In this document: one piece after another, positions 1 to 64,000 of the stretch
How the letters are laid out: the number at the start of each line of letters is the position of its first letter
Numbering within the stretch: the first letter of the stretch is position 1
From: Gammaproteobacteria bacterium
Lineage (GTDB): Bacteria > Pseudomonadota > Gammaproteobacteria > Ga0077554 > Ga007554
DNA: 64,000 nucleotides
Assembly: GCA_033717875.1 (NCBI GenBank)
Contig: JADDKJ010000002.1
Span: forward strand, 67,280-131,279
Direction: 5' to 3'
Translations under genes and position numbers: made by a program
The notes under the pieces: model-generated
Databases searched by the model: none
What the model saw: the letters and a program-made list of their open reading frames with translations, nothing else
What the model was told of the DNA's origin: nothing

Positions 1-804
1 GCCGGTATGGGCTTTCGCGTTGCCGGGGAGACCAATGCACTGATGCGCCGCATGGTCGAGTCGGGCGAGGTCGATGCCCTGGTGCCGGAACGGGTATGGA
101 CGGAGTTGGAACGGGCGCTGGGCGAATCGCGTCCGGCGCGCTTCTTCGAAGTGTTGCGCGACTGCGGCGCCCTGGCGCGGCTGTTCCCCGAAATCGACCG
201 CTTGTTTGGCGTGCCCCAGCCCATCGAACATCACCCCGAAATCGACACCGGCGTGCATGTGATGATGGTGCTGGACCAAGCGGTGCGCCTGTCCAGCGAC
301 CCGTGCGTGCGCTTTGCCGCGCTGATGCACGACCTCGGCAAGGGAACCACACCGGCGGAGGAATGGCCACGCCACCTCGGCCACGAAGAACGTGGCGTGA
401 CGCTGGTGCTGAACCTGTGCCGGCGGCTGCGCGCACCGGCCGACTACCGCGATCTCGCCGTGCTGGCGGCGCGCTATCACACCCATTGCCACCGCGCCGA
501 CGAGTTGCGGCCCTCCACCTTGCTCGACACCCTGCAAGCGCTGGACGCCTTCCGCCGCCCGCAACGCTTCGAAGGCTTTCTGCTGGCGTGCGAGGCCGAC
601 TCGCGCGGCAGACCGGGCTACGAAGAGCGCCCTTATCCCCAGGCCGATCTGTTCCGCGCCGCCCTGCGAGCGGCGCAGGCGGTGGAGGTCAAACCCTTGG
701 TGGAAAAGGGCTACACCGGTGACAAGCTGGCCGAGCAATTACGCTATCAACGCATCGCCGCGGTGGCGCGGATCACGAAAACCAAAGACGAGGAACCTGA
801 GTGA
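1..804 (+). CDS. cca: tRNA nucleotidyltransferase (CCA-adding enzyme), C-terminal part with HD domain; 5' end lies outside the window
   Basis: The ORF runs in frame from the window edge. The HD-domain motif 'HHPEIDTGVHVMMVLD' and the overall C-terminal similarity match bacterial Cca. Confidence 0.8.
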   Translation, partial: AGMGFRVAGETNALMRRMVESGEVDALVPERVWTELERALGESRPARFFEVLRDCGALARLFPEIDRLFGVPQPIEHHPEIDTGVHVMMVLDQAVRLSSDPCVRFAALMHDLGKGTTPAEEWPRHLGHEERGVTLVLNLCRRLRAPADYRDLAVLAARYHTHCHRADELRPSTLLDTLQALDAFRRPQRFEGFLLACEADSRGRPGYEERPYPQADLFRAALRAAQAVEVKPLVEKGYTGDKLAEQLRYQRIAAVARITKTKDEEPE

Positions 805-1568
805 GCGTATTGCTGACGCGCGCCGCCGAGTTGCTGGTGCTGCCGCCTGCCGCGAATCTGCTCCTCGCCGCCCTCGGCCTCGCTCTGCTGCACAAGAAAA
901 AACGGCTGGGCATGGCCCTGCTGGCGCTCTCCCTGACGACCTTATACCTGTTCAGCATCCCCGCCACGGCGCTGTGGCTGATGAATTCATTGCAAAAGGA
1001 TTATCCCGCCCTCACCGCCGCCGATCTTCAACATCCCAAAGCGCAAGCGATCGTCGTGCTGGGCGCGGGGCGCAACTATGACACACCGGAATATGGCGGA
1101 GACACCGCATCCAAATTCGGCCTGGAACGGCTGCGCTATGGCGCCCATCTGCACCGGCTGACCGGCTTGCCGATCCTGGTCACCGGCGGCGCCCCGCACG
1201 GTGAAACCCCGCCCGAAGCAAAGATCATGAAAGACGTGCTGGTCAACGACTTCCGCGTGCCCGTGAAATGGCTCGAAGACAAAAGCCTCACCACCTTCGA
1301 AAACGCCCGCCACAGTCGCCCCCTTCTTGAACAAGCCCACATCCGGCGCGTTTACCTCGTCACCCACGCCTGGCACATGCCACGCTCCGTGCTCGCTTTC
1401 GAACAAGCAGGCCTCACAGTCATCCCCGCCCCCACCGGCTTCGTCACCCCCTGGCCAATAGAACGTGGCGCATTCGCCTGGCTGCCTTCCGCGCACGCGC
1501 TGCAAACGTCTTACTATGCGCTGCATGAGATGGGGGGACGGGTGTGGTATGAGCTGCGGGGGTTATAG
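801..1568 (+). CDS. DUF218 (YdcF/ElyC/SanA-like) membrane-anchored protein
   Basis: N-terminal TM segment, then the conserved blocks 'AIVVLGAG', 'LPILVTGG' and 'TTFENARHS' typical of DUF218. The ORF overlaps the cca stop by 4 nt. Confidence 0.65.
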   Translation: MSVLLTRAAELLVLPPAANLLLAALGLALLHKKKRLGMALLALSLTTLYLFSIPATALWLMNSLQKDYPALTAADLQHPKAQAIVVLGAGRNYDTPEYGGDTASKFGLERLRYGAHLHRLTGLPILVTGGAPHGETPPEAKIMKDVLVNDFRVPVKWLEDKSLTTFENARHSRPLLEQAHIRRVYLVTHAWHMPRSVLAFEQAGLTVIPAPTGFVTPWPIERGAFAWLPSAHALQTSYYALHEMGGRVWYELRGL

Positions 1569-1571
1569 CGT

Positions 1572-1607
1572 GTTCCGGCCAGCGCGCATATCCCGATGTT
1601 AGGCAAT
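1572..1607 (+). CRISPR. Degenerate or truncated terminal CRISPR repeat (first 27 nt match the array repeat, 3' part diverged)
   Basis: 'gttccggccagcgcgcatatcccgatg' is identical to the array repeat, but the 3' 'ATGTATACT' promoter-like end is replaced. Confidence 0.75.
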
Positions 1608-1666
1608 CTGAAAGGAGTGGTTACTTTTCAATGCGGGGGTAATACATCAGGTGCTAAAATAAAAAT

Positions 1667-1906
1667 ATGGCACCGACGATCTTTCGTGAAGGCAGCTTTC
1701 GCTTCTTTTTCTTCTCCCGCGAAGAAACGCGAATGTACGTACACGTCTCGCACCCGGACGGCGAGGAAAAGTTCTGGCTAACCCCAGAGTTGGCTTTGGC
1801 AACGAGTATAGGTCTTTCATCGAAGCAGCTTAAGAAAGCCGAAAATCTTGTTGCGACTCATTTGGAGGAAATAATTCATGCCTGGAATACCCATTTCCCA
1901 AGCTGA
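1667..1906 (+). CDS. DUF4160 family protein (putative TA component)
   Basis: 79 aa with 'FRFFFFSREE...HVHV...KFWL' resembling the DUF4160 consensus. It overlaps the downstream DUF2442 gene, and the local GC is much lower than the surroundings. Confidence 0.65.
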   Translation: MAPTIFREGSFRFFFFSREETRMYVHVSHPDGEEKFWLTPELALATSIGLSSKQLKKAENLVATHLEEIIHAWNTHFPS

Positions 1907-2135
1907 AGTTACCCATGTTTCAAAGCATGGCCTCTGGCTGCTGTTGGACGACGAGGAGTTGTTTCTTTCGTTCACCGATTTTCCTTGGTTCAAAGCCGCA
2001 ACTATTGATCAACTTTGCGAGATTGAGCGCCCGACAGAAGACCATCTTTATTGGCCATCGCTAGACGTTGATCTAGCTGTTGCGTCCATTCGTAATCCAT
2101 CGGCATTTCCATTGGTTTCTGTGGCGCGCGCCTAA
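1878..2135 (+). CDS. DUF2442 family protein (partner of DUF4160)
   Basis: 85 aa. The pattern 'LWLLLDDEELFLSF...' and the 29-nt overlap with the upstream DUF4160 gene are typical of this two-gene module. Confidence 0.6.
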   Translation: MPGIPISQAEVTHVSKHGLWLLLDDEELFLSFTDFPWFKAATIDQLCEIERPTEDHLYWPSLDVDLAVASIRNPSAFPLVSVARA

Positions 2136-2278
2136 TTCTTACGATGCGCACTCCCCGGCCAATACTACCATTGAAGCATTCGGCTCCGGCCAGCATGGCG
2201 CGTGGGCACAAAAGGCGTTTCCACCCTACTTGGCTGCACGCACTCGATTCTTGAAAACCTGGGCGAAATCTTGGCGAT

Positions 2279-2325
2279 TTGATAAAAACCAAATAAAGTG
2301 CTCTAATGGGTACATTATTGAGTAC
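2279..2325 (+). promoter_or_regulatory. Sigma70-type promoter (TTGATA-17-TCTAAT) plus palindrome 'gtacattattgagtac' upstream of phd/relE
   Basis: The -35 sits at 2279-2284 and the -10 at 2302-2307. The palindrome lies between the -10 and the SD 'aggag' before the ATG at 2337, and is a likely autoregulatory operator. Confidence 0.5.
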
Positions 2326-2336
2326 AGGAGTTAAGC

Positions 2337-2606
2337 ATGAACATCATCCCCGCCCAGGAAATCAAGCGCCGCGGCATCGCTGCCGTGGACGAGGCACTGG
2401 CCCAAGGCCCCGTGCACATCATTAAGAATAACCGCCCGCAATACGTGGTGCTGACCGAAGAACGTTACAACGAACTGCTTGAAACGCAGGAAGAAGCCGT
2501 CCTCGCCCGCATCAAGGCCTCGCTGGAAGACGCCAAGGCTGGTCGCACCCTTCGGCACAGCAGTGTTGATGCCCTCCTAAAGCACCTGGACAAAACCGCC
2601 GAATGA
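2337..2606 (+). CDS. Phd/YefM-family antitoxin
   Basis: 89 aa with 'VHIIKNNRPQYVVLTEERYNELLE', typical of Phd/YefM. It overlaps the downstream toxin gene by 4 nt. Confidence 0.8.
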   Translation: MNIIPAQEIKRRGIAAVDEALAQGPVHIIKNNRPQYVVLTEERYNELLETQEEAVLARIKASLEDAKAGRTLRHSSVDALLKHLDKTAE

Positions 2607-2881
2607 GCTGGGCGCTCGTCACAACCGCCAGCTTCGACCGTCGCGCCCGCAAGTTCCTGACCAGGCACCCCGACCTGCGTCCCCGTCTCGCCGAGACCCT
2701 GGAAAAACTGCACACCGACCCCTTCGAACCCAGCCTGCGACTGCATCCCCTGACCGGCAAGCTCCAAGGCATACAGGCCGTCAGCCTCACCTACGGCTAT
2801 CGTATCACCCTCACCCTGCGAATCACCGAGCATGAAATCCTCCTGCTCGACATCGGCAGCCATGATGAGGTGTACAGATGA
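2603..2881 (+). CDS. RelE/ParE-family toxin (type II TA mRNA interferase)
   Basis: 92 aa. The motif 'LRLHPLTGKLQG...YRITLTLRITEHEILLLDIGSHDE' matches the RelE/ParE fold consensus. The gene is coupled to the upstream antitoxin. Confidence 0.75.
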   Translation: MSWALVTTASFDRRARKFLTRHPDLRPRLAETLEKLHTDPFEPSLRLHPLTGKLQGIQAVSLTYGYRITLTLRITEHEILLLDIGSHDEVYR

Positions 2882-2910
2882 GTAGACATAGGGGGGGCGT
2901 GATAGGTGAT

Positions 2911-3809
2911 GTTCCGGCCAGCGCGCATATCCCGATGATGTATACTCGTACAATCATAAACAAGTCGCGCTGCGCCGTTCCGGCCAGCGCGCATATCCCG
3001 ATGATGTATACTGACGGAATTGCAGGCCATCAATGCGTTCTAGTTCCGGCCAGCGCGCATATCCCGATGATGTATACTCGGCGTTACGAGTGGCCGGGGT
3101 TTATCGTGTTCCGGCCAGCGCGCATATCCCGATGATGTATACTCGAGGCGGGAACAATATCTATCAAGTCTCGGGTTCCGGCCAGCGCGCATATCCCGAT
3201 GATGTATACTGCTGATGCGATCCACCCGCTGAAACCCGCGCGTTCCGGCCAGCGCGCATATCCCGATGATGTATACTCCTCAATGGCCCACGATACCACG
3301 CGCACGAGTGTTCCGGCCAGCGCGCATATCCCGATGATGTATACTGCAAGAAAATCATCCCCAGCGGATTCGCCGGGGTTCCGGCCAGCGCGCATATCCC
3401 GATGATGTATACTTGGTCAACCCGGTAGCAACACTCAATGCAGGTTCCGGCCAGCGCGCATATCCCGATGATGTATACTAGACCGCGAATTGCCGTCCGA
3501 TCTGGATGGGTTCCGGCCAGCGCGCATATCCCGATGATGTATACTTACTACGCGAGGTTCTTGCAGGTCATTACGGTTCCGGCCAGCGCGCATATCCCGA
3601 TGATGTATACTCCGTGCGATATTCGATGCGCTCCGTAGAGGGTTCCGGCCAGCGCGCATATCCCGATGATGTATACTACACCCATTTTTCTCGATGACAA
3701 TAAGAAGGTTCCGGCCAGCGCGCATATCCCGATGATGTATACTACGATTCGAGCGCGAAGTCGCCAAGGATCCGTTCCGGCCAGCGCGCATATCCCGATG
3801 ATGTATACT
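2911..3809 (+). CRISPR. CRISPR array with 14 direct repeats of 36 bp (GTTCCGGCCAGCGCGCATATCCCGATGATGTATACT) and 13 spacers of 29-32 bp
   Basis: Repeats start at 2911, 2977, 3043, 3108, 3175, 3242, 3310, 3378, 3444, 3510, 3576, 3642, 3708 and 3774. The repeats are identical, the spacers are unique, and the array lies next to cas2-cas1-cas9. Confidence 0.97.
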
Positions 3810-3820
3810 CCGTATAGCAT

Positions 3821-3853
3821 AACCCACTGATTCACCGGTGGGTTTTTGCTTTT
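3821..3853 (+). terminator. Rho-independent terminator downstream of the last repeat (plus strand)
   Basis: Hairpin 'cccac-tgattcaccg-gtggg' followed by 'tttttgctttt'. The U-run is present only on the plus strand. Confidence 0.5.
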
Positions 3854-3879
3854 CTTGCGCCAGGAAACGGCTGCGCGCA

Positions 3880-4206
3880 TCAAAACAATTCAAATTGATC
3901 CGGTGATTTTTTCGCGGGTTGCTTGGCTTTTCCATAGTAGGAAATGATTCGTTCATACTGTTTGTCGGTGAAGGTCAGGATATTGACTTTACCTCCTTCC
4001 GGCAAGGCTTGCTCCACTCGTTTACAGTAGGTATCGATCTGCGCCTGACTGGTGCAGAAGCGCATGTATACTGAGAACTGCGCCATCTCGAATCCCATAT
4101 CCAGGAGTTTGTTGCGAAAGTCCGCCGCGGCTTTGCGCTCTTTCTTTTCCACGACGGGCAGATCGAACATGACGGCCATCCACATTAGGCGATATCCGCT
4201 GAGCAT
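3880..4206 (-). CDS. cas2: CRISPR-associated endoribonuclease Cas2
   Basis: 108 aa with 'MLSGYRLMWMAVMFDLPV', typical of type II Cas2. It sits between the array and cas1. Confidence 0.9.
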   Translation of the reverse strand: MLSGYRLMWMAVMFDLPVVEKKERKAAADFRNKLLDMGFEMAQFSVYMRFCTSQAQIDTYCKRVEQALPEGGKVNILTFTDKQYERIISYYGKAKQPAKKSPDQFELF

Positions 4207-4212
4207 GATGTA

Positions 4213-5142
4213 TCAATCATCAGCCAGATCCGCCGCCATGGACAGCGGGAGCCCCGGCAGTGGGAGATCAACCTTTTCGCGCTCCTTGAGGTACACCTGC
4301 GCCAGCGACACCGCCAGCCGCTGCATACACACCATAACGGGTGTGGCTCCCGAGGTGGTTTGCATGTCGTCGTACAGGCTGCGAACCAGCGTGCGCTTGC
4401 TGTCCGGCGTGATGCTGCTTTCCCCCGATCGTTGCAGCTTCCATACATGCAAATCGACCACGGGGCGAAAAGGTTCCATCAGATCATCAACCAGGCGCAT
4501 GGGGTTGCCTTCATTGGCATGATGCAGCCCCAAAGTGGGGTGGAGGCCGGCGGCGATCACGGCGCGCGCCATGGCGGCACGTAGGACGGTATAACCGTAA
4601 TTGAGCAAGGCATTGACGCCGCCACCGTTCTGGTCACGGCGGAAGTCATCGCCAAACAACAGGTTCCAATAGCGGCGAGCGCCTTGCGCCTCGATATTAT
4701 CAGGGTCGCCGGATCGCACCTTGGCCACAAGCGCCGCAAGCGGCACGAAAGGCGCGCCCGCCGCTTCAAGAGCGGCCGCCTGCTGATGTAGTTTGCTGCG
4801 TACCACCTCCGCCCATAGCCGCTTGTGGGTGGGGCGGGTGGCGGCGAGCTGCGCGTCGAAGCGCTTGGCCTGCTGGAAGTTGCCATCTATGGGCCACAAC
4901 ATACCAATAGCGTTATGGTTGGCAGCGCACAGCACAAAAGGTACGCCGCGCTCGGCCAACGCCACCAACAGGTTGTTGGTATAGCTCAGGCCGTGCGCGT
5001 TGGCGATGACGGCGGCAATGTCATCCAGCGGCACCTGTCCAAGCTCCTTGCGCTCACCTCCTGTGTCTTGCACCACCATGAAGCCACGCGAAGCGAACAA
5101 GTGCCGCCGATCGTCCGCGACCTCGACTATGCGGCCAATCAT
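4213..5142 (-). CDS. cas1: CRISPR-associated integrase Cas1 (type II)
   Basis: 309 aa with Cas1-like sequence throughout. It is adjacent to cas9 and cas2 with 6-nt gaps. Confidence 0.9.
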   Translation of the reverse strand: MIGRIVEVADDRRHLFASRGFMVVQDTGGERKELGQVPLDDIAAVIANAHGLSYTNNLLVALAERGVPFVLCAANHNAIGMLWPIDGNFQQAKRFDAQLAATRPTHKRLWAEVVRSKLHQQAAALEAAGAPFVPLAALVAKVRSGDPDNIEAQGARRYWNLLFGDDFRRDQNGGGVNALLNYGYTVLRAAMARAVIAAGLHPTLGLHHANEGNPMRLVDDLMEPFRPVVDLHVWKLQRSGESSITPDSKRTLVRSLYDDMQTTSGATPVMVCMQRLAVSLAQVYLKEREKVDLPLPGLPLSMAADLADD

Positions 5143-5147
5143 GGTGT

Positions 5148-8100
5148 TTAGCCTTTGAAGCCTGGATCGCGCAGGTCACCAATTTCGGAGACGGTGGTTC
5201 GCCGTCCCCGGGCCTTCTGGAGAGAGCCCGGGTACTTCGATACATACGTGAACGAATCTTCCTTGTCCCGATTTCGGGCGTCCACATTGGCCTCATTGTG
5301 ATCACACATGAATATCTGGCCATTGCCTCCGATCTTGACCACGCGCATGGTCACCGCTTTGCCATCAATGTCGAGTTTAATCATGTCATCGATCATCAAT
5401 CGCATGACCAGCGGTTTGTCCGACTGACTGTACGCCGGATTTCTTAGCCTCTTGAACCCCTCCACCTCTCCGTGCTTGCGAATCAATTGATAGGCTTCAA
5501 ACGTCGAAATCACATCCCCATCCCACTTGCCCTTCTCATTTCGCCAGATTTCGATGCAATAATTGCTGCCACCCACATAGCCTTTGTACGCACGCGGCTG
5601 CCCATCCTCAGCCAGCCCGTGGCGCTGCGGATCATGTGTGCTACTGATGGCGACGAGACTCCTGTTCTTGAACTCGCGCTGACGCGGCCCACCATCTTCC
5701 GGCCTTACTCGCCGAGTTACCACACCATCGCCACGCAAGCCCCAGGCCGTTTTCTCGTGCATGGCACCCTGGTAGCCATGATCCGGCTTATGACTCACGA
5801 TGATATGATTCAATGCCCGCGCAACATGCTCCCGGTAGCTGGGCCATGGCAATGGCATTTCCTCCACCAGCCGGTTGAGCTGATTCTCACGAGCGCTGGC
5901 GCTGGCGTTGGCGAACCGTTGCAGCAAACCCTGATCGGTAATTCCGATGACGGCGGCATCCAGCGCGTGGTGTCGATGGTCGTTACGATTCTTCGCCTCC
6001 GAGCCGGAAAGCAGTTGGTTCAGCCCAAATTTCCCCCGCAGCAGCGCCGTCATGCGGCCAGGAATGGCCCGCACTTTGTTGGGCGGGCAGATCAGTGAAA
6101 GGTATTCCTTGGCAATGCGCGAGAAATAGGCCGTGTCGTTCAGCGCCCTGGCAATAAAGTCTTTGTCTTCCTTGAGCCACCGCTGGTAACCATCCGGCGC
6201 AAAACGTTTGGCCTTTTCTTTGGGCATGAGCGCCGCGCGCTGGAGAATGGCCTCATAGTCGTACTCAGGCGCCAGGCGTTCGCCAAATGCCTCATGAGGT
6301 GTGCGATTGCCCTTGTCGCGATTGGCGCGTCGCAACGATACGGTTTTGTTGTTCAGACTGTCATCCAGCGTCTTTGAATAGGGCAGAATATGCTCTATTT
6401 CCACCTCGCTGGACAGCAGGCGCTCAATACTGATCTGTTCGCCGGTGTAAGGGCATCGGCGATCGGCCACATTCTTTGGATTCAGCTCCACCCAAAGCTG
6501 CATTTTATGGGAAAGTTCGCGGCGCTTGGCGCGGTCAAGATTGGCGGAAACCAATCCGAGTACAGCACAGGCTTCGGTGACCTGCTTGTCATTGAGATCC
6601 TGCCGCTCCTTTTGCTCACGCTGGATATCCAACTTTCTTTCACGGCTCAATTTCAGGTCGCGCGCCACCTCCACAATCACCTCGCTCGGATGGCCGTAGC
6701 GTTTGATCAGCGCGTTCACCACCTTTCGCAATTCATTCAGGCCGATGTGCACCGTGGGATTGGCGATTTTTCCATAGCGCTCTTCATCATTACGCGGATT
6801 ATCCTTGGCAAAGGCGACATGGCGACGTAAGGGAATGCCGTAATAGGGCAGGGAGTCCATGATTTCGCCGGTCTGCTGCGCGTGTGAGAGCTCGCTATGG
6901 CTATCAAACCCGGCACGAGTAACGGCCTCGGAGTAAACAACAACGTCCTTGGCAAGCTCGGGCAGTACCCGTGCCAGGGCGACGCGACTGATGCTGCCAT
7001 ACCCTTCGGGAAGGCCACTGTTGGCTATCCGCTCAGCCGCGGCTTCATCCACTCCGGTGTTCTCTTGTAGCCATTTCACGAGTGCTGACTCGCTGGCTTC
7101 GTTTAACAGCCGATCCACTACGTTATCTTGCAGTATGAGATCAAAGGTGTGCCATTGCTCGCCAAATGCGGTTTCCCTGGAAAGGGCGGCTGACGTGGCG
7201 TTGCCCTTGAGCCGGTCACGCTTGATGTCTTCAAGATTGAATTTGGTTGTGCCTGGCAGGTTCAGCACCTTGAGAATTTTTGTGAACCGGACATCGCCTT
7301 GCCGTTCGAGCAGGTCAACAACCCGATTTCGCTGTTCCAGCGTCAGCTTTTGCTCGCGCAAGTCACGGCTAAGCAATCGCAAGTGATTGACCTCTTGGTA
7401 GATACGAAAACGCTGCGTGCTTGGCAATGCCAGCGGCGCGCGCTCCTCGTCCGGCAGCAGGGTACAACGGCCAGGGCGGACAGGCTTGAGGGGGCGCTGG
7501 TGTAGCAGCACGTCTTTAATCTCGTCGCGCGCCGCATCGTTGAAAAGCACCGGATTCAGGCTGCTCTGTTTGGCCCAAAGTGTGTCGAACTCATGTTCGA
7601 TCATGGCCCGGTCGGCATAGAAGTCGTAGGCCTTGTCCTTCTGTGTTTTGCCGCGCAATCGAGCGCGCACGCTTAATCGCGCCTCATGACGTTTTGCAAG
7701 CCACTCGCCGAGCGTCTGACAGCTTTCCCGAGCCAGCTTCTCGCGCAAATCCCTGATGGCTTTCTTGAGAACGCCGCTGTCGCTGTCTTTTTTATCCGTT
7801 TTGCGGTTGCTTAAGAACCCACGCCGCTGGTTGATGTGAAACAGAGCACGGGCGAATTCAGGACCACTCAGCGCTTCGTACAAACCCTTCTTGCGCAGGG
7901 CATAGGGGTCGAGATTAACCAACGCACGACGCTGGTTTTCGTCTTGAGGAAAAAAGCCCAATTTGGTGAGGGCGGATTGCATTCGCTCTTTGCGCTTGAG
8001 CAACCGGTCTCGGCGACGACGCATCTGGCGTGCATTGCGGCGGGTAACCGCCAATGAGCTGCCGTCCTCCGGATTTCGCCCATCAGAAAAAATGCGTACC

Positions 8101-8213
8101 CCCATGCGAATAATGGCTACGGGTTCATTATTGGCATTCAGACGAATCATGCACCAGCCGACGGATGTTGAACCCATATCCAGAGCCAGCCGGTAATGCA
8201 TTTTGGGTAACAT
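5148..8213 (-). CDS. cas9: Type II-C Cas9 endonuclease (about 1021 aa; the ORF extends to an ATG at 8240, but the SD 'aagga' favours the ATG at 8213)
   Basis: RuvC-I 'YRLALDMGSTSVGW', RuvC-II 'VIVEVARD', HNH 'EIEHILPYS...NNKTV' and RuvC-III 'HHALDAAV' are all present. Its size and the absence of csn2/cas4 indicate subtype II-C. Confidence 0.95.
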   Translation of the reverse strand: MLPKMHYRLALDMGSTSVGWCMIRLNANNEPVAIIRMGVRIFSDGRNPEDGSSLAVTRRNARQMRRRRDRLLKRKERMQSALTKLGFFPQDENQRRALVNLDPYALRKKGLYEALSGPEFARALFHINQRRGFLSNRKTDKKDSDSGVLKKAIRDLREKLARESCQTLGEWLAKRHEARLSVRARLRGKTQKDKAYDFYADRAMIEHEFDTLWAKQSSLNPVLFNDAARDEIKDVLLHQRPLKPVRPGRCTLLPDEERAPLALPSTQRFRIYQEVNHLRLLSRDLREQKLTLEQRNRVVDLLERQGDVRFTKILKVLNLPGTTKFNLEDIKRDRLKGNATSAALSRETAFGEQWHTFDLILQDNVVDRLLNEASESALVKWLQENTGVDEAAAERIANSGLPEGYGSISRVALARVLPELAKDVVVYSEAVTRAGFDSHSELSHAQQTGEIMDSLPYYGIPLRRHVAFAKDNPRNDEERYGKIANPTVHIGLNELRKVVNALIKRYGHPSEVIVEVARDLKLSRERKLDIQREQKERQDLNDKQVTEACAVLGLVSANLDRAKRRELSHKMQLWVELNPKNVADRRCPYTGEQISIERLLSSEVEIEHILPYSKTLDDSLNNKTVSLRRANRDKGNRTPHEAFGERLAPEYDYEAILQRAALMPKEKAKRFAPDGYQRWLKEDKDFIARALNDTAYFSRIAKEYLSLICPPNKVRAIPGRMTALLRGKFGLNQLLSGSEAKNRNDHRHHALDAAVIGITDQGLLQRFANASASARENQLNRLVEEMPLPWPSYREHVARALNHIIVSHKPDHGYQGAMHEKTAWGLRGDGVVTRRVRPEDGGPRQREFKNRSLVAISSTHDPQRHGLAEDGQPRAYKGYVGGSNYCIEIWRNEKGKWDGDVISTFEAYQLIRKHGEVEGFKRLRNPAYSQSDKPLVMRLMIDDMIKLDIDGKAVTMRVVKIGGNGQIFMCDHNEANVDARNRDKEDSFTYVSKYPGSLQKARGRRTTVSEIGDLRDPGFKG

Positions 8214-8261
8214 ATTTTTTTCCTTGAGTTGATTTCCCATTCAATAAAAGTATAGAATAAA

Positions 8262-8351
8262 ATTTGTATACTGCATCGGGATATGCGCTCTGTCCGCTAA
8301 CAAGCTGAAAGATGCACCAAATGAGAGGCCGCTATAAGCGGCCTTTTTCTT
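8262..8351 (+). ncRNA. Candidate tracrRNA (anti-repeat, nexus, terminator hairpin), divergent from cas9
   Basis: 8266-8300 is complementary to the CRISPR repeat, with a 2-nt internal mismatch (bulge) and scattered mismatches. A TTGATT-18-TAGAAT promoter lies upstream at 8229-8258. Hairpin 'ggccgc-tataa-gcggcc' plus TTTTT occupies 8327-8349. Confidence 0.75.
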
Positions 8352-8453
8352 TGGCCCGAATTTATGAAACATTCGGGTTAGGGTACCCCACGTAAATCCC
8401 AGCCATTAAAAAAGCCCCGGAGTTTAACGCTCCGAGGCTTTATTTACGGGTAA

Positions 8454-8591
8454 CTACAATCCCGCGTAGGATGTCACAAATCTGGCGAACAATACGCCGC
8501 AAATAATCACCGTGATAATACCGATAATCGCCGGCGCGATGTCCTTCACCCGGTAAAGCTCATCGACATCCTTCTGCTTGCTTGAATGCAT
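8454..8591 (-). CDS. Small membrane protein (about 45 aa, one C-terminal TM helix), hypothetical
   Basis: SD 'aagggga' precedes the ATG at 8591. A hydrophobic helix 'IAPAIIGIITVIICGVLFA' is present. The longer ORF translates a REP element upstream. Confidence 0.35.
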   Translation of the reverse strand: MHSSKQKDVDELYRVKDIAPAIIGIITVIICGVLFARFVTSYAGL

Positions 8592-8620
8592 AACCATCCC
8601 CTTACAATGAACACTACGGA

Positions 8621-8697
8621 ATCGCAGGGCGCGTCTCACGCACCGCGAGACACCGGGGTACGGACAACGCCATTGCGGTGCGCACGGCGCACCCTAC
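8621..8697. repeat. REP-1 palindromic element (cgcagg-gtgcgtctca ... ggtgcgcacggcgcaccctac)
   Basis: Related copies lie at 23523-23584, 24264-24287, 26163-26204, 42617-42638, 43119-43146 and 61305-61333. All are intergenic or at gene ends. Confidence 0.7.
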
Positions 8698-8831
8698 AAC
8701 TGCCCATGTATCGGAACTTACCACTCAACATGCACGGACCACAAAGCTCCGGTACAGCACTTCCAGTCTAGCAAAAATTCCTGAGATTCCAAGTAGGATT
8801 TTCCTGCCAGAAAGGTTATCGGACGCTTTGT

Positions 8832-11800
8832 TTAATCTTCTTGAAGCTGATCCGGATTTTCGGATGCCAGTAGCGCGGCATTCCCACCCACGGCGGCGGT
8901 GTTGGTGCTGACCACCCGCTCCACGGCAAAGCGCGGCAGCGTATGCGGGCCGCCTGCTTTGGGGCCGGTGCCGGACAGTCCTTCGCCGCCGAAGGGCTGG
9001 ACGCCGACGACGGCGCCGATCATGTTGCGATTGACATAGATATTGCCGACGCGCGCACGGTGTTGGATATGGCGGATGGTTTCTTCGATGCGGCTGTGAA
9101 TGCCGAGCGTCAATCCGTAGCCTGTGTTGTTGATCGCTTCGATCGCCTGATCCAGCTTGTTCGATGAATAGCGGACGATGTGCAGGCAGGGACCGAATAT
9201 CTCGCGCTCGAGACACGTGATGCTGTCGATTTCGAACACGCGCGGGGCGAAGAACGTGCCGTGTTCCGTGCCTGGGGGGAGGACGAGTTCGCGGATGATT
9301 TTTTCCTGGGCTGACATGTGCTGCGCGTGCGTCTCCAGGTTCGCCTTGGCGGCGGCGTCGATCACGGGGCCTATGTCCGTAGACAGTCGCGCGGGGTCAC
9401 CGATGCGCAGCTCGTCCATCGCGCAAGCCAGTGCGCCGATGGCGCGCGATGCTATCTCCTCCTGCACGAACAGCACACGCAACGCCGAACAGCGCTGTCC
9501 GGCGCTGTTGAAGGCGGAGCGGATGGCGTCGCTCACCACCTGCTCGATCAAGGCGGAGCTGTCGGCGATCATCGCATTCTGGCCGCCGGTTTCGGCGATG
9601 AAGGGAACGATGGGACCGGAGCGGGCGGCGAGCGCCTGGTTGATCGCCCGCGCCGTTTCGGTGGAGCCGGTGAAGGCCACGCCGGCGACGCGCGGATCGG
9701 TGACCAGCCTGGCGCCCACCACGTTGCCCCGGCCCGGCAGCAGATGCAGCGCGTCGCCCGGCACACCGGCCTCGTGCAGCAGGCGCACCGCGTGAACGGC
9801 GATCAAGGGTGTCTGGGCGGCGGGCTTGGCGATCACGGCATTGCCTGCGGCGAGGGCGGCGGTGATCTGGCCGATGAAGATGGCGAGAGGAAAATTCCAC
9901 GGGCTGATGCAGGCGAAAACGCCGCGGCCATGCAGGCTGAGCCGGTTGGATTCGCCGGTGGGGCCAGGCAAGGTGCTGGCCGCACCAAAATCGCGCCGCG
10001 CGAGCATGGCATAGTAGCGGCAGTAATCCACCGCCTCGCGCACCTCGGCCAGCGCATCGGGCACGGTCTTGCCACCCTCGCGCACGCACAAGGCGATGAA
10101 CTCCACATGGCGCTGCTCGAACAGATCGGCGGCGCGCCCCAGGATCTGCGCGCGCATTGCGGCGGGCGTGCGGTCCCAGTCGGGCGCAGCGGCGGACGCG
10201 AGCCGGAGCGCCTGTTCCGCCATCGCGGTATCGGCCAATGCCACCGCACCGATCTCACGGCGGCCATCGCTGGGATCATGCACACGTTGGAGCGACCCGG
10301 AAAATTCTTTGCCGCCGACGATGGGGGCAGCTGACCAGCGGCGCGTCAAAGGCTCATGCAGGGCCTGATAGAGATTCTCCACCTCGACGGGATCGGCGAG
10401 ATTGACGCCACGCGCATTGCGGCGCTCCGCGCCGTACAGATCGACGGGCAGCGGCAGGCGCGGATTGGGCTTGTCCGCAAGGGCGTTCAGCTCGTCCACC
10501 GGATCCGCGATCACCTGCTCGACGGGCAACCGCTCATCGACAATGCGATTGACGAAAGAGGTGTTGGCGCCATTCTCCAGCAGCCGCCTCACTAGATAGG
10601 GCAGCAGATCGGTTTCGCCGCCCACCGGCGCATAGACCCGGCAAGCCACGCCGGACCCATCGCTGCCCAGCAACTCGCCATACAGCGCCTCACCCATGCC
10701 GTGCAGGCGCTGGAATTCGAAATTGCGACCCTGCCCGGCAAGTTCCAGGATATAGGCCACGGTATGCGCGTTATGCGTGGCGAACTGCGGATAAAAAGCA
10801 TCCTGCGCCGCGAACAGCCGCCGCGCGCAGGCGAGATACGAAACATCCGTCGCGGCCTTGCGCGTGTATACCGGGTAACCGGCCAGCCCCTGCACCTGGG
10901 CGCGCTTGATCTCGCTGTCCCAGTAAGCGCCTTTCACCAGGCGCAGCGGGATGCGCCGCCCTTCACGGCGGGCCACGGCGGCCAGCCAGTCCAACACAGC
11001 GGGCGCGCGCTTTTGGTAAGCCTGTATGGCAAGACCGAATCCTTCCCAATCCTTGAGGAACGAATCACGGAACACGGCTTCGAAAATATCCAGCGACAGC
11101 TCCAGACGCTCCGCTTCTTCGGCATCCAGGGTGAGAGCGATACCCGCCGCCCTGGCCTGCCGCGCCAGTGCCAGCACCCTGGGCACGAGTTCGTCCAGGA
11201 CGCGCTCGCGCTGGGCAGCTTCGTAACGCGGATGCAATGCGGAAAGTTTCACCGAGATGCTCGGTGCGCTGAACACATCACCCCCTCGATCAGGGTCGGC
11301 CAGGGTATCGATGGCCTGGGAATACGCAGCGAAATAACGCCCGGCATCGCCGGCGCACAGCGCCGCCTCGCCGAGCATGTCGAAGGAATAACGATAACCT
11401 CGGCCACCTTCGGACTGGGTGCGCTGGAGTGCCTGCGTTATGGTTGAGCCCATCACGAACTGCTGCGCCAGAATATGCATCGCCTGCTTTAGCGCCAGAC
11501 GAATCAATGGCACACCGCTTCTCACCGCCAAGCGCTCCAATACGACGGATATGCGCTGTGGCGTGACCGTTTCGAACTTGACGACGCGCCCGGTCAGCAT
11601 CAGACCCCACGTCGCGGCATTGACCAGCAGGGAATGGCCGTGGCCCAGATGCGCATCCCATTGCCCTTGGGAGAACTTGTCGCGGATCAGCCGGTCGGCG
11701 GTCTCGGCATCGGGAATGCGCAGCAGCGCCTCGGCCAGGCACATCAGGATCACGCCTTCTTCGGAAGAAAGATCGTACTCGCGCAGAAAGGCATCGAGCC

Positions 11801-11981
11801 CCTGCTCCCTGCCCTTCGCACGCACAGCGGCGACCAGTCGAGCCGCTCGCGCCTGCACGCGCCGCGCGGCCTCGTCGTCCAGCCGTGCCTCGTTCAGCAG
11901 GGATTCGATACAGGTAGCTTCATCCGCGCCATAGACGGCGCGGATGGCGACGCGGAGTGAGTCGAATGAATGAAGCATCAT
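8832..11981 (-). CDS. putA: Bifunctional proline dehydrogenase / pyrroline-5-carboxylate dehydrogenase PutA
   Basis: 1049 aa with full-length similarity to PutA. It has an N-terminal DNA-binding/proline dehydrogenase part and a C-terminal aldehyde dehydrogenase part. Confidence 0.92.
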   Translation of the reverse strand: MMLHSFDSLRVAIRAVYGADEATCIESLLNEARLDDEAARRVQARAARLVAAVRAKGREQGLDAFLREYDLSSEEGVILMCLAEALLRIPDAETADRLIRDKFSQGQWDAHLGHGHSLLVNAATWGLMLTGRVVKFETVTPQRISVVLERLAVRSGVPLIRLALKQAMHILAQQFVMGSTITQALQRTQSEGGRGYRYSFDMLGEAALCAGDAGRYFAAYSQAIDTLADPDRGGDVFSAPSISVKLSALHPRYEAAQRERVLDELVPRVLALARQARAAGIALTLDAEEAERLELSLDIFEAVFRDSFLKDWEGFGLAIQAYQKRAPAVLDWLAAVARREGRRIPLRLVKGAYWDSEIKRAQVQGLAGYPVYTRKAATDVSYLACARRLFAAQDAFYPQFATHNAHTVAYILELAGQGRNFEFQRLHGMGEALYGELLGSDGSGVACRVYAPVGGETDLLPYLVRRLLENGANTSFVNRIVDERLPVEQVIADPVDELNALADKPNPRLPLPVDLYGAERRNARGVNLADPVEVENLYQALHEPLTRRWSAAPIVGGKEFSGSLQRVHDPSDGRREIGAVALADTAMAEQALRLASAAAPDWDRTPAAMRAQILGRAADLFEQRHVEFIALCVREGGKTVPDALAEVREAVDYCRYYAMLARRDFGAASTLPGPTGESNRLSLHGRGVFACISPWNFPLAIFIGQITAALAAGNAVIAKPAAQTPLIAVHAVRLLHEAGVPGDALHLLPGRGNVVGARLVTDPRVAGVAFTGSTETARAINQALAARSGPIVPFIAETGGQNAMIADSSALIEQVVSDAIRSAFNSAGQRCSALRVLFVQEEIASRAIGALACAMDELRIGDPARLSTDIGPVIDAAAKANLETHAQHMSAQEKIIRELVLPPGTEHGTFFAPRVFEIDSITCLEREIFGPCLHIVRYSSNKLDQAIEAINNTGYGLTLGIHSRIEETIRHIQHRARVGNIYVNRNMIGAVVGVQPFGGEGLSGTGPKAGGPHTLPRFAVERVVSTNTAAVGGNAALLASENPDQLQED

Positions 11982-12026
11982 GGCATGGCCTCCTCCTGAG
12001 CGGCGCGGTACTTCGATAGAGGCGCC

Positions 12027-13392
12027 TTATACTGTTATCGGCCGTGGATACGGATCATTCCACTCCACCACAATCCCCTCCTCGCCTCCTTCCGCCTGAA
12101 ACGGCTCGCAGATCCACAGGCCCACCACCGCCGCTAATTGATCTCCGACAAAGATCAACGGAATGCGCTCGCGCTGCCAGGGCGGAATGCCGCGTTCCTG
12201 GAAGAGTTTCTTCAACTCATGGGTATGGCCGCGCCCGGCGGGGCGGCATCGTTCCCCGCCTTGGCGGAAGCGTACGGTGACGGGTTGAGCATGACAGAGC
12301 GATGTCTTGAGACCGCCGCCGATAACGGTACGCGCGGTCAGTAGGCTGCCGTCCGGCAGGGTCAACGGCTGCGCCATGTCCCATTGCAACACAGCGCCTG
12401 GGTCGTGCGGCGGCAAGGGGCGCATGGCGTAAAGTATATCGCGATAGCGGCGCACCTCTGCGCCGGGCCAGCGCACGCACGGCATGCTGTCCTCGGCGGC
12501 GCGCAGCACGTCGGTCTGGATGCGATCGAGATGGGATGTCCACGGCGCGGGAAGATCGAGTTTTTTGAACCAGCGGCGCAGCGCGTTGCGAGCGCGCGCC
12601 GCGCTCAGTTGCAGCAACGGGGTAACGGCAAGCGTATCGGGGCGGGAACTGCGCATGGTTTGCAAATCGCCGTCAGCCAGCGCGTCCAGCAAGACGGCCG
12701 CTTCGGCGGCATGGCCTGCGGCACGCGACAGCGTGGCGGCACAGGCTGGCCAACGTTCTGTGAGGCGCGGCATGACCGCATGACGCAGGTGATTGCGATT
12801 AAAGCCGGTATCGGAATTGCTCGGATCTTCGATCCAGGACAGACTATGTTGCGCGGCATAAGCGGCCAGTTCATCGCGCGCAAACCCGAGCAGTGGGCGG
12901 GCGATGAAACCTTTGGAAAAAGGCACGTGCGCGGGCATAGCAGCCAGACCGTGCGGCCCTGCGCCGCGCAGCAGTTGAAGCAGCAGCGTTTCGGCCTGAT
13001 CATCCTGGTGGTGCGCGGTAAGCAGGCCATCAGCCGGTTCGATGAGCGCGGCAATGGCCCGGTAACGCGCCTGCCGCGCGGCCGCCTCGGGGCTTTCACC
13101 GGGCTGGGGTTTGGCATTGACGCGCAATGTTTGACAGGGAATGCCCAGCACCGCGCACGCCGCCTCGCAGTGGCGCGCCCATTCTCCCGAGTGGCGGCTC
13201 AGGCCATGATCGACATGCACCGCGCGCAGTTCCAAATCGGCAGGGAGTAAGGGGCGAAGACCAGCGAGCGTATGCAGCAGCACAGTGGAATCACGGCCGC
13301 CGCTGTAGGCGACCCACCAGCGTCGCGTGGGCGGCAGGTGGTTCAGTGCGCCAAGAAGGCGCTCAAGAAAGGCATCAGCAGGTGGCGGTTGC

Positions 13393-13421
<29 letters not shown>
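12027..13421 (-). CDS. tilS: tRNA(Ile)-lysidine synthetase
   Basis: PP-loop '[11 protein letters not shown]'. Its size and its position downstream of accA are typical. Confidence 0.88.
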
Positions 13422-14358
<937 letters not shown>

Positions 14359-14444
14359 AAGAAACAGAGAAAAGAGAAAAGTTAAAGACCAGGAAAATTA
14401 TACCCCACACAGCCTTCACTTTTCTCTTTATCTCTTTTCAGCCT

Positions 14445-17400
14445 TTAATAAACGACTCTCACCTGTGCTGCCCCCGCGAAATCCTTCAAACGATGCAGCA
14501 GCTCGTCGGTGGGATGCACGCACCACTCCTGGCCCAAGGCGAGCTGAGCGCGGGCGCTGGGCGTGCGGTAGTCGATCCAGATGGGACAGACACCTTCGCG
14601 GAAGGGGCCGAGCAACTGCGCCAGCTCGCCGGTAAAACCATTCCCGGCGCGGCGTTCATCGACATCGATCACCAGCCGTTTGGCATAGGTCTCGCGCGCC
14701 TGGTCGATATCGTGGATCTTGTTCGCGCTCATTTTGAAGCCGCCGGAGTATTCGTCCACGCTTACCACGCCCTCCACCACCAGCAACTTGTCCTTGATGA
14801 GGAGGTGACGCGACTTCTGGAAAATTTCGGAGAACACCGCCAGCTCGATGCGGCCGCTGCGATCGTCAAGGGTGATGAAGGCCATGCGATCGCCCTTGCG
14901 GCTGATCATGGTGCGCATCGCCACCACCAGCCCCGCCACCACCACCGTCTGATCGCGGCCGGGTTTGAGATCGACGATGCGCGCGGTGATGAAACGCGCC
15001 AGTTCCGGCTCGTAACGGGCGATGGGATGACCGGTGAGATACAACCCCAGTGTTTCCTTTTCGCCGAGCAGACGCTGGTCGTCGCTCCATTCGGGCGTCT
15101 CGACATAGGCCGCCGTCTGACCTTTATGCACGGCGCCGTCCTCGCCGGACAGACCGCCGAACAAGTCGTCCTGTCCCACGGCGTCGTTATGCGAATGCTG
15201 TTCCGCCAACTGGATGGCGGCTGTCAACGAGGCCATCAAGGTGGCGCGGTTCTTTCCCAGCTTATCCATCGCCCCGGCGCGGATCAACGCCTCCAGCACA
15301 CGCCGGTTGGCCTTGCGCAGGTCGATGCGGCGGCAGAAATCGAACAGATCGCCGAACGGCCCCTGCCGGCGAGCGGCGATCATGCCCTCGATGGCCGCCG
15401 CCCCCACGCCCTTGATCGCCCCCAGCCCATACAGAATGCTGCTTTCGCCGTTCACCGCGAAGGCGCATTCGCAGGTATTGATATCCGGCGGCAGCACCTC
15501 GATCTTCATGTCGCGGCACTCGTCGATCAGCGTCACCACCTTGTCGGTGTTGTCCATGTCGGCGGACAGCACCGCCGCCATGAAAGCAGCCGGATAATGG
15601 GCCTTGAGCCACGCGGTCTGGTATGACAACAAAGCATACGCCGCAGAGTGCGACTTGTTGAAGCCATAGCCGGCGAACTTTTCCATCAGGTCGAAGATAT
15701 AGGTGGCGACTCTTTCCTCGACGCCGTTGTTCTTCGCCCCATCGACGAAAATGGCGCGCTGCTTGGCCATCTCCTCGGGCTTTTTCTTACCCATGGCGCG
15801 GCGCAGCATGTCCGCCGATCCCAGTGTGTAACCAGCCAACACCTGGGCGATCTGCATGACCTGCTCTTGATACAGGATCACGCCGTAGGTGGGCTTGAGG
15901 ATCGGCTCCAGTGCGGGGTGCGGGTATTCCACCCGGGTGCGGCCGTGCTTGCGGTTGATGAAGTCATCCACCATGCCGGATTGCAGCGGACCGGGGCGGA
16001 ACAGCGCTACCAGCGCGACGATGTCTTCGAAGCAATCGGGTTGCAGACGCTTGATGAGGTCCTTCATGCCGCGCGATTCGAGCTGGAACACCGCCGTTGT
16101 CGCGCAGCGTTTGAGCAGGGTGTAGGCCCGCGCGTCATCGAGCGGGATGCGCGCGATGTCCAGCGCTTCTTCACCCTGTGCGGCGCGGCTGCGGTTGATG
16201 TTCTTCAGCGCCCAATCGATGATGGTAAGCGTGCGCAGGCCGAGGAAGTCGAACTTCACCAGGCCGATCGCCTCGACATCATCCTTGTCGAACTGCGTCA
16301 CCGTCCCCGCCGCGCCCTGTTCGCAGTAGAGCGGCGTGAAATCGGTGAGCGCCGAGGGCGCGATCACCACGCCACCGGCATGCTTGCCGGCGTTGCGTGT
16401 CAGCCCCTCCAGCGAGCGCGCCAGGTCGATGAGGGCGCGCACGTCTTCTTCCTGCTCGTAGCGCGTGCGCAATACCTCTTCCTTCTCCAGCGCGTCGTCG
16501 AGCGTGATGCCAAGCTCGAAGGGAATCAGCTTGGCGATCTGATCGACGAAGCCGTAAGGATGGCCCAGCACGCGCCCGACATCGCGCACCACCGCCTTGG
16601 CCGCCATGCTACCGTAGGTGATGATCTGCGACACGCGGTCGCGACCGTAGTGCTCCGTCACATATTCGATGACGCGATCGCGCCCGTCCATGCAAAAATC
16701 GACATCGAAGTCGGGCAACGAGACACGCTCGGGATTGAGGAAGCGCTCGAACAGCAGGTCGTAGCGGAGCGGATCGAGATCGGTGATTTCCAGCGCATAG
16801 GCCACCAGCGAGCCCGCGCCCGAGCCGCGCCCCGGCCCTACCGGCACGCCGTTTTCCCTGGCCCAGCGGATAAAGTCGGCGACGATCAAAAAGTAACCGG
16901 CGAAGCCCATGTTGATGATCACATCGAGCTCGAGCGCCAGGCGCTCGTCGTAAGCCTTGCGCCGCTGCTCGAATTCCGGCGCCTGGACATCGAACAGGAA
17001 GGCCAGGCGCTTCTCCAGTCCGTCACGCGCGCAGGCACGGAAGTAGGCGTCCATGGTCATGCCTTCCGGCACCGGGAAATCGGGCAAAAAGTTCTTGCCC
17101 AGCGTCAGCTCCAGATTGCAGCGGCGCGCGATCTCGACGGTGTTTTCCAGCGCCTCGGGCAGATCGGCGAACAGCTCCGCCATCTCCTGCGGCGTTTTGA
17201 GATATTGCTGCTCGGAATAGCGGCGCGGGCGGCGCGGGTCGTCCAGCACCCGTCCCTCGTGAATGCACACCCGGGCCTCGTGCGCCTCGAAATCCCCAGG
17301 CTTGATGAAGCGCACATCGTTGGTCGCCACCACCGGCACATCCCGCGCCTGGGCCAGATCGACCGCGTCGTGCAGATAGTCCTCCTCGTGCTCCCGCCCG

Positions 17401-17915
17401 GTGCGCTGCAACTCCATATAGTAGCGGTCGGGGAACAGCGCCTTCCAGCCATCGAGCAGCGCCTCGGCGACCGCGCGGTTGCCCGCCAGCAAGGCCTGCC
17501 CGACATCGCCGGCGCGCCCGCCGGACAGCGCGATCAGCCCGCCGCTCGCGCCACTCAGCCAGTCCTTGCGGAGCGTGGGAATGCCGCGCTGTTGCCCCTC
17601 GATATAGCTGCGCGACAGCAGGCGGGTGAGGTTGAGATAGCCCTCGCGGTTCTGGCACAACAACACCAGCCGCGACGGCTGGCCATTCTCCACCTCGTTG
17701 TGCAGCCATACGTCCACCCCGATGATCGGCTTCACCCCCGCCGCCATGGCCGCACGGTAAAATTTCACCATCGCAAACAGGTTGGACTGATCGGTCACCG
17801 CGCACGCCGCCATCCCCGCCTGCGCACACGCCTTCGCCAGCGGCTTGACGCGCACGATGCCGTCGACCAGGGAGTATTCGGTATGGACGTGGAGATGGAC
17901 AAAACCGGGAGTCAT
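14445..17915 (-). CDS. dnaE: DNA polymerase III subunit alpha
   Basis: The PHP-domain start '[15 protein letters not shown]' is present and similarity continues through the C-terminal OB region. The start is set at the 'MTPGFVHL' ATG because the 26 upstream codons are a translated REP element. Confidence 0.92.
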
Positions 17916-17960
17916 GGCATCAGTATCGCGTTTCAAATGCTTAAGGAACCTCTGATTATT

Positions 17961-18090
17961 CAGAGGTTCCACGGTACAAGGATGTGCCGGCATTTTTCAA
18001 TCACTCCAAGTGATTGAAAAATGGAGAAAAGCAAAAATCACATTTTTGCTTTTCGTGCGCTGAGAATTCCAGGATGGAATTATTCAGAGC
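17961..18090 (+). repeat. REP-2 composite palindromic element, copy A (part1 17961-17990, 70-bp palindromic insert, part2 18060-18090)
   Basis: It matches copy B at 19324-19386 in inverted orientation and copy C at 31402-31457. Internal hairpins include 'ggaacctctg-attatt-cagaggttcc'. Confidence 0.7.
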
Positions 18091-18183
18091 CTCCTTAACA
18101 GACAAACATTATAAACGCTAATCCGCGGCTTGCGCGGAACGCTGATATCACCTTGAAAAATAAAAAGATTACATGAGGGCCGC

Positions 18184-18540
18184 TTATTTGATATACCGCA
18201 TCCGCGTTCCATGCAACAACGACAGGGTAATCTCTTCCGCAGTCAGCTCAGCCGGAAAATAGGCGCCGGCGATCTTGGTGGCATGGATGCTGGCCCCTTC
18301 CAGACGAGCCTTACTGAGATCGACGCCACGCAGATCGGCCTGGCGGAAATAACAGCCGCTCAGATCCAGCCCGTGGACGTCCAGACCGCGCAGATCCAGG
18401 CCGCGAAAATCGCAATTGACCAGATCGACCTTGGCCCCTTGCGCCTTCTTTTGATTGAACTCGGCGATTTGTCCATCGCGCAGCAGGCGATACATCACAT
18501 CGTCGTTCTTGACCCGAGGAGCATTGTTGCTGGCCATCAT
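18184..18540 (-). CDS. Pentapeptide-repeat protein
   Basis: Tandem A(D/N)LxG-type pentapeptides 'DLRGLDLRGLDVHGLDLSGCYFRQADLRGVDLSKARLEGA'. Confidence 0.8.
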   Translation of the reverse strand: MMASNNAPRVKNDDVMYRLLRDGQIAEFNQKKAQGAKVDLVNCDFRGLDLRGLDVHGLDLSGCYFRQADLRGVDLSKARLEGASIHATKIAGAYFPAELTAEEITLSLLHGTRMRYIK

Positions 18541-18607
18541 GGGAGATCTCCTTCTATCAAAGCCTCGTATTCAGTATATCGGTTGCGCGCCCTCTTTTCC
18601 GTAGGAT

Positions 18608-19315
18608 ATGCTCAGCGCCATCGAATACCGGGACACCCGCATGGCTCAAGAACTCCTCCCATCCGTCGAAATCGACCCCGAAACTCCTCCCGCCGCCAGC
18701 GTCATCTGGTTGCATGGACTGGGCGCCGACGGCCATGATTTCATCGACATCATCCCGCAACTCCACTTACCCAGGGAGACCGGCGTGCGCTTCGTCTTTC
18801 CTCACGCTCCTCATCGACCGGTAACCATCAACGGTGGCTATGTGATGCGCGCCTGGTACGACATTTTCAGCGGCGACATACCGCAACGGGAGGACGAGCA
18901 GGGCATCCGCGCCTCGGAACGGATGGTCCAGGCATTGATACAACGCGAGATCGAGCGCGGCATTCCCGCTCATCATATCGTACTCGCGGGTTTCTCCCAG
19001 GGCGGCGCCATCGCCCTCCACACCGGATTGCGCCAGCCACAGCGGCTGGCGGGCATCCTGGCGCTGTCCACGTACCTGCCGTTGCACACCCGTCTGCACG
19101 CGGAAGCGCACCCCGCCAATGCGGACATACCCATCATGATGATGCACGGCACGGAAGACAACATCATACCCCCGGTCTATGGCGAAATGTCATGCAAGAC
19201 GCTTCGTGAAGCGGGGTATCCGGTCGAGTGGCACAGCTATCCCATGCCGCATACGTTGTGCCCCCGGCAAATTCAGGATATCAGCGATTGGCTGCGGAAG
19301 GTACTGGGCGTTTGA
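18608..19315 (+). CDS. Phospholipase/carboxylesterase-family alpha/beta hydrolase
   Basis: Nucleophile elbow 'GFSQGGA', oxyanion-hole 'WLHGLGADG', and C-terminal 'MHGTEDNIIP' (Asp/His region). Confidence 0.8.
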   Translation: MLSAIEYRDTRMAQELLPSVEIDPETPPAASVIWLHGLGADGHDFIDIIPQLHLPRETGVRFVFPHAPHRPVTINGGYVMRAWYDIFSGDIPQREDEQGIRASERMVQALIQREIERGIPAHHIVLAGFSQGGAIALHTGLRQPQRLAGILALSTYLPLHTRLHAEAHPANADIPIMMMHGTEDNIIPPVYGEMSCKTLREAGYPVEWHSYPMPHTLCPRQIQDISDWLRKVLGV

Positions 19316-19323
19316 TATCGGAA

Positions 19324-19386
19324 GCTCTGAATAATTCCATCCTGGAATTCTCAGAGCCGGCACATCCTTGTGCCGTGGAACCTCTG
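19324..19386 (-). repeat. REP-2 composite element, copy B (inverted relative to copy A)
   Basis: It is the reverse complement of A part2 plus part1, contiguous here. Together with copy A it brackets the pentapeptide and esterase gene pair. Confidence 0.7.
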
Positions 19387-19391
19387 GCACA

Positions 19392-22238
19392 TCAGAGATT
19401 CCTATCCTCTATCTCCGCCAGCGCCTCGTTCAGCTTCCCTTCGATATATTTCTTGTGGCTGAGAAAGTGAATCGTCGGCAGCCTTTCCGGCTCGCTACCG
19501 GAACCGGAGTGCGGTAAGTCGATGTCGGTAATATAAATCGGATAGCGCTCTCCGCTCCGGCGCAGCTTGAGCACTTGGCTGGCCACTTCACGAAACAGGT
19601 TATTGCCGTGCGCCAACGAACTGAACTCATGATCGCCACAGTAGATGGTGAATGCCAGCTTATCGCCACTTAGCCTGTTGGCGACAACCTGAATGCTCAG
19701 ATAGCCCTTCAACTGCTTTTGCCGCAACGCTTCCTGCTTCACCAGGAGCGTTTTTCCCAGATCGTCTTTCCTTATCTGATAAATCTCGATCACGTCGAAC
19801 GGCTTCGCGGCTGAAAAATCCAGCAGACGCCGGCGGCGAATCACCGCATCGAAAAACAAGGTGAATTGATTGATCAGCGCGGCGCTTTCACAGGACTCGA
19901 TGGTCTGGCAATACAGCGAACCATATTCATCCAGCACATAGACATCAGTATGCGATGCGCCGGCCTGATAAAACATCTGGATGACCTGTGGCTTGTTGAC
20001 AGAAAATATCTGCGGCAACGGCGTATCACGCAAAGCATGATTGTCGATTCCGACATGAGCATACGTCGATTTTTCCTCGCCAAGAAAAGTCAGCAGCTCC
20101 GGGTAAGACTCGATTCGCCGGTACCGCAAGCTGTCTCTTTCCGTCCATAGAACGTAATGACAAAGATGCTCCACGGACAACACATAATGCCTTTCCTGGC
20201 CAGGAAAACCACCATAAAAGAAACGCTTGATGCTATCGAACAATTCCTCGGTTCTTTTTTCAATGGTGACACCATGACTCACCGAAAAACAATGTATCGA
20301 GAACGGCGCACACGGATAGCCTTGCGCCGGCGGATTCCAGCGCATATATTCGGCGATGCAACTCATCAGGCCATCCATGCCGAGATACCTGAAGGTCAAC
20401 ACCTCCTTCCAGCTCGTCATCACCACCAGATCGAAGGTAAGCGCAAGGTTCTCGCCCATCCCGCCATAACTGAACGCATCCGTCTTGTTGCTCATGTAAT
20501 GCCGTCCCTGGCGTGTATGCACCGCCATCGGATCGACACCCACATTGACGAACAATGCCGCCGTCACCATGGTTGATGAACGGGACAGCTCCTCCATGCC
20601 CGTCTCGTTTTCATCAGTATTCGGAAAAAGCTGCTGAAAACGATTGAGCAATGCGCGCAGCTCTTTTGGCGCAAGATCGCTCTTTTGCGTATGCAACCCC
20701 AATATCGTTGCACCATCCATCATTTCATTGAAATGGCACCAGGCAATAAGCTCGATCACACTGTGAGACCGCCGAATGGGTTGCGTGCCGCCGCTTTCAA
20801 CCGAACTTAAGGGGGCGATATAAAGCGCCCAATTCTCCTGCCCAGGATCGAAGCCCGTCTCCCAAAAAGTCAAATGACTTTCCTGAAGATTCTGCGATAT
20901 TCCGCGATTGACGATTTCGACCTTGCCCGCCTTGCGCTCGAATGCGGCATACAGTTTGCGCCCCAGAATATTCATATCCTTTTGATTGATCATCGCCAGC
21001 CGCGCATGTTCGTGGGCGAAATCGGACAGGAAACGGTAGCTTTGCGTCAGCTCATTGGTGAGTATCCTGCGCTCCCTGAGCACGCGATGGATTTTCCACA
21101 AAGGCCGCGCATCGAGCATCTCGAGATAGGCATCGTCCCACTCCCAGGAGCGGGCAAGATCTTTCATCAGATCGCGACGCCAGCCGTCCCTCCCCGTTGT
21201 GCGCGCCACGCTCAGTTTTTCATTCACCTTGAAATAAAAACTGCGCCTGAACAATTCGAGCCGTTCTTTTTCTCCTGCCTTTGTCAGATGCTCCTCAATC
21301 CTGGCGTAGAGCATGATATAAGGATCAAGCCTGTCCAGGGATGTCTCGCCCTCGTAAATCGCCTTCTTGAAACGCTGGCAAAGCAAGTCACTGGCGGGAT
21401 ATTCATGGGCATAGACTTCCATCAACAGCAGCTTTAGCACTGATTTATAAGGTGAATCAATACCCTTGAAGAGCTGCCACAAGGCCGCACCAAAAAACTC
21501 TTCCGCGGGTATCTGTGGTATCCCGCCGAAATCGATGTATTCCGTTTCACGCACCGCATAGGAATTTTTCAGGGCAGCGAGATGGTCATCATAGCCATCC
21601 TCCTCACCGGGAGGCACCAGCCACCATGCCGGATAACGGCCCGCGAGCAGTAGGCCCGTGCGATAGAACTCTTCCAGTAACAAGGAGTGTTGAGCGCTGC
21701 CACTGCCCTCTTTGGACAATTCGCCTCGTCCGCCCGCCTTGAAACGGGCCGCATTCATGAGAAAAAAATGGACTTCGAGATCGAGCTGCGCCGCCCATCG
21801 CTCTATCGCGCCGGCCTTTCTTCGCAACTCATCGAGCGATTCGTCGGCAATATCCGGTTGATGACAGATCCAAATGTCGAAATCGCTCTTTCCTGAATGG
21901 GCGATGGTGCCGCTGCTGCCCATCAGAAAAATCGAGAGGATATCGTAGCGCCGCAGGGCCTTGCGCTTATATGTGAAATTGCGAGTGATTTTCTTCGCCG
22001 CTTCGAGCGCTCGGCTGTCGGGCGAATAATCGGAAACACCCACCGGCGTCCGGGTCGAGATGAAGCCCGGCAACAGCATGTGATTGGTATGAAACAGCAA
22101 AGGCAACAAATCGAGAAAATCGCGCTGCCGCTCGCGCAGTGAATCCTGTGCGCGCCGCAACCGCTCGCGATTGATCGCCAGAAAACGCCGCTTGACCGCG
22201 TTTACATCCGCCAGTTTCACCCCGGATACCTTACTCAA
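19392..22238 (-). CDS. cyaA: Class I adenylate cyclase
   Basis: 948 aa. Block-by-block similarity to enterobacterial CyaA, including 'DFDIWICHQ', 'HSLLLEEFYRTGLLLAGR' and 'IDSPYKSVLK'. Confidence 0.93.
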   Translation of the reverse strand: MSKVSGVKLADVNAVKRRFLAINRERLRRAQDSLRERQRDFLDLLPLLFHTNHMLLPGFISTRTPVGVSDYSPDSRALEAAKKITRNFTYKRKALRRYDILSIFLMGSSGTIAHSGKSDFDIWICHQPDIADESLDELRRKAGAIERWAAQLDLEVHFFLMNAARFKAGGRGELSKEGSGSAQHSLLLEEFYRTGLLLAGRYPAWWLVPPGEEDGYDDHLAALKNSYAVRETEYIDFGGIPQIPAEEFFGAALWQLFKGIDSPYKSVLKLLLMEVYAHEYPASDLLCQRFKKAIYEGETSLDRLDPYIMLYARIEEHLTKAGEKERLELFRRSFYFKVNEKLSVARTTGRDGWRRDLMKDLARSWEWDDAYLEMLDARPLWKIHRVLRERRILTNELTQSYRFLSDFAHEHARLAMINQKDMNILGRKLYAAFERKAGKVEIVNRGISQNLQESHLTFWETGFDPGQENWALYIAPLSSVESGGTQPIRRSHSVIELIAWCHFNEMMDGATILGLHTQKSDLAPKELRALLNRFQQLFPNTDENETGMEELSRSSTMVTAALFVNVGVDPMAVHTRQGRHYMSNKTDAFSYGGMGENLALTFDLVVMTSWKEVLTFRYLGMDGLMSCIAEYMRWNPPAQGYPCAPFSIHCFSVSHGVTIEKRTEELFDSIKRFFYGGFPGQERHYVLSVEHLCHYVLWTERDSLRYRRIESYPELLTFLGEEKSTYAHVGIDNHALRDTPLPQIFSVNKPQVIQMFYQAGASHTDVYVLDEYGSLYCQTIESCESAALINQFTLFFDAVIRRRRLLDFSAAKPFDVIEIYQIRKDDLGKTLLVKQEALRQKQLKGYLSIQVVANRLSGDKLAFTIYCGDHEFSSLAHGNNLFREVASQVLKLRRSGERYPIYITDIDLPHSGSGSEPERLPTIHFLSHKKYIEGKLNEALAEIEDRNL

Positions 22239-22292
22239 ACCACAGTTGCCCCAGGGTGTTATCGGCCACTAGTGGATTATTTTGATGATCCG

Positions 22293-22547
22293 CTATGGAT
22301 TATCCGGGTAACACGACCCCTCCCTCACCCAGGCGCCGCTCTGGCAGCGGAGCAATTCGTTACCGCTGCATATGCGCTGCCCCTCCCGGTATGCTATATC
22401 GTTGAAATAACACACCCCTGTTTCCGGCGCCTCCTGTTCCAACACCTCGAAGTCTTCATCAGATTCCTCGATAACCAAGGAAGTGCGCAATTCGGGATCG
22501 GGCGCTCCTACAACGGGGGCATGAATATGTTCCGGCCTTTTTGACAT
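22293..22547 (-). CDS. Small conserved hypothetical protein with four Cys
   Basis: 84 aa, 'CYFNDIAYREGQRICSGNELLRCQSGAWVREGSCY'. No family could be assigned by eye. Confidence 0.4.
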   Translation of the reverse strand: MSKRPEHIHAPVVGAPDPELRTSLVIEESDEDFEVLEQEAPETGVCYFNDIAYREGQRICSGNELLRCQSGAWVREGSCYPDNP

Positions 22548-22695
22548 GGTGTTGTTTCCTCATGGGATGTTGCAATCGTGACTTCAGCGAATTTTTAGAA
22601 GTGCCCTAAAGTTTTTCCACTTGTGACCGATGATACTATTTTCAGGTAGTCTATACCTTGATCTGGATCAAACAACAGAGGGAGGGCGTTGCGCC

Positions 22696-23508
22696 ATGAC
22701 AGAGCCACTCAATTCAACCCTTGCCGCAACCATTTTGCAGAGCGCGCCTTTTGGCGTCGCCCTGCTGGATGCGCAGAACCGGCTGGTGATGGTCAACCGG
22801 GCGCTCGAGACTTTCCTCGGCATGCCCGCGGCGAAACTCACCACAGAAGACGCGGATCTTGCCCAGGATATCAGGAAATGCCTGTACGACCCGCAAGAAC
22901 TCATTCATCTGCCGCAGAGCGGAGCGCGCCCGGCACGCTGGCTGAAATGCTGGCGCCAAACGCTGGAGGGAGGGCAGGGAAACGTGCGCTTCTACGCCGA
23001 CGTCACCACACAGCAGCAACTCCAGCAAGAAAATGAACGCCTGAGGGAACAGCACGATCTTCAGGATCCCCTCACCTCGCTGCCCAACCGCCGCGCCATC
23101 GTGCAGGCACTGGAACCACAGGTCTCGCGCAGCCGGCGCTATGAAAACCCGCTGTCCGTCATCGTGCTGAAAATCGCCAACTATTCTCGCCTGGGCGCCG
23201 ATGGCGATAGCAGCGCGGACCGGGCGGTGGTGGCCATCGGCCAATTTCTCAAAGACCAGGTGCGCTGGGTCGACATGACGGGGCGCATGGACAACGACGA
23301 ATTTTTATTGATACTGCCGGAAACCCCCGAGGCCGCCGCGCGGGAACTGGCCACCAAACTTCACAACCGCATTTCCGATCTGGCTATCGCCACCGCCGAT
23401 GGCCGGTCTGTCAATGTTGATGTGCGTTGCGGCGTGGCTGGCTGGATCAAAGGCGACGACACCAACAAACTGTTACAGCGCGCCCACCAGACGTTATCAG
23501 GCGGCTGA
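22696..23508 (+). CDS. PAS-like sensor fused to a degenerate GGDEF domain ('NDEF' at the active site)
   Basis: The GGDEF fold is recognisable ('LTSLPNRRAIV...RYENPLSVIVLKI...'), but GG(D/E)EF is replaced by 'MDNDEF'. The start follows SD 'agggagggcg'. Confidence 0.7.
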   Translation: MTEPLNSTLAATILQSAPFGVALLDAQNRLVMVNRALETFLGMPAAKLTTEDADLAQDIRKCLYDPQELIHLPQSGARPARWLKCWRQTLEGGQGNVRFYADVTTQQQLQQENERLREQHDLQDPLTSLPNRRAIVQALEPQVSRSRRYENPLSVIVLKIANYSRLGADGDSSADRAVVAIGQFLKDQVRWVDMTGRMDNDEFLLILPETPEAAARELATKLHNRISDLAIATADGRSVNVDVRCGVAGWIKGDDTNKLLQRAHQTLSGG

Positions 23509-23580
23509 AAAAGATCGGATTTCGCAGGGTGCGTCTCATACACTACGCGCCATAATCATAGATGGCGCGCACGGCGCACC

Positions 23581-23958
23581 CTACGTCTCAACGATAAACT
23601 CAAAGGTATTTCCATCCGGGTCCCGAGTGAACAGCGCGGGACGCCCGGACCCGGATCGTGTAAACGGCACACCCGCTCGCTCCAGCGCCGCCACAAGATC
23701 CTCAAGATCCCCCACCGCCAGCGCCACATGACGGTCTCTCCCACCATGCACAGGCCGTCCTGTCACAGGATCAGGATTGGGCAGTTGCATGAGATGGATC
23801 TGCTGCCCTGACCCCAGGTTATACCAGACCCCCGCATAGCCCAGATCGGGCCGCGATTCATCCGGCCGCAGGCCGAGCACGCCCTCATAGAAACGCCGCG
23901 ACCGGTCGAGATCGGCCACTATCCATGTAACGTGCATGATGCCGAGAATATCAACCAT
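23581..23958 (-). CDS. Glyoxalase/VOC-family protein
   Basis: 'HVTWIVADLDRSRRFYEGVLGL' and the C-terminal beta-alpha-beta-beta-beta second module. Confidence 0.7.
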   Translation of the reverse strand: MVDILGIMHVTWIVADLDRSRRFYEGVLGLRPDESRPDLGYAGVWYNLGSGQQIHLMQLPNPDPVTGRPVHGGRDRHVALAVGDLEDLVAALERAGVPFTRSGSGRPALFTRDPDGNTFEFIVET

Positions 23959-23989
23959 TCCGATCCGCCCCCGTGAAAAACATCACAAT

Positions 23990-24266
23990 ATTATAAATGG
24001 TCTTCGTGAAATGACCTTCACGGCAGGTTCGACAACAACCACCAACGGCACGGCAACATTGAACGGCGCTTCGAGACAACTGCTGTCACTGCGCTCCGGC
24101 GCGGCCGGGCACGCGCTGGAACTTCGTGGTCAACTCCGGCGTCACCAAAGCCATTTCCTATGTCAGCGTCGCGGATTCGGATGCCTCGAGTACGGTCACG
24201 GTATCCGGTATCGCCCTGACGGCGGGTCAATCGGCGACGGTGAAATTCCGGGTAACCGTGCAATAG
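23990..24266 (+). pseudogene. Possible frameshifted remnant of a Thr/Ser-rich secreted protein gene
   Basis: Two adjacent frames read 'TFTAGSTTTTNGTATLNGAS' and 'NFVVNSGVTKAISYVSVADSDASSTVTVSGIALTAGQSATVKFRVTVQ*'. Neither frame has a credible start or a length typical of an intact gene. Confidence 0.2.
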
Positions 24267-24283
24267 GGTGCACCGTGCGCACC

Positions 24284-24526
24284 CTACGAAGAATGTTTAC
24301 CCTTGCTCTCTTCAAGATGCTGCCGGGAACAATAATAATGTTCACCGTCGCGCATGGCCTCGATTTTGGGGATATGCAGACCACACTGCTCGCAGCGCAC
24401 CATGTCGCCCGGCTGCTTCGATGAAATGCGGGATGAGTCTTTGGAAGGACGATTGAGGAAACGCTTGACCAGGCGAAATACCAGCCAAACCACGACTACC
24501 AGGAGGATGAAGCGGAGAAGGTTCAT
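24284..24526 (-). CDS. Small membrane-anchored zinc-ribbon protein (PP0621-like)
   Basis: N-terminal TM helix, then 'CEQCGLHIPKIEAMRDGEHYYCSRQH', a Cys-x2-Cys ... Cys zinc ribbon. Confidence 0.5.
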   Translation of the reverse strand: MNLLRFILLVVVVWLVFRLVKRFLNRPSKDSSRISSKQPGDMVRCEQCGLHIPKIEAMRDGEHYYCSRQHLEESKGKHSS

Positions 24527-24542
24527 ACTGTTCCGACGTTAT

Positions 24543-24619
24543 TGGTCGGGGTGAGAGGATTCGAACCTCCGGCCCCTAGCTCCCGAAGCTAGTGCTCTAC
24601 CAGGCTGAGCTACACCCCG
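24543..24619 (-). tRNA. tRNA-Pro (anticodon CGG)
   Basis: The reverse complement folds as a cloverleaf: acceptor CGGGGTG/CACCCCG, anticodon stem CTAGC/GCTAG, loop TTCGGGA, and an encoded CCA end. Confidence 0.9.
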
Positions 24620-24630
24620 TGGTCAACGGC

Positions 24631-25602
24631 TCAATAAGTGCGGGTTACGGAAAATTCGGCCAGTGCATACAGGGCATCCCGATACGGCGTATCGGGGATA
24701 ACCGCAAGTGCCTCGGCGGCCTTGCGGGCTTCCGCCTGAGCCGAGCGCGCAGTGTACGCGATCGCTCCGGTAGATTCAATGGCTTTTGTGACCTGGGCGA
24801 TATTTTCCCGCCCGCCGTGCTCGATGGCCTGCCGGATGACGGCCGCCTGTTCCGGAGTGCCGGCGCGCATGGCGTGGATCAGTGGCAGGGTAGGCTTGCC
24901 CTCGGCCAGGTCGTCGCCGACATTTTTCCCCATCTCCTGCGGCGAGGCGCTGTAATCGAGCACATCGTCGATGAGCTGGAACGCCGTACCCAGGTGCATG
25001 CCATAGGCGGCCATTGCCCGTTCTTCCTCCTCCGAACGCCCGCTGATCACCGCCCCCAGTTGCGCCGCGGCCTCGAACAGCTTGGCCGTCTTGCAGTGAA
25101 TGACATTGAGATAGCGCTCCTCGGTGGTGTCGGCGTCATGACAATTGAGCAACTGCATGACCTCGCCCTCGGCGATGGTGTTGGTGGCGTGAGACAGGAT
25201 CTCCATCACCCGCATGCTGCGCACATCCACCATCATCTCGAAAGAGCGGGAATAGAGGAAATCGCCCACCAGCACACTGGCCTCGTTGCCCCAGATGGCA
25301 TTGGCGGTTTCCCGGCCACGGCGCAGCTCCGAGCCGTCCACCACGTCGTCATGGAGCAGCGTCGCGGTATGGATGAATTCGATGATGGCGGCAAGATCGA
25401 TGTGATGCCGGCCCCGGTAGCCGAACGCCTGGGCGCTGAGCAGCACCAGTTGCGGGCGCAGGCGCTTGCCGCCACTATTGATGATGTAATGCCCGAGCTG
25501 GTTGATCAGCACGACTTCCGAATGCAGCCTGCCGCGAATCACGCCGTCCACGGCGCGCATGTCGTCCGCGATCAGGGCGTGCACGTTTTCAATGTTCATC
25601 AT
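24631..25602 (-). CDS. ispB: Octaprenyl-diphosphate synthase (polyprenyl synthetase family)
   Basis: First Asp-rich motif 'LLHDDVVD', second 'GTAFQLIDDVLD', and full-length similarity to IspB. The start is placed at the internal 'MMNIENV' ATG (the ORF extends to 25638). Confidence 0.88.
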   Translation of the reverse strand: MMNIENVHALIADDMRAVDGVIRGRLHSEVVLINQLGHYIINSGGKRLRPQLVLLSAQAFGYRGRHHIDLAAIIEFIHTATLLHDDVVDGSELRRGRETANAIWGNEASVLVGDFLYSRSFEMMVDVRSMRVMEILSHATNTIAEGEVMQLLNCHDADTTEERYLNVIHCKTAKLFEAAAQLGAVISGRSEEEERAMAAYGMHLGTAFQLIDDVLDYSASPQEMGKNVGDDLAEGKPTLPLIHAMRAGTPEQAAVIRQAIEHGGRENIAQVTKAIESTGAIAYTARSAQAEARKAAEALAVIPDTPYRDALYALAEFSVTRTY

Positions 25603-25718
25603 TGGCTTGTTATAGTAGTAATTGGCTGTGTTTTGCATCTCGCCATTGTAGAAGCTTGAATCAGCGCCTTACAAGCGTAAATTTTGAAAGGGGATGGCTC
25701 TTTAGTTCGTTTTCGTGT

Positions 25719-25747
25719 TTGACCTTTGCCCATCGGATCGCTAAAAT
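25719..25747 (+). promoter_or_regulatory. Strong sigma70 promoter for rplU-rpmA (TTGACC-17-TAAAAT)
   Basis: Near-consensus hexamers with 17-bp spacing lie about 70 bp upstream of rplU. Confidence 0.55.
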
Positions 25748-25818
25748 GGGCGTTTATTTAAAGCGCGCAGGATCATTTGCGCTTGCTTTGAGTGGCAAGA
25801 ATTCTGGAGAAAACAATC

Positions 25819-26130
25819 ATGTATGCGGTAATCGTGACGGGCGGCAAGCAATACCGGGTCGCCGAGGGTGATGTGGTGAAGGTCGAAAAACTGCCGGTCG
25901 AGGCAGGCACTTCTATCGACCTCGACAACGTGCTGATGGTCGCCAACGGCGATGATATCAAGGTCGGCGCGCCTTATGTCGCGGGCGGCAAAGTCACCGC
26001 CACCGTCAAGTCGCACGGCCGCGGCGACAAGGTGAAGATCGTCAAGATGCGCCGCCGCAAGCACTACCGCAAGCAGGCGGGACACCGCCAGCATTACACG
26101 GAACTGCAAATCACCGGCATCAGCGGCTAG
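25819..26130 (+). CDS. rplU: 50S ribosomal protein L21
   Basis: '[25 protein letters not shown]' follows SD 'ggaga'. Confidence 0.95.
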
Positions 26131-26223
26131 GTTAAGACTCTAAATTACGGCAACACCTGTTTCGCAGGAGTGCGTCTCAACGCAGGTGCGCACGGCGCAC
26201 CCTACTACTGAGGTAACACAGCA

Positions 26224-26481
26224 ATGGCACATAAAAAAGCAGGCGGCTCCACACGCAACGGCCGCGATTCGGAATCAAAACGACTGGGCGTGAAGCGTTT
26301 CGGCGGTCAGCGTGTGCTGGCCGGCAACATTCTGATCCGGCAGCGTGGCACACACTTCCACCCCGGCGTGAATGTCGGCTGCGGCCGCGATCATACCCTG
26401 TTCGCCACAGCGCCCGGCACGGTTGTTTTCGGCACCAAGGGTCCCGAGAACCGCAAGACGGTGAGCGTGATCGCGGATTGA
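26224..26481 (+). CDS. rpmA: 50S ribosomal protein L27
   Basis: '[28 protein letters not shown]'. Confidence 0.95.
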
Positions 26482-26506
26482 TATCGCGATTCGGCAAGGC
26501 ATCCGC

Positions 26507-26540
26507 AAAAAGCCCCGTCACTGCACGGGGCTTTTTGTTT
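26507..26540 (+). terminator. Rho-independent terminator after rpmA
   Basis: Stem 'aaaagccccgt...acggggctttt' followed by a T-run. Confidence 0.6.
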
Positions 26541-26705
26541 AGAATAACCGGCTGAACCACAGAGGGCGCGAAGAGCGCGGAGATGTGACATGGATCGCCT
26601 TGTGCCCATCCGAACCCCCGCAACTCAGGCATGTTGATCCTCTTTGCGTCCTCGGTGTCCTCTGCGGTACAACCGTGTTTTCAGGATTATTTTCATTCAG
26701 TCTGA

Positions 26706-30063
<3,358 letters not shown>

Positions 30064-30068
30064 GTGAT

Positions 30069-31268
30069 TCAGCCCCCGAAAACAAGCACTGAAATCATGA
30101 GATTGCCGTGACGATTTTCACCTCCGATAAAACGACCCTGCTCGCCGAACGTAAACACCCCCAGAAAAGGTTTGCCAGAAAGGGCGCTGCGCAGCCCTCC
30201 TATCACCTCATCCATGCGTTCCTTCACCGTCAGCATGCAACCGGCGCAAAATACCACCAATGCCCCGCTAGCCTCTTCCGCCCGGGCACCATGGTTCTGC
30301 AAGGCGCATGCGGCAACGCGGCCAGCGCGACTGGCAAGGCTTGCGGGCGTCCCCCGCATAAGAATCAGCTCATCACCTACTGTGACGTCGGCAAAGAGGG
30401 TCAAGGCATGCCCCTCGCTAATCTGATCCGGGTGCGCCAGGATAAAATACGGCACCCCTCCCACCGCGCCCACCACCCTACCCAAGGGATGCAGGGCAAC
30501 GCGCCCGAGAATGCTGCCGCCTTCACACAGCGCATCGGAGAGGGTGCCTCCCAGCCATTCGTTATAAACTTCTGCCGCAGGACGGCCATCAATCTCGTAG
30601 AGGGTCCGCCCTTCCGCCCGAGTGACCTTGCCTTTGCAGTCGGTGGGCTCATAACCGCTATGGAAGGCAAAACATACTTCCCTGCCGGGAAACATCGCCA
30701 TGATCACTACCGCATCCCGGTATACCCGACCATTGGCGAACTGTTGCCACTCCCCGGTCACGGTGTTATCACCCGAGCTGCCGCCGGCCATTGGAACGTT
30801 ACCGCCGACCACACCTTCGATTCCCCTGATAATCTGCTCCTCGTGACCGGGCACAGTGAAAATCCAGATCATCGCCGGTACCTCGCCAGGCCGCCCGGCC
30901 TGACTCAGCGCGCATTGCGTGGCCTCTGCCGCTGCGGCATACGGGTCATTGCCCACCTCCACGGCTGCGATGCCATAGCTGCCATCAGGATCGACAATCC
31001 CCAACAACCCCAATCCCACGCCATGCTCGCTGTGGAAACCATCCTCGGTCATGACGCCCAGACATGACGTGCCGCCGTGAACCGGAATGCCGGGCGCCAA
31101 TTCGTTCAGTCGTTTTAATACCCGCGTCCAGTCATACGTGGCCGAGCCATGCAACAGGAGCAAATCAGGAGCGCCGCCGATACGCTCAACAAGATGATTA
31201 TAGGCGCCGGAAATCGCCTGCTCTGGATCGCCGGCGGCGGACCAGGCGGTCGCTATCCTCATGTTCAT
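30069..31268 (-). CDS. FIST-domain sensor protein (FIST N and C)
   Basis: 399 aa with FIST-like organisation. It is translationally coupled to the downstream GGDEF-EAL gene. Confidence 0.6.
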   Translation of the reverse strand: MNMRIATAWSAAGDPEQAISGAYNHLVERIGGAPDLLLLHGSATYDWTRVLKRLNELAPGIPVHGGTSCLGVMTEDGFHSEHGVGLGLLGIVDPDGSYGIAAVEVGNDPYAAAAEATQCALSQAGRPGEVPAMIWIFTVPGHEEQIIRGIEGVVGGNVPMAGGSSGDNTVTGEWQQFANGRVYRDAVVIMAMFPGREVCFAFHSGYEPTDCKGKVTRAEGRTLYEIDGRPAAEVYNEWLGGTLSDALCEGGSILGRVALHPLGRVVGAVGGVPYFILAHPDQISEGHALTLFADVTVGDELILMRGTPASLASRAGRVAACALQNHGARAEEASGALVVFCAGCMLTVKERMDEVIGGLRSALSGKPFLGVFTFGEQGRFIGGENRHGNLMISVLVFGG

Positions 31269-31401
31269 ATACGCATTTCCTTGTTCACGTTTGTTGTTGT
31301 GGAATTACGATCGTCGCGCCAAGGGAAATCACTCACAAAGATGACTTGGCAAAGCGTTTGCGCAGAAAGATAAGGAGGCGCTGATTTATCAGCGCCTCCT
31401 T

Positions 31402-31457
31402 ACGGCACATGGAAGTGCCACTGAGAATTCCAGGATGGAATTATTCAGCGCTTCCAT
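31402..31457 (+). repeat. REP-2 element, copy C
   Basis: 'ctgagaattccaggatggaattattcagcgc' flanked by the 'ggcacatggaagtgcc' hairpin and the 'gcgcttccat' arm. Confidence 0.6.
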
Positions 31458-31654
31458 AAAGTGACGATTTTTCATCACCATGTAATGCGCGCGGTTATTT
31501 TGAGCAATTAATGTGCCACAATGATCGCGAATGGTTTTTGACTCTGGCGCAGATGGCAAGGATACGGAAGTTTTCAGAAAAGTCGCAAGTGACGTATGGT
31601 TATAATCAGAAACAAAATATAGAATCAGCAATATGCAAATGAAATAATACCGCC

Positions 31655-32170
31655 ATGCAACTGACCTTATACACAGATTATTCTTTGCGGGTGTTGCTCT
31701 ATCTCGGCATCCACAAAAACGAGAAGGCGACCATCAACGAAATTGCCGACTACTTCAAGATCTCGCGCAATCATTTGGTGAAGGTGGTGCATAATCTGGC
31801 TGTCTGCGGTTACATCCATACTGTCCGCGGCAAGGGTGGCGGCATGTCTCTGGCGCGGCCGGCAGAGGAAATCAACATTGGCGATGTTGTGCGCCACACA
31901 GAACCAAATTTCCATGTCGTCGAGTGCTTCAATCCGCAGACGACGCATTGCCCCGCCTATAATGTATGCACCCTGATAGACGTGCTGAACAGCGCACTGA
32001 CAAACTTCTTTGCCATACTCGACAGGTATACCCTGGCGGATCTTCTGAAGAAACCAGGCATGATAAGTAAACCGTTGCAGTTTGTACCCATGCAGGCGCG
32101 GCCCGCCCCAGCCGCGGGTAGAAAACACCCTTCGCGGCGCAAAACCACAGCAAGACGGTTGAGCGTCTAA
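31655..32170 (+). CDS. nsrR: Rrf2-family transcriptional regulator, NsrR-like (NO-responsive repressor)
   Basis: Rrf2 HTH '[18 protein letters not shown]...[13 protein letters not shown]', plus three Cys in the C-terminal half for an Fe-S cluster. Confidence 0.75.
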
Positions 32171-33003
32171 AGAAGCTGCGCCCGCAAGGCATCTACCACG
32201 GGCCGGGTCTGTGGGTGCACGCCACGCCACAAAAAAAACGCTTCGGCGGCCTGCTCCACGAGCATACCCAGGCCATCCAGCGCCTGTTGCGCGCCGTGCT
32301 CGATGGCCCATCTCATGAAGGGGGTCGGCTGCGCCCCATACATCATGTCGTAGCAACAGCCTCCGGCAGCCAGCACTGTCGCAGGCAAGGGTGGCATCTC
32401 GCCCTTGAGGCTGGCGGCCGTGCCATTGATGATGAGATCGAAGCGTTCCGCGTCAAGATCTTGATAGCCGCATCCTGCAACCTTCCCCAAATCCGTCAAT
32501 TCTTTGGCTAATTCCACCGCCTTGTCCGCCGTGCGATTGGCGATCACCAGTTGCGCCGGCCGCTCTTCCAGCAACGGCCCGGCCACGCCGCGCACGGCCC
32601 CGCCTGCCCCGAGCAACAAGACACGCCGCCCCTGGATCCTTATGCCGTGATTGTCACGCAGATCGCGCACCAAACCGATGCCATCGGTATTGTCGCCGTA
32701 CCTTCCCCCCTCGGGACGAAACAGAATGGTATTCACCGCGCCCGCCCTTGCGGCGCGCGGACTGCGCTCATCCACCAGCTCCCACGCCTCGCGCTTGAAA
32801 GGCACGGTGATATTCAATCCTTTGCCGCCCGCCGCCGCAAAACCGGCCACTGCTTCGGCGAAATGTCCCAGCTCCACCAGAATCGCGGTATACACCAGAT
32901 CCTGACCGGTCTGACGCGCGAACAGGGTATGAATCTGAGGGGATTTGCTATGGGCGACGGGGTTACCCATAACGGCGTAGTGATCGGGTTTTGCGCTCAT
33001 CAT
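32167..33003 (-). CDS. aroE: Shikimate dehydrogenase
   Basis: '[25 protein letters not shown]...[12 protein letters not shown]'. The start is placed at the 'MMSAKPDHY' ATG (the ORF extends to 33024). Confidence 0.85.
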
Positions 33004-33137
33004 CTCGGCATTCATAGACAACATCGTGTTTCTATCGGATCAACGGTAAAAAATGATAACGCAAACCGCAATATCAGGTATGATTTTTGCGTTATTCAAA
33101 TTACAGGAAGATGTACGCCAATTTGAACATTGATGCA

Positions 33138-33620
33138 ATGGAACGCAATCCAACCGTAAACATCCGGCGAATTCTGGCCAGCCTGTGTTGCATCGCCTGC
33201 CTGTGGATGTCATTCGGACATACCACAGCTGGTGAAACACGGCACATGGTATTGGTTACCGGCGCGACATCCTATGTCCCTGCCCTGACACCCGCCGAGG
33301 TGCGCAAACTGTTTCTTGGCATCGTCGTCGTGAAGGATGGCCTGCGCATTGAACCGCTGATCAATCTCACCGATCCTCGCCTCCACCAGATGTTCTTGCA
33401 AAAAATAGTGTTCATGTCTTCCTACAATTATGAACACCACTTAGTGGCTCACTCACGCCAAGTAGGCGACCCCCTTCCCCAGGAATACACCGACCCCTGG
33501 CAACTGATCAGCGCCCTGCGCAGCCGGCCTGGCTCCGTCAGCTACATGTGGGCCAAGGACGCACAACCCAGAATGGGACTGAAGATAGTCCAGGAATTAT
33601 GGCCAAGCCAACAGGAATAG
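33138..33620 (+). CDS. Hypothetical secreted protein, possible partner of the downstream sensor GGDEF-EAL
   Basis: The signal-peptide-like start 'MERNPTVNIRRILASLCCIACLWMSFGHTTAG' is present. The gene overlaps the start of the next gene. No family was recognised. Confidence 0.4.
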   Translation: MERNPTVNIRRILASLCCIACLWMSFGHTTAGETRHMVLVTGATSYVPALTPAEVRKLFLGIVVVKDGLRIEPLINLTDPRLHQMFLQKIVFMSSYNYEHHLVAHSRQVGDPLPQEYTDPWQLISALRSRPGSVSYMWAKDAQPRMGLKIVQELWPSQQE

Positions 33621-35530
33621 CGGGCCTTTCACGGGGACTGGTCGGCCGCTTGATGGCGGGGGTGGTGATCATACACGTGATATTGATCCCCTTGCTGTTT
33701 GCCGGCGTGCTCTATATCGTCAAGCAAGGCTATCAGTCGCTGTTCATCAATCAAGCACGCGCCGGCTCCCATCTGCTCGCCGTGCTGGCGGGACGGGACC
33801 CACGCCCGGCGCAGCTGCAGACCCTGTTTGAAGAAGTGATGTTGAGCGGCAGTGTGGTTTCCCTCGCCGCACTGGACACGTCAAACAAGGTTATTGCCAG
33901 CGCCGGCCAGCTGGACATAGAAGAAAATTTTCAGGAAGATTTCTTCTTCGGCGAATACGGCGACTCGGTCTATCATGTCTCTGTCCCGATATATGACAAC
34001 GGCGGCACACTGCTCGGCACGCTGCGGCTGGGATACGATGAAACCCCCACCCAGGAGCAGATCGCCAGCACGGAGACGAGGGGAATATATCTTGGCATAG
34101 GCTATATTTCACTGACCCTGTTCCTGGTCATTCTCGGCAGCAAAACTCTCAACCTGATGCGCAAAAAGCTGGTGACTCAGGCCCATGCGCTCGAACACCA
34201 AGCCCTGCACGACACCCTTACTGGCCTGCCCAACCGCGCCTTGCTGCAGGATCGGTTGCAACAGGTGATACTTGGCAGCCAGCGTGAACGCGCCCCTTTT
34301 GCGCTGTTTCTGATGGACCTCGACCGCTTCAAGGAAGTCAACGACACGTTGGGACACCAGGCGGGCGATACCATTCTTGAACAAACCGCTGCGCGTCTGC
34401 GCGAGGTGATCCGTGAGTCCGATACCGTGGCGCGGCTGGGGGGCGACGAATTCGCCGTGGTGTTACCCAAGGTCGATGCCGATGACGCGGTTTTGATCGC
34501 GGAAAAACTGCTCAAGGCCCTGTACGAACCTTTCGTTGTCGATGCACGGCCCCTGCCGCTCGGCGCGAGTATCGGCATCGCCCTGTTCCCGGAGCACGGC
34601 GAAGATGCCAGCACCCTGCTGCGCCGCGCCGATGTGGCGATGTACGCCGCCAAACATGGCGGCGGCGGCCTGACCATCTATGACGCCGATCTGGACAAAC
34701 ACAGCGTGGACCGGCTGACGCTGACCACGGAATTGAAACAGGGTCTCGAACGCGATGAGATCGAGGTGTTTTATCAGCCCAAGGTCGATTTGCACAGCGG
34801 CGAGATTTGCGGCGTCGAAGCCTTGGCGCGCTGGCGCCATCCCGAGCGCGGGCTGATCCTGCCCGCCGATTTCATCCCGCTCGCCGAGCGCGCGGGCATC
34901 ATCAATGCCCTGACGCTGCGCATCATCGAAATCAGCACGCAGCACTGCAAGGATTTGTCGGACAAAAAGGGGTGCATCAATATCGCCATCAATCTTTCGC
35001 CTCTGAGCCTGCTGGATAGCAAATTCGCCGATAAGGTCGAGAATATCCTGCGCCATCGCGCATTCCCCCCCTGCACCCTGATTCTGGAAGTGACCGAAAG
35101 CACGATCATGGCCGACACACCCCAGACACAGGAGACCTTTGCCCGGCTGGCCGCCATGGGCATAAAAATCTCGATCGACGATTTCGGCACAGGATATTCG
35201 TCGCTAATGCGCCTTAAAAAACTGCCGGTATCGGAGGTCAAGATCGATAAGTCGTTCGTCATCGACATGCTGCATGACGACAACGATGCCGCGATCGTGC
35301 GCGCCACCATCGATCTGGCGCACAACCTCGGGCTGAAGGTGGTCGCGGAGGGGGTGGAAACACAAGGGCACCTGGATGCACTCCATGCCTTCGGCTGCGA
35401 CATGGCGCAAGGCTATCACATCGAGCGGCCGCTGCCGCCCCTGGAAATTCAACACCTGCTGGCAACGAAGAAAAGAATCGCCGCTGTGAAGGAAGAAAGC
35501 GATGGGAAACCGCTGTTCAGCGGGTTATAA
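33599..35530 (+). CDS. Membrane sensor GGDEF-EAL protein (2 TM flanking a periplasmic domain)
   Basis: TM1 'LMAGVVIIHVILIPLLFAGVLYIV', a periplasmic region, TM2 'IYLGIGYISLTLFLVILG', then GGDEF 'RLGGDEF' and EAL 'EVTESTIM...DDFGTGYSSLMRL'. Confidence 0.85.
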   Translation: MAKPTGIAGLSRGLVGRLMAGVVIIHVILIPLLFAGVLYIVKQGYQSLFINQARAGSHLLAVLAGRDPRPAQLQTLFEEVMLSGSVVSLAALDTSNKVIASAGQLDIEENFQEDFFFGEYGDSVYHVSVPIYDNGGTLLGTLRLGYDETPTQEQIASTETRGIYLGIGYISLTLFLVILGSKTLNLMRKKLVTQAHALEHQALHDTLTGLPNRALLQDRLQQVILGSQRERAPFALFLMDLDRFKEVNDTLGHQAGDTILEQTAARLREVIRESDTVARLGGDEFAVVLPKVDADDAVLIAEKLLKALYEPFVVDARPLPLGASIGIALFPEHGEDASTLLRRADVAMYAAKHGGGGLTIYDADLDKHSVDRLTLTTELKQGLERDEIEVFYQPKVDLHSGEICGVEALARWRHPERGLILPADFIPLAERAGIINALTLRIIEISTQHCKDLSDKKGCINIAINLSPLSLLDSKFADKVENILRHRAFPPCTLILEVTESTIMADTPQTQETFARLAAMGIKISIDDFGTGYSSLMRLKKLPVSEVKIDKSFVIDMLHDDNDAAIVRATIDLAHNLGLKVVAEGVETQGHLDALHAFGCDMAQGYHIERPLPPLEIQHLLATKKRIAAVKEESDGKPLFSGL

Positions 35531-36650
<1,120 letters not shown>

Positions 36651-36756
36651 TTACCTCGAAATACCAAGCATACTGGCCGCGAGAGAACGCGGGATTAGAA
36701 AGGACGAGAAAAGTTTCCCTGCCTCCACCAGCGGAAGACAGGGAAACCAGCACTAC

Positions 36757-38217
36757 TTACTTCTTCTTGCCGGCCTTCTTGGCGACAACCTTCTTCTTGG
36801 GCGCCACCTTGACCTTGGCGGCAGGCGCGGCTTTCTTCACCGCTGCCTTCTTGAGCGCGGCCTTGGGCATCGCCTTCTTCATCGCCCCTTTCTTGGGTGC
36901 GGCTTTTGCTATTGCTTTTTTCGCAATCGCCTTCTTCGGAGCAACCTTCTTGGCGGGTGCCTTCTTGGCGATCATCTTCTTGACGGGCGCCTTCTTCGCC
37001 GCCGTCTTCTTTGCTACCGCCTTCTTCGCTACCGCTTTTTTCGCCGGGGCTTTCTTGGCCGGAGCCTTCTTCGCCACCGCCTTCTTCAAGGTAGCAGCCA
37101 ATGCCTTGGCGGTCTTGGCCACTTTCTTCTGCGCGAACTTCGCTGTCTTGGCGACGGCCTTGGCCTCTTTCTTGACTGTGGCGGCGGCCTTGGTGGCGGC
37201 CTTGACGACTTTCTTCTCGACCTTCACGGCAGCCTTCTTGACGACAACGGCTTCCTTCTTGGCCACGGCGACAGCCTTGGCAGCGGCTTTGACCACTTTC
37301 TTCTCGGCCTTCACCACAGCCTTCTTAGCGACGACAACCTCTTTCCTGGCGGTGGCAACCGCTTTGGTGGCGGCGGCAGCGGCCTTTTTCTCAACATTCT
37401 GGACAGCTTTCACAGCGGCTTTAACCTCTTTTTTGACAGTGGCAACAACTTCCCTGGCGGCAGGAGCCGCTTTCTTCTCCGGGGCTTTTTGGGGCGCCGC
37501 CGCGGGAGCAACCGCCGGTTTCTTCACGGCAGGCTTGGCGGCAACAGCGGGTTTCGGCACCGGCGCGGGCATCGGCTCGCTGATGATTTTTTGGATCGCG
37601 GCGAAGATGTCCTTGATTTCCCCCACGCCCTGCACGGTGCACAGCTTGCCCTGATTACGGTAGTACGCCACCACCGGGGCGGTCTGGGCCTCATAAACCC
37701 GCAGACGGTTGCTGATGGTCTCCTCGTTGTCATCGGCGCGGTGACGCAGATTGCCGCCGCATTTGTCGCAGCGTTCGTCGAGCTTGGAGGGAGAAGTGTA
37801 GATGTTATAGGTCTGCCCGCAGGATTCGCAGGTGCGGCGCCCCGTGAGGCGCTGCAACAGAATCTCGAAATCGACGTCAATCAGCAGCCCGATCTCCAGC
37901 GGCTGCCGGACCTTTTCCAGCATGGCATCCAATGCCTCGGCCTGCGGAATGTTGCGCGGAAAACCATCGAGGATGAATCCTTTCTTGGCATCGGGCTGTC
38001 CCAGCCGTTCCTCGATCATGCCCAGGACGATCTCATCCGACACCAGTTGTCCGGCATCCATCGCGGCCTTGGCTTGCAACCCCAGCGGCGTTCCCGCCGC
38101 CACCGCGGCGCGCAACAGATCGCCGGTGGAGATTTGCGGAATATGATGTTTTTCGACGAGCAGCTTGGCTTGCGTGCCTTTTCCCGAACCAGGCGCTCCT
38201 AAAAGTACAATTCTCAT
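36757..38217 (-). CDS. adk: Adenylate kinase (with zinc-binding LID) fused to a ~270-aa Lys/Ala-rich histone H1-like C-terminal tail
   Basis: The N-terminal 215 aa are canonical Adk (P-loop 'GAPGSGKGTQ', LID 'CESCGQTY...CDKCGG'). The same frame then continues without a stop through 'PAVAAKPAVKKPAVA...' and tandem KKAVVKAEKKVVKAA and AKKAPAKKA repeats to 'KKAGKKK'. Confidence 0.75.
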   Translation of the reverse strand: MRIVLLGAPGSGKGTQAKLLVEKHHIPQISTGDLLRAAVAAGTPLGLQAKAAMDAGQLVSDEIVLGMIEERLGQPDAKKGFILDGFPRNIPQAEALDAMLEKVRQPLEIGLLIDVDFEILLQRLTGRRTCESCGQTYNIYTSPSKLDERCDKCGGNLRHRADDNEETISNRLRVYEAQTAPVVAYYRNQGKLCTVQGVGEIKDIFAAIQKIISEPMPAPVPKPAVAAKPAVKKPAVAPAAAPQKAPEKKAAPAAREVVATVKKEVKAAVKAVQNVEKKAAAAATKAVATARKEVVVAKKAVVKAEKKVVKAAAKAVAVAKKEAVVVKKAAVKVEKKVVKAATKAAATVKKEAKAVAKTAKFAQKKVAKTAKALAATLKKAVAKKAPAKKAPAKKAVAKKAVAKKTAAKKAPVKKMIAKKAPAKKVAPKKAIAKKAIAKAAPKKGAMKKAMPKAALKKAAVKKAAPAAKVKVAPKKKVVAKKAGKKK

Positions 38218-38543
38218 AGCGGCGTTTGCACTCCCTTTCTCTGGCTTATTGATTGTTGAATCGGTTCTCTACGTCAACAGCGCTTCAGCTTCTTGTTGCG
38301 CACATTTCAGCGTCACGCCTGCTTTGCCTTGTAAATCGAAAACTCAATTTTAAGAAAGAAGTTTTTTCGGCTTTTTTCCAGTTGCCTAAACTACTCTGAG
38401 TGATATGTTTAAGTCAATGAACTTTATGCAAGGAAATCACAATTTTCAACTAACGCTGCGCGTACAAGCGACATTGGTTTACCGTCGGCAGTGCCGGTAT
38501 AATGGCGGCTCCTGAATTTTCAACCACACGAGAGAAATCCGCC

Positions 38544-39071
38544 ATGAGCCTGCACAACATCAGCCCCGGACGCGACGTTCCCAACGACATCAACGTCATC
38601 ATCGAAATCCCCGCGCACAGCGGCCCGGTGAAATACGAAATCGACAAGGACAGCGGCGCGCTGTTCGTCGATCGCTTCATGGGCACCGCCATGTATTACC
38701 CCTGCAATTATGGCTACGTCCCCAACACGCTCTCCGAAGACGGCGATCCGGTGGATGTACTGGTCGTCACTCCGGTGCCGCTGATCAACGGTTCGGTGAT
38801 CCGCTGCCGCCCGGTCGGCATGCTGAAAATGACCGACGAATCCGGCATCGACGCCAAGGTGCTCGCCGTGCCGGTGGACAAGCTTTCGCCGCTCTACTCC
38901 AATGCGCAATCGCCGGAAGACATGCCGCAATCCCTGCTGGCGCAGATCGGCCACTTTTTCGAACACTACAAGGACCTCGAAAAGGGCAAGTGGGCCAAGG
39001 TGGAAGGCTGGGTGGGCCAAGCGGAAGCCAAGGCCGAAATCCTGGCGGCGCTGGCGCGTTTCAATAAATAG
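38544..39071 (+). CDS. ppa: Inorganic pyrophosphatase
   Basis: '[45 protein letters not shown]' is near-identical in pattern to family I Ppa. Confidence 0.95.
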
Positions 39072-39166
39072 CTTGCAGTGCGCATAAGCAAAACGCCTCG
39101 CACCGGATGTTTCGCATCCGGTGCGAGGCGGATCGCGCCCTGCGGGCTCTGCTCACCACTGCCTCC

Positions 39167-40054
39167 ATGAACCACCACACCCATCATCACCATATCCACA
39201 ACAATCTGACGTGGGCGCTGGTGTTCACCCTTGCCTTTGCCGCCGTCGAAGCAATGGCGGGATGGCAGGCGGGATCGCTGGCGCTGCTGGGCGATGCGGG
39301 GCACATGGTGACGGATGCCGCCGCGCTGGGGCTGGCCGCCTTCGCCGCCTGGATCGCCAAACGCCCGCCCTCGGTGCGCCACTCGTATGGCCTGGGCCGA
39401 GCCGAGATCATCGCCGCATTGGTCAATTCCCTCTTCATGCTGGGCATCGTGGCCGGCATCGTGATCGCCGCCATCCAGCGCCTGCAAGCGCCGCAACCGG
39501 TCGCCGGCGGGGTGGTGATGGGCGTGGCGGCGCTGGGCCTGGCGGTGAATGTCATCGTCGCGTGGATGCTGAGCCACGGCGAGGAAACGCTCAACACCCG
39601 TGCCGCCCTGCTGCACGTCCTGGGTGACCTGCTCGGCTCCGTGGCCGCCTTGATTGCCGGCGCGGTGATTTATTTCACCGGCTGGACCGCCATCGACCCG
39701 ATCCTGTCGCTGGTCATCTGCGCACTGATCCTGTTTTCCGGTTTCCGCCTGATGCGCGAAGCCCTGCATGTCCTGATGGAAGGCGTGCCCTCCTTTCTCG
39801 ACCTGCCGGAAATAGGCCGCGCCATGGCGGGGGTGCAAGGCGTCGCCTCGGTGCACGACCTTCATATCTGGGCGCTGTCATCGGGCACGGTGATGCTCTC
39901 GGCCCATGTGACTGTCCCGGATATGTCCCGATGGCAGACCATCCTCGCGGCGCAGCAAGAACTGCTCCACGAGCGCTACGGCATCGAACACATCACCCTG
40001 CAACCGGAACTCGCGGCGCAAGAAAAGGTGGTCCGGCTGATGCCAGACCGGTGA
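39167..40054 (+). CDS. Cation diffusion facilitator family metal efflux protein (CzcD/ZitB-like)
   Basis: His-rich N-terminus 'MNHHTHHHHIHNN', six TM helices, and a C-terminal cytoplasmic domain. Confidence 0.85.
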   Translation: MNHHTHHHHIHNNLTWALVFTLAFAAVEAMAGWQAGSLALLGDAGHMVTDAAALGLAAFAAWIAKRPPSVRHSYGLGRAEIIAALVNSLFMLGIVAGIVIAAIQRLQAPQPVAGGVVMGVAALGLAVNVIVAWMLSHGEETLNTRAALLHVLGDLLGSVAALIAGAVIYFTGWTAIDPILSLVICALILFSGFRLMREALHVLMEGVPSFLDLPEIGRAMAGVQGVASVHDLHIWALSSGTVMLSAHVTVPDMSRWQTILAAQQELLHERYGIEHITLQPELAAQEKVVRLMPDR

Positions 40055-40116
40055 TCTGTACGACCAGCCCATTTCCATGTTAATTTTGCATGTTTGGTTT
40101 CACTTTGCGTCCTGAT

Positions 40117-40947
40117 ATGCTGATCGACTTCACCAAAATGCACGGCCTGGGCAACGACTTCGTTGTCATCGACGCCATTTCCCAGCCCGTCTCGCTGACG
40201 GCGGATCAGATCCGCCGCATTGCGGACCGGCATTTTGGCGTCGGCTGCGACCAGGTGCTGCTGGTGGAAGCCGCGCGCGATGCGAACGCGGATTTCCGCT
40301 ATCGCATCTACAACGCCGACGGCGGCGAAGTGGAACAGTGCGGCAATGGCGCGCGCTGTTTCGCCCGCTTCGTGCTCGACCGCCATCTGACGGACAAGCA
40401 CGAGATCGCCGTGAAAACGGCCGGTGGCATCATCCACCCGCGCATCGAGGCCGACGGCCAGGTCACCGTCGACATGGGCGTGCCGCGCTTTGCCCCGGCG
40501 CAGATTCCCTTCGTGGCGGATGCCGAGACTGACGCCTACACACTGGAGGTGGCGGGACAACAGTTGACCATCGGCGCGGTGTCGATGGGCAATCCCCACG
40601 CCGTGCTGCTGGCCGATGACGTGACGACCGCGCCGGTAGCCGCATTGGGACCGCTGATCGAGAAGCACGCGCGGTTCCCGAACCGCGTCAACGTGGGGTT
40701 CATGCAGATTCTGGATCGCGGCCATATCCGGTTGCGCGTCTACGAGCGGGGCGCCGGGGAAACCCTGGCCTGCGGCACGGGCGCCTGCGCCGCCGTGGCG
40801 GTGGGCCGCAAGCGTGGCCTGCTCGACGAAGTGGTTCGTGTGGATTTGCCGGGCGGGATGCTGCTGATCCGCTGGCCAGGGGGAACCGCGCCGGTGTCGA
40901 TGACCGGCCCGGTCGCTTATGTATTCGAGGGAAACATGGAACTATGA
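40117..40947 (+). CDS. dapF: Diaminopimelate epimerase
   Basis: '[15 protein letters not shown]' and the catalytic 'GNGARC' and 'CGTGA' Cys motifs. Confidence 0.93.
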
Positions 40948-41687
40948 GCACGCAACACAAACACGAGCAGGCGGATGTACCCGCCGCAACAGACGCCAGC
41001 GTCGCCCACTATCTGCGCGCCCACCCCGACTTTTTCTCCGCCCACCCCGAGGTGTTGACCGACATGGTGGTGCCTCATCCCAGCGGAGCGGCAATCTCCC
41101 TCATCGAGCGCCAGGTTGCCGCTTTGCGCGAGCAGAACCGCAAACTCAAGCGTCAGTTGCAAGAGCTGGTGCAGATCGCCCGCGACAACGACCGCCTCGG
41201 CGAGCGTATGCAGCGCCTGACCTTGGCCTTGATGGAGTGCACCAGCCTCGAAGAGGTATTCATCGCTCTGCACGATGGCCTGCGCAACGATTTCCACGCC
41301 GACGCCGTCGTGCTGCGCTTGATGGTCAAACCCGGACAACCGATCGGCCCAGGACAGATCGAAGCCCTGCCCGATGCCTTGTTCACCGATCCGGACGATC
41401 CCGCATGGGGTGCGTTCAGGGGTGTGTTGAAAGGCGCGAAACCCTTGTGCGGCGTGCTGAATGCCGTGCAACTCCATCATCTGTTTGGCGACGAGGCCGC
41501 CACGATAAGCTCGGCAGTGCTGATCCCACTGACGACGCCCGCCACTTCGGCCAGCCTGATGCCGTCGATCGGCCTGCTCGCGATAGGCAGCCATGATGCC
41601 GAACGCTTCCACGCCGGCATGGGAACACACTTCCTGGACCAGATGAGCGAACTGATCAGTTGCGCCATCCGGCCCTACCTGGCATAG
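40944..41687 (+). CDS. DUF484-family protein
   Basis: Conserved position between dapF and xerC. It has a GAF-like C-terminal region and overlaps the dapF stop. Confidence 0.7.
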
Positions 41688-41696
41688 CGACCGGCC

Positions 41697-42620
41697 TTGG
41701 TGGCTCACGCCAACACCGGATGGATCGAAAAATTTCTCGCCCACCTGCGCGATGAACGCCGCTTATCGCCACTGACGGTGAAAAGTTACCGGCGCGACCT
41801 CGGCAAGGTCAGCGCCTGGTGCAGCCAGCAAGGAATCGAAGACTGGCCGTCCCTCACCAGCCACCACATCCGCGCCCTCACCGCCGCCCTGCACCGGGCC
41901 GGCCTGGAAGGGCGCAGCCTGCAACGCCTGTTATCGGCGCTGCGCTCGTTCTGCAACTATCTGATCGGCGAAAATGTCCTCGCACACAACCCCGCTGCCG
42001 CGGTGCGCGCACCGAAGTCGCCGCGCAAACTGCCAAAGACACTGGACGCCGACCAGATGAAACACCTGCTGGAAGCAGGCGAGCCGGGGCAAAATGAAGC
42101 CGTGCTGATGCTGCGTGATCGTGCCATCATGGAATTGATGTACTCCTCGGGCCTGCGCCTCGGCGAGCTGATCGGCCTTGATTACGGCGATATTGATCTT
42201 GATGAAGGCTTGGTGACCGTCACCGGCAAGGGCAACAAGACCCGCCGCGTGCCGGTCGGCCAGTACGCGCGCGCGGCGGTGCGGCGGTGGCTGCAAGCGC
42301 GCGCGATGCTGGCGTCGATGGATGAAACCGCGTTATTCGTCGGACACCGCGGCACCCGCCTCACGCCGCGCGCCGTGCAATCGAGGATGCGCGAATGGGC
42401 GATCAGGCATGGCGGCGAGACGCATCTCCACCCCCACATGCTGCGCCACTCCTTCGCCAGCCACCTGCTGGAATCCAGCGGTGATCTGCGCGCGGTGCAG
42501 GAACTGCTCGGCCACGCCAATCTTTCCACCACCCAGGTCTATACCCACCTCGATTTTCAGCACCTCGCCAGCGTGTACGACCGGGCCCATCCCCGGGCGA
42601 AAAAGCGGGACACTACGTAG
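41697..42620 (+). CDS. xerC: Tyrosine recombinase XerC
   Basis: N-terminal SAM-like domain 'LSPLTVKSYRRDL'. Catalytic residues R...HxxR...Y are present ('HMLRHSFASHLL', 'TQVYTHL'). Confidence 0.9.
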   Translation: MVAHANTGWIEKFLAHLRDERRLSPLTVKSYRRDLGKVSAWCSQQGIEDWPSLTSHHIRALTAALHRAGLEGRSLQRLLSALRSFCNYLIGENVLAHNPAAAVRAPKSPRKLPKTLDADQMKHLLEAGEPGQNEAVLMLRDRAIMELMYSSGLRLGELIGLDYGDIDLDEGLVTVTGKGNKTRRVPVGQYARAAVRRWLQARAMLASMDETALFVGHRGTRLTPRAVQSRMREWAIRHGGETHLHPHMLRHSFASHLLESSGDLRAVQELLGHANLSTTQVYTHLDFQHLASVYDRAHPRAKKRDTT

Positions 42621-42657
42621 GGTGCGCCGTGCGCACCCGACAGGCCCGTTCCCCGGA

Positions 42658-43068
42658 TCACTGCTCATACCCCCCGGCAATGTGATTGACGGTGATCTGG
42701 AGCATTTCGCGCCATTCCTTTTCGAGCTCGGGGTTGAATTGCGGATCCACTTCGGAGACCGCCTTGATGAAACTATCCAGCCAACAGGAATACAGCCCCG
42801 GATCGATATTGATCTTCTTCTTGCTGTGACTCTCACGGATCCTCGAAATCCCCCCCGATCCAACAGGATTGCCCTCGGCAAACATGATCGCCAGATTGAT
42901 ACCGTTTTTGAGCAGCGCCTTTTGCGCCTGCATGTCGGTCTTGACAAAGCGAGGCCGGATCGCCGGGTGACTGTCTAGAAATATCTCGTAAAACCGCTCG
43001 AACAAATCCTTGCCGGAATTGATGCAACGCCCCAAGCTGAGCTTGGTCTTGGTAAAGTCTTTCGCCAT
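42658..43068 (-). CDS. Globin-family protein (bacterial hemoglobin-like)
   Basis: 136 aa, all-helical pattern. 'FERFYEIFLDSHPAIRPRF' resembles the N-terminus of truncated/bacterial globins. Confidence 0.45.
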   Translation of the reverse strand: MAKDFTKTKLSLGRCINSGKDLFERFYEIFLDSHPAIRPRFVKTDMQAQKALLKNGINLAIMFAEGNPVGSGGISRIRESHSKKKINIDPGLYSCWLDSFIKAVSEVDPQFNPELEKEWREMLQITVNHIAGGYEQ

Positions 43069-43413
43069 TTTTCGTCCTCTTTTGCGCCATGCAATGCAAT
43101 AGATACCCGCGCCAACGCCGCAGGGTGTGCCGCGCGCACCTGCCTAATTTAGCGGCGCGATCAAGAAAAACCTGTGGAATTCTTGAGCCTTTTCTTGAAA
43201 CTCCGCACCCATAATTTTTAAATCATTTAAAAACAAAGACATAAAAAATACACCACCGCTCCGCGAAAACAACATAAAAACCCGCTAAAGCTTCACCGCC
43301 CACCCGCCGATAACCTAGACGAAGGTATGAGTCCTTCAGGATTTGTACAAATCTTTCATGAAGCGAGACGGCAGGAGCTATCTCCAGACGCTCAATTACT
43401 AAATGAGGAGATA

Positions 43414-44412
43414 ATGCATATGCGCAAGGCAATCAAAATCATCAGCTCTGCCGGTTCCGCCGCGCTCCTTCTTGCGGGAACGGCGATGGCCGCCCCGCCG
43501 ACGGGAGTAAGCTTCGACAATTGGGAAATCAGTGGCGGTAATGTCGATCTCATCGGCGCTGGCACTGGCAGCCCCTGCCCCGCCGGCTACACCTGCCAGG
43601 AACTCGCCAAGGGCACGGGCTTCCTGCAACAACAGATCACGGAAACCGCATCAGGCAAGAAATACTTCTGGACGGTGATCTCCGAAGGCGCCGACGGCGC
43701 CGCGAACCTGGCGGGCAGACCATTCGCCAGCGAGGATTTCGTTCAACTGGGAACGGGTGGCAGCAGCACACCTGGCCTGTACGCCAATCAGAGGATATCG
43801 GACGGCGCCGTTTCCCCCATCGGCACCGCCCAAGCCGCCGTGACCAATGGATTTTCGACCTCCACCCAGATCTCCACCGGATGGGCCGTCAATAACGTCG
43901 CCAACAGCACCGAAACGGTCATCAATCTTAATGTGTCCGATGCCGGCGTGGCCGCCGCCAACGACGAGTTCCTGTCGGCCTTCAATGTCAGCAGCGCCAC
44001 CCCCGCCGGCGGCGGCGCCAATGTGGTCAGCGCCCTGACCATCGACCAGGTGGCCTGGATCGGCGACACCACCGCCGCCGCGGCGCCCAGTGACAGACAG
44101 TACTTCTACACCAAGCTGGTCGCCTCCACCGCCGCTTCGCCCGTGGGCGGATTCACCTTTACACCGGGCGGCGCGAGCGCCGTAACGGTGCAAGGAACAC
44201 CGATCGATTGGGCTTTGGGCGACAAGATCCAGGTCGTCTGGGTAGGCCAGACCATCGGCGGCCTGGGCAGCTTCGGCGCCGAGAACCTGACCCAGGTAAC
44301 CGGAACGACTTTGGGAACGGTCAGCTCGTCCTCGACCACCGCCACAGGCCCCTGGGATTGGGCCGCCGGCGGAACATTGGCCACGCAATTTGGAACCGCG
44401 CCGACGTTCTGA
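43414..44412 (+). CDS. Secreted Gly/Ala/Thr-rich hypothetical protein
   Basis: Signal peptide 'MRKAIKIISSAGSAALLLAGTAMAAP' with SD 'gaggag' upstream. No family was recognised. Confidence 0.45.
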   Translation: MHMRKAIKIISSAGSAALLLAGTAMAAPPTGVSFDNWEISGGNVDLIGAGTGSPCPAGYTCQELAKGTGFLQQQITETASGKKYFWTVISEGADGAANLAGRPFASEDFVQLGTGGSSTPGLYANQRISDGAVSPIGTAQAAVTNGFSTSTQISTGWAVNNVANSTETVINLNVSDAGVAAANDEFLSAFNVSSATPAGGGANVVSALTIDQVAWIGDTTAAAAPSDRQYFYTKLVASTAASPVGGFTFTPGGASAVTVQGTPIDWALGDKIQVVWVGQTIGGLGSFGAENLTQVTGTTLGTVSSSSTTATGPWDWAAGGTLATQFGTAPTF

Positions 44413-44587
44413 TCGCTTTCCCCCTGCAAGGACCGGAAAAGAGAAGGGCATCCCCCCCTTCTCTTTTCTTTTTGGCAGAGGCAGCACGACCTTTACTTTC
44501 GTTATATGCCACACCATTTCGTGCGTGCGGCGCACACTACGCTCGCTCAACACAAGCGACTTACGAGCAAGGCGCCGTATTCATGGC

Positions 44588-45547
44588 TTACCCGCCATAA
44601 AACGTTTTCTCTCCAGCCGGTCGCGTCTTGAAACGACGATGCACCCATAGATACTGTTCGGGAATACGGCGAATCTGTTCTTCGAAGAGGGCGTTGATGC
44701 GGGCGGCGTCGTGGCCGGCATCTTCGCTGGGGAAATTTTCCAGGGCGGGGGCAAGGGCGATGCGGTAACCCGCATCGCCCGGCAGCCGCTCGGGAAATAC
44801 CGGGATGACCGGCGCGCCGCTCAGCCGCGACAGCTCGGCGGTCGCGGTCATGGTGGCAGCGGGGATGCCGAAAAAGGGGACAAACGTGCTGTGCTTGCCT
44901 GCATAATTCTGATCGGGCGAGTACCACACCGGCTTGTTGTCCTTGAGCACACGCAGCATGGCGCGGATGTTGCCATGGGGTATCACGGGCGCGTGCCGCT
45001 GCCGGGCGCGGCGCATGACTTCGTCGAAAAGCGGATTCTTGTGCGGGCGGTAGGTCGCGCGCAGCGGTATGTGCATGGATAGCAACGTCGTGCCGATCTC
45101 CACGGTGGTGAAGTGGGCCATCAGCAGGATCGCGCCCCGGCCTTTCTTCAGCGCCTCGTCCAGGTGTTCGAGTCCTTCCATTCTTGCCAAGCCGCGCAGC
45201 CGGGCAGGAGGGGTCCACCAGCACAGCATGGTCTCCATGAGACTCATGCCCAGCGACTGGAAATGTCTTTTCAGCAAATAGCGGCGCTGCGGCTCGGTCA
45301 GATCTGGAAAGCACAACGCGAGATTGACCGTGGCGACGCGCCGCCGGTGCCCCGGCAGGATTCCGAGAACATGCCCCAGCACGCGGCCGATACGCATCAG
45401 CCAGGCATAGGGCAAGCGGGCGATGCACCACGAGGCGCCTATTCCGGCCCAGGTTGGCCAATAGCGGGGGGAGATGAAACGGCTGAGGAGCGCTGAAGTA
45501 TCGGTCACAATGGTTGAAGCTTGTCTATAGCCGGCACATTCTACCAC
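44588..45547 (-). CDS. Lipid A biosynthesis lauroyl/myristoyl acyltransferase family protein (LpxL/HtrB-like); start uncertain
   Basis: 'LMAHFTTVEIG' (HX4E acyltransferase motif) and the overall LpxL-like pattern. Confidence 0.65.
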   Translation of the reverse strand: MVECAGYRQASTIVTDTSALLSRFISPRYWPTWAGIGASWCIARLPYAWLMRIGRVLGHVLGILPGHRRRVATVNLALCFPDLTEPQRRYLLKRHFQSLGMSLMETMLCWWTPPARLRGLARMEGLEHLDEALKKGRGAILLMAHFTTVEIGTTLLSMHIPLRATYRPHKNPLFDEVMRRARQRHAPVIPHGNIRAMLRVLKDNKPVWYSPDQNYAGKHSTFVPFFGIPAATMTATAELSRLSGAPVIPVFPERLPGDAGYRIALAPALENFPSEDAGHDAARINALFEEQIRRIPEQYLWVHRRFKTRPAGEKTFYGG

Positions 45548-46185
45548 GCAGGCGGCAGTTTCTCGTTGACCGTGATGGTTTTACCCTCGATATGAATGTA
45601 TCCACCCGTCACCAGATCACGCAGAATGCGCCCCACCATCTCGCGCGAAGCGCCGACGCGGTTGGCGATCTCCTGATGGGTGATCCCGCTTTCAATGACC
45701 ATCTTGCCCTCGCGCGGCTGGGCGAGACTCAGCAACAGCTTGGCCACGCGGCCATAGACATCCATCAGCGCCAGGCTTTTCACGTTGTCGGTGAGCAGAC
45801 GCAGCCGCCGGCACAGGCCCTTGATCAAGACCAGGGCGACATCCGGGTGATCGGCCAGATATTGCCGGAAATCGCTCTTTGAAATCACCTGGAAAGATGA
45901 TTTCTCCAAAGTCATTACCGACGCCGAACGCGGCTGGTCATCGACCAGGGCCAGCTCGCCGAAGTATTCACCCGGCCCATGGAAATTGAGAATGATCTCC
46001 TTGCCCTCCTCATCCTGGAGAAAGACCTTCACCCGTCCCTCCAGAATCACATAAAGCGAATCACTCTGATCGCCTTCGGTGATGACAATGGTATTCTTGG
46101 GAACAACCTTCCTGACGGCGCGCTCCAGCAACGGGCGCAGCGTCTCTTCGCTCAATCCTTTAAACAGAGAGATGTTTGCCAACAT
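45541..46185 (-). CDS. crp: Crp/Vfr-like cAMP receptor transcriptional regulator
   Basis: cNMP-binding 'YFGELALVDDQPRSASV' and DNA-recognition helix 'REMVGRILRDL', close to CRP 'RETVGRILKML'. It lacks the FNR N-terminal Cys cluster. Confidence 0.75.
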   Translation of the reverse strand: MLANISLFKGLSEETLRPLLERAVRKVVPKNTIVITEGDQSDSLYVILEGRVKVFLQDEEGKEIILNFHGPGEYFGELALVDDQPRSASVMTLEKSSFQVISKSDFRQYLADHPDVALVLIKGLCRRLRLLTDNVKSLALMDVYGRVAKLLLSLAQPREGKMVIESGITHQEIANRVGASREMVGRILRDLVTGGYIHIEGKTITVNEKLPPAW

Positions 46186-46282
46186 GGGCGATCACCAGAG
46201 CATGAATCAGAAGACATACATTTTATCCCGGCCGGCTTTTAATTACACTCATGGACATCGCGACGGGATTTCGTAGCACACC

Positions 46283-48529
46283 ATGAAAACGAGGCGACTG
46301 GCCAAAGCCGGAATACTGGGCATGCTGACAGCCACGTTGGGCGTGGCGATCAGCCTGACACCCTTCGGCGCGATGCTGGAAGAGAACATTGGCCTGGACG
46401 CCCTGTTTGCCTGGCGCGGCGCCGCCACACCACCCGCCGAGATGGTAGTAATCACCATCGACAAAGCTTCCTCCGACCAGTTCGGATTGCCCAATAATCC
46501 GGCCAAGTGGCCGCGCGCGCATCACGCCCGCCTCATCGACAACCTAGCCGGGCAGGGCGCGCGCGTCGTCGCCTTCGACATCCTGTTCGCTGAACCGCGC
46601 GAAGCCGCGGGCGACCAGGCCCTCGCCAGAGCCATGGGCGCGGCGCGCAACGTGGTATTGGTCGAAGCGCTCAAAAGCGAGGCGGTCACGACAGGCGGCA
46701 CGTCCATTCGCAACGGCGGCGATGCCGCACTGGAACGGCTCGTTCCTTCGTTGCCGCTGTTCACCGACAACGCGCTGGCCAGCGCGCCTTTCCCCCTGCC
46801 CAAGGTGCCCGTCAGAGTCAGCCGCTTCTGGACCTTCAAGGCAGGCGCGGGAGAAACGCCGACATTACCGGCCGTCGCCTTGCAGCTTTATGCGCTGCCC
46901 GTGTATGACGCATTCCACGCCCTCATCGCGCGCGCCGCCCCCTCCCACGCCGCGCGCCTGCCGTCGGATCAGGCGGAGGCCTTGCGCACCGGCGTCGTAC
47001 CTCTCGCCCAGACGCTGCGCGCCCTATTCACCCGCGACCCATCGCTGGCGGAAGAGATGCGCCAGATACTGGACAGCCAGCGTCATCCCCAAGCAAACCT
47101 GCTGCGCGCACTGATCAACCTTTATTCCGGCGTTGATTATCCTTACCTGAACTTCTATGGCCCGCCCCATACCATCTCCACCCTGTCTTATCACGAGGCA
47201 TTACAACTAGCGGAACAGCCCCGGCCGCATTTCAAGGACAAGGTGGTTTTCGTCGGCTTTTCAGAACACCTGCAACCGGAACAGAAAGACGGTTTTTATA
47301 CCGTATTCTCACAAGAAGACAACGGTCTCGATGTCAGCGGCGTGGAAATCGCCGCCACAGCCTTCGCCAATCTTCTGGAAACCCGGCCGGTGCGGCCTGC
47401 CAGTCCCATGCTATATCTCGCCATTCTGCTGGGTTGGGGCTTGCTACTCGGCGTAGGGTGCCGGCTGCTTCCGATTGCCATCGCCCTTTCCGGCAGCGCG
47501 GTTTCGATCATCGCTTATGCCGCGTTCGCCGCTCATCAATTCGAAACAACGGCGCTGTGGCTGCCGCTGGTCATTCCGCTTTTGATCCAGGCGCCGTTCG
47601 CGCTGGCCGGCGCGACATTATGGCGTTATATCGACACCCATCGGGAACGGCGCGTCATCCACACCGCATTCGGCCATTACCTTCCCTCCACCGTCGTCGA
47701 TGAAATCGCCAAGGGCACAGGCAACATCGCGCCCGAAGGGCGTTTGGTGCATGGCGTATGCCTCTGCACCGATGCGGCGCAATACACCACGCTTGCGGAA
47801 ATGCTCGACCCCGCGCGCCTGCAAACCCTGATGAACGACTATTACAAGACGATTTTCACGCCGGTGCGCGAACATGGCGGCATCATTTCCGACGTTGTCG
47901 GCGATGCCATGCTGGCGCTCTGGACCGATCCCGCCGCCAACATCGAATCGCGGCGGCAAGCTTGCCGGGCGGCGCTGGATCTTGCGCAAGCCACCGACCG
48001 GTTCAACAACGATTTGGGCCATCCGCCACTGCCCACGCGCATCGGTTTGCACAGCGGCGACGTCATGCTGGGCAACATTGGCGCGGTGGATCACTTCGAA
48101 TACCGCGCGGTGGGCGACATCGTGAACACCGCCACACGCATCCAGACGCTCAACAAGCAGATTGGAACAAAAATATTAGTATCGAACGATATTCTTAAAG
48201 ATATCGACGCATTTTTAGTGCGGAAACTGGGAATTTTTCCCCTTGTGGGAAAATCCCAGCCCGTCGCCATTTGTGAACTGCTCTGCCGCATCGAAGACGC
48301 TACGGAATCGCAACGGCAAATTTGCGGCATCTTCGACGCGGGACTCGCCGCCTTCAGGGAGCAGCGCTGGCGCGAGGCAGCGGAGAGCTTCAGCGCTGTG
48401 CTACGCCTCGATGAACAGGATGGTCCCGCGCGCTTCTATCTCGCACTGTGCGACCGCGATCGTCACCGCCGCCGCTCCGATCCCATGCACGGCATTTTTC
48501 CCGCCGATATTTCAGAAAAAAGCGATTGA
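46283..48529 (+). CDS. CHASE2 sensor fused to a class III adenylate/guanylate cyclase (CyaB-like)
   Basis: N-terminal TM, a periplasmic CHASE2 region, three or four TM helices, then the cyclase catalytic domain 'LCTDAAQYTTLAEML...GDAMLALW...IGLHSGDVMLGNIGA'. Confidence 0.85.
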   Translation: MKTRRLAKAGILGMLTATLGVAISLTPFGAMLEENIGLDALFAWRGAATPPAEMVVITIDKASSDQFGLPNNPAKWPRAHHARLIDNLAGQGARVVAFDILFAEPREAAGDQALARAMGAARNVVLVEALKSEAVTTGGTSIRNGGDAALERLVPSLPLFTDNALASAPFPLPKVPVRVSRFWTFKAGAGETPTLPAVALQLYALPVYDAFHALIARAAPSHAARLPSDQAEALRTGVVPLAQTLRALFTRDPSLAEEMRQILDSQRHPQANLLRALINLYSGVDYPYLNFYGPPHTISTLSYHEALQLAEQPRPHFKDKVVFVGFSEHLQPEQKDGFYTVFSQEDNGLDVSGVEIAATAFANLLETRPVRPASPMLYLAILLGWGLLLGVGCRLLPIAIALSGSAVSIIAYAAFAAHQFETTALWLPLVIPLLIQAPFALAGATLWRYIDTHRERRVIHTAFGHYLPSTVVDEIAKGTGNIAPEGRLVHGVCLCTDAAQYTTLAEMLDPARLQTLMNDYYKTIFTPVREHGGIISDVVGDAMLALWTDPAANIESRRQACRAALDLAQATDRFNNDLGHPPLPTRIGLHSGDVMLGNIGAVDHFEYRAVGDIVNTATRIQTLNKQIGTKILVSNDILKDIDAFLVRKLGIFPLVGKSQPVAICELLCRIEDATESQRQICGIFDAGLAAFREQRWREAAESFSAVLRLDEQDGPARFYLALCDRDRHRRRSDPMHGIFPADISEKSD

Positions 48530-48605
48530 CAAAAGTTTATTTTATGTAACACACTCCGCGCTCAAGTAAAAAAACGACAAACAACAGCAGGGATGAAGAA
48601 AACGA

Positions 48606-51600
48606 ATGCAACAAGCTGTCGCGCGGAAAAACAAGCAGCGCCTGATACTGCCCGTGGCATTTCTGGCGATGATCTCGCCCACCCCCGGTCACACCGCACC
48701 GGATGAGTGCGCGGATTGGGTGGCGAGGGCCGTATCAATGGAAGGAAACGTGGAGGGACACAGCGGCATGGATCCCGTCTGGCAGCCCGTCAGACCCAAT
48801 CAAGTTTTCTGCCCCGGCAGCGCCATACGTACCGGGCCGCGCAGCCGCGCCGCCCTGCTACTGCGCAACCAGAGCGTGCTGCGCATCGACCAGCGTTCCG
48901 CCATCACCTTCCCCGCCGCCGAGAGCGAAACACCCTTCTGGCTCAGAATGCTCAACGGCGCGGTGAACGTCATCACCCGCACACCGAAAAAATTCCAGAT
49001 CGACACTCCTTTCGTCAATGCCGCGGTGGACGGCACGGAATTCCTCGTCGCCACCACGGAAAACGAAGCCACCGTCTCGGTATTCGAGGGTCAGGTCAGC
49101 GCCACCAACCCCCAAGGACAACGGGTGCTGAAAAGCGGCGAATCGGCCAGCGCCAGCCCCGGCCAGGCGCCCGTCCCGCACATCCTCGCTCGTCCGCGCG
49201 ACGCCGTGCAGTGGGCGCTCTATTACCCGCCGGTGCTGACATTCCGCCGCGAAGATTTCCGCGAAGGCGATGAAAACGCCTGGCAAGGGCGCGTGCGCCG
49301 ATCCATCGCCGCTTATCGGGAGAGCCGCCTGTCCGATGCGCTGGAGATCATCGCCCAGACGCCGCAAGACAACCCCGGCGCATCCTTCTTCACCTGGCGC
49401 GCCGCATTACTGCTCGAAACCGGGCGCAGCGACGAGGCCGGCACCGATCTTCAGACCGCCCTCGGTCTCGACCCGAACCACGGACCCGCTTATGCCCAGC
49501 AAGCGATCATCGCCGTCACGCAGAACCGGCGCAATGAAGCGCTCGAACAAGCAAGACGCGCCACCACTCTGACACCGCAAAACGCCGCTTCCTGGATCGC
49601 CCTCTCCTACGCCGAACAGGCCAGCTTCAACCTCCAGGCCGCGCTCGACGCTGCACAGCAAGCCATTGAGAAAGAACCCGGCAACGCCCTGGCCTGGGCG
49701 CGGCTCGCCGAACTGCGGTTGTCACTGGCCGACTTGGACGGCGCGCTGGCCGCCGCCGAAAAAGCCGCGGCGCTCGACCCGAACCTGGCCCGCACCCACA
49801 GCGTGCTCGGCTTCGTCCGGCTCGCCCAGATCAATACCCGCGACGCACGCCTATCGTTCGAACACGCCATCGCCCTCGTCCCCTCCGACCCCCTCCCCCG
49901 CCTCGGCCTGGGCCTCGCCAAAATCCGCAACGGCGAACTCGCCGCCGGCCGCGAAGACATCGAAATCGCCACCGCCCTTGACCCCAACAACGCGCTGGTG
50001 CGCAGCTACATGGGCAAGGCCTATTACGAAGAAAAACGCGCCAGCCTGGCGGCAAGCCAATTCGACATCGCCAAGGCGCTCGACCCCAATGATCCTACGC
50101 CGTGGTTCTATGACGCCATTCTCAAGCAGAGCGTCAACCGGCCTGTCGAGGCATTGCAGGATTTGCAAAAATCCATCGAGTTGAATGACAACCGCGCGGT
50201 TTACCGTTCACGCCTACTGCTCGATAGCGACGCAGCCGCACGTAGCGCCAGCCAAGCACGGATATACAGTGACCTTGGTTTTCAACAACTGGCCATGGTC
50301 GAGGGCTGGAAATCTCTCAACACCGACCCCGCCAACCACTCTGCGCACAGGTTCCTCGCCGACTCCTATGCCGGCATACCACGCCACGAAATCGCCCGTG
50401 TCAGCGAGCTGCTGCAAGCGCAACTGCTGCAACCGCTCAACATCAACCCGATTCAGCCCCAGTTGGCGGAGAGCAATCTTGGAATACTGGATGGAGCGGG
50501 GCCATCGCGAGCAGGGTTTAATGAATTTAACCCGCTTTTTGCACGTGACCGGGTTGGGTTCCAGGTAAATGGGATAGGGGGCGGAAATAACACGCTAGGA
50601 AATGATCTCGTCATTTCAGGAACGCAGGGAAAACTATCCTACAGCATAGGGCAGTTCCACTACCAGACAGATGGATTCCGGAAAAACAACGATATCAAGC
50701 AAGACCTCTACACCCTGTTTGTACAGGGCGCCTTGTCCCATAAAACCAGCGTACAGGCCGAATTCAGGTCATCGGACAGAGAGAACGGCGACTTGGCTCT
50801 GCGCTTTTCTCCGGATAACTTTTCAGCAGCGCTACGGGAGAATACCAATACCGAGACATCAAGACTCGGATTCCGTCATGCTTTCTCACCATCGTCGGAT
50901 TTGATCGGGTCAATCATTTTCCAGAATTCCGATTCAGACAATCATGATACAAATCCATTCCTGTCCATCACTTCCGCCAGAAAGGATCAGGGTTATATCG
51001 GTGAAATACAGCACCTGTTCCGTTCGATGCGATTCAATCTTGTCAGCGGCATCGGGCATTACTCCCTGGAAAGAAAAACGGTGATCACAACGGACTTTGG
51101 CATACCTTTCATTCCCAAAGCGACGTCATCCAAGACAGGTGATGTCGAGAGAGGCAATGCTTATTTCTATTCACGGACAAATGTCTTGGAAAATATGACA
51201 TTTGCGCTAGGCATAAGCGCCGACAAATATCAGGGAACATTTATGGATAAAAACCAGATAAATCCCAAACTCGGACTGATCTGGAATATCTCGCCGGCGA
51301 CCACTGTGCGTGCCGCTGCTTTCAGAGTCCTGAAAAGAGACCTGATCACCAACCAAACCCTTGAACCAACACAAGTCGCCGGCTTTAATCAATTTTTTGA
51401 TGATATTAACGGCACGGATTCCAAACGCTACGGCGTAGCCCTCGACCAACAGTTAACACACTCTTCATATAGTGGGATAGAGCTTTCCAGGAGGGATATG
51501 AGCGTCCCTTACAACAACCCCTTTTCAGGAGAAACTCTCACTGCGAAATGGAAAGAGAACATTGGCCGCTTTTATTTATATTGGTCGCCACAGCCCTGGC

Positions 51601-51989
51601 TTTCCAGCAGTATGGAATATAACTTTGAACGGATCGAAAGAGATGCGAATTTTACAACGGGAAATTTATTGGACCTAAAGACACACAAGCTGCCTTTGGC
51701 CATCAATCTGTTTTCCCCATCCGGGCTCACTATGCAATTCAAGGCAACCTACTTCAATCAAGCGGGGGATTTTTTTGATCCCGCATCCTCACTCGTCACA
51801 TACGGGAGCGATCAATTCTGGCTTGCGAACTTCAATGCAAGCTATCGGCTACCCAAGCGTTATGGAATCATTTCGGCAGGAGTCAACAATTTATTCAACA
51901 AACGATTCAGCTTTCAGGATACCGATCCGGCGACCCCACGCGTGAGTCCGCAACGATTGATCTTTCTCAAGTTCACACTCACGTTTTAG
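48606..51989 (+). CDS. Secreted FecR-domain / TPR-repeat protein with a ~450-aa C-terminal beta-barrel-like domain (outer-membrane type)
   Basis: A signal peptide is followed by a FecR block 'LRIDQRSAITFP...VDGTEFLVAT', then at least 8 TPR-like repeats. A C-terminal region rich in alternating aromatic/Gly strands ends 'LIFLKFTLTF' (terminal Phe). Confidence 0.7.
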   Translation: MQQAVARKNKQRLILPVAFLAMISPTPGHTAPDECADWVARAVSMEGNVEGHSGMDPVWQPVRPNQVFCPGSAIRTGPRSRAALLLRNQSVLRIDQRSAITFPAAESETPFWLRMLNGAVNVITRTPKKFQIDTPFVNAAVDGTEFLVATTENEATVSVFEGQVSATNPQGQRVLKSGESASASPGQAPVPHILARPRDAVQWALYYPPVLTFRREDFREGDENAWQGRVRRSIAAYRESRLSDALEIIAQTPQDNPGASFFTWRAALLLETGRSDEAGTDLQTALGLDPNHGPAYAQQAIIAVTQNRRNEALEQARRATTLTPQNAASWIALSYAEQASFNLQAALDAAQQAIEKEPGNALAWARLAELRLSLADLDGALAAAEKAAALDPNLARTHSVLGFVRLAQINTRDARLSFEHAIALVPSDPLPRLGLGLAKIRNGELAAGREDIEIATALDPNNALVRSYMGKAYYEEKRASLAASQFDIAKALDPNDPTPWFYDAILKQSVNRPVEALQDLQKSIELNDNRAVYRSRLLLDSDAAARSASQARIYSDLGFQQLAMVEGWKSLNTDPANHSAHRFLADSYAGIPRHEIARVSELLQAQLLQPLNINPIQPQLAESNLGILDGAGPSRAGFNEFNPLFARDRVGFQVNGIGGGNNTLGNDLVISGTQGKLSYSIGQFHYQTDGFRKNNDIKQDLYTLFVQGALSHKTSVQAEFRSSDRENGDLALRFSPDNFSAALRENTNTETSRLGFRHAFSPSSDLIGSIIFQNSDSDNHDTNPFLSITSARKDQGYIGEIQHLFRSMRFNLVSGIGHYSLERKTVITTDFGIPFIPKATSSKTGDVERGNAYFYSRTNVLENMTFALGISADKYQGTFMDKNQINPKLGLIWNISPATTVRAAAFRVLKRDLITNQTLEPTQVAGFNQFFDDINGTDSKRYGVALDQQLTHSSYSGIELSRRDMSVPYNNPFSGETLTAKWKENIGRFYLYWSPQPWLSSSMEYNFERIERDANFTTGNLLDLKTHKLPLAINLFSPSGLTMQFKATYFNQAGDFFDPASSLVTYGSDQFWLANFNASYRLPKRYGIISAGVNNLFNKRFSFQDTDPATPRVSPQRLIFLKFTLTF

Positions 51990-52037
51990 GTTTTCAGACA
52001 GCCCCCGAGTCAACCAGCCGCAAATGGAGACACCACA

Positions 52038-52385
52038 ATGATGAAGAACGCCAAAAACACCGCCTTTTCACTTGCCCTGAGCCTGGCGATTCTACCGCTG
52101 GGCGCATGCGCGGTCATGAAAGACAAAAAAGACGGGGACGACACGGGCAAAGAACCATCAACGTCGTCCCTGCTACCTTTCAGTATTGTTTTCGACACCA
52201 AAGGTAATCCGTTTGTTCAGGACGAAAAAGGAAGGCTGATTTCCCCTGAACAAGTCAAATTCCCAATAAAAGACGTAAAAGAAATCGAAAATCTTCATGC
52301 CATTTCTGTCATGGGTGTTATTGGCTCACACTATTACATCGTAATAATCGGCGGTAATGCTTATAAGATAATGTTGCCGCACTGA
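52038..52385 (+). CDS. Small lipoprotein, hypothetical
   Basis: Lipobox 'ILPLGAC' after an n-region 'MMKNAKNTAFSLALSLA'. Total length 115 aa. Confidence 0.6.
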   Translation: MMKNAKNTAFSLALSLAILPLGACAVMKDKKDGDDTGKEPSTSSLLPFSIVFDTKGNPFVQDEKGRLISPEQVKFPIKDVKEIENLHAISVMGVIGSHYYIVIIGGNAYKIMLPH

Positions 52386-52446
52386 ACCGGAAATCTGCGA
52401 GACAGCTGCACAGAAATAAAGGGCGGGTTAGCATTTTATGCGAACC

Positions 52447-52547
52447 CGCCAAGCGTGCGAAGCACACAACTCGTTTCAAAGGAGTGCCGTTGGCACGGCT
52501 GGCGGGTGACGGTGCTGGAAAGATCGCCTAACCCACCCTCCATATTT
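52447..52547 (+). repeat. REP-3 / MITE-like element, copy 2
   Basis: It aligns over about 100 bp with 35531-35634. Confidence 0.6.
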
Positions 52548-54717
52548 TCTCCACCCCCCTCCCAGTCGCAGGTGACGGCTCAACACCCAATAACGCCGAA
52601 AACATCGTGCGGCAGCGCTGATACACTCCCAGCGCTTCGACGCGGCGGCCCTGCTGCTGGTAGCAGGCGATGAGGCGCTGATATAGCAGTTCCGCCAGCG
52701 GATCGGTCTCCAGCCCCTTGCGGTAGCAAGTGATGGCCTGTTCCCAGGCTCCGGCATGCTCGAACTGTCTGCCGAGCTGCTCGACATGACGCAGAAATTT
52801 GCTGCGCAGGCGTTCGCGCAACGGCAGAATCCATGGCTCCCCGGACTCCTTGGCGAGAAAATGTCCCTGATAGAGATCCAGGAACTTTTCGGCGTGGGAG
52901 GTTGAATCCATGTCTTGTGCTTTGCCGGCCAGCCGCTCGAACGCCCAGACATCCACCCAGCAGCGGGACGCATCCAGCGTGATGCAGCCATCGCGCACGA
53001 TGACGGCCTTTTCATCGCCGAGGAACTGGCGCAGACGGTGGAGGGTGGTGCGGAATGCCTGGTGTGCGGCATCACCTTCGGCATCGGGCCAGAGGGCGTC
53101 CATCAACTGGACTTCGTTCACATCGCGCCCGCCGAAAGCAATCAGCGCTTTCAACAGAGAGAGCGGCTTGCCTTGAGCGGCGCCGCGGGCGTGTAGCGTC
53201 TTGCCTTCCCTGAGCACCGAGAACCGCCCCAAGGTGTAAATCTTCACCGGCCAGGGCCAGTGGTCGCACTCCAGCGGTGGGCAGGGCGGGCGCAAACCAT
53301 ACTGGCGAATGATGTCGCGGATATATTCGACTTCGATGCCGTTATCCAGCGCCTTCTTGCACAGCACGGCCATCATGCAGGGACGCCAGCCGGGAATGAT
53401 CATATAGCCTTGCGCCCGGCTCAACGCGAAGGTCTTGCGCAGCAGGACGACGCTGCGCCCGTCGCGCTGCTGAATACAGCAGAACATCGCCTCCAGGATC
53501 AGCGCCATATATTCGAGCCAGCCGCTCTTCATGCCGCGAGCAAGATCGCGCAACTCCTTGACGTGAACGGAAGCCTCACGCCGCCCGCCATACTCGAGCA
53601 GGGCCTGGGCAAGCACGCCATGGCACAACGCCTGCTGAAAGGGTGCATCGACTTCAACCGCGGATGCCAGCGCGGCCTGTGCCTGCTCGACGGCCAGGCG
53701 GAAGTCGCCACGGCAGAGCGACTGCCAGGCTGACAGAAAGCTATGGACGGACACGTCCAGGCGGCGATCACTATCCAGCATTGCGCTCATGTTGCCAAGA
53801 AAACCGCTCGCGGCCTCGAGATTACCCGTGCTCAATGCGCCGCACACGCCTTGGGCATACAAATCGAAATCCATGCCCTGTATACCGGCGACCCGCATCG
53901 TCTCCAACCCTTGGGTCACCGCCTGCGAGCAAGCTTCAGGATCGTTGGCAAACCAGCCAAGCGCCGCCTCGCTTGCGCACCACTCGGCCTGAATCGCCAC
54001 AGAGGCTTTTTCAACGTCGGGCTTCATCGCTTCCATGATGTTACCTGCCTTCGCGAATTCACCTTTCCACACATAGTAGCGCGCCAGGCGACTTCCCAAT
54101 ACAAGCTGATGATCAAAGCCCAGGCCGCACGACAGCAACCACAACGCGCTCATCTCCCATTTCCTGGTATCTCGATGATGTGGCTGGTGGAGCGTCAGAA
54201 CACGCAGCATGGCCGCAGTGACACTGGCCTCGACTTCGTGAGAGGGAAAAGCGGGGTGAATACGCACCAGATCATCCAGAACGGCAACCCATGTCGCCAG
54301 CGGCGCATAATCCTTGCGTGCAGCCACGCAGGCATCCACGATACCGGCCCAGGACAGGAATATTCCCGAGACATCCTGCTTCCATTTGAACAGGGCGAAA
54401 GCCTCTTCCAGATCGGCGCGGCTCCGCGCAGGATCGCTGGACAGATGACACATGCCCCGCCAGTAGAGCAGCCACGGCGTTTCTGCCAAAATCGCCCGAG
54501 GAACGCGGCTCAAGCGACCCTCCAGCGTCTGGTGCCGCCCTTGGGAAATCAGCAACGGAGCCTGTTTGATGATGACCTGTGTTACCGTATCCCAGTCATT
54601 GATCGGCGAAGGCAGGGATTTGGTCTTCTCCGTAACATTGATTCTTGCAACGACAGGCGCATGCTCGACGCCCTCAAGCATGGGGCGACGGGAAATTTTG
54701 AGCAGAGGAGCATCCAT
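52528..54717 (-). CDS. Large transcriptional regulator: about 490-aa N-terminal helical region (MalT-like start, no P-loop) plus C-terminal SARP-type winged-helix and BTAD domain
   Basis: The C-terminal 'YTLGRFSVLREGKTL...GKPLSLLKALIAFGGRDVNEVQLMDALWPD...FRTTLHRLRQFLG' matches the SARP/OmpR-type wHTH. 'LYQRLIACYQQQGRRVEALGVYQRCRTMF' matches the BTAD. The N-terminus 'PLLKISRRPML' resembles the MalT N-terminus. Confidence 0.65.
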   Translation of the reverse strand: MDAPLLKISRRPMLEGVEHAPVVARINVTEKTKSLPSPINDWDTVTQVIIKQAPLLISQGRHQTLEGRLSRVPRAILAETPWLLYWRGMCHLSSDPARSRADLEEAFALFKWKQDVSGIFLSWAGIVDACVAARKDYAPLATWVAVLDDLVRIHPAFPSHEVEASVTAAMLRVLTLHQPHHRDTRKWEMSALWLLSCGLGFDHQLVLGSRLARYYVWKGEFAKAGNIMEAMKPDVEKASVAIQAEWCASEAALGWFANDPEACSQAVTQGLETMRVAGIQGMDFDLYAQGVCGALSTGNLEAASGFLGNMSAMLDSDRRLDVSVHSFLSAWQSLCRGDFRLAVEQAQAALASAVEVDAPFQQALCHGVLAQALLEYGGRREASVHVKELRDLARGMKSGWLEYMALILEAMFCCIQQRDGRSVVLLRKTFALSRAQGYMIIPGWRPCMMAVLCKKALDNGIEVEYIRDIIRQYGLRPPCPPLECDHWPWPVKIYTLGRFSVLREGKTLHARGAAQGKPLSLLKALIAFGGRDVNEVQLMDALWPDAEGDAAHQAFRTTLHRLRQFLGDEKAVIVRDGCITLDASRCWVDVWAFERLAGKAQDMDSTSHAEKFLDLYQGHFLAKESGEPWILPLRERLRSKFLRHVEQLGRQFEHAGAWEQAITCYRKGLETDPLAELLYQRLIACYQQQGRRVEALGVYQRCRTMFSALLGVEPSPATGRGVEKIWRVG

Positions 54718-54753
54718 TTTTCTGATTCCTTTGTGATCGATTCAACCTAAAAA

Positions 54754-54865
54754 CCTCAGTTGGAGCCATAGCGAGAATGACTAAGGCGCTGAAGATGGGC
54801 GATTTTCTCGCCCAGATTCGGTACATTAGGCATTCGCGGTAGGCTCCAACTGAGGTTTTTAGGTT
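54754..54865. repeat. Perfect 24-bp inverted repeat (aacctaaaaacctcagttggagcc / ggctccaactgaggtttttaggtt) flanking a 64-bp spacer
   Basis: It is visible directly in the sequence and lies 37 bp upstream of the SARP-like regulator start codon. Confidence 0.8.
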
Positions 54866-55189
54866 CAACCTTGTTCGGGACAGAGACCACTCACCCGATT
54901 CTCTCGAACCAGGCGGACTTCATTGGCCACCGATCTTGAATAACGACATTGTCCCGCCCTTCAACAGAATCATAAAATAAGAAATTCAAGAGGGGAAAAG
55001 AAGGTAATATTGCACTTGGCGGAAGTGACTTATTGCCGGGCGGTATGGCTATGCATCACGATATCAATGGTAGCGTGCTCTGTGCGCACGCTACCATTGA
55101 CGCCTGTAGCCGAAGGTTTTTTTGAGGGGTTTTGGAAAAACGATCAGCTTGGCGAGTTACCAACCCGCCCTACATTTGATCCAAGAAAG

Positions 55190-57667
55190 TCAGCGGCGAA
55201 AGTTTGCGTCTGTTGCCCACGGCGACTCCAGAAGCCAGCGCTCGAATTCCTCGATGGGCATGGGACGACTGATGAAATAACCCTGGGCCACATCACAGTT
55301 CAGCCCCTCCAGCAAATCATAGGCGCTTTTGTCTTCAACGCCTTCCGCAACGACCCTGAGGCCGATATTGTGCGCCAGATCGATCGTGGAGCGAACGATC
55401 ACCGCGTCGCTCTCATCCACGGCCATGCCCATGACGAATGACTTGTCGATTTTCAGCTCATGGACAGGCAATTGCTTGAGATAGGCCAGCGAGGAATAAC
55501 CCGTACCGAAATCGTCGATGGACAACCCCACGCCCATCTCGCGCAAACCGCCAAGCACTGTCAGGGCGCGGGCCGGATCCGCCATCATGGCGGTTTCGGT
55601 GATTTCGAAACAGAGCCGGGACGACTGTGTGCGCATGTCCTGCAAAAGCGATGCAAGGACTTTGGGGAATTGGCTGTCCAGTAGATTGCGCGCCGACAGA
55701 TTAACGGCGATGGTCAGCGTCAAACCTGCATCGTGCCACTTCCGGCATTGTTCGACGGCTGCCCTCACCACCCACTCCGTGAGAGGATTGATCAAACCGA
55801 CTTGCTCCGCCAGGGGGATGAATCCATCGGGGAACATCAAGCCATAACGGGGATGACGCCATCTGACCAGCGCCTCGGCGCCGATCACCCGGCCGGTCGA
55901 CAGGGAAATCTTGGGCTGATAATAAAGAATGAGGTCATTGTGCTCGATAGCGGCGCGCAATTCTCCCATGAGAGAGAGATTGCGCAGGCTGTGCTGGTCC
56001 TTGGTCGGGTCGTAAATCGCATACCCCAGATTGCCGCGCTTGGCGACATACATCGCCACATCGGCGTGCCGCATCAGAGCGCCTTCGTCGCGGCCGTGAT
56101 CGGGGAACATCGCGATGCCAAAACTCGCCCCGACATGCAACGAATGCTCCTCGATAACAAACGGCTCCTCCAGAACGGCCGCGAGTTTCTGCGCAATGGC
56201 GATCGCCTGATCGAGCTCCACCGCCGGCAATACCATGGCGAACTCGTCCCCCCCCAGCCGTGCGATGGTATCCGACTCGCGCAGTGCGCCGCTCAGCCTC
56301 TGCGCCACCTGCTGCAAAATGAGATCGCCGTTCTGATGGCCGAGGGTATCGTTGATTTCCTTGAAGCGGTCAAGATCGGTCAGCACCAGGGCCAGTTGCG
56401 CTCCGTCGCGGCTGGCGCGCAGTATGGCCTGGCTGACCCGGTCCGAGAACAATGTGCGATTCGGCAAAGCAGTCAGCGCGTCGTGCAACGCTTGATACTC
56501 CAGCGCCGCCATCTGCTCTTTGCGTTCGGTGATATCACTGACAATGCCGATGAAGCGGCGCTGCCCGCCCAGCCGCATCTCGCTCACCGCGATGTCGATG
56601 GGGAACGTCGAACCATTCTTGCGTATGCCGATGACTTCACGCCGGGCGCCGATGATGCGCGCCTTGCCGGTATGCACGTAATTCTCGAGATATTCGTCGT
56701 GCATGCTCCGGTAAGGTTCGGGCATGAGCTTCTTGACGTTCTGGCCGACCAACTCGCTGGAAGCGTAACCGAACATCTTCTCGGCGGCCGGGTTAAGCGA
56801 TTCGATAACGCCATGCTCATCAATGGTGATGATGGTATCCACCACATTATCCATCACCGCCCGGATGCGGGTCTCGTAAGCCTGCAAATCATCCTGCATG
56901 CGGTTGAAAACATCCGCCACATCACCCAGCTCATCCTTGCGCAGCGCGAGCAGCCGGGCATTGCGGTCTCCCTGACCGGCCCGGACGATGGCGCTACGCA
57001 AGCTGCCGATCGGGCGCAGCACACTCATGCGCAGCGAGCTCCACAGCGCCACGCCAAGAAACATCACCAGCAGACTTCCGGCCCCCCAGAGGTAATAGCG
57101 CATTTCCCGGATGCGCGCCTCGCCGCTCTCGGTGGAAACCATCAGCTTCAAAACGCCGCGCAGGGGCTCATTTTCGTATCCATGACACGCCAGGCACTCG
57201 GTTTTCGCGGCTATCGGCGCCAGCACCGTCATTGCCTCGGCATCGCGAGCGATCACAAACTGACCCTGCAATGCTTTCTGAAAAATGTCTGGAGGGGGTG
57301 GGATGGGATCGCGGGGCAGCGTGGCCGCACGCTGGAAGCGCGGCACGTTCAGATAACGATTGACCTGCTCCACCGTGGCGAGATCGGTAAACGCCTCCCG
57401 GCCGTCGCGGCGCAATACCTCGATGTCAATGATACCGGCCGTCCCGTGCATGCGATCCAGCCACTCGCGGGCGAGGGTACCCTGGCCGTTCAGCATCAAT
57501 GTTTGCAGGCTGGCGAGCAAGGTCTTGGCGTGGGTTTGCGCCTGTTCTTTTTCCTCCTCGTAAATCGCCGCGGTCAATTGCCGTTGCAACCAGAGACCGG
57601 CGACGACCATCAGGCAAAGCAGCACGCCGGAAATAACCACCGCAAGACGAGTGCCGAGACTCCTCAT
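55190..57667 (-). CDS. Membrane sensor HAMP-PAS-GGDEF-EAL protein whose periplasmic domain carries a CXXCH heme-c motif
   Basis: TM1, then a periplasmic ~160 aa ending '...AKTECLACHGYE', TM2, HAMP, PAS 'IDEHGVIESLNPAAEKMFGY', GGDEF 'RLGGDEF', and EAL 'FEITETAMM...DDFGTGYSSLAYL'. Confidence 0.85.
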   Translation of the reverse strand: MRSLGTRLAVVISGVLLCLMVVAGLWLQRQLTAAIYEEEKEQAQTHAKTLLASLQTLMLNGQGTLAREWLDRMHGTAGIIDIEVLRRDGREAFTDLATVEQVNRYLNVPRFQRAATLPRDPIPPPPDIFQKALQGQFVIARDAEAMTVLAPIAAKTECLACHGYENEPLRGVLKLMVSTESGEARIREMRYYLWGAGSLLVMFLGVALWSSLRMSVLRPIGSLRSAIVRAGQGDRNARLLALRKDELGDVADVFNRMQDDLQAYETRIRAVMDNVVDTIITIDEHGVIESLNPAAEKMFGYASSELVGQNVKKLMPEPYRSMHDEYLENYVHTGKARIIGARREVIGIRKNGSTFPIDIAVSEMRLGGQRRFIGIVSDITERKEQMAALEYQALHDALTALPNRTLFSDRVSQAILRASRDGAQLALVLTDLDRFKEINDTLGHQNGDLILQQVAQRLSGALRESDTIARLGGDEFAMVLPAVELDQAIAIAQKLAAVLEEPFVIEEHSLHVGASFGIAMFPDHGRDEGALMRHADVAMYVAKRGNLGYAIYDPTKDQHSLRNLSLMGELRAAIEHNDLILYYQPKISLSTGRVIGAEALVRWRHPRYGLMFPDGFIPLAEQVGLINPLTEWVVRAAVEQCRKWHDAGLTLTIAVNLSARNLLDSQFPKVLASLLQDMRTQSSRLCFEITETAMMADPARALTVLGGLREMGVGLSIDDFGTGYSSLAYLKQLPVHELKIDKSFVMGMAVDESDAVIVRSTIDLAHNIGLRVVAEGVEDKSAYDLLEGLNCDVAQGYFISRPMPIEEFERWLLESPWATDANFRR

Positions 57668-57704
57668 GCCTGTATCCCGGCGCTCAGGTTATCCATGGCG
57701 GCTC

Positions 57705-58925
57705 TTACTTCATTTGTGCGGCGATATGGGCTACCCCGCCGAAGCTGCCTATCCACATGCTGCCATCGGCCGCATGCGCCATGGAAAATACGTTGTCCGC
57801 ATACAGGCCGTCGGCGGTGGTCATCACGGTGAAACTCTTGCCATCGTCATTGAGCCGCGCCAGGCCATGGTTGGTGCCCGCCCATAATTTGCCCTGCGGA
57901 TCCAGATACAGCATGAAGATGTGATTGGCCGGTAAACCATCCGCCGTGGTGAAATTACGCCATGTCTTGCCGTCGAAACGCGCCAGCCCCGCGCCCCAGG
58001 TGCCGCACCACACCACGCCCTGCCGATCGACCTTGAGCGAGATGATGTAGTTCGGATTGTAAGCCACGTTCACGTCCTGCAATCCTTGCTCGGCCTTCTG
58101 CTGTGCGTGATGCGAGGAAGATTTGGCGGGGTCGTTGGTGGACTGTATCGCGTCGCGTACCGCCTCGAAGGGTGCGCCCAGCCCTTCCTCGTGCTGCCAG
58201 TTCTGCCACTGACCGTCCTTGTAACGCGCCAAGCCATCCTCGGTGGCGAACCACATCTCGCCGTTCTTGCCTTCCTCGACACCATACACCCACGGGTTGG
58301 GCAGGCCGCCCTTGGTGTTTTCGACGGTAAAGGTTTCCCATTTCGTCGGGTCTGTCAGCAATCCACCCTTGACGCGGTTCGCGCCGGACCAGGTAGCGAT
58401 CCACGCATCGCCGTTGGATGCCTTGGTTACATCATAGACGAACTGATCGGCCAGACCGTCGGGAATATTGAGATTTCTCCATTTGTCGGCCTTGGGATCG
58501 TAGATCGACAACCCGCCGCCGTAGGTCCCGGCGAGAACCTGGTCACCCAGCTTGCTGACATGAAAAACGCCGTTGGAAAGCAGACCTTTGACCTTGTTAT
58601 CGAAGATGCGGAAATTGTCGGTGCTCGAATCGTAACGGATGACGCCGCCGGACGTGGCGATCCAGATGATGTTGCCATCGGCGTACATGCTTTTCACGTT
58701 GCGGTTGCCGACGCGAAAGTGGGTGAATTTGCCATTCCCGGCGATGGCGGGATGATTCGCCGGCGTCTGCGCCGCGACGGCGGTACTGACTCCGCCGGAA
58801 CCCGTCGCGGTTTCCGCCTTGCCGCCGGTCTGTTTCTGACCCAAGGCAAAGGCGCCCGCCACCAGGCCGCCACCCACCAGCGTCAGCACCGCCCATCCTT
58901 TGTAATCGAGTTTCACGTTAACCAC
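57705..58925 (-). CDS. Secreted beta-propeller protein with two-component-regulator-propeller (Reg_prop) repeats
   Basis: The signal peptide is followed by repeats such as 'WIATSGGVIRYD', 'AGTYGGGLSIYD', 'WIATWSGANRV', 'MWFATEDGLARY', 'VWCGTWGAGLARFD' and 'LWAGTNHGLARL'. Confidence 0.75.
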   Translation of the reverse strand: MVNVKLDYKGWAVLTLVGGGLVAGAFALGQKQTGGKAETATGSGGVSTAVAAQTPANHPAIAGNGKFTHFRVGNRNVKSMYADGNIIWIATSGGVIRYDSSTDNFRIFDNKVKGLLSNGVFHVSKLGDQVLAGTYGGGLSIYDPKADKWRNLNIPDGLADQFVYDVTKASNGDAWIATWSGANRVKGGLLTDPTKWETFTVENTKGGLPNPWVYGVEEGKNGEMWFATEDGLARYKDGQWQNWQHEEGLGAPFEAVRDAIQSTNDPAKSSSHHAQQKAEQGLQDVNVAYNPNYIISLKVDRQGVVWCGTWGAGLARFDGKTWRNFTTADGLPANHIFMLYLDPQGKLWAGTNHGLARLNDDGKSFTVMTTADGLYADNVFSMAHAADGSMWIGSFGGVAHIAAQMK

Positions 58926-60081
58926 CCGCCTTCGTTTGTTCCTTAGGGTATCCTATCCGCACCACCCCGCCTCTTGAGCCCGCCCATACTTCGCCATCCG
59001 GCGTCGCCGCCAGCGCATAGACGTTGTCATTTATCAGACCGTCCTTGCGGGTGTAAGTGCGCCAACTCTTGCCGTCATAGCGTGTCAAACCACGGTCGGT
59101 GCCAAACCAGAACACACCCTCCTTGTCCTGGGCGATGCTGAACACCACATTGCTCGCCAGGCCATCGCTTGTGGTGTAGCTGCTCCAGCGCGTACCGTCG
59201 AAGCGGCTCACGCCACCGCCCCAAGTGCCCGCCCATACCGTATTGTCACGGGCAATATGGATGCAAAAAACGTAATTCGGATTGTACGTCGGCTTGCCAT
59301 CCACCATCACCGTCAAGTCATGACGTGAACGCGTTCCCAGCCCGGTGTTGGGGCTCGCCGGCAAACCTTCGCTGTTCGGCGCACCCAAGCCGTCGTTATG
59401 CGTCCAGGTTGCCCACTTCTGGCCGTCGAACATCGCCACACCGCCCTCGGTACCGAACCATATCCGGTCCTGGGCATCGACACCGATGCCGTACACCCAC
59501 TCGTTGGGCAATTCCTTGACATAGGTCGTGAATTCGCCGCTGCGGGTATCGACGCGGTTGACACCATACCAGGTGCCTATCCACAACGTGCCGTCCTTCT
59601 GTTCGCCAAACGAGTACACCCAATAGTCCGCCAAGCCGTGCATGGGGAAAAACGTCTTCCATTTGCCGTCCTTGTAGCGCGATGCCCCGCCGCCGTTGGT
59701 GCCGAACCATTTGTGGCCCTTGCCGTCGACGAAGATGTCGAAGACATACTCGTTGGCCAGTCCTTCCTTGCGGGTAAAGGTATCGCGCACGTCGCGGCTG
59801 ACCAGATCAACCTCATGCACGCCGATCGATGTGCCTACCCAGATGCTGTTTTTCCCCGGCTCGACCGCCAGCGACCGCACATATATATCGTCACCGACAC
59901 CGAAAGTCTCCAGCACGCGCGGTTCGTTGGCGGCCGTTGTTTCTCTCAACAGATCTCTGGCCGCCGGCGACTGGGCGGCATTGGCCTGACCGGCCGACTT
60001 GGCAGACGCGGTTTCCTCCGCGTTCGAACAAGCCGAGACGGCCAGCACCGCGAACAGAACCGCACACAGAGGAAGGCGCAC
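58918..60081 (-). CDS. Second secreted Reg_prop beta-propeller protein (probable lipoprotein; start uncertain, possibly GTG at 60081)
   Basis: The signal/lipobox-like 'LCAVLFAVLAVSAC' is followed by repeats such as 'IWVGTSIGVHEVD', 'KWFGTNGGGASRY', 'LWIGTWYGVNRVD', 'IWFGTEGGVAMFD', 'VWAGTWGGGVSRFD' and 'FWFGTDRGLTRYD'. The upstream ATG at 60270 lies inside a structured inverted repeat. Confidence 0.7.
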   Translation of the reverse strand: MRLPLCAVLFAVLAVSACSNAEETASAKSAGQANAAQSPAARDLLRETTAANEPRVLETFGVGDDIYVRSLAVEPGKNSIWVGTSIGVHEVDLVSRDVRDTFTRKEGLANEYVFDIFVDGKGHKWFGTNGGGASRYKDGKWKTFFPMHGLADYWVYSFGEQKDGTLWIGTWYGVNRVDTRSGEFTTYVKELPNEWVYGIGVDAQDRIWFGTEGGVAMFDGQKWATWTHNDGLGAPNSEGLPASPNTGLGTRSRHDLTVMVDGKPTYNPNYVFCIHIARDNTVWAGTWGGGVSRFDGTRWSSYTTSDGLASNVVFSIAQDKEGVFWFGTDRGLTRYDGKSWRTYTRKDGLINDNVYALAATPDGEVWAGSRGGVVRIGYPKEQTKAGG

Positions 60082-60259
60082 CAAGAACGCCGGAAGTAAA
60101 GTCGCCTGGGCGAGCGAATTTCGCGCCGAGACAAGGAAGGCGGCGCGAAAAAATCCGAGGCGTATCCGCTGCGATACGTTGAGGATTTTTTCGCGTCGTC
60201 TGACGCCGTCGCAGGCCGAAAGGTGCCGTCCAGGCGACTTTACTTCCGGCGTTCTTGGT
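60080..60259. repeat. Perfect 30-bp inverted repeat (accaagaacgccggaagtaaagtcgcctgg, arms at 60080-60109 and 60230-60259) with nested inner palindromes
   Basis: The outer arms are exact reverse complements. Inside lie 'gcgaaaaaatcc / ggattttttcgc' and 'cgtatc / gatacg'. Confidence 0.8.
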
Positions 60260-60269
60260 ATACATCGCA

Positions 60270-60614
60270 TCAGCGGAATGTTCTCAGATAGGCGATGACA
60301 TCAAGGATTTCCTGATCGGTAAGCAACCCTTTGTAAGCAGGCATCACGCTGATGCCGTCACGGATACTGACTAGCAGCGCCGTATCCGGCTTGAACATCC
60401 GCTCGCGGCGCGCGAAATCGGGCGTACCGGGCATGGTGCTCACCCCGTCATCGCCGTGACAACTGGAACAATGCGTCGCATAGATCTTTCCGCCATTGCC
60501 CGGATCGGCAGCATGAACCGTGCCACTTGCCACCAGCAACAAACTGGCGCCAGCGAGGGCGCCGGCCAGTCTCCACATCGATGGAAGCACATTTGAAATA
60601 ACAAGATAGCGCAT
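60270..60614 (-). CDS. Monoheme class I cytochrome c (c551/c552-like)
   Basis: SD 'ggggagga' precedes the ATG. The signal peptide is followed by 'CSSCHG' heme-binding and a distal Met ('ISVMPAY'). Confidence 0.85.
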   Translation of the reverse strand: MRYLVISNVLPSMWRLAGALAGASLLLVASGTVHAADPGNGGKIYATHCSSCHGDDGVSTMPGTPDFARRERMFKPDTALLVSIRDGISVMPAYKGLLTDQEILDVIAYLRTFR

Positions 60615-60740
60615 CGCTAAATCCTCCCCGGTGACTGGTAAATGCGAATGACCTCCAATACTAACAGCCCACCATAGCACATGGAAGGCGGCAACTGGAC
60701 TGGCGGGCATTACATACCGACAAAAACCACGCGCAGGCCG

Positions 60741-61292
60741 TCAACCCGCGTAAACGGGAATGTCCTCCACCCGCACCGGCTTACCGTCAAAGGCGTCGCG
60801 CAACAGATCATGCATGGCCTGGCTCTCCCACTGGCGCGGACCGACCATCTGCCCGATCAGTGTGCCGTCGGGGGCGACAAGGATCGTGGTGGGGTAAACG
60901 CTGACGCCCAGCAGATCGCGGACGATTTTCAGGTCTTTGTCGATAAAGCGGGCGAAGGTGATGCCCTTGTCATTCAGGTATTCGCGCACCACATGCTCGT
61001 CTTCATCGACCGACAGGCCGATGACGGCAAAACGTTGCGGGTCGAGCGAGCGGCCCAGGCGCTCCAGATCGGGCATCTCACGCCGGCACGGCGGACACCA
61101 GGTCGCCCAGATGTTCAGCACGACCAGCTTGCCGCGAAACGATTCGGAAGGGATGGCGCCACCCTCCAGCGCCATGAAGGATACCGAGGGGAAGGGTTTG
61201 GCGGAATGCGTGGCGCCGGCGGCGTCAGGTTTTTTTTCACACCCCGCCGCGCCCAGCAACGACACCAGCAATAGGACAATCCATCTGACCAT
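60741..61292 (-). CDS. TlpA/ResA-like periplasmic thiol:disulfide oxidoreductase (lipoprotein)
   Basis: 'LLVSLLGAAGC' lipobox and thioredoxin motif 'WATWCPPCRREMP'. Confidence 0.8.
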   Translation of the reverse strand: MVRWIVLLLVSLLGAAGCEKKPDAAGATHSAKPFPSVSFMALEGGAIPSESFRGKLVVLNIWATWCPPCRREMPDLERLGRSLDPQRFAVIGLSVDEDEHVVREYLNDKGITFARFIDKDLKIVRDLLGVSVYPTTILVAPDGTLIGQMVGPRQWESQAMHDLLRDAFDGKPVRVEDIPVYAG

Positions 61293-61350
61293 GGGTAACC
61301 CGAGCGTAGGGTGCCGGGGACGACGCACCCTACAGTTTTTTAAGTGTACC

Positions 61351-62631
61351 TCAAGGCACCACCGAATCAATCACCACCTTCACCCCGCTGGCGCCGACCT
61401 TGACCGCCTGGCTGTCGCCCTGCAAGTCGCCGGGCTGCGGCATGGCGTTGCCGGACTTCGAGACGCGCGCGCTGACGATAACCTCGCTGGCATTCGACAG
61501 CTTCATGGTCGGCATCGCGGCCATCGAGTCATCCAGCGAAAACTGCAAGGGCAGGTCCTTAGCCTGGGCGCGCATGATCGCCAGCGGCATGCGCGGCCCC
61601 TGCGCGGCGCGGGCGAAGATGAATACCGTATCACCGGGTGCGATCTTGCCGGCCAGCGCCGGGGCCAGATTGACCACCCCGCCCACCGTCGCGCCGGCCA
61701 CCCCGGCGGCGGCTGGCGCGGCTTGGGCCGACGGCGGCCGGCCGGAGGCCAGTCCGCGCGCTTCTTCGATATTGGAGGCCATGGTATTGGCGACCTCGGA
61801 ACCCGGCGGCAGCAATTTCAGCAAACGCTCCCAATAACCGACCGCCGCCGTGAAGTTACCGGCCTCGAACTCCGCCGTACCGGCCAGCCAGAGCGCCTTC
61901 TGGTTGTTCGGATCGGCCTGTATCGCCCGCTTGATCAGTGCGACGGACCGCTCGTCCAGCCGCTCACCGTTGGCCATCGCCATCGAATCGGCGTAATCGG
62001 CCAGAAGCTGCGCGTCATTGGGCGCCAGCGCCGCCGCCCGGGAAAAGGCTTCGGTCGCTTCATCGTGGCGGGCCAGCGCATACAGCGAACGGCCCAACAC
62101 CGTCCAGCCCTCGGCATCCTGCGGATTCTGCTTCAGGCGCTCGATGAGGCGGCCGATCATCATCTCGATCTTGGCCGGATCGTCGGCATGCTGCTCCGCC
62201 GTGGCGGCGGCCTGCACCTTGGCCATCGCCTCGGGCGAGAGCACATCGGGATTGCCCAGTTTGAAATAAAGCAATACGGCGAAGACCGGCACAGCGATAC
62301 CGATCACCGCCGCCGTGATGCGCCCGATGCCGGATGCCCCCTGTTTCGCCGCCGAAGCAGGGGGAGAAGTGGCGGATTGCTCCGTCTCGACATCTTCAAG
62401 CAGGCGCTGTTCCAGCTCGCGGCGGCCCTGGGCGTACAGCTCGGGCTGCACCATGTCATTGCGCAGATCGGTTTCCAGTTCGACAAGCTGATCGCGATAA
62501 ATGGAGGTATTGATCGCCCGGCGCTCCGTCGCCTCTTTCTTTTCCTTGTCGCTGCGCTGCAATAGCGGGGGTAATACGAAAAGCAGGGCGGCGATGATGA
62601 AACACGCCGCCACAATCCAAAAAACTGTCAT
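61351..62631 (-). CDS. ccmI: Cytochrome c-type biogenesis protein CcmI (CycH), TPR-containing
   Basis: N-terminal TM 'VFWIVAACFIIAALLFVL', a second TM, then C-terminal TPR repeats. It lies downstream of ccmH and its start overlaps ccmH by 4 nt. Confidence 0.8.
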   Translation of the reverse strand: MTVFWIVAACFIIAALLFVLPPLLQRSDKEKKEATERRAINTSIYRDQLVELETDLRNDMVQPELYAQGRRELEQRLLEDVETEQSATSPPASAAKQGASGIGRITAAVIGIAVPVFAVLLYFKLGNPDVLSPEAMAKVQAAATAEQHADDPAKIEMMIGRLIERLKQNPQDAEGWTVLGRSLYALARHDEATEAFSRAAALAPNDAQLLADYADSMAMANGERLDERSVALIKRAIQADPNNQKALWLAGTAEFEAGNFTAAVGYWERLLKLLPPGSEVANTMASNIEEARGLASGRPPSAQAAPAAAGVAGATVGGVVNLAPALAGKIAPGDTVFIFARAAQGPRMPLAIMRAQAKDLPLQFSLDDSMAAMPTMKLSNASEVIVSARVSKSGNAMPQPGDLQGDSQAVKVGASGVKVVIDSVVP

Positions 62632-63257
62632 GCCTTGGTCTCTCCCGCCTCTTCATTCACTCCGCCATTCAATAGCGCCGCGGCGCGCTTGCGCTGCTCG
62701 TCCGTCAGCGCCGCATCGGCAATGCGCTTGCGGCGGCGCACCAGACTGACGAACAGTACGACCGCGCCGATCACGGCCAGGATCAGCGGGCCGAACCACA
62801 GCAACGCGGTGGTCGATTTGACGGGCGGACGGTAGCGCACGAAATCGCCATAGCGCGCCACCAGATAATCCACCACCTCGGCGTCGCTCTTGCCTTCCTT
62901 CATCAGATCGCGCACCTCGCGGCGCAGATCGGCGGCCAGCTCGGCATGGGAATCGGCCAGCGACTGGTTCTGGCACACCAGGCAGCGCAGCTCGGCGGAC
63001 AGCGCCATGACACGCTTTTCCAGCGCCGGATCGTCGAACATCGGCTGGGCCTCGTTGGCCGTCACCGCCAAGGATGCGAGGGCCAGCATCACAATGAGGA
63101 AAAAGCGCTTCAGGGCGCTTCTAAAAATTTGATCAAGGCGCGAGGGCAAGGCGGAAATGTGCGAAAAAGCGGAGTGTACACGCAGTACATGAGCATTTTG
63201 AGCACATTTCCAACGCGGCCATCGCGGCTTCAGCAGATTTTTAGAAACGCCCTTCAT
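62628..63257 (-). CDS. ccmH: Cytochrome c-type biogenesis protein CcmH (CycL); start taken at the ATG overlapping the ccmG stop (ATGA), which gives an unusual N-terminal extension
   Basis: 'LRCLVCQNQSLADSHAELAADLRREV...VDYLVARYGDFVRY' with the CXXC motif and a C-terminal TM. An alternative shorter start lies near 63110. Confidence 0.8.
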   Translation of the reverse strand: MKGVSKNLLKPRWPRWKCAQNAHVLRVHSAFSHISALPSRLDQIFRSALKRFFLIVMLALASLAVTANEAQPMFDDPALEKRVMALSAELRCLVCQNQSLADSHAELAADLRREVRDLMKEGKSDAEVVDYLVARYGDFVRYRPPVKSTTALLWFGPLILAVIGAVVLFVSLVRRRKRIADAALTDEQRKRAAALLNGGVNEEAGETKA

Positions 63258-63796
63258 GATTTTTCCAGCTCCTTTACCATAGGCAGAATCTTGTCCTGCA
63301 CCGCCTTCACCGTTACCGGCCCGATGTGCTTGTAGCGGATGACACCCTGACGGTCGATGACGAATGTTTCCGGCACACCGTACACGCCGAAGTCGATGCC
63401 CACCCGGCCGTCGTTGTCGAAGGCGCTCGTTACATAGGGATTGCCGAACTGCGCCAGCCAGTTCACGCCGTCCTCCCGTTTGTCCTTGTAATTGAGACCG
63501 TAGATCGGCACCGCGCCGGCACGCGACAGCTCCATCAGCACCGGATGCTCCTGGCGGCACGACACGCACCAGGACGCCCAGACATTGAGCAGCCACACCT
63601 TGCCGCGCAGATCGGCGGGGCCGATCTGCTGGTTGGGGTCGTGCAACTGGGTCAAGCGGAAATCCGGCGCGGCCTTGTTGATCAAGGGCGAAGGCAACGC
63701 CTCACGCTTGCCTTCCGGCTGATTCAGGGCGACCAGAAAAATCCCCGCCAGAGCGAGAAAACCGGCCAGCGGCAAAAGGAAACGCAAGCGCAACAT
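63254..63796 (-). CDS. ccmG: Thiol:disulfide interchange protein CcmG/DsbE
   Basis: 'WLLNVWASWCVSCRQEHP' thioredoxin motif, plus the 'GVYGVPETFVID' signature. Confidence 0.92.
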   Translation of the reverse strand: MLRLRFLLPLAGFLALAGIFLVALNQPEGKREALPSPLINKAAPDFRLTQLHDPNQQIGPADLRGKVWLLNVWASWCVSCRQEHPVLMELSRAGAVPIYGLNYKDKREDGVNWLAQFGNPYVTSAFDNDGRVGIDFGVYGVPETFVIDRQGVIRYKHIGPVTVKAVQDKILPMVKELEKS

Positions 63797-63798
63797 GT

Positions 63799-64000
63799 CA
63801 GAACTTGCCCTCCATCTCCGCCATTTGCGCGGAGCCCAGCACCGGCGCGGGCTTCAATCCCGCCTTGGCCTTGCTGGCATCGGCTTCGCCTTGTGCTTTC
63901 GCCTTGCGCGACGCCAGCCGGTAGCGGCGATCGGTCATGGCGACAAAGCCACCCAGCGCCATGAAGAACGTCCCACCCCAGATCCAGTCGACGAACGGCT
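63799..64000 (-). CDS. ccmF: Cytochrome c heme lyase subunit CcmF, C-terminal fragment (5' part outside the window)
   Basis: The reverse-strand translation '...PFVDWIWGGTFFMALGGFVAMTDRRYRL...' matches the CcmF C-terminus. Confidence 0.8.

Follow-up and report, generated by a model that had tools for sequence, protein, structure and literature searches.

Two toxin–antitoxin operons between a truncated repeat and the rest of a type II-C CRISPR array: a probable insertion into the oldest repeat

In type II-C CRISPR arrays of the N. meningitidis and C. jejuni type, every repeat carries a promoter and spacers are acquired at the last repeat, next to the cas genes, while in the extra repeat at the oldest end mutations usually fall within the first ~15 nt and the promoter end is retained (Feussner et al., 2025; PMC12080349). 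Toxin–antitoxin (TA) systems made of a DUF4160 and a DUF2442 protein have been validated experimentally in Dickeya (PMC8198452) and Thermus (PMC12724237), where the toxic activity of the first protein is neutralized by the second; these papers report no CRISPR association for the family. Toxin loci are linked to CRISPR in CreTA, and the locus described here shares with CreTA, Francisella scaRNA and S. pyogenes tracr-L a degenerate repeat by a toxin locus beside cas genes, and with it the idea of toxins that guard CRISPR. The window analyzed here, a stretch of 64,000 nucleotides from a metagenome-assembled genome, brings these themes together: an exact 27-nt copy of the 5′ part of the CRISPR repeat lies on the forward strand 1,339 nt upstream of the array, and two TA operons occupy the interval (Table 1). 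We consider it likely that foreign DNA inserted recently into the oldest, cas-distal repeat of this type II-C array.

Table 1. Features of the locus, with window coordinates, strand and supporting evidence.
Feature	Coordinates	Strand	Evidence and remarks
DUF218/ElyC-like chromosomal gene, left flank	801..1568	+	Pfam DUF218 118 bits; weak NCBIfam ElyC match; GC3 0.76
Truncated oldest repeat (R0′)	1572..1598	+	Keeps positions 1-27 of the 36-nt repeat exactly; 3′ ATGTATACT with -10-like box gone
Upstream region of DhiTA-type cassette	1599..1666	+	GC 0.37; predicted extended -10 TGCTAAAAT at 1652-1660 (read from sequence)
dhiT-like toxin gene, DUF4160, 79 aa	1667..1906	+	Pfam 51.1 bits (cut-off 23); 79-aa homologs, identity up to 92%
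dhiA-like antitoxin gene, DUF2442, 85 aa	1878..2135	+	Pfam 59.9 bits (cut-off 23.9)
Inter-cassette stretch	2136..2297	.	162 nt; third exact copy of repeat 10-mer TCCGGCCAGC at 2185-2194
Predicted promoter, operator and RBS of Phd/RelE operon	2279..2336	+	Read from sequence; aligned with relatives L168-L172
phd/yefM-type antitoxin gene, 89 aa	2337..2606	+	Pfam PhdYeFM_antitox 33.1 bits (cut-off 29.8)
RelE-superfamily toxin gene, YafQ/YoeB-like, 92 aa	2603..2881	+	Overlaps phd by 4 nt
Spacer-length stretch, putative oldest spacer (S0), 29 nt	2882..2910	+	Array spacers 29-32 nt; now without upstream repeat promoter
CRISPR array	2911..3809	+ (crRNA sense)	14 identical 36-nt repeats (0 mismatches), 13 spacers
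Terminator hairpin, then T-run	3821..3844	+	After last repeat; equivalent hairpin after the array in Sulfuritortus (L001)
Type II-C cas operon converging on array	3880..8240	-	cas2 3880-4206, cas1 4213-5142, cas9 5148-8240; Pfam
tracrRNA	8266..8350	+	Anti-repeat 8266-8296, then terminator hairpin; transcribed divergently from cas9

The reading frames of the cas operon encode Cas2, Cas1 and Cas9 domains only (NCBIfam Cas9 match, 631 bits), with neither csn2 nor cas4, and an inverted-repeat comparison finds the anti-repeat of the tracrRNA to be 87% complementary to every repeat, as type II-C requires. Since the anti-repeat lies on the forward strand, crRNAs are read on that strand, towards cas2; together with spacer entry at the cas-proximal repeat, this orientation places the repeat copy, hereafter the stub, at the oldest end of the array. 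The repeat ends in the hexamer TATACT, which fits TAnAMT, the motif with which all 70 related consensus repeats end. The system has in common with the arrays treated in PMC12080349 a cas9-cas1-cas2 operon converging on the array, a tracrRNA, 36-nt repeats ending in a -10-like hexamer, and an oldest repeat that is cas-distal, at the upstream end of array transcription.

The 27-mer GTTCCGGCCAGCGCGCATATCCCGATG occurs 15 times in the window, once as the stub and 14 times as the opening of a full repeat, and has no match in shuffled sequence. None of the 27 nt of the stub is mutated, and its identity with the repeat ends abruptly, without fading, since past position 27 the stub reads TTAGGCAAT where the full repeat has ATGTATACT. 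It begins 3 nt after the stop codon (1566-1568) of the DUF218/ElyC-like gene, with no terminator found between the two. Of 69 related arrays, 34 have mutations in the terminal repeat, mainly in the 5′ half (31 arrays, as against two in the 3′ half), so that decay of the oldest repeat sets in at the 5′ end and spares the putative promoter box TAnAMT at the 3′ end; the pattern of the stub, with the 5′ part intact and the 3′ part lost, occurs in none of the 69. As this pattern is the reverse of decayed terminal repeats, the stub is a truncation breakpoint and not ordinary decay. The initial annotation, made from the letters alone, had reported a 27-nt repeat copy about 1.3 kb from the array and held that a failure of the two to align would undo its reading; they align at 27 of 27 positions. 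Its remark that a stub lacking the TATACT end would be unable to drive transcription into the TA genes is reasonable, given how general the TAnAMT motif is.

The first cassette is of the DhiTA type, with a DUF4160 gene followed in one operon by a DUF2442 gene, both above their Pfam cut-offs. The two overlap by 29 nt, and the same 29-nt overlap and an 85-aa partner are found in the homologous loci L175-L178. The predicted extended -10 element, whose counterpart in L175 is TGCTATAAT, ends 6 nt before the ATG, and because of this short distance the mRNA is probably leaderless. From 1597 to 2135 the window aligns without gaps, at 90.5% nucleotide identity, with L175, an unrelated metagenomic contig; the homology begins where the identity with the repeat stops and ends at the DUF2442 stop codon. 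GC3 is 0.55 in the DUF4160 gene and 0.45 in the DUF2442 gene, whereas it is 0.76-0.80 in flanking chromosomal genes, and GC content over 1600-2400 is 45-52%, against 63-70% in the flanks. Composition and homology to an unrelated contig together support a foreign origin for this pair, as had been proposed earlier from its AT-richness, for which a check of composition had been suggested.

The second cassette is a Phd/RelE operon. Its antitoxin belongs to the Phd/YefM family by Pfam, and its toxin is placed at the level of the RelE superfamily only, because it scores just below the curated cut-offs for YafQ and RelE/StbE: 25.7 bits against Pfam YafQ_toxin (cut-off 30) and, in NCBIfam, 26 bits for RelE_StbE (cut-off 27.9) and 25.7 for YafQ (cut-off 87). 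Superfamily membership follows from an upstream antitoxin partner and from profile homology to RelE-fold mRNA interferases, a profile of 24 homologs matching the solved toxins HP0892, YoeB and HP0894 over nearly their full length (E = 1e-4 to 6e-3). Homologs of 92 aa reach 95% identity, and R67, H87 and Y91 are invariant across the aligned toxin homologs (alignment A5). The predicted promoter consists of a -35 element TTGATA (2279-2284) and, after a 17-nt gap, a -10 element TCTAAT (2302-2307); a consensus promoter scan missed it, as the rule of the scan demands an A at position 2 of the -10 element. It is followed by a predicted operator with GTACA cores at 2310-2314 and 2322-2326, 12 nt apart, and by GGAG at 2327-2330, so that the promoter and palindromic operator announced for this pair can indeed be read in the letters. 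The antitoxin-first order, the 4-nt gene overlap and a promoter followed by paired GTACA cores are all shared with type II modules of the Phd/YefM-RelE/YoeB/YafQ kind. GC3 of the phd and relE genes (0.71 and 0.79) is host-like, and 2298-2883 is ~86% identical to the modules of L168-L174, which lie in tandem TA-rich chromosomal regions with no CRISPR.

The presence of two TA-like modules between stub and array is thus confirmed by their Pfam domains and intact gene pairs; all four genes are full length relative to their homologs and look functional. Both blocks of homology end 0-2 nt from a stop codon. For the stretch between the cassettes, neither the fetched loci nor plasmids or phages yielded a homolog, and it forms no stable fold (z = +2.3); near 2265 a weaker homology, that of the Phd promoter region, probably sets in. 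A second repeat remnant considered at 2185-2201 is not significant, as 38% of shuffles score as well.

On the right, the relE stop codon (2879-2881) is followed by 29 nt up to repeat 1, and homology to the relE relatives stops at 2883. The stop codon had been put at 30 bp from the repeat; the adjacency stands and the figure is 29 nt. This remainder is of the length of the array spacers (29-32 nt), which supports insertion, and it would be the former oldest spacer. The breakpoint is bounded to about 2881-2892, since weak similarity to the 3′ flank of relE relatives may run ~10 nt further, in which case part of the old spacer would be lost too and the argument from spacer length would be weaker. 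A search for its protospacer in viral contigs and phages gave no match and is uninformative, as two bona fide control spacers likewise gave none.

We propose that a foreign stretch of 1.28 kb (about 1599-2881) entered the oldest repeat by illegitimate recombination, cutting the repeat after position 27 and removing its last 9 nt with the putative internal -10 promoter box. The 27-nt stub would have been left beside the DUF218 gene, with the former oldest spacer and the remaining array on the far side of two independent, intact type II TA operons, each with its own predicted promoter, the DhiTA-type one foreign in composition and the Phd/RelE one host-like. They are unlike in GC content, with 162 nt lying between them, and the insertion may have taken place in one event or two. 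The uninterrupted ancestor predicted by this model would join CCCGATGATGTATACT to GTAGACATAGG... and would have a full repeat, GTAGACATAGGGGGGGCGTGATAGGTGAT and a repeat in succession. The earlier proposal that addiction modules split the array by inserting at its leader-distal end gains support from the orientation of the anti-repeat and from the coincidence of the breakpoint with the start of the L175 homology. Neither a target-site duplication nor terminal inverted repeats were found at the insert. That the event was an insertion and not some other rearrangement, that it was recent and that the TA operons are selfish addiction modules are points we infer. Recency is suggested because the stub and repeat 1 are unmutated, because no terminator or hairpin has arisen upstream of repeat 1, and because GC3 of the first pair has not drifted to the host value.

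Searches for relatives bear on how singular the arrangement is. The exact 27-mer has no match among one genome per species and the JGI metagenomes, so that these collections yielded neither a genome sharing the repeat nor an orthologous locus, with or without the insert. None of ~100 other related arrays has genes between a repeat stub and the array, and tblastn finds none of the four TA families of the window near related arrays in 167 loci. The whole TA segment has no match in plasmid and phage DNA. Other TA genes do occur at the cas-distal end of related arrays: Pfam applied to 251 small open reading frames from the cas-distal flanks of 57 arrays matches four ParE toxins, a YafQ/RelB pair (L079), a HigB/HTH pair (L065) and two RHH proteins, the ParE and RHH matches not being assigned to individual loci, which amounts to roughly 6 of 57 arrays (~1 in 10); a local RelE-family HMM run on these reading frames was too insensitive to be useful. 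None of these TA-bearing arrays has a repeat stub beyond the flank.

The array could also have been reached by a circular element that carried both TA operons and a partial repeat copy and recombined, by Campbell-type integration, at the first repeat through the shared 27-28 nt; we regard this as unlikely. It would produce a truncated hybrid repeat to the left of the TA operons and leave an entire one to their right, and 2882-2910 would be element DNA and not a spacer. The ancestor would then have held the DUF218 flank, a full first repeat and spacer 1 (CGTACAATCATAAAC...), with no GTAGACATAGG... unit, and its junction would read TTATAGCGT, full repeat, CGTACAATCAT... The stub and the start of repeat 1 share exactly 28 nt (1571-1598 and 2910-2937), enough for short-homology recombination, a single crossover gives the observed layout, and an ancestor with repeat 1 starting 3 nt after DUF218 is plausible, given that in Sulfuritortus 11 nt separate the array from the stop codon of the neighboring gene. 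Repeat units have reportedly been found on mobile elements, and the repeat copy may once have had a mobile carrier. Against this, no plasmid, phage or other contig carries the TA segment or a repeat copy beside these TA families; the element must already have held an exact 27-nt copy of the host repeat after a spacer-length stretch, and would itself be array-derived DNA; and the 1.3 kb contain no integrase, replication or mobility gene. As for a solitary repeat unit or an RNA anti-CRISPR, the segment is matched by no phage or plasmid, and the stub lies beside a chromosomal gene and is without a promoter of its own.

A misjoin of foreign DNA into the array through a shared repeat k-mer is quite improbable, even though the genome was assembled from a metagenome, no independent assembly of the contig is on record and the first TA pair clearly differs in GC content. 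The assembly would have to have gone wrong twice at one repeat; at only 28 nt, the stretch in common is shorter than commonly used final k-mers, which we assume were used for this assembly too; the left join falls at position 27 inside the repeat and not at its edge; and the Phd/RelE half resembles the host in composition. A chimera, too, would presuppose a TA segment flanked by this repeat in some real genome.

The chance that the stub is a functional RNA element, either a crRNA-like regulator as in CreA, scaRNA and tracr-L or a decoy for tracrRNA and Cas9 that ties the toxin operons to CRISPR, seems slimmer still. The stub retains precisely the tracrRNA-pairing portion of the repeat, with a predicted duplex of -42.3 kcal/mol (-46.8 for the full repeat and -16.7 for shuffled repeats), it follows the DUF218 gene at 3 nt with no terminator between, and its would-be guide matches the dhiTA promoter region at 12 of 13 positions (1632-1644). 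However, the 4 nt next to the repeat, the Cas9 seed, are mismatched there, chance alone would give ~0.6 such 12/13 pairs over the scanned region, and the stub has neither a promoter of its own nor a comparable element in related loci that would indicate conservation. Elsewhere in the 64 kb, neither the stub guide nor the putative oldest spacer has a seed match of 10-12 nt.

TA cassettes are common in chromosomal integrons, and an integron integrase could have placed these two at a secondary site in the repeat, with G|TTAGGC as the junction. GTTAGGC (1598-1604) does conform to GTTRRRY, the consensus of core sites, with the break directly after the G and before TT, and both homology blocks end tightly near stop codons. 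This match was noticed post hoc, at a chance of roughly 1 in 256, and L175 has GCTAGGA at the matching position and a hairpin without the AAC/GTT triplets. Between 1400 and 3000 there is no inverse core site (RYYYAAC) and no attC-like pair of sites, and neither cassette is followed by a stable hairpin (z = +2.3 and +0.8). We reject the integron reading for its missing attC, inverse core site and hairpin, and give it hardly any weight. Lastly, a giant spacer taken up by Cas1-Cas2, for which only the direct orientation of the bounding repeat sequences speaks, is refuted by the truncated copy and by spacers of normal length in the array, as acquisition in type II-C occurs at the other end and duplicates the whole repeat (PMC12080349), and a chance origin of the 27-mer is excluded by match statistics (0 expected), which leaves the two together a negligible probability.

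Insertion into the oldest repeat would have consequences for expression at both ends of the insert, where transcription from outside has an unprotected way in, once from the DUF218 gene into the stub and once from relE into repeat 1. Read-through from DUF218 could yield a spacer-less ‘extraneous’ crRNA, and because the stub keeps its tracrRNA-pairing part and has lost the presumed promoter, it is a natural test case in type II-C for the proposed ‘extraneous crRNA’ problem. The oldest spacer would now be expressible only by read-through from the TA operon. A more ambitious view is that TA expression and crRNA biogenesis are coupled both ways, Phd/RelE read-through being the only precursor of the oldest crRNA and processing at repeat 1 and the stub setting the ends of the TA and DUF218 mRNAs; we think this very doubtful. 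Were it true, a stress-inducible Phd/RelE operon would feed the oldest crRNA, with tracrRNA, RNase III and Cas9 doing the end-processing, loss of cas9 or tracrRNA would alter the TA balance, and the locus would be a protein-based type II analogue of CRISPR-guarding toxins. In a simpler way, linkage to the TA operons would incidentally penalize loss of this end of the CRISPR island, and if the cassettes do stabilize it, they would provide a protein-based example of toxins guarding CRISPR loci. The locus offers a clean, datable case of CRISPR array remodelling at the old end and indicates that a repeat can receive TA cassettes as well as insertion sequences.

The evidence so far describes a commonplace rearrangement, probably a passive one, of components that are all of known kinds, and no new system; each part can be set beside its nearest described counterpart. 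Compared with the type II-C arrays that have an extra oldest repeat, the loss runs the other way: the stub matches the repeat at each of its first 27 positions, lacks the promoter end and is parted from the array by 1.3 kb of genes. The first cassette shares with DhiTA of Dickeya dadantii and the ‘persistence enhancing module’ of a Thermus plasmid the same two Pfam domains, the toxin-first order, overlapping genes and a promoter of its own, but its proteins are only distantly related to those in sequence, the best plasmid homologs being at most 53% identical, and a like role here is predicted from the domains. That arrays of this repeat family do receive insertions, which favors the reading proposed here, is seen in two that are otherwise regular: L040 has an IS630-like element inside a repeat, and L009 a MITE-like element in a spacer. 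The L040 element left both repeat halves and has a target duplication, terminal inverted repeats and a transposase, whereas the insert described here has none of these marks, has cost the repeat 9 nt and carries TA operons. Finally, unlike CreTA, scaRNA and tracr-L, this locus combines protein toxins and antitoxins under their own, putatively autoregulated promoters with a stub that has no guide seed match to any promoter and no conservation.

The CRISPR array of the window is composed of 14 identical repeats (GTTCCGGCCAGCGCGCATATCCCGATGATGTATACT) separated by 13 spacers, each 29-32 nt long. The anti-repeat just upstream of cas9 has 87% complementarity to each of the repeats and is followed by a terminator hairpin; since this tracrRNA lies on the plus strand, the crRNA sense is also the plus strand and the array is read towards cas2. 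Because cas9, cas1 and cas2 are the only cas genes, the system is assigned to type II-C. The tracrRNA gene of the window is divergent from cas9. At four related loci (L026, L031, L051 and L080), a sense-oriented repeat-like copy lies upstream of cas9, ~4.8-5.2 kb beyond the array, an apparent inversion of the tracrRNA module that would make it co-directional with cas9. A hairpin and T-run directly behind the last (newest) repeat, seen in the window (3810-3850) and in the Sulfuritortus locus L001 (11290-11335), would keep transcription of the array from running into cas2.

Features of the CRISPR-Cas locus and its cas-distal flank (window coordinates)
Feature	Coordinates	Strand	Remark
CCA-adding enzyme gene, 3' part	7-804		window's left end
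DUF218/ElyC-like gene	801-1568		left flank of the stub
Stub-to-array region	1572-2910		region in question
DUF4160	1667-1906		dhiT-like; first ORF between stub and array
DUF2442	1878-2135		second ORF between stub and array
Phd/YefM antitoxin	2337-2606		third ORF between stub and array
RelE-superfamily toxin	2603-2881		fourth ORF between stub and array
CRISPR array	2911-3809
Terminator hairpin	3821-3844		after last repeat
cas2, cas1, cas9	3880-8240	-
tracrRNA	8266-8350	+	anti-repeat 8266-8296, terminator hairpin behind

The first 27 nt of the repeat have one additional copy, without a mismatch, at 1572-1598 (the stub), starting 3 nt past the DUF218 stop codon. Shuffled sequences gave no comparable match; the initial annotation had reported an exact 27-nt repeat copy here, which stands, and a chance 27-mer match is excluded by the match statistics. 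Beyond repeat position 27 the stub continues as TTAGGCAAT, where the intact repeat has ATGTATACT. The predicted stub:tracrRNA duplex has an energy of -42.3 kcal/mol versus -46.8 for the full repeat, with shuffled repeats averaging -16.7. A 12/13 direct repeat, TGCGGGGGT(T/A)ATA, lies on both sides of the stub: the copy at 1555-1567 ends the DUF218 gene, and that at 1632-1644, in the dhiTA promoter region, coincides with the patch of greatest difference between the window and the homologous metagenomic locus L175. Chance alone could account for this match in the region scanned, and it is incompatible with a Cas9 seed.

Domain searches identified DUF4160/DUF2442 and Phd/RelE-superfamily open reading frames between the stub and repeat 1 (the first intact repeat, at 2911), bearing out the two toxin-antitoxin (TA)-like modules proposed for this interval. 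By its sequence, the DUF4160/DUF2442 pair is a member of the DhiTA family, a toxin-first system shown in Dickeya dadantii (PMC8198452) that increases plasmid persistence in Thermus thermophilus (PMC12724237). The RelE-superfamily toxin scores just under the curated cut-offs of the YafQ and RelE/StbE models, and a homolog-based profile of it finds the solved RelE-fold toxins HP0892, YoeB and HP0894. All four proteins are equal in length to their many homologs. The GC profile agrees with the earlier description of the first pair as AT-richer than its surroundings, GC3 being 0.55 and 0.45 in DUF4160 and DUF2442 versus 0.76-0.80 in the flanking genes, and 0.71-0.79 in Phd/RelE. A putative extended -10 (TGCTAAAAT, 1652-1660) ends 6 nt before the ATG of the dhiT-like gene, which has no ribosome-binding site, and together these features suggest that its mRNA may be leaderless; the corresponding -10 position in L175 reads TGCTATAAT. 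The Phd/RelE pair has, as had been predicted, a candidate promoter of its own (2279-2307: TTGATA, 17 nt, TCTAAT) and behind it a putative operator of two GTACA cores 12 nt apart, a spacing that resembles that of known YefM operators.

For block comparison, close homologs of each module were retrieved together with flanking sequence. The first block (1597-2135) aligns ungapped with L175:166-704 at 90.5% identity; it spans a 68-nt promoter region and both genes, beginning where repeat identity ends and ending at the DUF2442 stop codon. The second block (2298-2883, with weaker similarity back to ~2265) is ~86% identical to Phd/RelE modules at L168-L174, which belong to tandem series of chromosomal TA pairs without a CRISPR in the neighbourhood. 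Neither the 162 nt between the blocks nor the last 27-29 nt before repeat 1 had a homolog among the fetched loci, plasmids and phages. Repeat 1 is separated from the relE stop codon by 29 nt, inside the spacer range of the array. Because this remainder is of spacer length, the simplest order is stub, insert (1599-2881), old spacer (2882-2910) and repeat 1, under which the interrupted repeat would have lost its last 9 nt only; the right breakpoint is resolvable only to 2881-2892. Within the 162-nt stretch, the repeat 10-mer TCCGGCCAGC recurs exactly for a third time (2185-2194); with its two preceding bases it gives an 11/12 match to the repeat (rough p 0.05-0.1) and may be either a second stub or a coincidence. 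Immediately upstream of the L175 cassette, the closest of DhiTA type, is a strong hairpin (L175 78-171; 22-bp stem, z = -6.15) whose last 6 nt fall within the window-homologous block and which is without the AAC/GTT triplets of an integron attC.

The arrangement most likely arose by insertion of foreign DNA (1599-2881) into the oldest, cas-distal repeat of the array, which would have left repeat positions 1-27 as the stub. This reading draws on the abrupt end of repeat identity, on the foreign homology block that starts at that same point, on the spacer length of the remainder and on the precedent of an IS insertion in the same repeat family (L040). The initial annotation's proposal of an array split by addiction modules inserted at its leader-distal end is supported. 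Campbell-type integration, in which a circular element with a partial repeat of its own recombines once with the array's first repeat, would produce an identical layout and is less parsimonious, plasmid, phage and related-locus searches having found no such element. Chimeric assembly is unlikely, as two false joins via a 28-nt identity would be required, one of them within a repeat. The junction G|TTAGGC resembles an integron core site, but integron cassettes were rejected for want of an inverse core, an attC or a hairpin behind either cassette. Cas1-Cas2 integration of the segment is excluded by the truncated copy and the array end involved, and a regulatory or CreTA-like role of the stub was rejected on a failed seed-match test and no conservation in related loci.

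The window's Cas1 is 100% identical only to a MAG protein labelled Gammaproteobacteria, its next relatives, Sulfuritortus calidifontis among them, being 85-90% identical. A Cas1-based search of genomes and metagenomes supplied 160 related loci, whose repeats make up a single betaproteobacterial type II-C family (GTTCCGG.CAG.GC.CA.ATCCC....). Its 70 distinct consensus repeats (L001-L167) all end in TAnA(C/A)T (TAGACT 23, TAAACT 15, TAGAAT 10, TAAAAT 9, TATACT 6, TACACT 5, TATAAT 1, TACAAT 1), a universal end that fits the rule that each type II-C repeat has its own promoter (PMC12080349). Among 69 non-redundant arrays with a visible cas-distal end, the terminal repeat was mutated in 34, mainly in the 5' half (positions 1-9) in 31 of these and mainly in the 3' half in two; 5' ends are lost first in the family, and the window's stub pattern occurred in 0/69. 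This survey reproduces the published pattern, in which the oldest 'extra' repeat mutates within its first ~15 nt and new spacers enter at the last repeat (PMC12080349); the stub is the reverse and is thus a truncation, not decay.

Detached upstream repeat copies at the related loci had three causes only: an IS630-like element within a repeat (L040), short gaps or MITE-like inserts (L009, L062, L072) and neighbouring degenerate units (L070, L076); upstream scores at the remaining loci were at background level. The ~1.2-kb element of L040 (14961-16311) lies in repeat 9 of a 65-repeat Methylibium array, with terminal inverted repeats (TGTGGTGCGC...), an apparently duplicated TA dinucleotide and both repeat halves kept. 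L009 (11928-12228 and 13488-13978) has a MITE-like insert with terminal inverted repeats of ~20 nt in one spacer and, separately, a 342-nt gap after the first repeat with a 76-aa ORF without a Pfam match.

The insertion looks recent, judging from the unmutated stub and repeat 1, from a first pair that has not drifted to host composition and from the absence, upstream of the stub and of repeat 1, of all three published safeguards against extraneous crRNAs (a mutated repeat, an upstream terminator and a hairpin that sequesters the guide). Its repeat-borne promoter gone, the old spacer would be expressed only through read-through from relE. Since the stub is predicted to pair with the tracrRNA almost like a full repeat, DUF218 read-through could give rise to a crRNA without a spacer; such an RNA has a perfect DNA match solely at its own locus, which is repeat-flanked like any array unit. 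The locus offers a natural setting in which to study extraneous crRNAs and the dynamics of array ends. The TA operons are most readily viewed as selfish addiction modules, which may stabilise the array through linkage.

None of the four TA families of the window is encoded at any related locus searched. Some type II TA pair lies within 1.3 kb of the cas-distal end in roughly 6/57 arrays, as at L065, where a HigB/HTH pair directed at the array ends 170 nt from the first repeat. Near cas9, a Phd/ParE pair lies between lysS and cas9 at L005-L007 (L005: 6110-6797), and a HipA kinase gene lies upstream of cas9 at L003 (4909-6309). TA pairs thus turn up repeatedly beside these type II-C loci, as is expected of defence islands; within this sample, a TA pair inside a repeat is found in the window only. 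The type II-C array, the DhiTA-type pair and the Phd/RelE-type pair are all of known kinds and constitute no new system; array insertions are familiar too, as are TA pairs next to CRISPR loci. The unusual point is the position: TA cassettes, instead of an IS, in the oldest repeat, leaving a promoter-less stub that is predicted to be tracrRNA-competent.

Follow-up and report, generated by a model that had tools for sequence, protein, structure and literature searches.

A predicted tracrRNA gene divergent from cas9 in a type II-C CRISPR-Cas9 locus of an uncultured betaproteobacterium

On the evidence of sequence comparison, the plus strand at 8265-8348 of the 64-kb stretch of DNA analysed here (hereafter the window) very probably carries a tracrRNA gene, coding for the small RNA on which Cas9 depends, and belongs to a type II-C CRISPR-Cas9 system. 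An initial annotation had put this element forward as the third part missing from a functional II-C system, and conservation in related genomes, covariation between repeat and anti-repeat and a covariance model all agree with that proposal. The predicted transcript measures about 84 nt, with a near-invariant 28-nt tail, a nexus-like hairpin of 2 bp and a single terminator hairpin (Table 1).

The CRISPR-Cas locus and its array

The locus is an ordinary type II-C CRISPR-Cas9 system of an uncultured betaproteobacterium. Its operon reads cas9, then cas1, then cas2, all on the minus strand. Neither csn2 nor cas4 was found, and no extra cas ORF was detected in the DNA ahead of cas9 or in the gap that separates cas2 from the array; it is by the joint absence of csn2 and cas4 that the locus was assigned to type II-C. 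The cas9 ORF as listed begins at 8240 and is longer than the annotated form. Since the 1021-aa Cas9 is 100% identical to the NCBI-annotated Cas9 of a MAG labelled Gammaproteobacteria, and since related Cas9 proteins measure 1017-1021 aa, the ATG at 8213 was regarded as the true start of cas9. The nearest solved Cas9 structures are of the Neisseria type (e.g., 6JDQ, E 1.8e-57).

Table 1. Coordinates of the CRISPR-Cas features in the window (position 1 is its first nucleotide).
Feature	Position	Strand	Remarks
Truncated orphan repeat, 27 nt	1572-1598	+	equals first 27 nt of repeat
CRISPR array, 14 identical 36-nt repeats	2911-3809	+ (presumed crRNA sense)	
Terminator-like hairpin, AACCCACTG...CGGTGGGTT and T run	3821-3844	+	
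cas2	3880-4206	-	TIGR01573, 61.9 bits
cas1, type II NMENI subtype	4213-5142	-	TIGR03639, 238 bits
cas9, 1021 aa	5148-8213	-	TIGR01865, 631.6 bits
Predicted sigma-70 promoter	8229-8258	+	-35 TTGATT 8229-8234, 18-nt spacer, -10 TAGAAT 8253-8258
Predicted tracrRNA, about 84 nt	8265-8348	+	5' end from promoter (plus or minus 2 nt), 3' end from T run
Anti-repeat	8265-8301	+	pairs with repeat positions 1-35
Tail segment AAGCUGAAAGAUGCACCAAAUG with nexus-like mini-hairpin	8302-8322	+	near-invariant in clade
Rho-independent terminator	8323-8348	+	z = -3.6; compensatory changes

Upstream of cas9, past the flagged interval, a strong terminator is followed by putA. This terminator hairpin (8405-8440) lies downstream of putA and of a small ORF (8454-8639, minus strand), which may code for a membrane protein, and its sub-threshold match to His_leader in Rfam was taken as terminator-driven. 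The start codon of cas9 and the predicted start of the tracrRNA are separated by 52 nt (8214-8264), within which no good match to a minus-strand sigma-70 site for cas9 was detected. A possible -10 box for cas9, TATACT (8254 to 8249, minus strand), overlaps the -10 box of the tracrRNA, and the promoters of cas9 and tracrRNA may therefore overlap back to back. Elsewhere in the window, at 36825-37378, several tandem repeats (periods of 15, 30, 45 and 87 nt; e.g., CCTTCTTGGCGGGCG) overlap one another, and the opposite strand may there code for a repetitive Ala/Lys-rich protein.

The array comprises 13 spacers of 29-32 nt between repeats that read GTTCCGGCCAGCGCGCATATCCCGATGATGTATACT on the plus strand. 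It is probably transcribed on this strand, opposite to the cas operon, as judged from the strand of the tracrRNA, the GTT... at the start of the repeat and the TAnnnT at the repeat 3' end. This -10-like TAnnnT occurs in all 27 loci compared, and in 17 of the 27 it is lengthened to TGnTAnnnT, the form of the Neisseria repeat; the repeat of the window ends in TATACT, immediately abutted by TG. The terminator-like hairpin in Table 1 follows the last repeat at a distance of 11 nt, ahead of the cas2 stop codon, and could stop transcripts from the promoter of the last repeat and, from the other side, those of the cas operon.

The truncated orphan repeat is the sole other repeat-like sequence in the 64-kb window and is oriented like the array. 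Type II-C systems insert new spacers at the repeat that is transcribed last (PMC12080349); spacer entry would here be at the cas2-side end, and the orphan repeat therefore sits beyond the old array end, at a distance of 1.3 kb. The DNA between both (1667-2881) harbours a DUF4160/DUF2442 pair and a pair of a Phd/YefM antitoxin and a YafQ-like toxin. The orphan repeat is probably not a tracrRNA gene, and rather a relic of the old array end which was severed by inserted small cassettes.

Protospacers were sought as a check, via a PAM, on the direction of the array, and none was found: a BLAST search with the entire array returned no phage or plasmid match with E below 0.3, and the 22-23 PAM-proximal bases of the three newest spacers had 0 exact matches in IMG/VR. 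A weak match of the array (66.8% over 227 nt) was observed at 51791-52017 of a Limnohabitans sp. TEGF004 plasmid (NZ_AP027057.1), which suggests that this plasmid carries a related CRISPR array.

Anatomy of the predicted tracrRNA gene

The anti-repeat reads TGTATACTGCATCGGGATATGCGCTCTGTCCGCTAAC on the plus strand and lies 52 nt from cas9. The initial annotation had placed it at 8266-8300, within one base of the extent found here, and its claim of 15 contiguous matches corresponds to the perfect 15-mer CATCGGGATATGCGC at 8274-8288, opposite repeat positions 13-27. Altogether 30 of 35 positions of repeat and anti-repeat are paired; those unpaired are 4, 8, 12 and 28-29, and position 36 is unpaired as well. 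From the spacer-proximal side, the duplex begins with a GUU-AAC stem and a 1x2 loop, in which repeat C4 lies opposite CU, followed by a second stem (CGG with CCG) with a C-U mismatch at position 8 and a third (CAG with CUG) with a C-U mismatch at position 12. The distal duplex consists of the perfect stem of 15 bp, a 2x2 loop at 28-29 and 6 further pairs. When repeat and tracrRNA were paired in silico, as the initial annotation had suggested, the duplex extended over repeat positions 1-35, and a fusion of sgRNA style (repeat positions 1-24, GAAA and tracrRNA) folded as intended (-53.1 kcal/mol, z = -6.8).

A 32-nt degenerate pattern composed of the matched positions, with 3 mismatches allowed, matched the 14 repeats and the anti-repeat alone, and shuffled sequences gave 0 matches. 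The duplex energy of the anti-repeat amounts to -46.8 kcal/mol as against chance values down to -41 in this GC-rich window, where energy as a lone detector discriminates poorly and constitutes weak evidence; sequence matches and covariation were therefore relied on.

The irregularities of the duplex are not equally conserved. The initial annotation had regarded the mismatches at repeat positions 28-29 as the classic bulge, a claim which did not hold: the interruption is specific to this locus, with position 28 paired in 22 and position 29 in 20 of 27 loci, and pairing across the 27 loci declines only past about position 31. By comparison with relatives, the conserved irregularities are spacer-proximal, at positions 4 and 7/8 of the repeat. 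In 27 of 27 loci C4 faces two bases (CU), and there is a single mismatch either at position 7 (G-A; 19 loci) or, as in the window, at position 8 (8 loci). Only the window shows the C-U mismatch at position 12, its repeat having CAGCGC where almost all relatives have CAGAGC. In the published Neisseria sgRNA only the first 24 bases of the repeat are used, so that 28-29 lies outside, and its irregular region comes after a spacer-proximal stem of 8 bp (PMC9674691).

The sequence which the initial annotation had called a plausible sigma-70 promoter is present at the site given in Table 1. It matches the consensus at 9 of 12 positions, a match that taken alone is not above chance (6 such sites in 6.5 kb versus 4.8 expected). 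Its position is kept in 31 of 31 loci (30 relatives and the window), where it takes the form TTGAC or TTGAT, a spacer of 17-19 nt (17 or 18 in all except one) and usually TAnnAT, and where the end of the -10 box precedes the anti-repeat by 3-7 nt.

The GC hairpin with a U5 terminator, previously claimed at 8327-8349, was recovered with hairpin and T5 at 8327-8348. A short nexus-like region ahead of it had also been claimed. The predicted nexus-like mini-hairpin begins 2 nt after the duplex and consists of two Watson-Crick pairs (GC at 8304-8305 with GC at 8314-8315). Its columns never vary in the alignment and hence provide no covariation for or against pairing; an insertion of 16 nt in one relative (L003) falls within its loop and is compatible with the hairpin. 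The core of the terminator, GGCCGC-TATAA-GCGGCC, pairs 8327-8332 with 8338-8343 ahead of T5 at 8344-8348, and flanking A-U and G-U pairs lengthen the stem to 8323-8333 with 8337-8347. The tail folds with -18.8 kcal/mol (z = -3.6), and at three pairs in the base of the terminator stem the 33 sequences compared differ by compensatory changes (AU/GC/GU, GC/AU and GC/AU). A simple terminator scanner missed this hairpin; folding and the covariance model recovered it.

In an Rfam search of 2500-9000 with E up to 10, no family reached the threshold and none of the matches was tracrRNA-like, the best of them (His_leader, SraB and ctRNA) being weak and terminator-driven. Such a result was to be expected, since tracrRNAs are too diverse for one model (PMC3737331). 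A search for the tail sequence found no paper in the literature collection covered.

Conservation, covariation and copies apart from cas9

A search with Cas9, restricted to one genome per species, yielded 33 loci from betaproteobacterial MAGs and isolates with Cas9 identities of 56-82%, among them Gallionellaceae, Nitrosomonas, Sideroxydans, Aquabacterium, Polaromonas, Undibacterium and Candidatus Methylopumilus. All 32 related loci that contain the cas9 start possess the same element in the same position and orientation, and the location divergent from cas9, as initially claimed, is thus borne out beyond the window. The shared element is composed of an anti-repeat, the near-invariant GCTAACAAGCTGAAAGATGCACCAAATG, a GCCGC...GCGGC hairpin and a T run, and 26 of these loci also have an array beyond cas2, with the relative orientation seen in the window. 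As the DNA past the T run is unrelated between loci, the hairpin is to be assigned to the element, not to an adjacent gene. Within the conserved block the relatives differ by indels of 1, 2, 15 and 16 nt, which speaks against a coding region. A literature search for characterised Cas9 orthologues from the genera of the relatives returned nothing relevant.

Two of the relatives show length variants of their own. In the tracrRNA of L019 (5826-5924, minus strand) a tandem duplication of 15 nt, CTGAACGCTAACAAG, is located where anti-repeat and tail meet, and that of L003 (2286-2384, minus strand) carries its 16-nt insertion as an extra small hairpin within the nexus loop.

For the covariation test the repeat of each locus was joined to its own anti-repeat, giving 25 distinct rows. 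Standard pairs occupied 93.7% of the cells, compared with 33-37% when the register was slid by 1-3 columns, and changes on both sides were found in 9 pairs and 52 cells, for instance at positions 15 (GC/AU/UA), 18 (AU/UA), 24 (AU/GC) and 27 (CG/AU/GC). The observed covariation score was matched by none of 500 shuffles. At the level of the sequences compared, the anti-repeat is shown to co-evolve with the repeat of its own locus; since anti-repeats resemble repeats by descent, part of this covariation could reflect gene conversion instead of selection for pairing.

A covariance model, built from 30 relatives with the window left out, matched the window at 8265-8352 (plus strand) with 96.4 bits (E 1.1e-22). 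Its runner-up, with 24 bits, was the same palindromic hairpin on the other strand, and array repeats and orphan repeat reached about 13 and 11.5 bits, respectively.

Metagenome contigs were scanned with the tail motif alone, cas9 being ignored; at least 120 stretches matched, and 80 listed loci were analysed. Among the matches listed, a divergent cas9 start was present in 61 of the 67 loci whose sequence extends 400 nt or more upstream of the anti-repeat, and the distance from cas9 start to anti-repeat was usually 40-120 nt.

The other six of these 67 listed loci (L045, L058, L060, L075, L079 and L109) display tail and terminator without an adjacent cas9, and the anti-repeat is truncated in three of them. 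L109 is accompanied by an IS3-like transposase, L060 by addiction-module genes and only the first few codons of cas9, and L075 by housekeeping genes. All six are probably relics of lost cas9 loci. A further copy (L154, 1-140) was observed on a viral contig of 29,973 nt (IMGVR_UViG_3300037322_000599), where a tracrRNA-like gene is situated 54-140 nt from the end, neighboured by lysozyme and tail-fibre-like genes; the gene comprises the anti-repeat GATTGAGATATGCGCTCTGAACGCTAAC, the invariant tail and a terminator. The contig stops about where cas9 would begin, and it could stem from a prophage that borders on a cas9 locus or from a phage that itself carries a tracrRNA or Cas9 system.

Alternative readings, known systems and implications

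Two alternatives would deny the element its role as tracrRNA in favour of a repeat. The anti-repeat could be a decayed orphan repeat next to an unrelated terminator, without any functional small RNA, and such debris has parallels in the truncated repeat at 1572-1598 of the same locus and in the tail relics that lack cas9 in metagenomes (6 of 67 among the matches listed). This is nevertheless very unlikely, for tail, hairpin and promoter position are conserved down to 56% Cas9 identity, the anti-repeat follows the changes of the local repeat, the hairpin has compensatory changes, and with unrelated DNA past the T run it travels with cas9 and not with a neighbour gene. The truncated repeat itself, if transcribed from the minus strand, would offer a perfect 27-nt anti-repeat and, leaving the array aside, the most favourable raw duplex energy (-61.7 versus -46.8 kcal/mol). 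That it is the real tracrRNA has hardly any probability, however: it points the same way as the repeats of the array, and an RNA continuing from it on the minus strand would enter the 3' end of an elyC-like gene in antisense, has neither nexus nor terminator and folds worse than shuffled sequence (z = +3.0). With the covariance model the truncated repeat scores 11.5 bits as against 96.4, and the conserved element of the relatives always stands beside cas9. No anti-repeat in the 64-kb window was thus preferred to the one at 8265-8301, where the initial annotation had seen a better anti-repeat elsewhere in the genome as refuting its proposal.

The remaining two readings would assign the interval to cas9 or to a protein. 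It could mainly be a regulatory region of cas9, either as promoter or 5' leader or as a long-form natural single guide that represses cas9, given that the cas9 ATG at 8213 is just 52 nt from the predicted tracrRNA start and that a preprint (bioRxiv 10.64898/2026.06.01.729453) describes autoregulation by long-form tracrRNA in other Cas9 systems. Yet from a conserved promoter that ends 3-7 nt ahead of the anti-repeat only a short form is to be expected, and the long-form tracrRNA or natural sgRNA was rejected, since a repeat-like segment that could fold into it is absent upstream of the anti-repeat; the regulatory role, which we consider highly improbable as the main function, would moreover add to the function as tracrRNA and not replace it. 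As for a small protein, two ORFs exist mechanically (8241-8372, minus strand, 43 aa; 8312-8395, plus strand, 27 aa). They were rejected on the pattern of indels (1, 2 and 16 nt inside the conserved block), and conservation tracks base pairing, not codon positions, which leaves this explanation next to no likelihood.

If the element is the tracrRNA, the system would presumably work as follows. The array would be read from the plus strand, largely from the -10-like boxes inside the repeats, as precedents in Neisseria and Campylobacter suggest, and crRNAs would start inside spacers and end in the next repeat. The tracrRNA of about 84 nt, expressed from its own sigma-70 promoter, would pair with the repeat part of each crRNA in a duplex of three spacer-proximal stems of 3 bp, interrupted by the 1x2 loop at 4 and the mismatches at 8 and 12, and then the 15-bp stem. 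Cas9 would bind this duplex together with tail and terminator hairpin, the distal duplex possibly being trimmed by RNase III, and the complex would cleave DNA matching the spacer beside a PAM.

In Campylobacter the tracrRNA adjoins the array instead of being placed upstream of cas9. Otherwise Campylobacter jejuni resembles the window in having a minimal II-C system and, as predicted for the window, an array transcribed opposite to the cas operon, an arrangement of transcription which it shares with Neisseria, and in types II-A and II-C anti-repeats mostly occur upstream of cas9 (PMC3737331). Neisseria repeats carry their own promoters (PMC12080349), and the same is stated of Campylobacter by that source, which cites Dugar et al. 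Neisseria meningitidis is close to the window in several respects: its II-C system consists of cas9, cas1 and cas2 only, its array, as is predicted for that of the window, opposes the cas operon and has a -10 box at the repeat 3' end (PMC3737331; PMC12080349), and its duplex is irregular near the spacer. Both tails begin AAG...CUGAAA(A)GAUG...CC...AA (Nme sgRNA from PMC9674691), a weak similarity, with 54 of 2000 shuffles scoring as well. The tail of Neisseria is longer, whereas in the window the first stem-loop has 2 GC pairs and one terminator hairpin follows the nexus-like region; the predicted transcript has about 84 nt as compared to about 110 nt in the main Nme primary form (PMC3737331), and Cas9 1021 aa as compared to about 1082 aa. 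The tracrRNA of the Streptococcus pyogenes II-A system is built from the same modules of anti-repeat, nexus and terminal hairpins (names after bioRxiv 10.1101/2020.09.02.279885) and its gene likewise lies upstream of cas9. In contrast to the window, S. pyogenes belongs to subtype II-A, possesses csn2 and has a leader-driven array on the cas strand, and the window shows no sign of a long-form tracrRNA.

That the window provides the type example of an undescribed compact betaproteobacterial II-C tracrRNA family, and that in addition the detached copies act as decoys or hijackers of Cas9, is improbable when both are taken together; on this reading the copies detached from cas9, including that on the viral contig, could be more than debris. 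The general understanding of type II systems is left unchanged, and the annotation is correct but unsurprising. It completes the annotation of a CRISPR-Cas9 locus in a kind of MAG in which tracrRNA genes go unannotated, and the orientation of the tracrRNA would set the transcribed strand of the array. For the compact Cas9 of 1021 aa a guide scaffold of about 100 nt is predicted, and an engineered guide should keep the irregularities at repeat positions 4 and 7/8 and not the loop at 28-29. The Cas9 clade to which this would apply is widespread in freshwater and groundwater Betaproteobacteria.

Follow-up and report, generated by a model that had tools for sequence, protein, structure and literature searches.

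A polycationic C-terminal tail on the adenylate kinase of uncultured Gammaproteobacteria

Adenylate kinase (Adk) is the textbook example of a freely diffusing energy-buffering enzyme. Lysine-rich tails resembling histone H1 are known from bacterial proteins of other kinds. In mycobacterial HupB/Hlp and in Streptomyces HupS and TopA, a folded housekeeping domain is followed by a disordered Lys/Ala/Pro tail of PAKKA or Lys repeats. The Lys-repeat tail of Streptomyces TopA stabilizes the complex with DNA, and Lys repeats are enriched in DNA-binding proteins (PMC5714199). Pseudomonas AlgP and PhaF consist of a helical part and then long Lys/Ala/Pro repeats of variable number, the unit being the tetrapeptide KPAA. 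The C-terminal KPAA tail of AlgP binds DNA and sends the protein to polyphosphate (polyP) granules (PMC9239181), and the disordered KPAA tail of PhaF binds RNA directly in a lysine-dependent manner (PMC12818456). Lys/Ala-rich pentamer repeats are found in chlamydial Hc2, reported to vary in length by repeat units (PMC2848022), and in the C-terminal domain of eukaryotic histone H1. In Streptomyces DdbA, an H1-like Lys-rich region is fused to a DksA-like domain (PMC3643593).

Here, we analyzed an adk gene located in a 64-kb stretch of DNA, hereafter called the window. In the ORF listing of the window, the gene is a single uninterrupted ORF of 486 aa starting with ATG; as the earlier note had read it, adk continues in frame into a Lys/Ala tail with no stop codon in between. 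The features of the locus are summarized in Table 1.

The kinase domain was identified by several matches. Pfam ADK matched residues 1–214 (7e-56) and ADK_lid matched residues 127–162 (1e-12). The cutoffs of two NCBIfam models were exceeded, that of the equivalog NF001380 (295.8 bits vs 251) and that of TIGR01351 (253.6 bits vs 168). Residues 1–212 aligned gap-free with solved Adks in the PDB; the best match was the reconstructed ancestor 5g3y (1.9e-73), and the Bacillus and Geobacillus chains (1zin, 1p3j) matched at about 1e-65 to 1e-68. The P-loop, the arginines of the NMP-binding and LID regions and all four cysteines are common to the window Adk and the solved zinc-lid Adks, and G7–T15, R36, R88, R123, R127, R128, R160, D162, D163 and R171 were invariant across 21 homologues. 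In an AlphaFold2 (AF2) model built on 21 homologues, the block-mean pLDDT of this domain was mostly 74–95, with lower patches at the P-loop and the lid. The equivalog match, the P-loop with the Arg/Asp motif and the structural Cys4 zinc site of the Gram-positive type of lid are those of a long-form adenylate kinase (EC 2.7.4.3). The kinase part is a canonical long-form Cys4 zinc-lid Adk with intact catalytic motifs, and the prediction that it ends around residue 215 was borne out by Pfam, NCBIfam, PDB and alignment data. Solved or characterized Adks end at about 214–226 aa, whereas the window Adk continues for 272 residues more, which together carry a net charge of about +77. The pI is 6.0 for the kinase domain and 10.3 for the whole protein.

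The tail (residues 215–486) is rich in Lys, Ala, Val and Pro and can be divided into three sub-regions, with a Lys fraction of 0.29–0.40, an Ala fraction of 0.33 and net charges of +6, +31 and +40 in order. Composition and periodicity, the DNA repeats and the AF2 model concur on this three-part layout. The Pro/Ala spacer comes first and is followed by a module in which AF2 placed two helices (residues 265–325 and 333–382) at moderate confidence, the block-mean pLDDT being mostly 54–77. Periodicities of 3.6 and 7.2 residues, Lys against Val/Ala, were above those of 200 of 200 shuffled sequences, and the helical module is predicted to be amphipathic. The last region showed a periodicity of 4.8–5 residues, with 33% Ala, and was modeled as disordered (pLDDT below 45). 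Tandem Repeats Finder (TRF) detected a period of 87 nt in 2.4 copies at 37164–37374, corresponding to KKAVVKAEKKVVKAA-type units of 29 aa in the helical module, and periods of 15 and 30 nt at 36928–37087, corresponding to AKKAP-type pentapeptides; the two repeat types named in the earlier note are therefore visible in the DNA itself.

The junction between the Adk domain and the tail contains IISEPMPAPVPKPAVAAK. GC and GC3 were the same in the adk domain and the tail. In all six frames of the window, the tail was the only K/A-rich stretch. On the opposite strand, two long ORFs (36364..38202 and 36767..37654) overlap the repeat stretch; because stop codons are sparse there, we read these ORFs as probable mirror-frame by-products. 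The hairpin downstream of the adk stop codon looks like a strong terminator-like element. Elsewhere, the window contains a type II CRISPR-Cas locus, which is complete: cas9, cas1 and cas2 are accompanied by an array in which a 36-nt repeat occurs about 13 times. A Phd/YefM antitoxin gene lies beside a weak YafQ-like toxin ORF. Further genes encode a DUF2442 protein, PutA, three GGDEF-EAL proteins, a class-I adenylate cyclase, a BTAD protein and a CHASE2-cyclase adjoining a FecR-TPR protein. The Rfam search of the 64 kb returned one tRNA and nothing else.

Table 1 Features of the adk locus in the window.
Feature	Coordinates	Strand	Evidence and remarks
Whole gene, adk with polycationic tail	36757..38217	-	Single ORF, 486 codons + stop; orthologues L001–L005 in frame, 475–487 aa
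Adenylate kinase domain, residues 1–214, pI 6.0	37576..38217	-	Pfam ADK, NCBIfam, PDB matches, AF2
P-loop GAPGSGKGT, residues 7–15	38173..38199	-	Invariant in 21-sequence alignment
Zinc-binding LID, Cys130, Cys133, Cys150, Cys153	37759..37830	-	Pfam ADK_lid; four Cys invariant in 21-sequence alignment
Pro/Ala spacer, residues 215–258, P 25%, A 34%	37444..37575	-	Composition; AF2 without structure, pLDDT 32–50
Helical K/A/V/E repeat module, residues 259–385, charge +31	37063..37443	-	TRF, AF2, periodicity
AKKAP-type pentapeptide region, residues 386–486 + stop, K 40%, charge +40	36757..37062	-	TRF, composition, AF2
Terminator-like hairpin, 15 pairs, T-rich tail	36712..36748	-	Promoter/terminator scan; starts 9 nt past the stop codon
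Putative Shine-Dalgarno-like AGGGAG	38231..38236	-	Read from the sequence; 13 nt upstream of the ATG
Sigma-70-like promoter match TTGAAA, 17 nt, TAAAGT	38421..38449	-	adk-ppa intergenic region; consensus 9/12, weak

To judge whether the fusion is real, we used the comparative data. A scan with one genome per species yielded 19 loci, and the nearest genome was the MAG 'Gammaproteobacteria bacterium Bin_2_1_1'. In the five closest MAGs (L001–L005), the Adk domains were 89–98% identical and the tails were 261–273 aa long. All five encode in-frame proteins of 475–487 aa with the same three-part tail. The gene order is also the same: the cation-efflux gene (cdf) and ppa point away from adk, and hemB comes after adk; the identities of these neighbors were confirmed. 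In codon alignments of the relatives, the indels were all multiples of three, and several corresponded to single 5-aa units. The dN/dS of the tail was 0.21 against L002 at a dS of 0.33 and 0.07–0.11 against L003 and L005 at a dS of at least 0.33; that of the kinase domain was 0.02–0.08. The tail is under purifying selection in the kinase frame, with dN/dS of about 0.1–0.2. A separate H1-like protein translated from an internal start was also considered and was rejected because Met216 is conserved only in L002.

The earlier note had warned that an artefact must be excluded, and the syntenic MAGs, the indel lengths and the dN/dS values accomplish this; the equal GC and GC3 of domain and tail and the terminator after the stop codon also speak for a single gene. 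Mis-assembly or a frameshift joining adk to a separate H1-like gene is a negligible risk: the DNA is repetitive here and the exact 486-aa protein has no record in the sequence collection, but the same in-frame fusion is seen in independent MAGs that share the synteny and in hundreds of proteins from metagenomes, with indels and dN/dS below 1 that fit the adk-tail frame and without a conserved internal start. We conclude that the locus is one real gene composed of Adk and the tail, and neither an assembly nor a frameshift artefact.

We examined how widely tailed Adks occur. More than 100 of the best matches to the full protein were Adks of 320–555 aa. A query with the kinase domain only, which is unbiased by the tail, gave a similar picture: among the best 120 clusters at 90% identity, 111 (73–83% identical) had at least 290 aa, and most of the short clusters were flagged partial. 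In an exhaustive search of 50%-identity representatives, about 40 clusters contained a single-domain Adk with a K/R-rich tail of 90–334 aa, with Adk identity from 88% down to 47%; Adks of normal length (210–225 aa) appeared among these representatives only below about 56% identity. The more distant tailed Adks do not have the helical module and keep the pentapeptide region alone. Among the named carriers are Thiohalomonadaceae and Chromatiales, as well as Ca. Thiodiazotropha endolucinida and taylori, symbionts of lucinid clams. Their proteins are 464–533 aa long and bear the annotation nucleoside monophosphate kinase or adenylate kinase. The window protein belongs to an undescribed group of tailed Adks from uncultured Gammaproteobacteria, as delimited by Adk identity of at least 70% and a K/A tail of at least 100 aa in the same ORF. 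The statement that no Adk of this kind is known does not hold for the public databases, which contain tailed Adks of 300–680 aa in the hundreds, annotated plainly as adenylate kinase or nucleoside monophosphate kinase.

Tailed Adks were not confined to one lineage in a neighbor-joining tree drawn without support values. The Adks of two Bacteroidota MAGs (L015 and L016) are of the short type, lack a zinc lid, are 35–40% identical and bear a Lys/Val tail of 113–118 aa. The Bacteroidota protein represents an independent origin of a similar tail. Residues 2–326 of the L015 Adk align end to end with positions 2–334 of NCBIfam NF010381 (PRK13808), although below the model cutoff, and thus a curated model of an extended adenylate kinase already exists. 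This model of 335 positions is extended like the tailed L015 Adk, but its basis is a short-type Adk that lacks a zinc lid, and the window Adk matches positions 1–127 only (216 vs a cutoff of 426). Literature searches for a tailed Adk (lysine-rich, C-terminal extension, histone H1-like, PRK13808) found no paper describing one. The tailed Adk is common in uncultured sulfur-type Gammaproteobacteria yet unstudied, and what is new is an undescribed combination of two known things, Adk and a Lys-repeat tail.

We compared the tail with the known systems described above. Pfam HC2 (PF07382) scored 16.2 bits with the whole protein and 17.3 bits with the tail alone, against a gathering cutoff of 40. When the tail by itself was searched against Pfam and NCBIfam at E up to 10, nothing emerged beyond this sub-threshold match. 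Homology to Hc2, AlgP, PhaF or phasins was therefore rejected, and the tail showed no detectable homology to any characterized DNA-binding domain. The tail does contain Lys/Ala-rich pentapeptide tandem repeats (15-nt DNA period) like those of Hc2, but the likeness is one of composition. KPAA repeats with a phasin-like N-terminal helical domain, as in AlgP and PhaF, were not found in the window protein; its unit is the pentapeptide AKKAx, and AlgP and PhaF have no enzyme domain. The order of a helical part and then long Lys/Ala/Pro repeats is nevertheless common to the window tail and these two proteins. Thus, the H1-like character claimed earlier stands for composition and pentamer periodicity, and is not supported as homology to the Hc2/AlgP/BpH1 class.

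When the tail was used as a query, AKKAP-type regions were retrieved from many proteins that are unrelated to one another, some at the N-terminus and some at the C-terminus. These included HU (one from Mycobacterium among them), DksA, RsfS, SWIB-domain proteins and BlaI- and CopG-type repressors, as well as peroxiredoxin, malate dehydrogenase, alpha/beta-hydrolase and stand-alone HC2-like proteins. Because it is found on so many unrelated proteins, the tail can be regarded as a promiscuous polycationic module, mostly but not only on nucleic-acid proteins. HupB/Hlp, HupS and TopA share the design of the window protein, a folded housekeeping domain ahead of a disordered repeat tail. Their folded domain itself acts on DNA, whereas in the window protein this place is taken by a soluble nucleotide kinase, for which no role on DNA is known; the window tail also has the extra helical module of 29-aa repeats, unlike these proteins. 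DdbA resembles the window protein in carrying an H1-like region on a non-histone domain, but its partner is a transcription factor and that of the window tail is a metabolic enzyme.

From these comparisons, we suggest that the tail probably anchors Adk to DNA, RNA or polyP. We infer polyanion binding and localization from the layout: a non-specific anchor fits because a spacer is followed by a polycation that is conserved by composition, not by sequence. In the proposed mechanism, the flexible Pro/Ala spacer would join the kinase to the amphipathic Lys/Ala/Val helices and then to the disordered AKKAP-type repeats, and it would keep the movements of the kinase lid and NMP domain free. The tail would hold the enzyme that equilibrates AMP, ADP and ATP on the nucleoid. 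We lean, by somewhat more than an even chance, toward an active Adk whose tail is a sequence-nonspecific polyanion anchor on the nucleoid, with DNA the likeliest ligand and polyP or RNA as possible co-ligands. Within this anchor model, the nucleoid is tentatively placed first, since tails of this type are fused mostly to nucleoid proteins; polyP would come second, and RNA or the ribosome third. The sequence cannot decide the ligand because related tails bind RNA (PhaF) and polyP (AlgP). The tail may also serve a more generic purpose, as it occurs on peroxiredoxin, malate dehydrogenase and alpha/beta-hydrolase, which have no nucleic-acid role.

A possible, though on the whole unlikely, alternative is that the tail tethers Adk to polyP granules, placing it beside polyphosphate kinases so that AMP would be converted to ATP at the granule by a built-in polyP:AMP phosphotransferase relay. 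Sulfur-oxidizing symbionts, which store polyP, are among the named carriers. The gene of inorganic pyrophosphatase, ppa, is the conserved divergent neighbor of adk, but this adjacency is family-level synteny only, and a Pfam scan of 17 window proteins, out of about 55 ORFs in the window, revealed no ppk or ppx. The reading is attractive because, according to a review, polyP:AMP phosphotransferase activity arises in E. coli when Adk and polyphosphate kinase act together; overproduction of PPK1 there raises adenylate kinase activity and yields the phosphotransferase activity (PMC3163519). H1-like AlgP reaches the granules via its Lys-repeat C-terminus (PMC9239181). Lys-rich disordered regions of E. 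coli proteins bind polyP as well, but Adk is not mentioned among the E. coli polyP binders (PMC12345225), and nothing in the sequence favors polyP over DNA.

Association with RNA or the ribosome seems quite unlikely. The tail would bind rRNA or mRNA, so that ATP and ADP would be buffered at the translation machinery or within a condensate of RNA and protein, much as the KPAA tail of PhaF binds RNA through its lysines (PMC12818456). The same tail type is fused to DksA and the ribosome silencing factor RsfS, and the polyP-binding Lys-rich proteins of E. coli are linked to translation (PMC12345225). However, the protein has no specific RNA-binding domain, and the fusions to HU, SWIB and repressors point rather to DNA.

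We consider it improbable that the tail is a tolerated low-complexity expansion with no specific ligand, generated by slippage in GC-rich DNA and affecting only solubility, abundance or turnover. The tandemly repetitive DNA, the length differences of 5-aa units between close relatives (475–487 aa) and the occurrence of the tail type on many unrelated proteins are what such an expansion would leave. Neutral expansion is disfavored by the purifying selection on the tail, by its deep retention, tails above 100 aa with a Lys fraction of 0.29–0.40 being kept down to about 50% Adk identity, and by the convergent gain of a similar tail in Bacteroidota; the spacer-then-charged-region layout is conserved as well. 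Membrane anchoring, in which the cationic helices of residues 259–385 would keep Adk on the inner membrane face by binding to anionic phospholipids, fits the strong 3.6-residue periodicity and the long AF2 helices but is very improbable, because Ala and Val alone make up the apolar face, Leu, Ile, Phe and Trp being nearly absent, and the distant tailed Adks have no helical module; tails of the same type are also mainly on nucleic-acid proteins.

Among these readings, we retain that of a polyanion anchor on the nucleoid as the likeliest. For annotation, these long 'adenylate kinase' entries from MAGs reflect real genes, not mis-assemblies. A purely metabolic enzyme is added to the carriers of H1-like tails, which bears on how such tails spread, and the tailed Adk also bears on the emerging link between polyP and bacterial chromatin. 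As a more doubtful extension, the radiation of sulfur-cycle Gammaproteobacteria, lucinid symbionts included, might have turned Adk into an abundant H1-like polycation, acting both as a nucleotide buffer and as a structural part of the nucleoid or polyP granule. If this were true, Adk would be joined with polyphosphate kinase in a fixed energy-relay compartment, seated on the granule or the chromosome, and the independent gain in Bacteroidota would mark the tailed Adk as a convergent, adaptive solution. With a protein this simple, the spatial organization of bacterial energy metabolism could be tested by comparing the full-length and tail-less forms. A tail of about +77 kept under selection across the clade suggests that nucleotide homeostasis in these bacteria may be fixed to the chromosome, the polyP granule or RNA.

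A complete type II CRISPR-Cas locus, consisting of cas9, cas1, cas2 and a repeat array, was found on the minus strand of the window (2911-8240). Its array is directly adjoined by three further features (1878-2881), namely a DUF2442 gene, a Phd/YefM antitoxin gene and a YafQ-like open reading frame (ORF). The latter two overlap by 4 nt and jointly resemble a type II toxin-antitoxin pair. The density of genes for nucleotide second messengers in the window is high (19392-22238, 27694-30063, 33548-35530, 46283-51989 and 55190-57667). Features are summarized in the table below.

Features of the window other than the adenylate kinase gene, adk
Feature	Position	Strand	Remarks
DUF2442 gene	1878..2135		
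Phd/YefM antitoxin gene	2337..2606	+	
YafQ-like toxin ORF	2603..2881	+	Pfam YafQ match 25.7 bits, below cutoff 30
CRISPR array	~2911-3813	-	~13 copies of 36-nt repeat GTTCCGGCCAGCGCGCATATCCCGATGATGTATACT; period ~66 nt
cas2	3880..4206	-	
cas1	4213..5142	-	
cas9	5148..8240	-	1030 aa; HNH_4, RuvC_III, Cas9_a
Class-I adenylate cyclase (cyaA)	within second-messenger intervals		
Two GGDEF-EAL proteins			Pfam-confirmed; one with GAF and PAS, the other with HAMP and PAS
Third GGDEF-EAL candidate ORF	33548-35530		GGDEF-EAL judged by eye
CHASE2-adenylate/guanylate cyclase			adjoins FecR-TPR protein
Long ORF overlapping adk	36364-38202	+	612 aa
Long ORF overlapping adk	36767-37654	+	295 aa

The two plus-strand ORFs overlapping adk are interpreted not as genes but as putative by-products of the repeats in a mirror frame.

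The longest tailed adenylate kinase (Adk) among those seen, of 678 aa, is encoded in a Chromatiales MAG, SZUA-493 (locus L011, 4001-6037). Its tail is built from repeats of the 'AKAQPKAAxKKAxT' type and is lower in Lys (16%) and higher in Thr and Gln; therefore, the tail chemistry of Adks differs considerably between lineages. A region of the same compositional type as the Adk tail was also observed in a sigma-70 (RpoD-like) protein of a Clostridia MAG (locus L019, 3851-4408), found solely via the tail part of the Adk query. This protein carries a long Lys/Ala/Val-rich region at its N-terminus and comprises at least 636 aa; its Lys-rich stretch starts upstream of the reading start used.

Three extended Adks, each the representative of a 50%-identity cluster (P0356, P0368 and P0421), carry a different, non-polycationic C-terminal extension. 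These extensions resemble a coiled coil, and they end in a common motif (...RKQFSxxWEKDVxKxLKxL), suggesting a second type of Adk C-terminal module, which would be unrelated to the polycationic tail.

What the first reader, a model, noticed from the sequence alone, without database searches (positions are those of the whole stretch)
45541..54717. Candidate trans-envelope signalling island: Crp | CHASE2 cyclase - FecR/TPR/beta-barrel protein - lipoprotein | SARP-like regulator
Five adjacent genes look functionally linked. A CRP-like regulator is divergent from a CHASE2 adenylate cyclase, which is followed 77 bp later, co-directionally, by a 1127-aa secreted protein (periplasmic FecR domain, TPR array, outer-membrane-type beta-barrel). 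Next comes a 115-aa lipoprotein, then a convergent 729-aa regulator with SARP-type DNA-binding output, preceded by a perfect 24-bp inverted repeat. FecR-like proteins are recurrent neighbours of CHASE2 receptors, but I am not aware of a version fused to an OM barrel or coupled to a SARP-like regulator. A plausible model is that an outer-membrane or periplasmic signal, sensed by the FecR-TPR-barrel protein with the lipoprotein, modulates CHASE2-cyclase cAMP output read by Crp.
Basis: inference. Interest (0 to 1): 0.7.

Follow-up and report, generated by a model that had tools for sequence, protein, structure and literature searches.

The report
NsrA-like outer-membrane sensor with CHASE2 cyclase
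Four of the five genes form a widespread, conserved signalling module related to the one studied example (NsrA–CyaK–Clr of Sinorhizobium meliloti): an outer-membrane sensor, an inner-membrane cyclase and a Crp regulator, plus a small partner protein not mentioned in the papers I could read; the fifth gene and the inverted repeat are unrelated neighbours.

Summary
All five ORFs and their domains are present as described. Four form a conserved module: a Crp-family regulator, divergent from a CHASE2/class III cyclase, followed by a FecR–TPR–22-strand-barrel protein and a small lipoprotein.

The large protein is homologous over its full length to S. meliloti NsrA (hhalign 99.8%). NsrA is the outer-membrane receptor that works with the CHASE2 cyclase CyaK and the Crp-like Clr. 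The "FecR fused to a barrel" architecture is therefore known and very common: more than 4,800 protein clusters across many phyla.

A CHASE2 gene lies near the barrel gene in 60 of 69 informative loci.

The SARP-like regulator is not part of the module. Its orthologues sit beside MoxR–DUF58(–VWA–BatD) operons.

The "24-bp inverted repeat" is a MITE-like insertion with a 5-bp target duplication. It is absent from a 90%-identical relative.

New observations:
- The small +1 protein belongs to a position-specific family with no Pfam or PDB match.
- Among close relatives, the barrel and the small protein are replaced together as a cassette.
- The cyclase lacks the canonical ATP-specifying Lys/Asp pair, so cAMP as its product is unproven.

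The parts
45541..46185 (-). Crp-family cyclic-nucleotide-binding transcription regulator (214 aa), divergent from the cyclase gene. It is the proposed reader of the cyclase product.
   Evidence: cNMP_binding E 1e-26 and HTH_Crp_2 E 3e-13. The best NCBIfam match is CRP, at 155.9 bits, below the 266-bit equivalog cut-off. A full-length homologue lies within 10 kb in 16 of 80 loci (about 10 of them adjacent to the cyclase–barrel pair), and next to the cyclase in L083, L090 and L092.
46186..46282 (.). 97-nt divergent intergenic region between the Crp gene and the cyclase gene.
   Evidence: Sequence read. No CRP-type TGTGA-N6-TCACA site lies here, and window-wide counts are at chance level. The promoter scan is at background.
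46283..48529 (+). Inner-membrane receptor cyclase (748 aa). It has an N-terminal TM segment, a periplasmic CHASE2 domain (res ~33-390, nt 46379-47452), a TM bundle, a class III cyclase domain (res ~496-657, nt 47768-48253) and a C-terminal TPR-like motif.
   Evidence: CHASE2 E 5e-35 and Guanylate_cyc E 3e-12. Metal-binding Asp (D497, D541), Asn615 and Arg619 are conserved. The purine-specifying Lys is Asp537 and the second specificity position is Arg608; CyaK has Lys and Ser there. A full-length homologue lies directly upstream of the barrel gene on the same strand in 41 of 67 loci.
48606..51989 (+). NsrA-like outer-membrane sensor (1127 aa). Order of parts: signal peptide; FecR beta-sandwich (res 40-192, nt 48723-49181); TPR solenoid (res ~215-520 and beyond, nt 49248-50165); invariant linker (res 521-648, nt 50166-50549); 22-strand TonB-dependent-transporter-type barrel without a plug (res 649-1127, nt 50550-51986).
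   Evidence: Pfam FecR + TPRs. Model m8a6055a96f73. Foldseek top hits are FptA, FpvA, FecA and BtuB. BLASTP to NsrA is collinear in FecR/TPR (E 7e-17) and in the barrel (E 1e-5). hhalign of the family profile against NsrA: 99.8%, E 9e-29, 956 columns. More than 4,800 homologues were found, the top 120 all about 1,070-1,170 aa.
52038..52385 (+). Small probable outer-membrane lipoprotein (115 aa; lipobox LPLGA|C at Cys24; mature five-strand beta domain at res ~45-115). It is a conserved +1 partner of the barrel gene.
50692..52388 (+). Exchangeable cassette: most of the barrel plus the small gene. It has low GC3 (~0.52, against 0.72-0.8 in the flanks).
   Evidence: Nucleotide similarity to L083 runs at 87% from 45000 to 50692 and then stops. 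Periplasmic part and cyclase group {window, L082, L083} against {L004, L002, L003}. Barrel and small protein group {window, L082, L004} against {L083, L002, L003}. The GC3 step falls at the same place.
52528..54717 (-). Adjacent gene, NOT part of the module: a 729-aa regulator with helical repeats and a C-terminal wHTH+BTAD (SARP-type) output.
   Evidence: BTAD E 7e-22; Trans_reg_C 18.8 bits, below cut-off. AfsR-like over res 495-720. It is 100% identical to a Gammaproteobacteria MAG protein. Most relatives are about 1,060-1,100 aa with an N-terminal STAND ATPase. Orthologues P0130, P0131, P0139 and P0134 are all divergent from MoxR–DUF58(–VWA–BatD) operons with no CHASE2 or FecR gene nearby. 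It is present near the barrel gene in only L036 and L066 of 80 loci.
54741..54868 (.). MITE-like insertion, NOT part of the module. It is a 118-nt element (54746-54863) with 22-bp terminal inverted repeats, flanked by a duplicated TTCAA. It lies 24 nt upstream of the regulator's ATG.
   Evidence: Inverted repeat found. The element folds as one long hairpin of -77 kcal/mol, z = -12. L082, the 90% relative, has the empty site with a single TTCAA.

Best explanation
The locus encodes a four-gene trans-envelope signalling module of the NsrA/CHASE2-cyclase/Crp type.

The 1127-aa protein sits in the outer membrane through a plug-less 22-strand barrel of the TonB-dependent-transporter type. Its TPR and FecR domains reach into the periplasm.

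An extracellular or envelope cue acting on the barrel and its small lipoprotein partner is passed through the conserved linker, TPR and FecR domains to the periplasmic CHASE2 domain of the inner-membrane cyclase. The cyclase then changes synthesis of a cyclic nucleotide, which the divergently encoded Crp-family regulator reads.

Shown here: the domain architectures, full-length homology to NsrA, conserved gene adjacency, and the joint replacement of barrel and small protein.

Inferred: the direction of signal flow, a FecR–CHASE2 contact, the nucleotide made, and the role of the small protein. My best guess is that it is a barrel-associated co-receptor or gate that helps set ligand specificity.

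The SARP-like regulator and the inverted repeat are neighbours by accident.
For: Architecture.

Homology to NsrA: on pSymB, the only match is a 1190-aa FecR-domain protein directly upstream of, and overlapping, cyaK. It has the same Pfam layout. BLASTP is collinear. hhalign gives 99.8% over 956 columns.

NsrA, CyaK/CyaD1/D2 and Clr are an experimentally established pathway in which cAMP synthesis by the CHASE2 cyclases rises on perception of a protein signal through NsrA (PMC7529298, PMC13001267, PMC10463352).

Conservation: the cyclase is directly upstream on the same strand in 41 of 67 loci. A CHASE2 gene is present in 60 of 69 loci, with either cyclase or SpoIIE output, which points to a partnership with the sensor domain. 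Crp is adjacent in many gammaproteobacterial and Nitrospirota loci even when the outer flanks differ.

Small protein: position-specific family, confirmed by reciprocal look-ups.

Barrel and small protein co-replaced.

Module boundary: similarity to L004 ends at 52388.
Against: Identity to NsrA is only 22-25%, so function is extrapolated from one distant member. I could not read the primary NsrA paper.

S. meliloti has the opposite gene order and no small-protein homologue within about 8 kb of nsrA (no L001 hit).

The cyclase lacks the Lys/Asp pair that specifies ATP. The Crp differs from E. coli CRP at both adenine-contacting positions. cAMP is therefore not established.

Many family members of the small protein outside the Gammaproteobacteria lack any signal peptide. 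That is hard to reconcile with a uniformly outer-membrane role.

A broad co-evolution test of the small protein against the barrel was null (partial r 0.06; 474 of 2000 permutations reach it). The co-swap evidence therefore rests on six close relatives.

No physical interaction was tested.
Confidence: 0.7

Rival explanations
1. Five-gene island: the SARP-like regulator is a second output or input of the same pathway, and the inverted repeat is its operator.
For: The arrangement is kept in the 90%-identical relative L082. A 40%-identical homologue lies directly upstream of the CHASE2 cyclase in one Deferrimicrobium locus (L036), and a 33% homologue lies 5 kb away in L066.
Against: It is absent from 78 of 80 loci. 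All four orthologue contexts at 48-56% identity pair it with MoxR–DUF58(–VWA–BatD) and not with CHASE2 or FecR genes. It is convergent with the module, so it is not co-transcribed. Similarity to L004 stops before it. The repeat is an insertion absent from L082.
Confidence: 0.07
2. The barrel protein is a TonB-dependent uptake system, or a Fec-type iron or other nutrient signalling receptor, and the cyclase is merely a neighbour.
For: The barrel has 22 strands and its best structural matches are FptA, FpvA, FecA and BtuB. Homologues carry PF00593 hits, and some records name them 'TonB-dependent receptor'. The FecR domain is best known from FecA–FecR–FecI signalling.
Against: There is no Plug domain hit. 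No ECF sigma, anti-sigma transmembrane module, TonB or ExbBD gene is found among the five genes or the flanks examined. The FecR domain is fused to the outer-membrane protein rather than to an inner-membrane anti-sigma factor. The conserved neighbour is a CHASE2 sensor in 87% of loci.
Confidence: 0.07
3. The small protein is not a co-receptor but the signal itself, or a precursor of one: a self-made secreted or disulfide-looped peptide sensed by the barrel protein in an autocrine, quorum-like circuit.
For: Many members are 70-100 aa, lack a signal peptide and end in a conserved NP.C.W....G..WY..C hairpin with two cysteines. H/H to C/C covariation suggests a pinned C-terminal hairpin. The gene travels with the barrel, as receptor and ligand pairs do.
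Against: In the window's subfamily most members have a lipobox, so they would be membrane-tethered. No processing, modification or export genes are conserved next to it. The mature part is predicted as a folded five-strand domain, not a short peptide.
Confidence: 0.1
4. The TPR–barrel protein is a secretion porin of the PgaA/BcsC kind (a periplasmic TPR scaffold plus an outer-membrane barrel) for a polymer, regulated by the cyclase.
For: It has the TPR-then-barrel layout. There is a weak NCBIfam hit to PgaA over the TPR part only (E 5.5e-4).
Against: The barrel is a 22-strand TonB-dependent-transporter-type barrel, not a PgaA/BcsC-type one. No synthase or glycosyltransferase genes are present in the window flanks or the related loci inspected. 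NsrA genetics point to signal perception (PMC7529298).
Confidence: 0.04

Closest known systems
NsrA – CyaK/CyaD1/CyaD2 – Clr pathway of Sinorhizobium meliloti (Garnerone et al. 2018; Tian et al. 2012; Sorroche et al. 2020)
   Same: The outer-membrane protein has FecR, a TPR array and a C-terminal barrel, and is homologous over its full length. It is encoded next to a CHASE2 class III cyclase. A Crp-family regulator reads the output.
   Different: Identity is only 22-25%. Gene order is reversed (cyclase then barrel gene here; nsrA then cyaK there). Crp is adjacent here, whereas clr (SMc02175) is chromosomal, away from pSymB. A conserved small lipoprotein follows the barrel gene here and none is found near nsrA. 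The cyclase here lacks the ATP-specifying Lys that CyaK has. The organism is an uncultured gammaproteobacterium, not a plant symbiont, so the cue is unlikely to be the plant uL2 signal.
Campylobacterota cAMP cluster: CHASE2 cyclase, phosphodiesterase, FecR-domain outer-membrane protein and TPR protein (PMC9239204)
   Same: A CHASE2 cyclase is clustered with a FecR-domain outer-membrane protein and TPR repeats. It was interpreted as one pathway that is horizontally mobile.
   Different: There the TPR protein is described as a separate gene and a phosphodiesterase is part of the cluster. Here FecR, TPR and barrel form one polypeptide, no phosphodiesterase is adjacent, and Crp and a small lipoprotein are.
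Burkholderia 'BiofilmReg' operon / P. aeruginosa PA4035-type: LysM–FecR periplasmic protein, CHASE2 histidine kinase and a small DUF4136 protein (PMC5192318)
   Same: A secreted FecR-domain protein is paired with a CHASE2 sensor, and a small uncharacterised protein is encoded just downstream.
   Different: The FecR protein has no barrel. The output is a histidine kinase and response regulator, not a cyclase and Crp. The small protein belongs to a different family (the window's protein has no DUF4136 hit).
FecA–FecR–FecI trans-envelope signalling
   Same: A TonB-dependent-transporter-type barrel and a FecR domain cooperate to carry a surface signal across the periplasm.
   Different: Here the FecR domain is covalently part of the outer-membrane protein, replacing the plug and signalling domain. 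The inner-membrane partner is a CHASE2 cyclase, not an anti-sigma factor. No ECF sigma factor and no plug are detected.
TonB-dependent transporter plus adjacent surface lipoprotein pairs (TbpA/TbpB, SusC/SusD). This comparison comes from my own knowledge, as an analogy only.
   Same: A 22-strand barrel has a lipoprotein encoded immediately downstream, and the two are replaced together between close relatives.
   Different: There is no sequence or fold relationship between the small protein and TbpB or SusD. The small protein is only about 90 aa when mature. Its location and any contact with the barrel are untested.

Membership tests
NsrA-type outer-membrane sensor | Secreted protein with an N-terminal FecR domain followed by a TPR array | tested here: met
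   FecR E 1e-19 at res 73-164 and multiple TPR families at res 237-531. NsrA has FecR at 66-160 and TPRs at 378-587.
NsrA-type outer-membrane sensor | C-terminal outer-membrane beta-barrel (aa ~600-1200 in NsrA, PMC7529298) | tested here: met
   The model has 22 strands at res 649-1126. It matches TonB-dependent-transporter folds. The barrel regions align with NsrA 875-1177.
NsrA-type outer-membrane sensor | Homology to NsrA along the whole length | tested here: met
   hhalign of the family profile against NsrA: probability 99.8%, E 8.9e-29, 956 aligned columns (query 62-1130, NsrA 26-1177).
NsrA-type outer-membrane sensor | Encoded next to a CHASE2 receptor cyclase | tested here: met
   76-nt gap in the window. 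nsrA overlaps cyaK on pSymB. 41 of 67 loci have the cyclase directly upstream, and 60 of 69 have a CHASE2 gene nearby.
NsrA-type outer-membrane sensor | Required for perception of an external signal and for the cyclic-nucleotide response | not testable with these tools
   This needs genetics and a reporter. It has been shown only for S. meliloti (PMC7529298).
CHASE2 receptor adenylate cyclase (CyaK/CyaD type) | CHASE2 sensor domain followed by a class III cyclase domain with intact catalytic residues | tested here: met
   Pfam hits. Both metal-binding Asp, the transition-state Asn and the Arg are conserved in 46-47 of 47 sequences.
CHASE2 receptor adenylate cyclase (CyaK/CyaD type) | Canonical ATP-specifying Lys and Asp/Thr/Ser pair | tested here: not met
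   Asp537 (Asp in 28 and Asn in 11 of 47 sequences) replaces the Lys that CyaK has. Arg608 occupies the second position. The nucleotide made is therefore undetermined.
CRP/Clr-type cyclic-nucleotide receptor regulator | cNMP-binding domain plus C-terminal Crp HTH, with phosphate/ribose contacts | tested here: met
   Pfam hits.
CRP/Clr-type cyclic-nucleotide receptor regulator | Scores as a CRP equivalog and keeps the adenine contacts T127/S128 | tested here: not met
   155.9 bits against a 266-bit cut-off. T127 is Leu and S128 is Thr.
TonB-dependent transporter | 22-strand barrel | tested here: met
   Strand count. Foldseek probability 1.0 to FptA, FpvA, FecA and BtuB.
TonB-dependent transporter | N-terminal plug domain (PF07715) | tested here: not met
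   No Plug hit at E <= 0.01. The position before the barrel is taken by FecR, TPR and the linker.
TonB-dependent transporter | TonB box | not tested
   No motif search was made.
FecA–FecR–FecI signalling | FecR as an inner-membrane anti-sigma factor with an adjacent ECF sigma factor | tested here: not met
   Here the FecR domain follows a signal peptide in an outer-membrane protein. No sigma-70 r2/r4 protein is found among the five genes or the examined flanks.
SARP/AfsR regulators (for the 729-aa protein) | BTAD domain with an adjoining OmpR-type winged helix | tested here: inconclusive
   BTAD is clear (78.8 bits). Trans_reg_C scores only 18.8 bits against a 26.2-bit cut-off. The AfsR model aligns over res 495-720. 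The DNA-binding part is C-terminal, unlike classical SARPs.
Membership of the 729-aa regulator in this module | Co-conservation with the CHASE2 and FecR-barrel genes | tested here: not met
   2 of 80 loci. All four examined orthologues sit beside MoxR–DUF58 operons instead.
MITE (for the inverted repeat) | Terminal inverted repeats, a target-site duplication and an empty site in a relative | tested here: met
   22-bp terminal inverted repeats and a TTCAA duplication, with a single TTCAA and no element in L082.
MITE (for the inverted repeat) | Multiple copies in the genome | tested here: not met
   There is one copy in the 64-kb window and no exact TIR match in the JGI metagenome contigs. The rest of the genome was not available.
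Pycsar pyrimidine cyclase | Specific similarity to PycC beyond generic class III homology | tested here: not met
   The window cyclase scores 61 bits to PycC, but the adenylate cyclase CyaK scores 89 bits to the same model.

The most novel reading that the evidence does not exclude
The NsrA-like family is built from two parts. One is a vertically inherited transducer: linker, TPR, FecR, CHASE2 cyclase and Crp. The other is a horizontally exchangeable 'sensor head', made of the surface-exposed barrel and a dedicated small lipoprotein from a fold family with no known relatives. Swapping the head would re-target the pathway to new ligands, or let the cell escape phages or bacteriocins that use the barrel. 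In addition, the cyclase subfamily, with Asp/Arg in place of the Lys/Asp specificity pair, may make a nucleotide other than cAMP.
Probability: 0.3. Interest if true: 0.65.

Novelty: new variant of a known kind. Interest (0 to 1): 0.45.

Why it matters
CHASE2 is one of the commonest bacterial extracytoplasmic sensor domains, yet the papers I read describe its ligands as unknown (e.g. PMC5192318).

Only one NsrA-type protein has been studied, in a plant symbiont. This locus shows that the same outer-membrane-to-cyclase design is spread across Gammaproteobacteria, Desulfobacterota, Nitrospirota, Rokubacteria, anammox bacteria and other groups.

It also adds three testable points:
- There is a fourth, position-specific small partner protein.
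- The barrel and that partner are exchanged as a unit between close relatives.
- The cyclase has a non-canonical specificity pocket.

Together these give concrete handles for asking what such systems sense and how a signal crosses the periplasm without TonB or an anti-sigma factor.

The result also corrects the annotation: many of these proteins are named "TonB-dependent receptor" or "TPR repeat protein".

Tried and rejected
1. Pycsar lead. The cyclase matched PycC models, but CyaK matched better. This is generic homology, so I rejected it.

2. CRP operator. No CRP-type operator is present in the Crp–cyclase intergenic region, and window-wide counts are at chance level.

3. Promoter and terminator scans were at background. 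Rfam found nothing meaningful between 45000 and 55400.

4. Broad mirror-tree test of the small protein against the barrel or the periplasmic part over 27 loci. It was null: small-protein identities are saturated at about 21%.

6. A sequence-profile search of the large protein against the PDB returned only generic TPR proteins.

7. A metagenome scan for the MITE terminal repeat gave 0 hits.

8. The primary NsrA paper (PMC5952392 / 10.1128/JB.00019-18) is not held. What it already says about homologues and synteny is unknown to me.

9. A word-indexed homologue search with the small protein found only 3 close relatives. The exhaustive search was needed.

10. PgaA/BcsC-type porin and TonB-dependent uptake readings were considered and ranked low (see the rival explanations).

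Full report
**Observation.**
- Pfam and NCBIfam confirm a Crp-family regulator (cNMP_binding + HTH_Crp_2).
- They confirm a CHASE2 + class III cyclase protein, and a protein with FecR and a long TPR array.
- The 115-aa protein has no family match.
- The 729-aa protein ends in a BTAD domain preceded by a weak OmpR-type winged helix.
- The C-terminal 480 residues of the 1127-aa protein have no Pfam hit in this copy. They end in ...FTLTF and are predicted as a barrel in which I count 22 strands. The best structural matches are all TonB-dependent transporters such as FptA, FpvA, FecA and BtuB.
- The small protein has a hydrophobic N-terminus and a conserved L-x-[AG]-C motif.
- The perfect 24-bp inverted repeat exists and is not expected by chance.

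The window comes from an uncultured gammaproteobacterium: the 729-aa protein is 100% identical to a protein of an NCBI Gammaproteobacteria MAG.

**The large protein is a relative of NsrA.** A homologue search shows the architecture is very common. More than 4,800 clusters matched, and the best 120 are all about 1,070-1,170 aa and more than 50% identical over the full length. They are named "FecR domain-containing protein", "TonB-dependent receptor" or "TPR repeat protein".

The literature holds one characterised example. In S. meliloti, the outer-membrane protein NsrA is required for perception of nodule signals, and the inner-membrane CHASE2 cyclases CyaK and CyaD1/D2 convert them into cAMP. 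The Crp-like Clr reads the cAMP (PMC7529298, PMC13001267, PMC10463352).

A tblastn search of plasmids found, on pSymB, a 1190-aa FecR-domain protein directly upstream of and overlapping cyaK. This gene has FecR, TPRs and a barrel that Pfam does not see. It aligns collinearly with the window protein in both the periplasmic part and the barrel. It matches the family profile at 99.8% probability over 956 columns. The identity is low, at 22-25%.

A similar cluster has been noted in Campylobacterota (PMC9239204). A barrel-less LysM–FecR protein pairs with a CHASE2 histidine kinase in Burkholderia (PMC5192318).

**Which genes belong together.** I fetched 80 genomic loci that encode relatives, from many phyla.

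| Gene | Result |
|---|---|
| Full-length CHASE2 cyclase | Directly upstream on the same strand in 41 of 67 loci with enough upstream sequence |
| Any CHASE2-domain gene | Present in 60 of 69 informative loci |
| Full-length Crp homologue | Within 10 kb in 16 of 80 loci, about 10 of them adjacent to the pair; mostly Gammaproteobacteria and Nitrospirota |
| SARP-like regulator | 2 of 80 loci |

In a few loci the CHASE2 protein carries a SpoIIE/PP2C phosphatase output instead of a cyclase. That suggests the partnership is with the sensor domain. Crp stays next to the cyclase even where the outer flanks differ.

The 48-56% identical orthologues of the SARP-like regulator, in four different contig contexts, all sit divergently from a MoxR–DUF58(–VWA–BatD) operon, with no CHASE2 or FecR gene nearby. 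Nucleotide similarity between the window and relative L004 runs through Crp, the cyclase, the barrel gene and the small gene, and ends 3 nt after the small gene's stop. So the module has four genes, and the regulator is an accidental, convergent neighbour.

**The inverted repeat.** The 24-bp arms are the ends of a 118-nt element that folds into one long hairpin (-77 kcal/mol, z = -12). Aligned with the 90%-identical relative L082, the element is an insertion. It has 22-bp terminal inverted repeats and is flanked by a duplicated TTCAA that is single in L082. This is the signature of a MITE-like mobile element, not an operator. I found no other copy.

**The small protein.** This is the least expected part. 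Seeded with the window's 115-aa protein, jackhmmer over all 6,611 six-frame ORFs of the loci returned 27 hits. Twenty-five lie directly downstream of the barrel gene on the same strand. The other two are within 3 kb downstream. At E < 1e-3 the family is present in 22 of 74 eligible loci, and at a relaxed threshold in 29.

An exhaustive profile search of 1.84 billion representatives found 83 matches, about 65 of them small proteins. The two I looked up both lie in the order Crp | CHASE2 cyclase > FecR-TPR-barrel > small gene.

The family has no Pfam, NCBIfam or PADLOC model. Its mature part is confidently predicted as a five-strand beta domain. It has no significant relative among solved structures.

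Members share a D..G...V.D..GKP hairpin and a C-terminal hairpin. The base of that C-terminal hairpin is either His/His (GSH...LPH, as in the window) or Cys/Cys. This covariation suggests the two positions touch.

Most members of the window's subfamily have a lipobox. Many Nitrospirota and Desulfobacterota members have no signal peptide at all, and I cannot explain that.

**Cassette exchange.** GC3 drops from 0.75-0.85 to about 0.52 within the large gene near codon 600-650. It stays low through the small gene, while all neighbouring genes are at 0.71-0.77.

Pairwise identity among six close relatives is incongruent between the two halves:

| Segment | Groups | Identity within groups | Identity between groups |
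|---|---|---|---|
| Periplasmic part and cyclase | {window, L082, L083} vs {L004, L002, L003} | 85-92% | 60-79% |
| Barrel and small protein | {window, L082, L004} vs {L083, L002, L003} | barrel 47-92%, small protein 45-95% | barrel 39-43%, small protein 19-26% |

At the DNA level, the window and L083 are 87% identical from Crp to nt 50692 (codon ~695), after which no similarity is detectable. At least two independent replacements of a barrel-plus-small-gene cassette are needed to explain this.

This is the best evidence that the small protein works with the barrel. It also suggests that the surface-exposed part is the variable, specificity-determining or selection-exposed part.

There are three caveats:
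- The evidence rests on six metagenome-derived sequences.
- A broader mirror-tree test was null, because small-protein similarity is saturated.
- Low GC3 occurs in both cassette types, so it is not simply a mark of recent import.

**How it most likely works.** By homology and conserved context, an envelope or external cue acts on the barrel and its small partner. The signal passes through the invariant linker (residues ~580-647, the most conserved stretch of the family, but poorly modelled) and through the TPR and FecR domains to the periplasmic CHASE2 domain. The cyclase output is then read by Crp.

The steps of signal flow and contact are inferred, not shown.

The nucleotide is uncertain. 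The catalytic residues are intact, but the ATP-specifying Lys (present in CyaK) is Asp or Asn in this subfamily, and the second specificity position is Arg. The Crp differs from E. coli CRP at both adenine contacts. A resemblance to Pycsar pyrimidine cyclases proved non-specific.

The system is a distant relative of a known pathway, with an extra conserved component, modular exchange of its outer part, and an atypical cyclase pocket. It is a new variant of a known kind, of moderate interest.

Noticed in passing
window 54741-54868: A MITE-like 118-nt element with 22-bp terminal inverted repeats and a 5-bp TTCAA target duplication. It is inserted 24 nt upstream of the SARP-like gene's ATG and is absent from the 90% relative L082. 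It would put a very stable hairpin (-77 kcal/mol) in that gene's leader or promoter region.
   Followed up: yes
window 50400-52400 (codons ~600-1127 of the large gene, plus the small gene): An intragenic GC3 step from about 0.8 to about 0.52, shared by relatives L082, L083 and L004. It coincides with the recombination breakpoint, but it is present in both cassette types, so its cause (foreign pool or codon selection) is unresolved.
   Followed up: partly
window 47768-48253 (cyclase domain; Asp537, Arg608): The class III cyclase has intact catalytic residues but carries Asp/Asn and Arg where ATP-specific enzymes have Lys and Asp/Thr/Ser, and GTP-specific ones Glu and Cys. This is conserved across the subfamily (28+11 of 47, and 34 of 47). 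The product nucleotide cannot be inferred from the usual rule.
   Followed up: partly
window 52528-54717; loci L084-L088: Orthologues of the SARP-like regulator are consistently divergent from a MoxR(AAA_3)–DUF58(–DUF4381–VWA–VWA–BatD) operon, which suggests that is their real regulatory partner. The window's lineage has lost that adjacency. Most more distant relatives carry an N-terminal STAND ATPase that the 729-aa form lacks.
   Followed up: partly
L031:14304-16499, L058:7821-9965, L066:20346-22487: In some Desulfobacterota loci the CHASE2 protein near the NsrA-like gene has a SpoIIE/PP2C phosphatase output instead of a cyclase. A second CHASE2-cyclase subfamily with the canonical Lys lies downstream in others (for example L022, L026, L046).
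   Followed up: partly
L025, L034, L035, L040, L041, L076 (+1 ORFs); L040:13737-14069; L020:9553-9843: Homologues of the small partner protein in Nitrospirota and Desulfobacterota are 70-100 aa, lack any signal peptide and carry two conserved cysteines (NP.C...C). L040 has two tandem copies, one with a signal peptide, and L020 has a second copy 3 kb away. How a family can be lipoprotein in one clade and leaderless in another is unexplained.
   Followed up: partly
window 50340-50549 (residues ~580-648 of the large protein) and residues ~914-936: The most conserved stretch of the whole family (ELLQ.QLLQP.NI.P.QPQL...NEFNPLF.R) is modelled with very low confidence, as is a conserved EPTQVAGFNQFFDD segment inside the barrel region. 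Either could be lumen-filling or gating elements that stand in for the missing plug.
   Followed up: no
window 55190-60270: Upstream of the SARP-like gene on the minus strand lies a HAMP–PAS–GGDEF–EAL protein (825 aa), followed by two Reg_prop (two-component regulator propeller) proteins. These are c-di-GMP signalling genes next to the cyclic-nucleotide module. The GGDEF–EAL gene is also present in L082.
   Followed up: no
window 41697-44412: A XerC/D-type tyrosine recombinase (307 aa) is followed by a low-GC stretch (about 0.53 at 42500-43500) containing ORFs with no Pfam match (136 aa and 361 aa). This may be a small mobile or foreign segment just upstream of the lipid A acyltransferase and Crp genes.
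   Followed up: no
search of protein representatives, P0284-P0326 (large proteins): The D..G...D..G hairpin motif of the small protein also matches repeated stretches in 18 large (370-2,100 aa) proteins. These may be YD/RHS-like repeat proteins; they were not examined.
   Followed up: no
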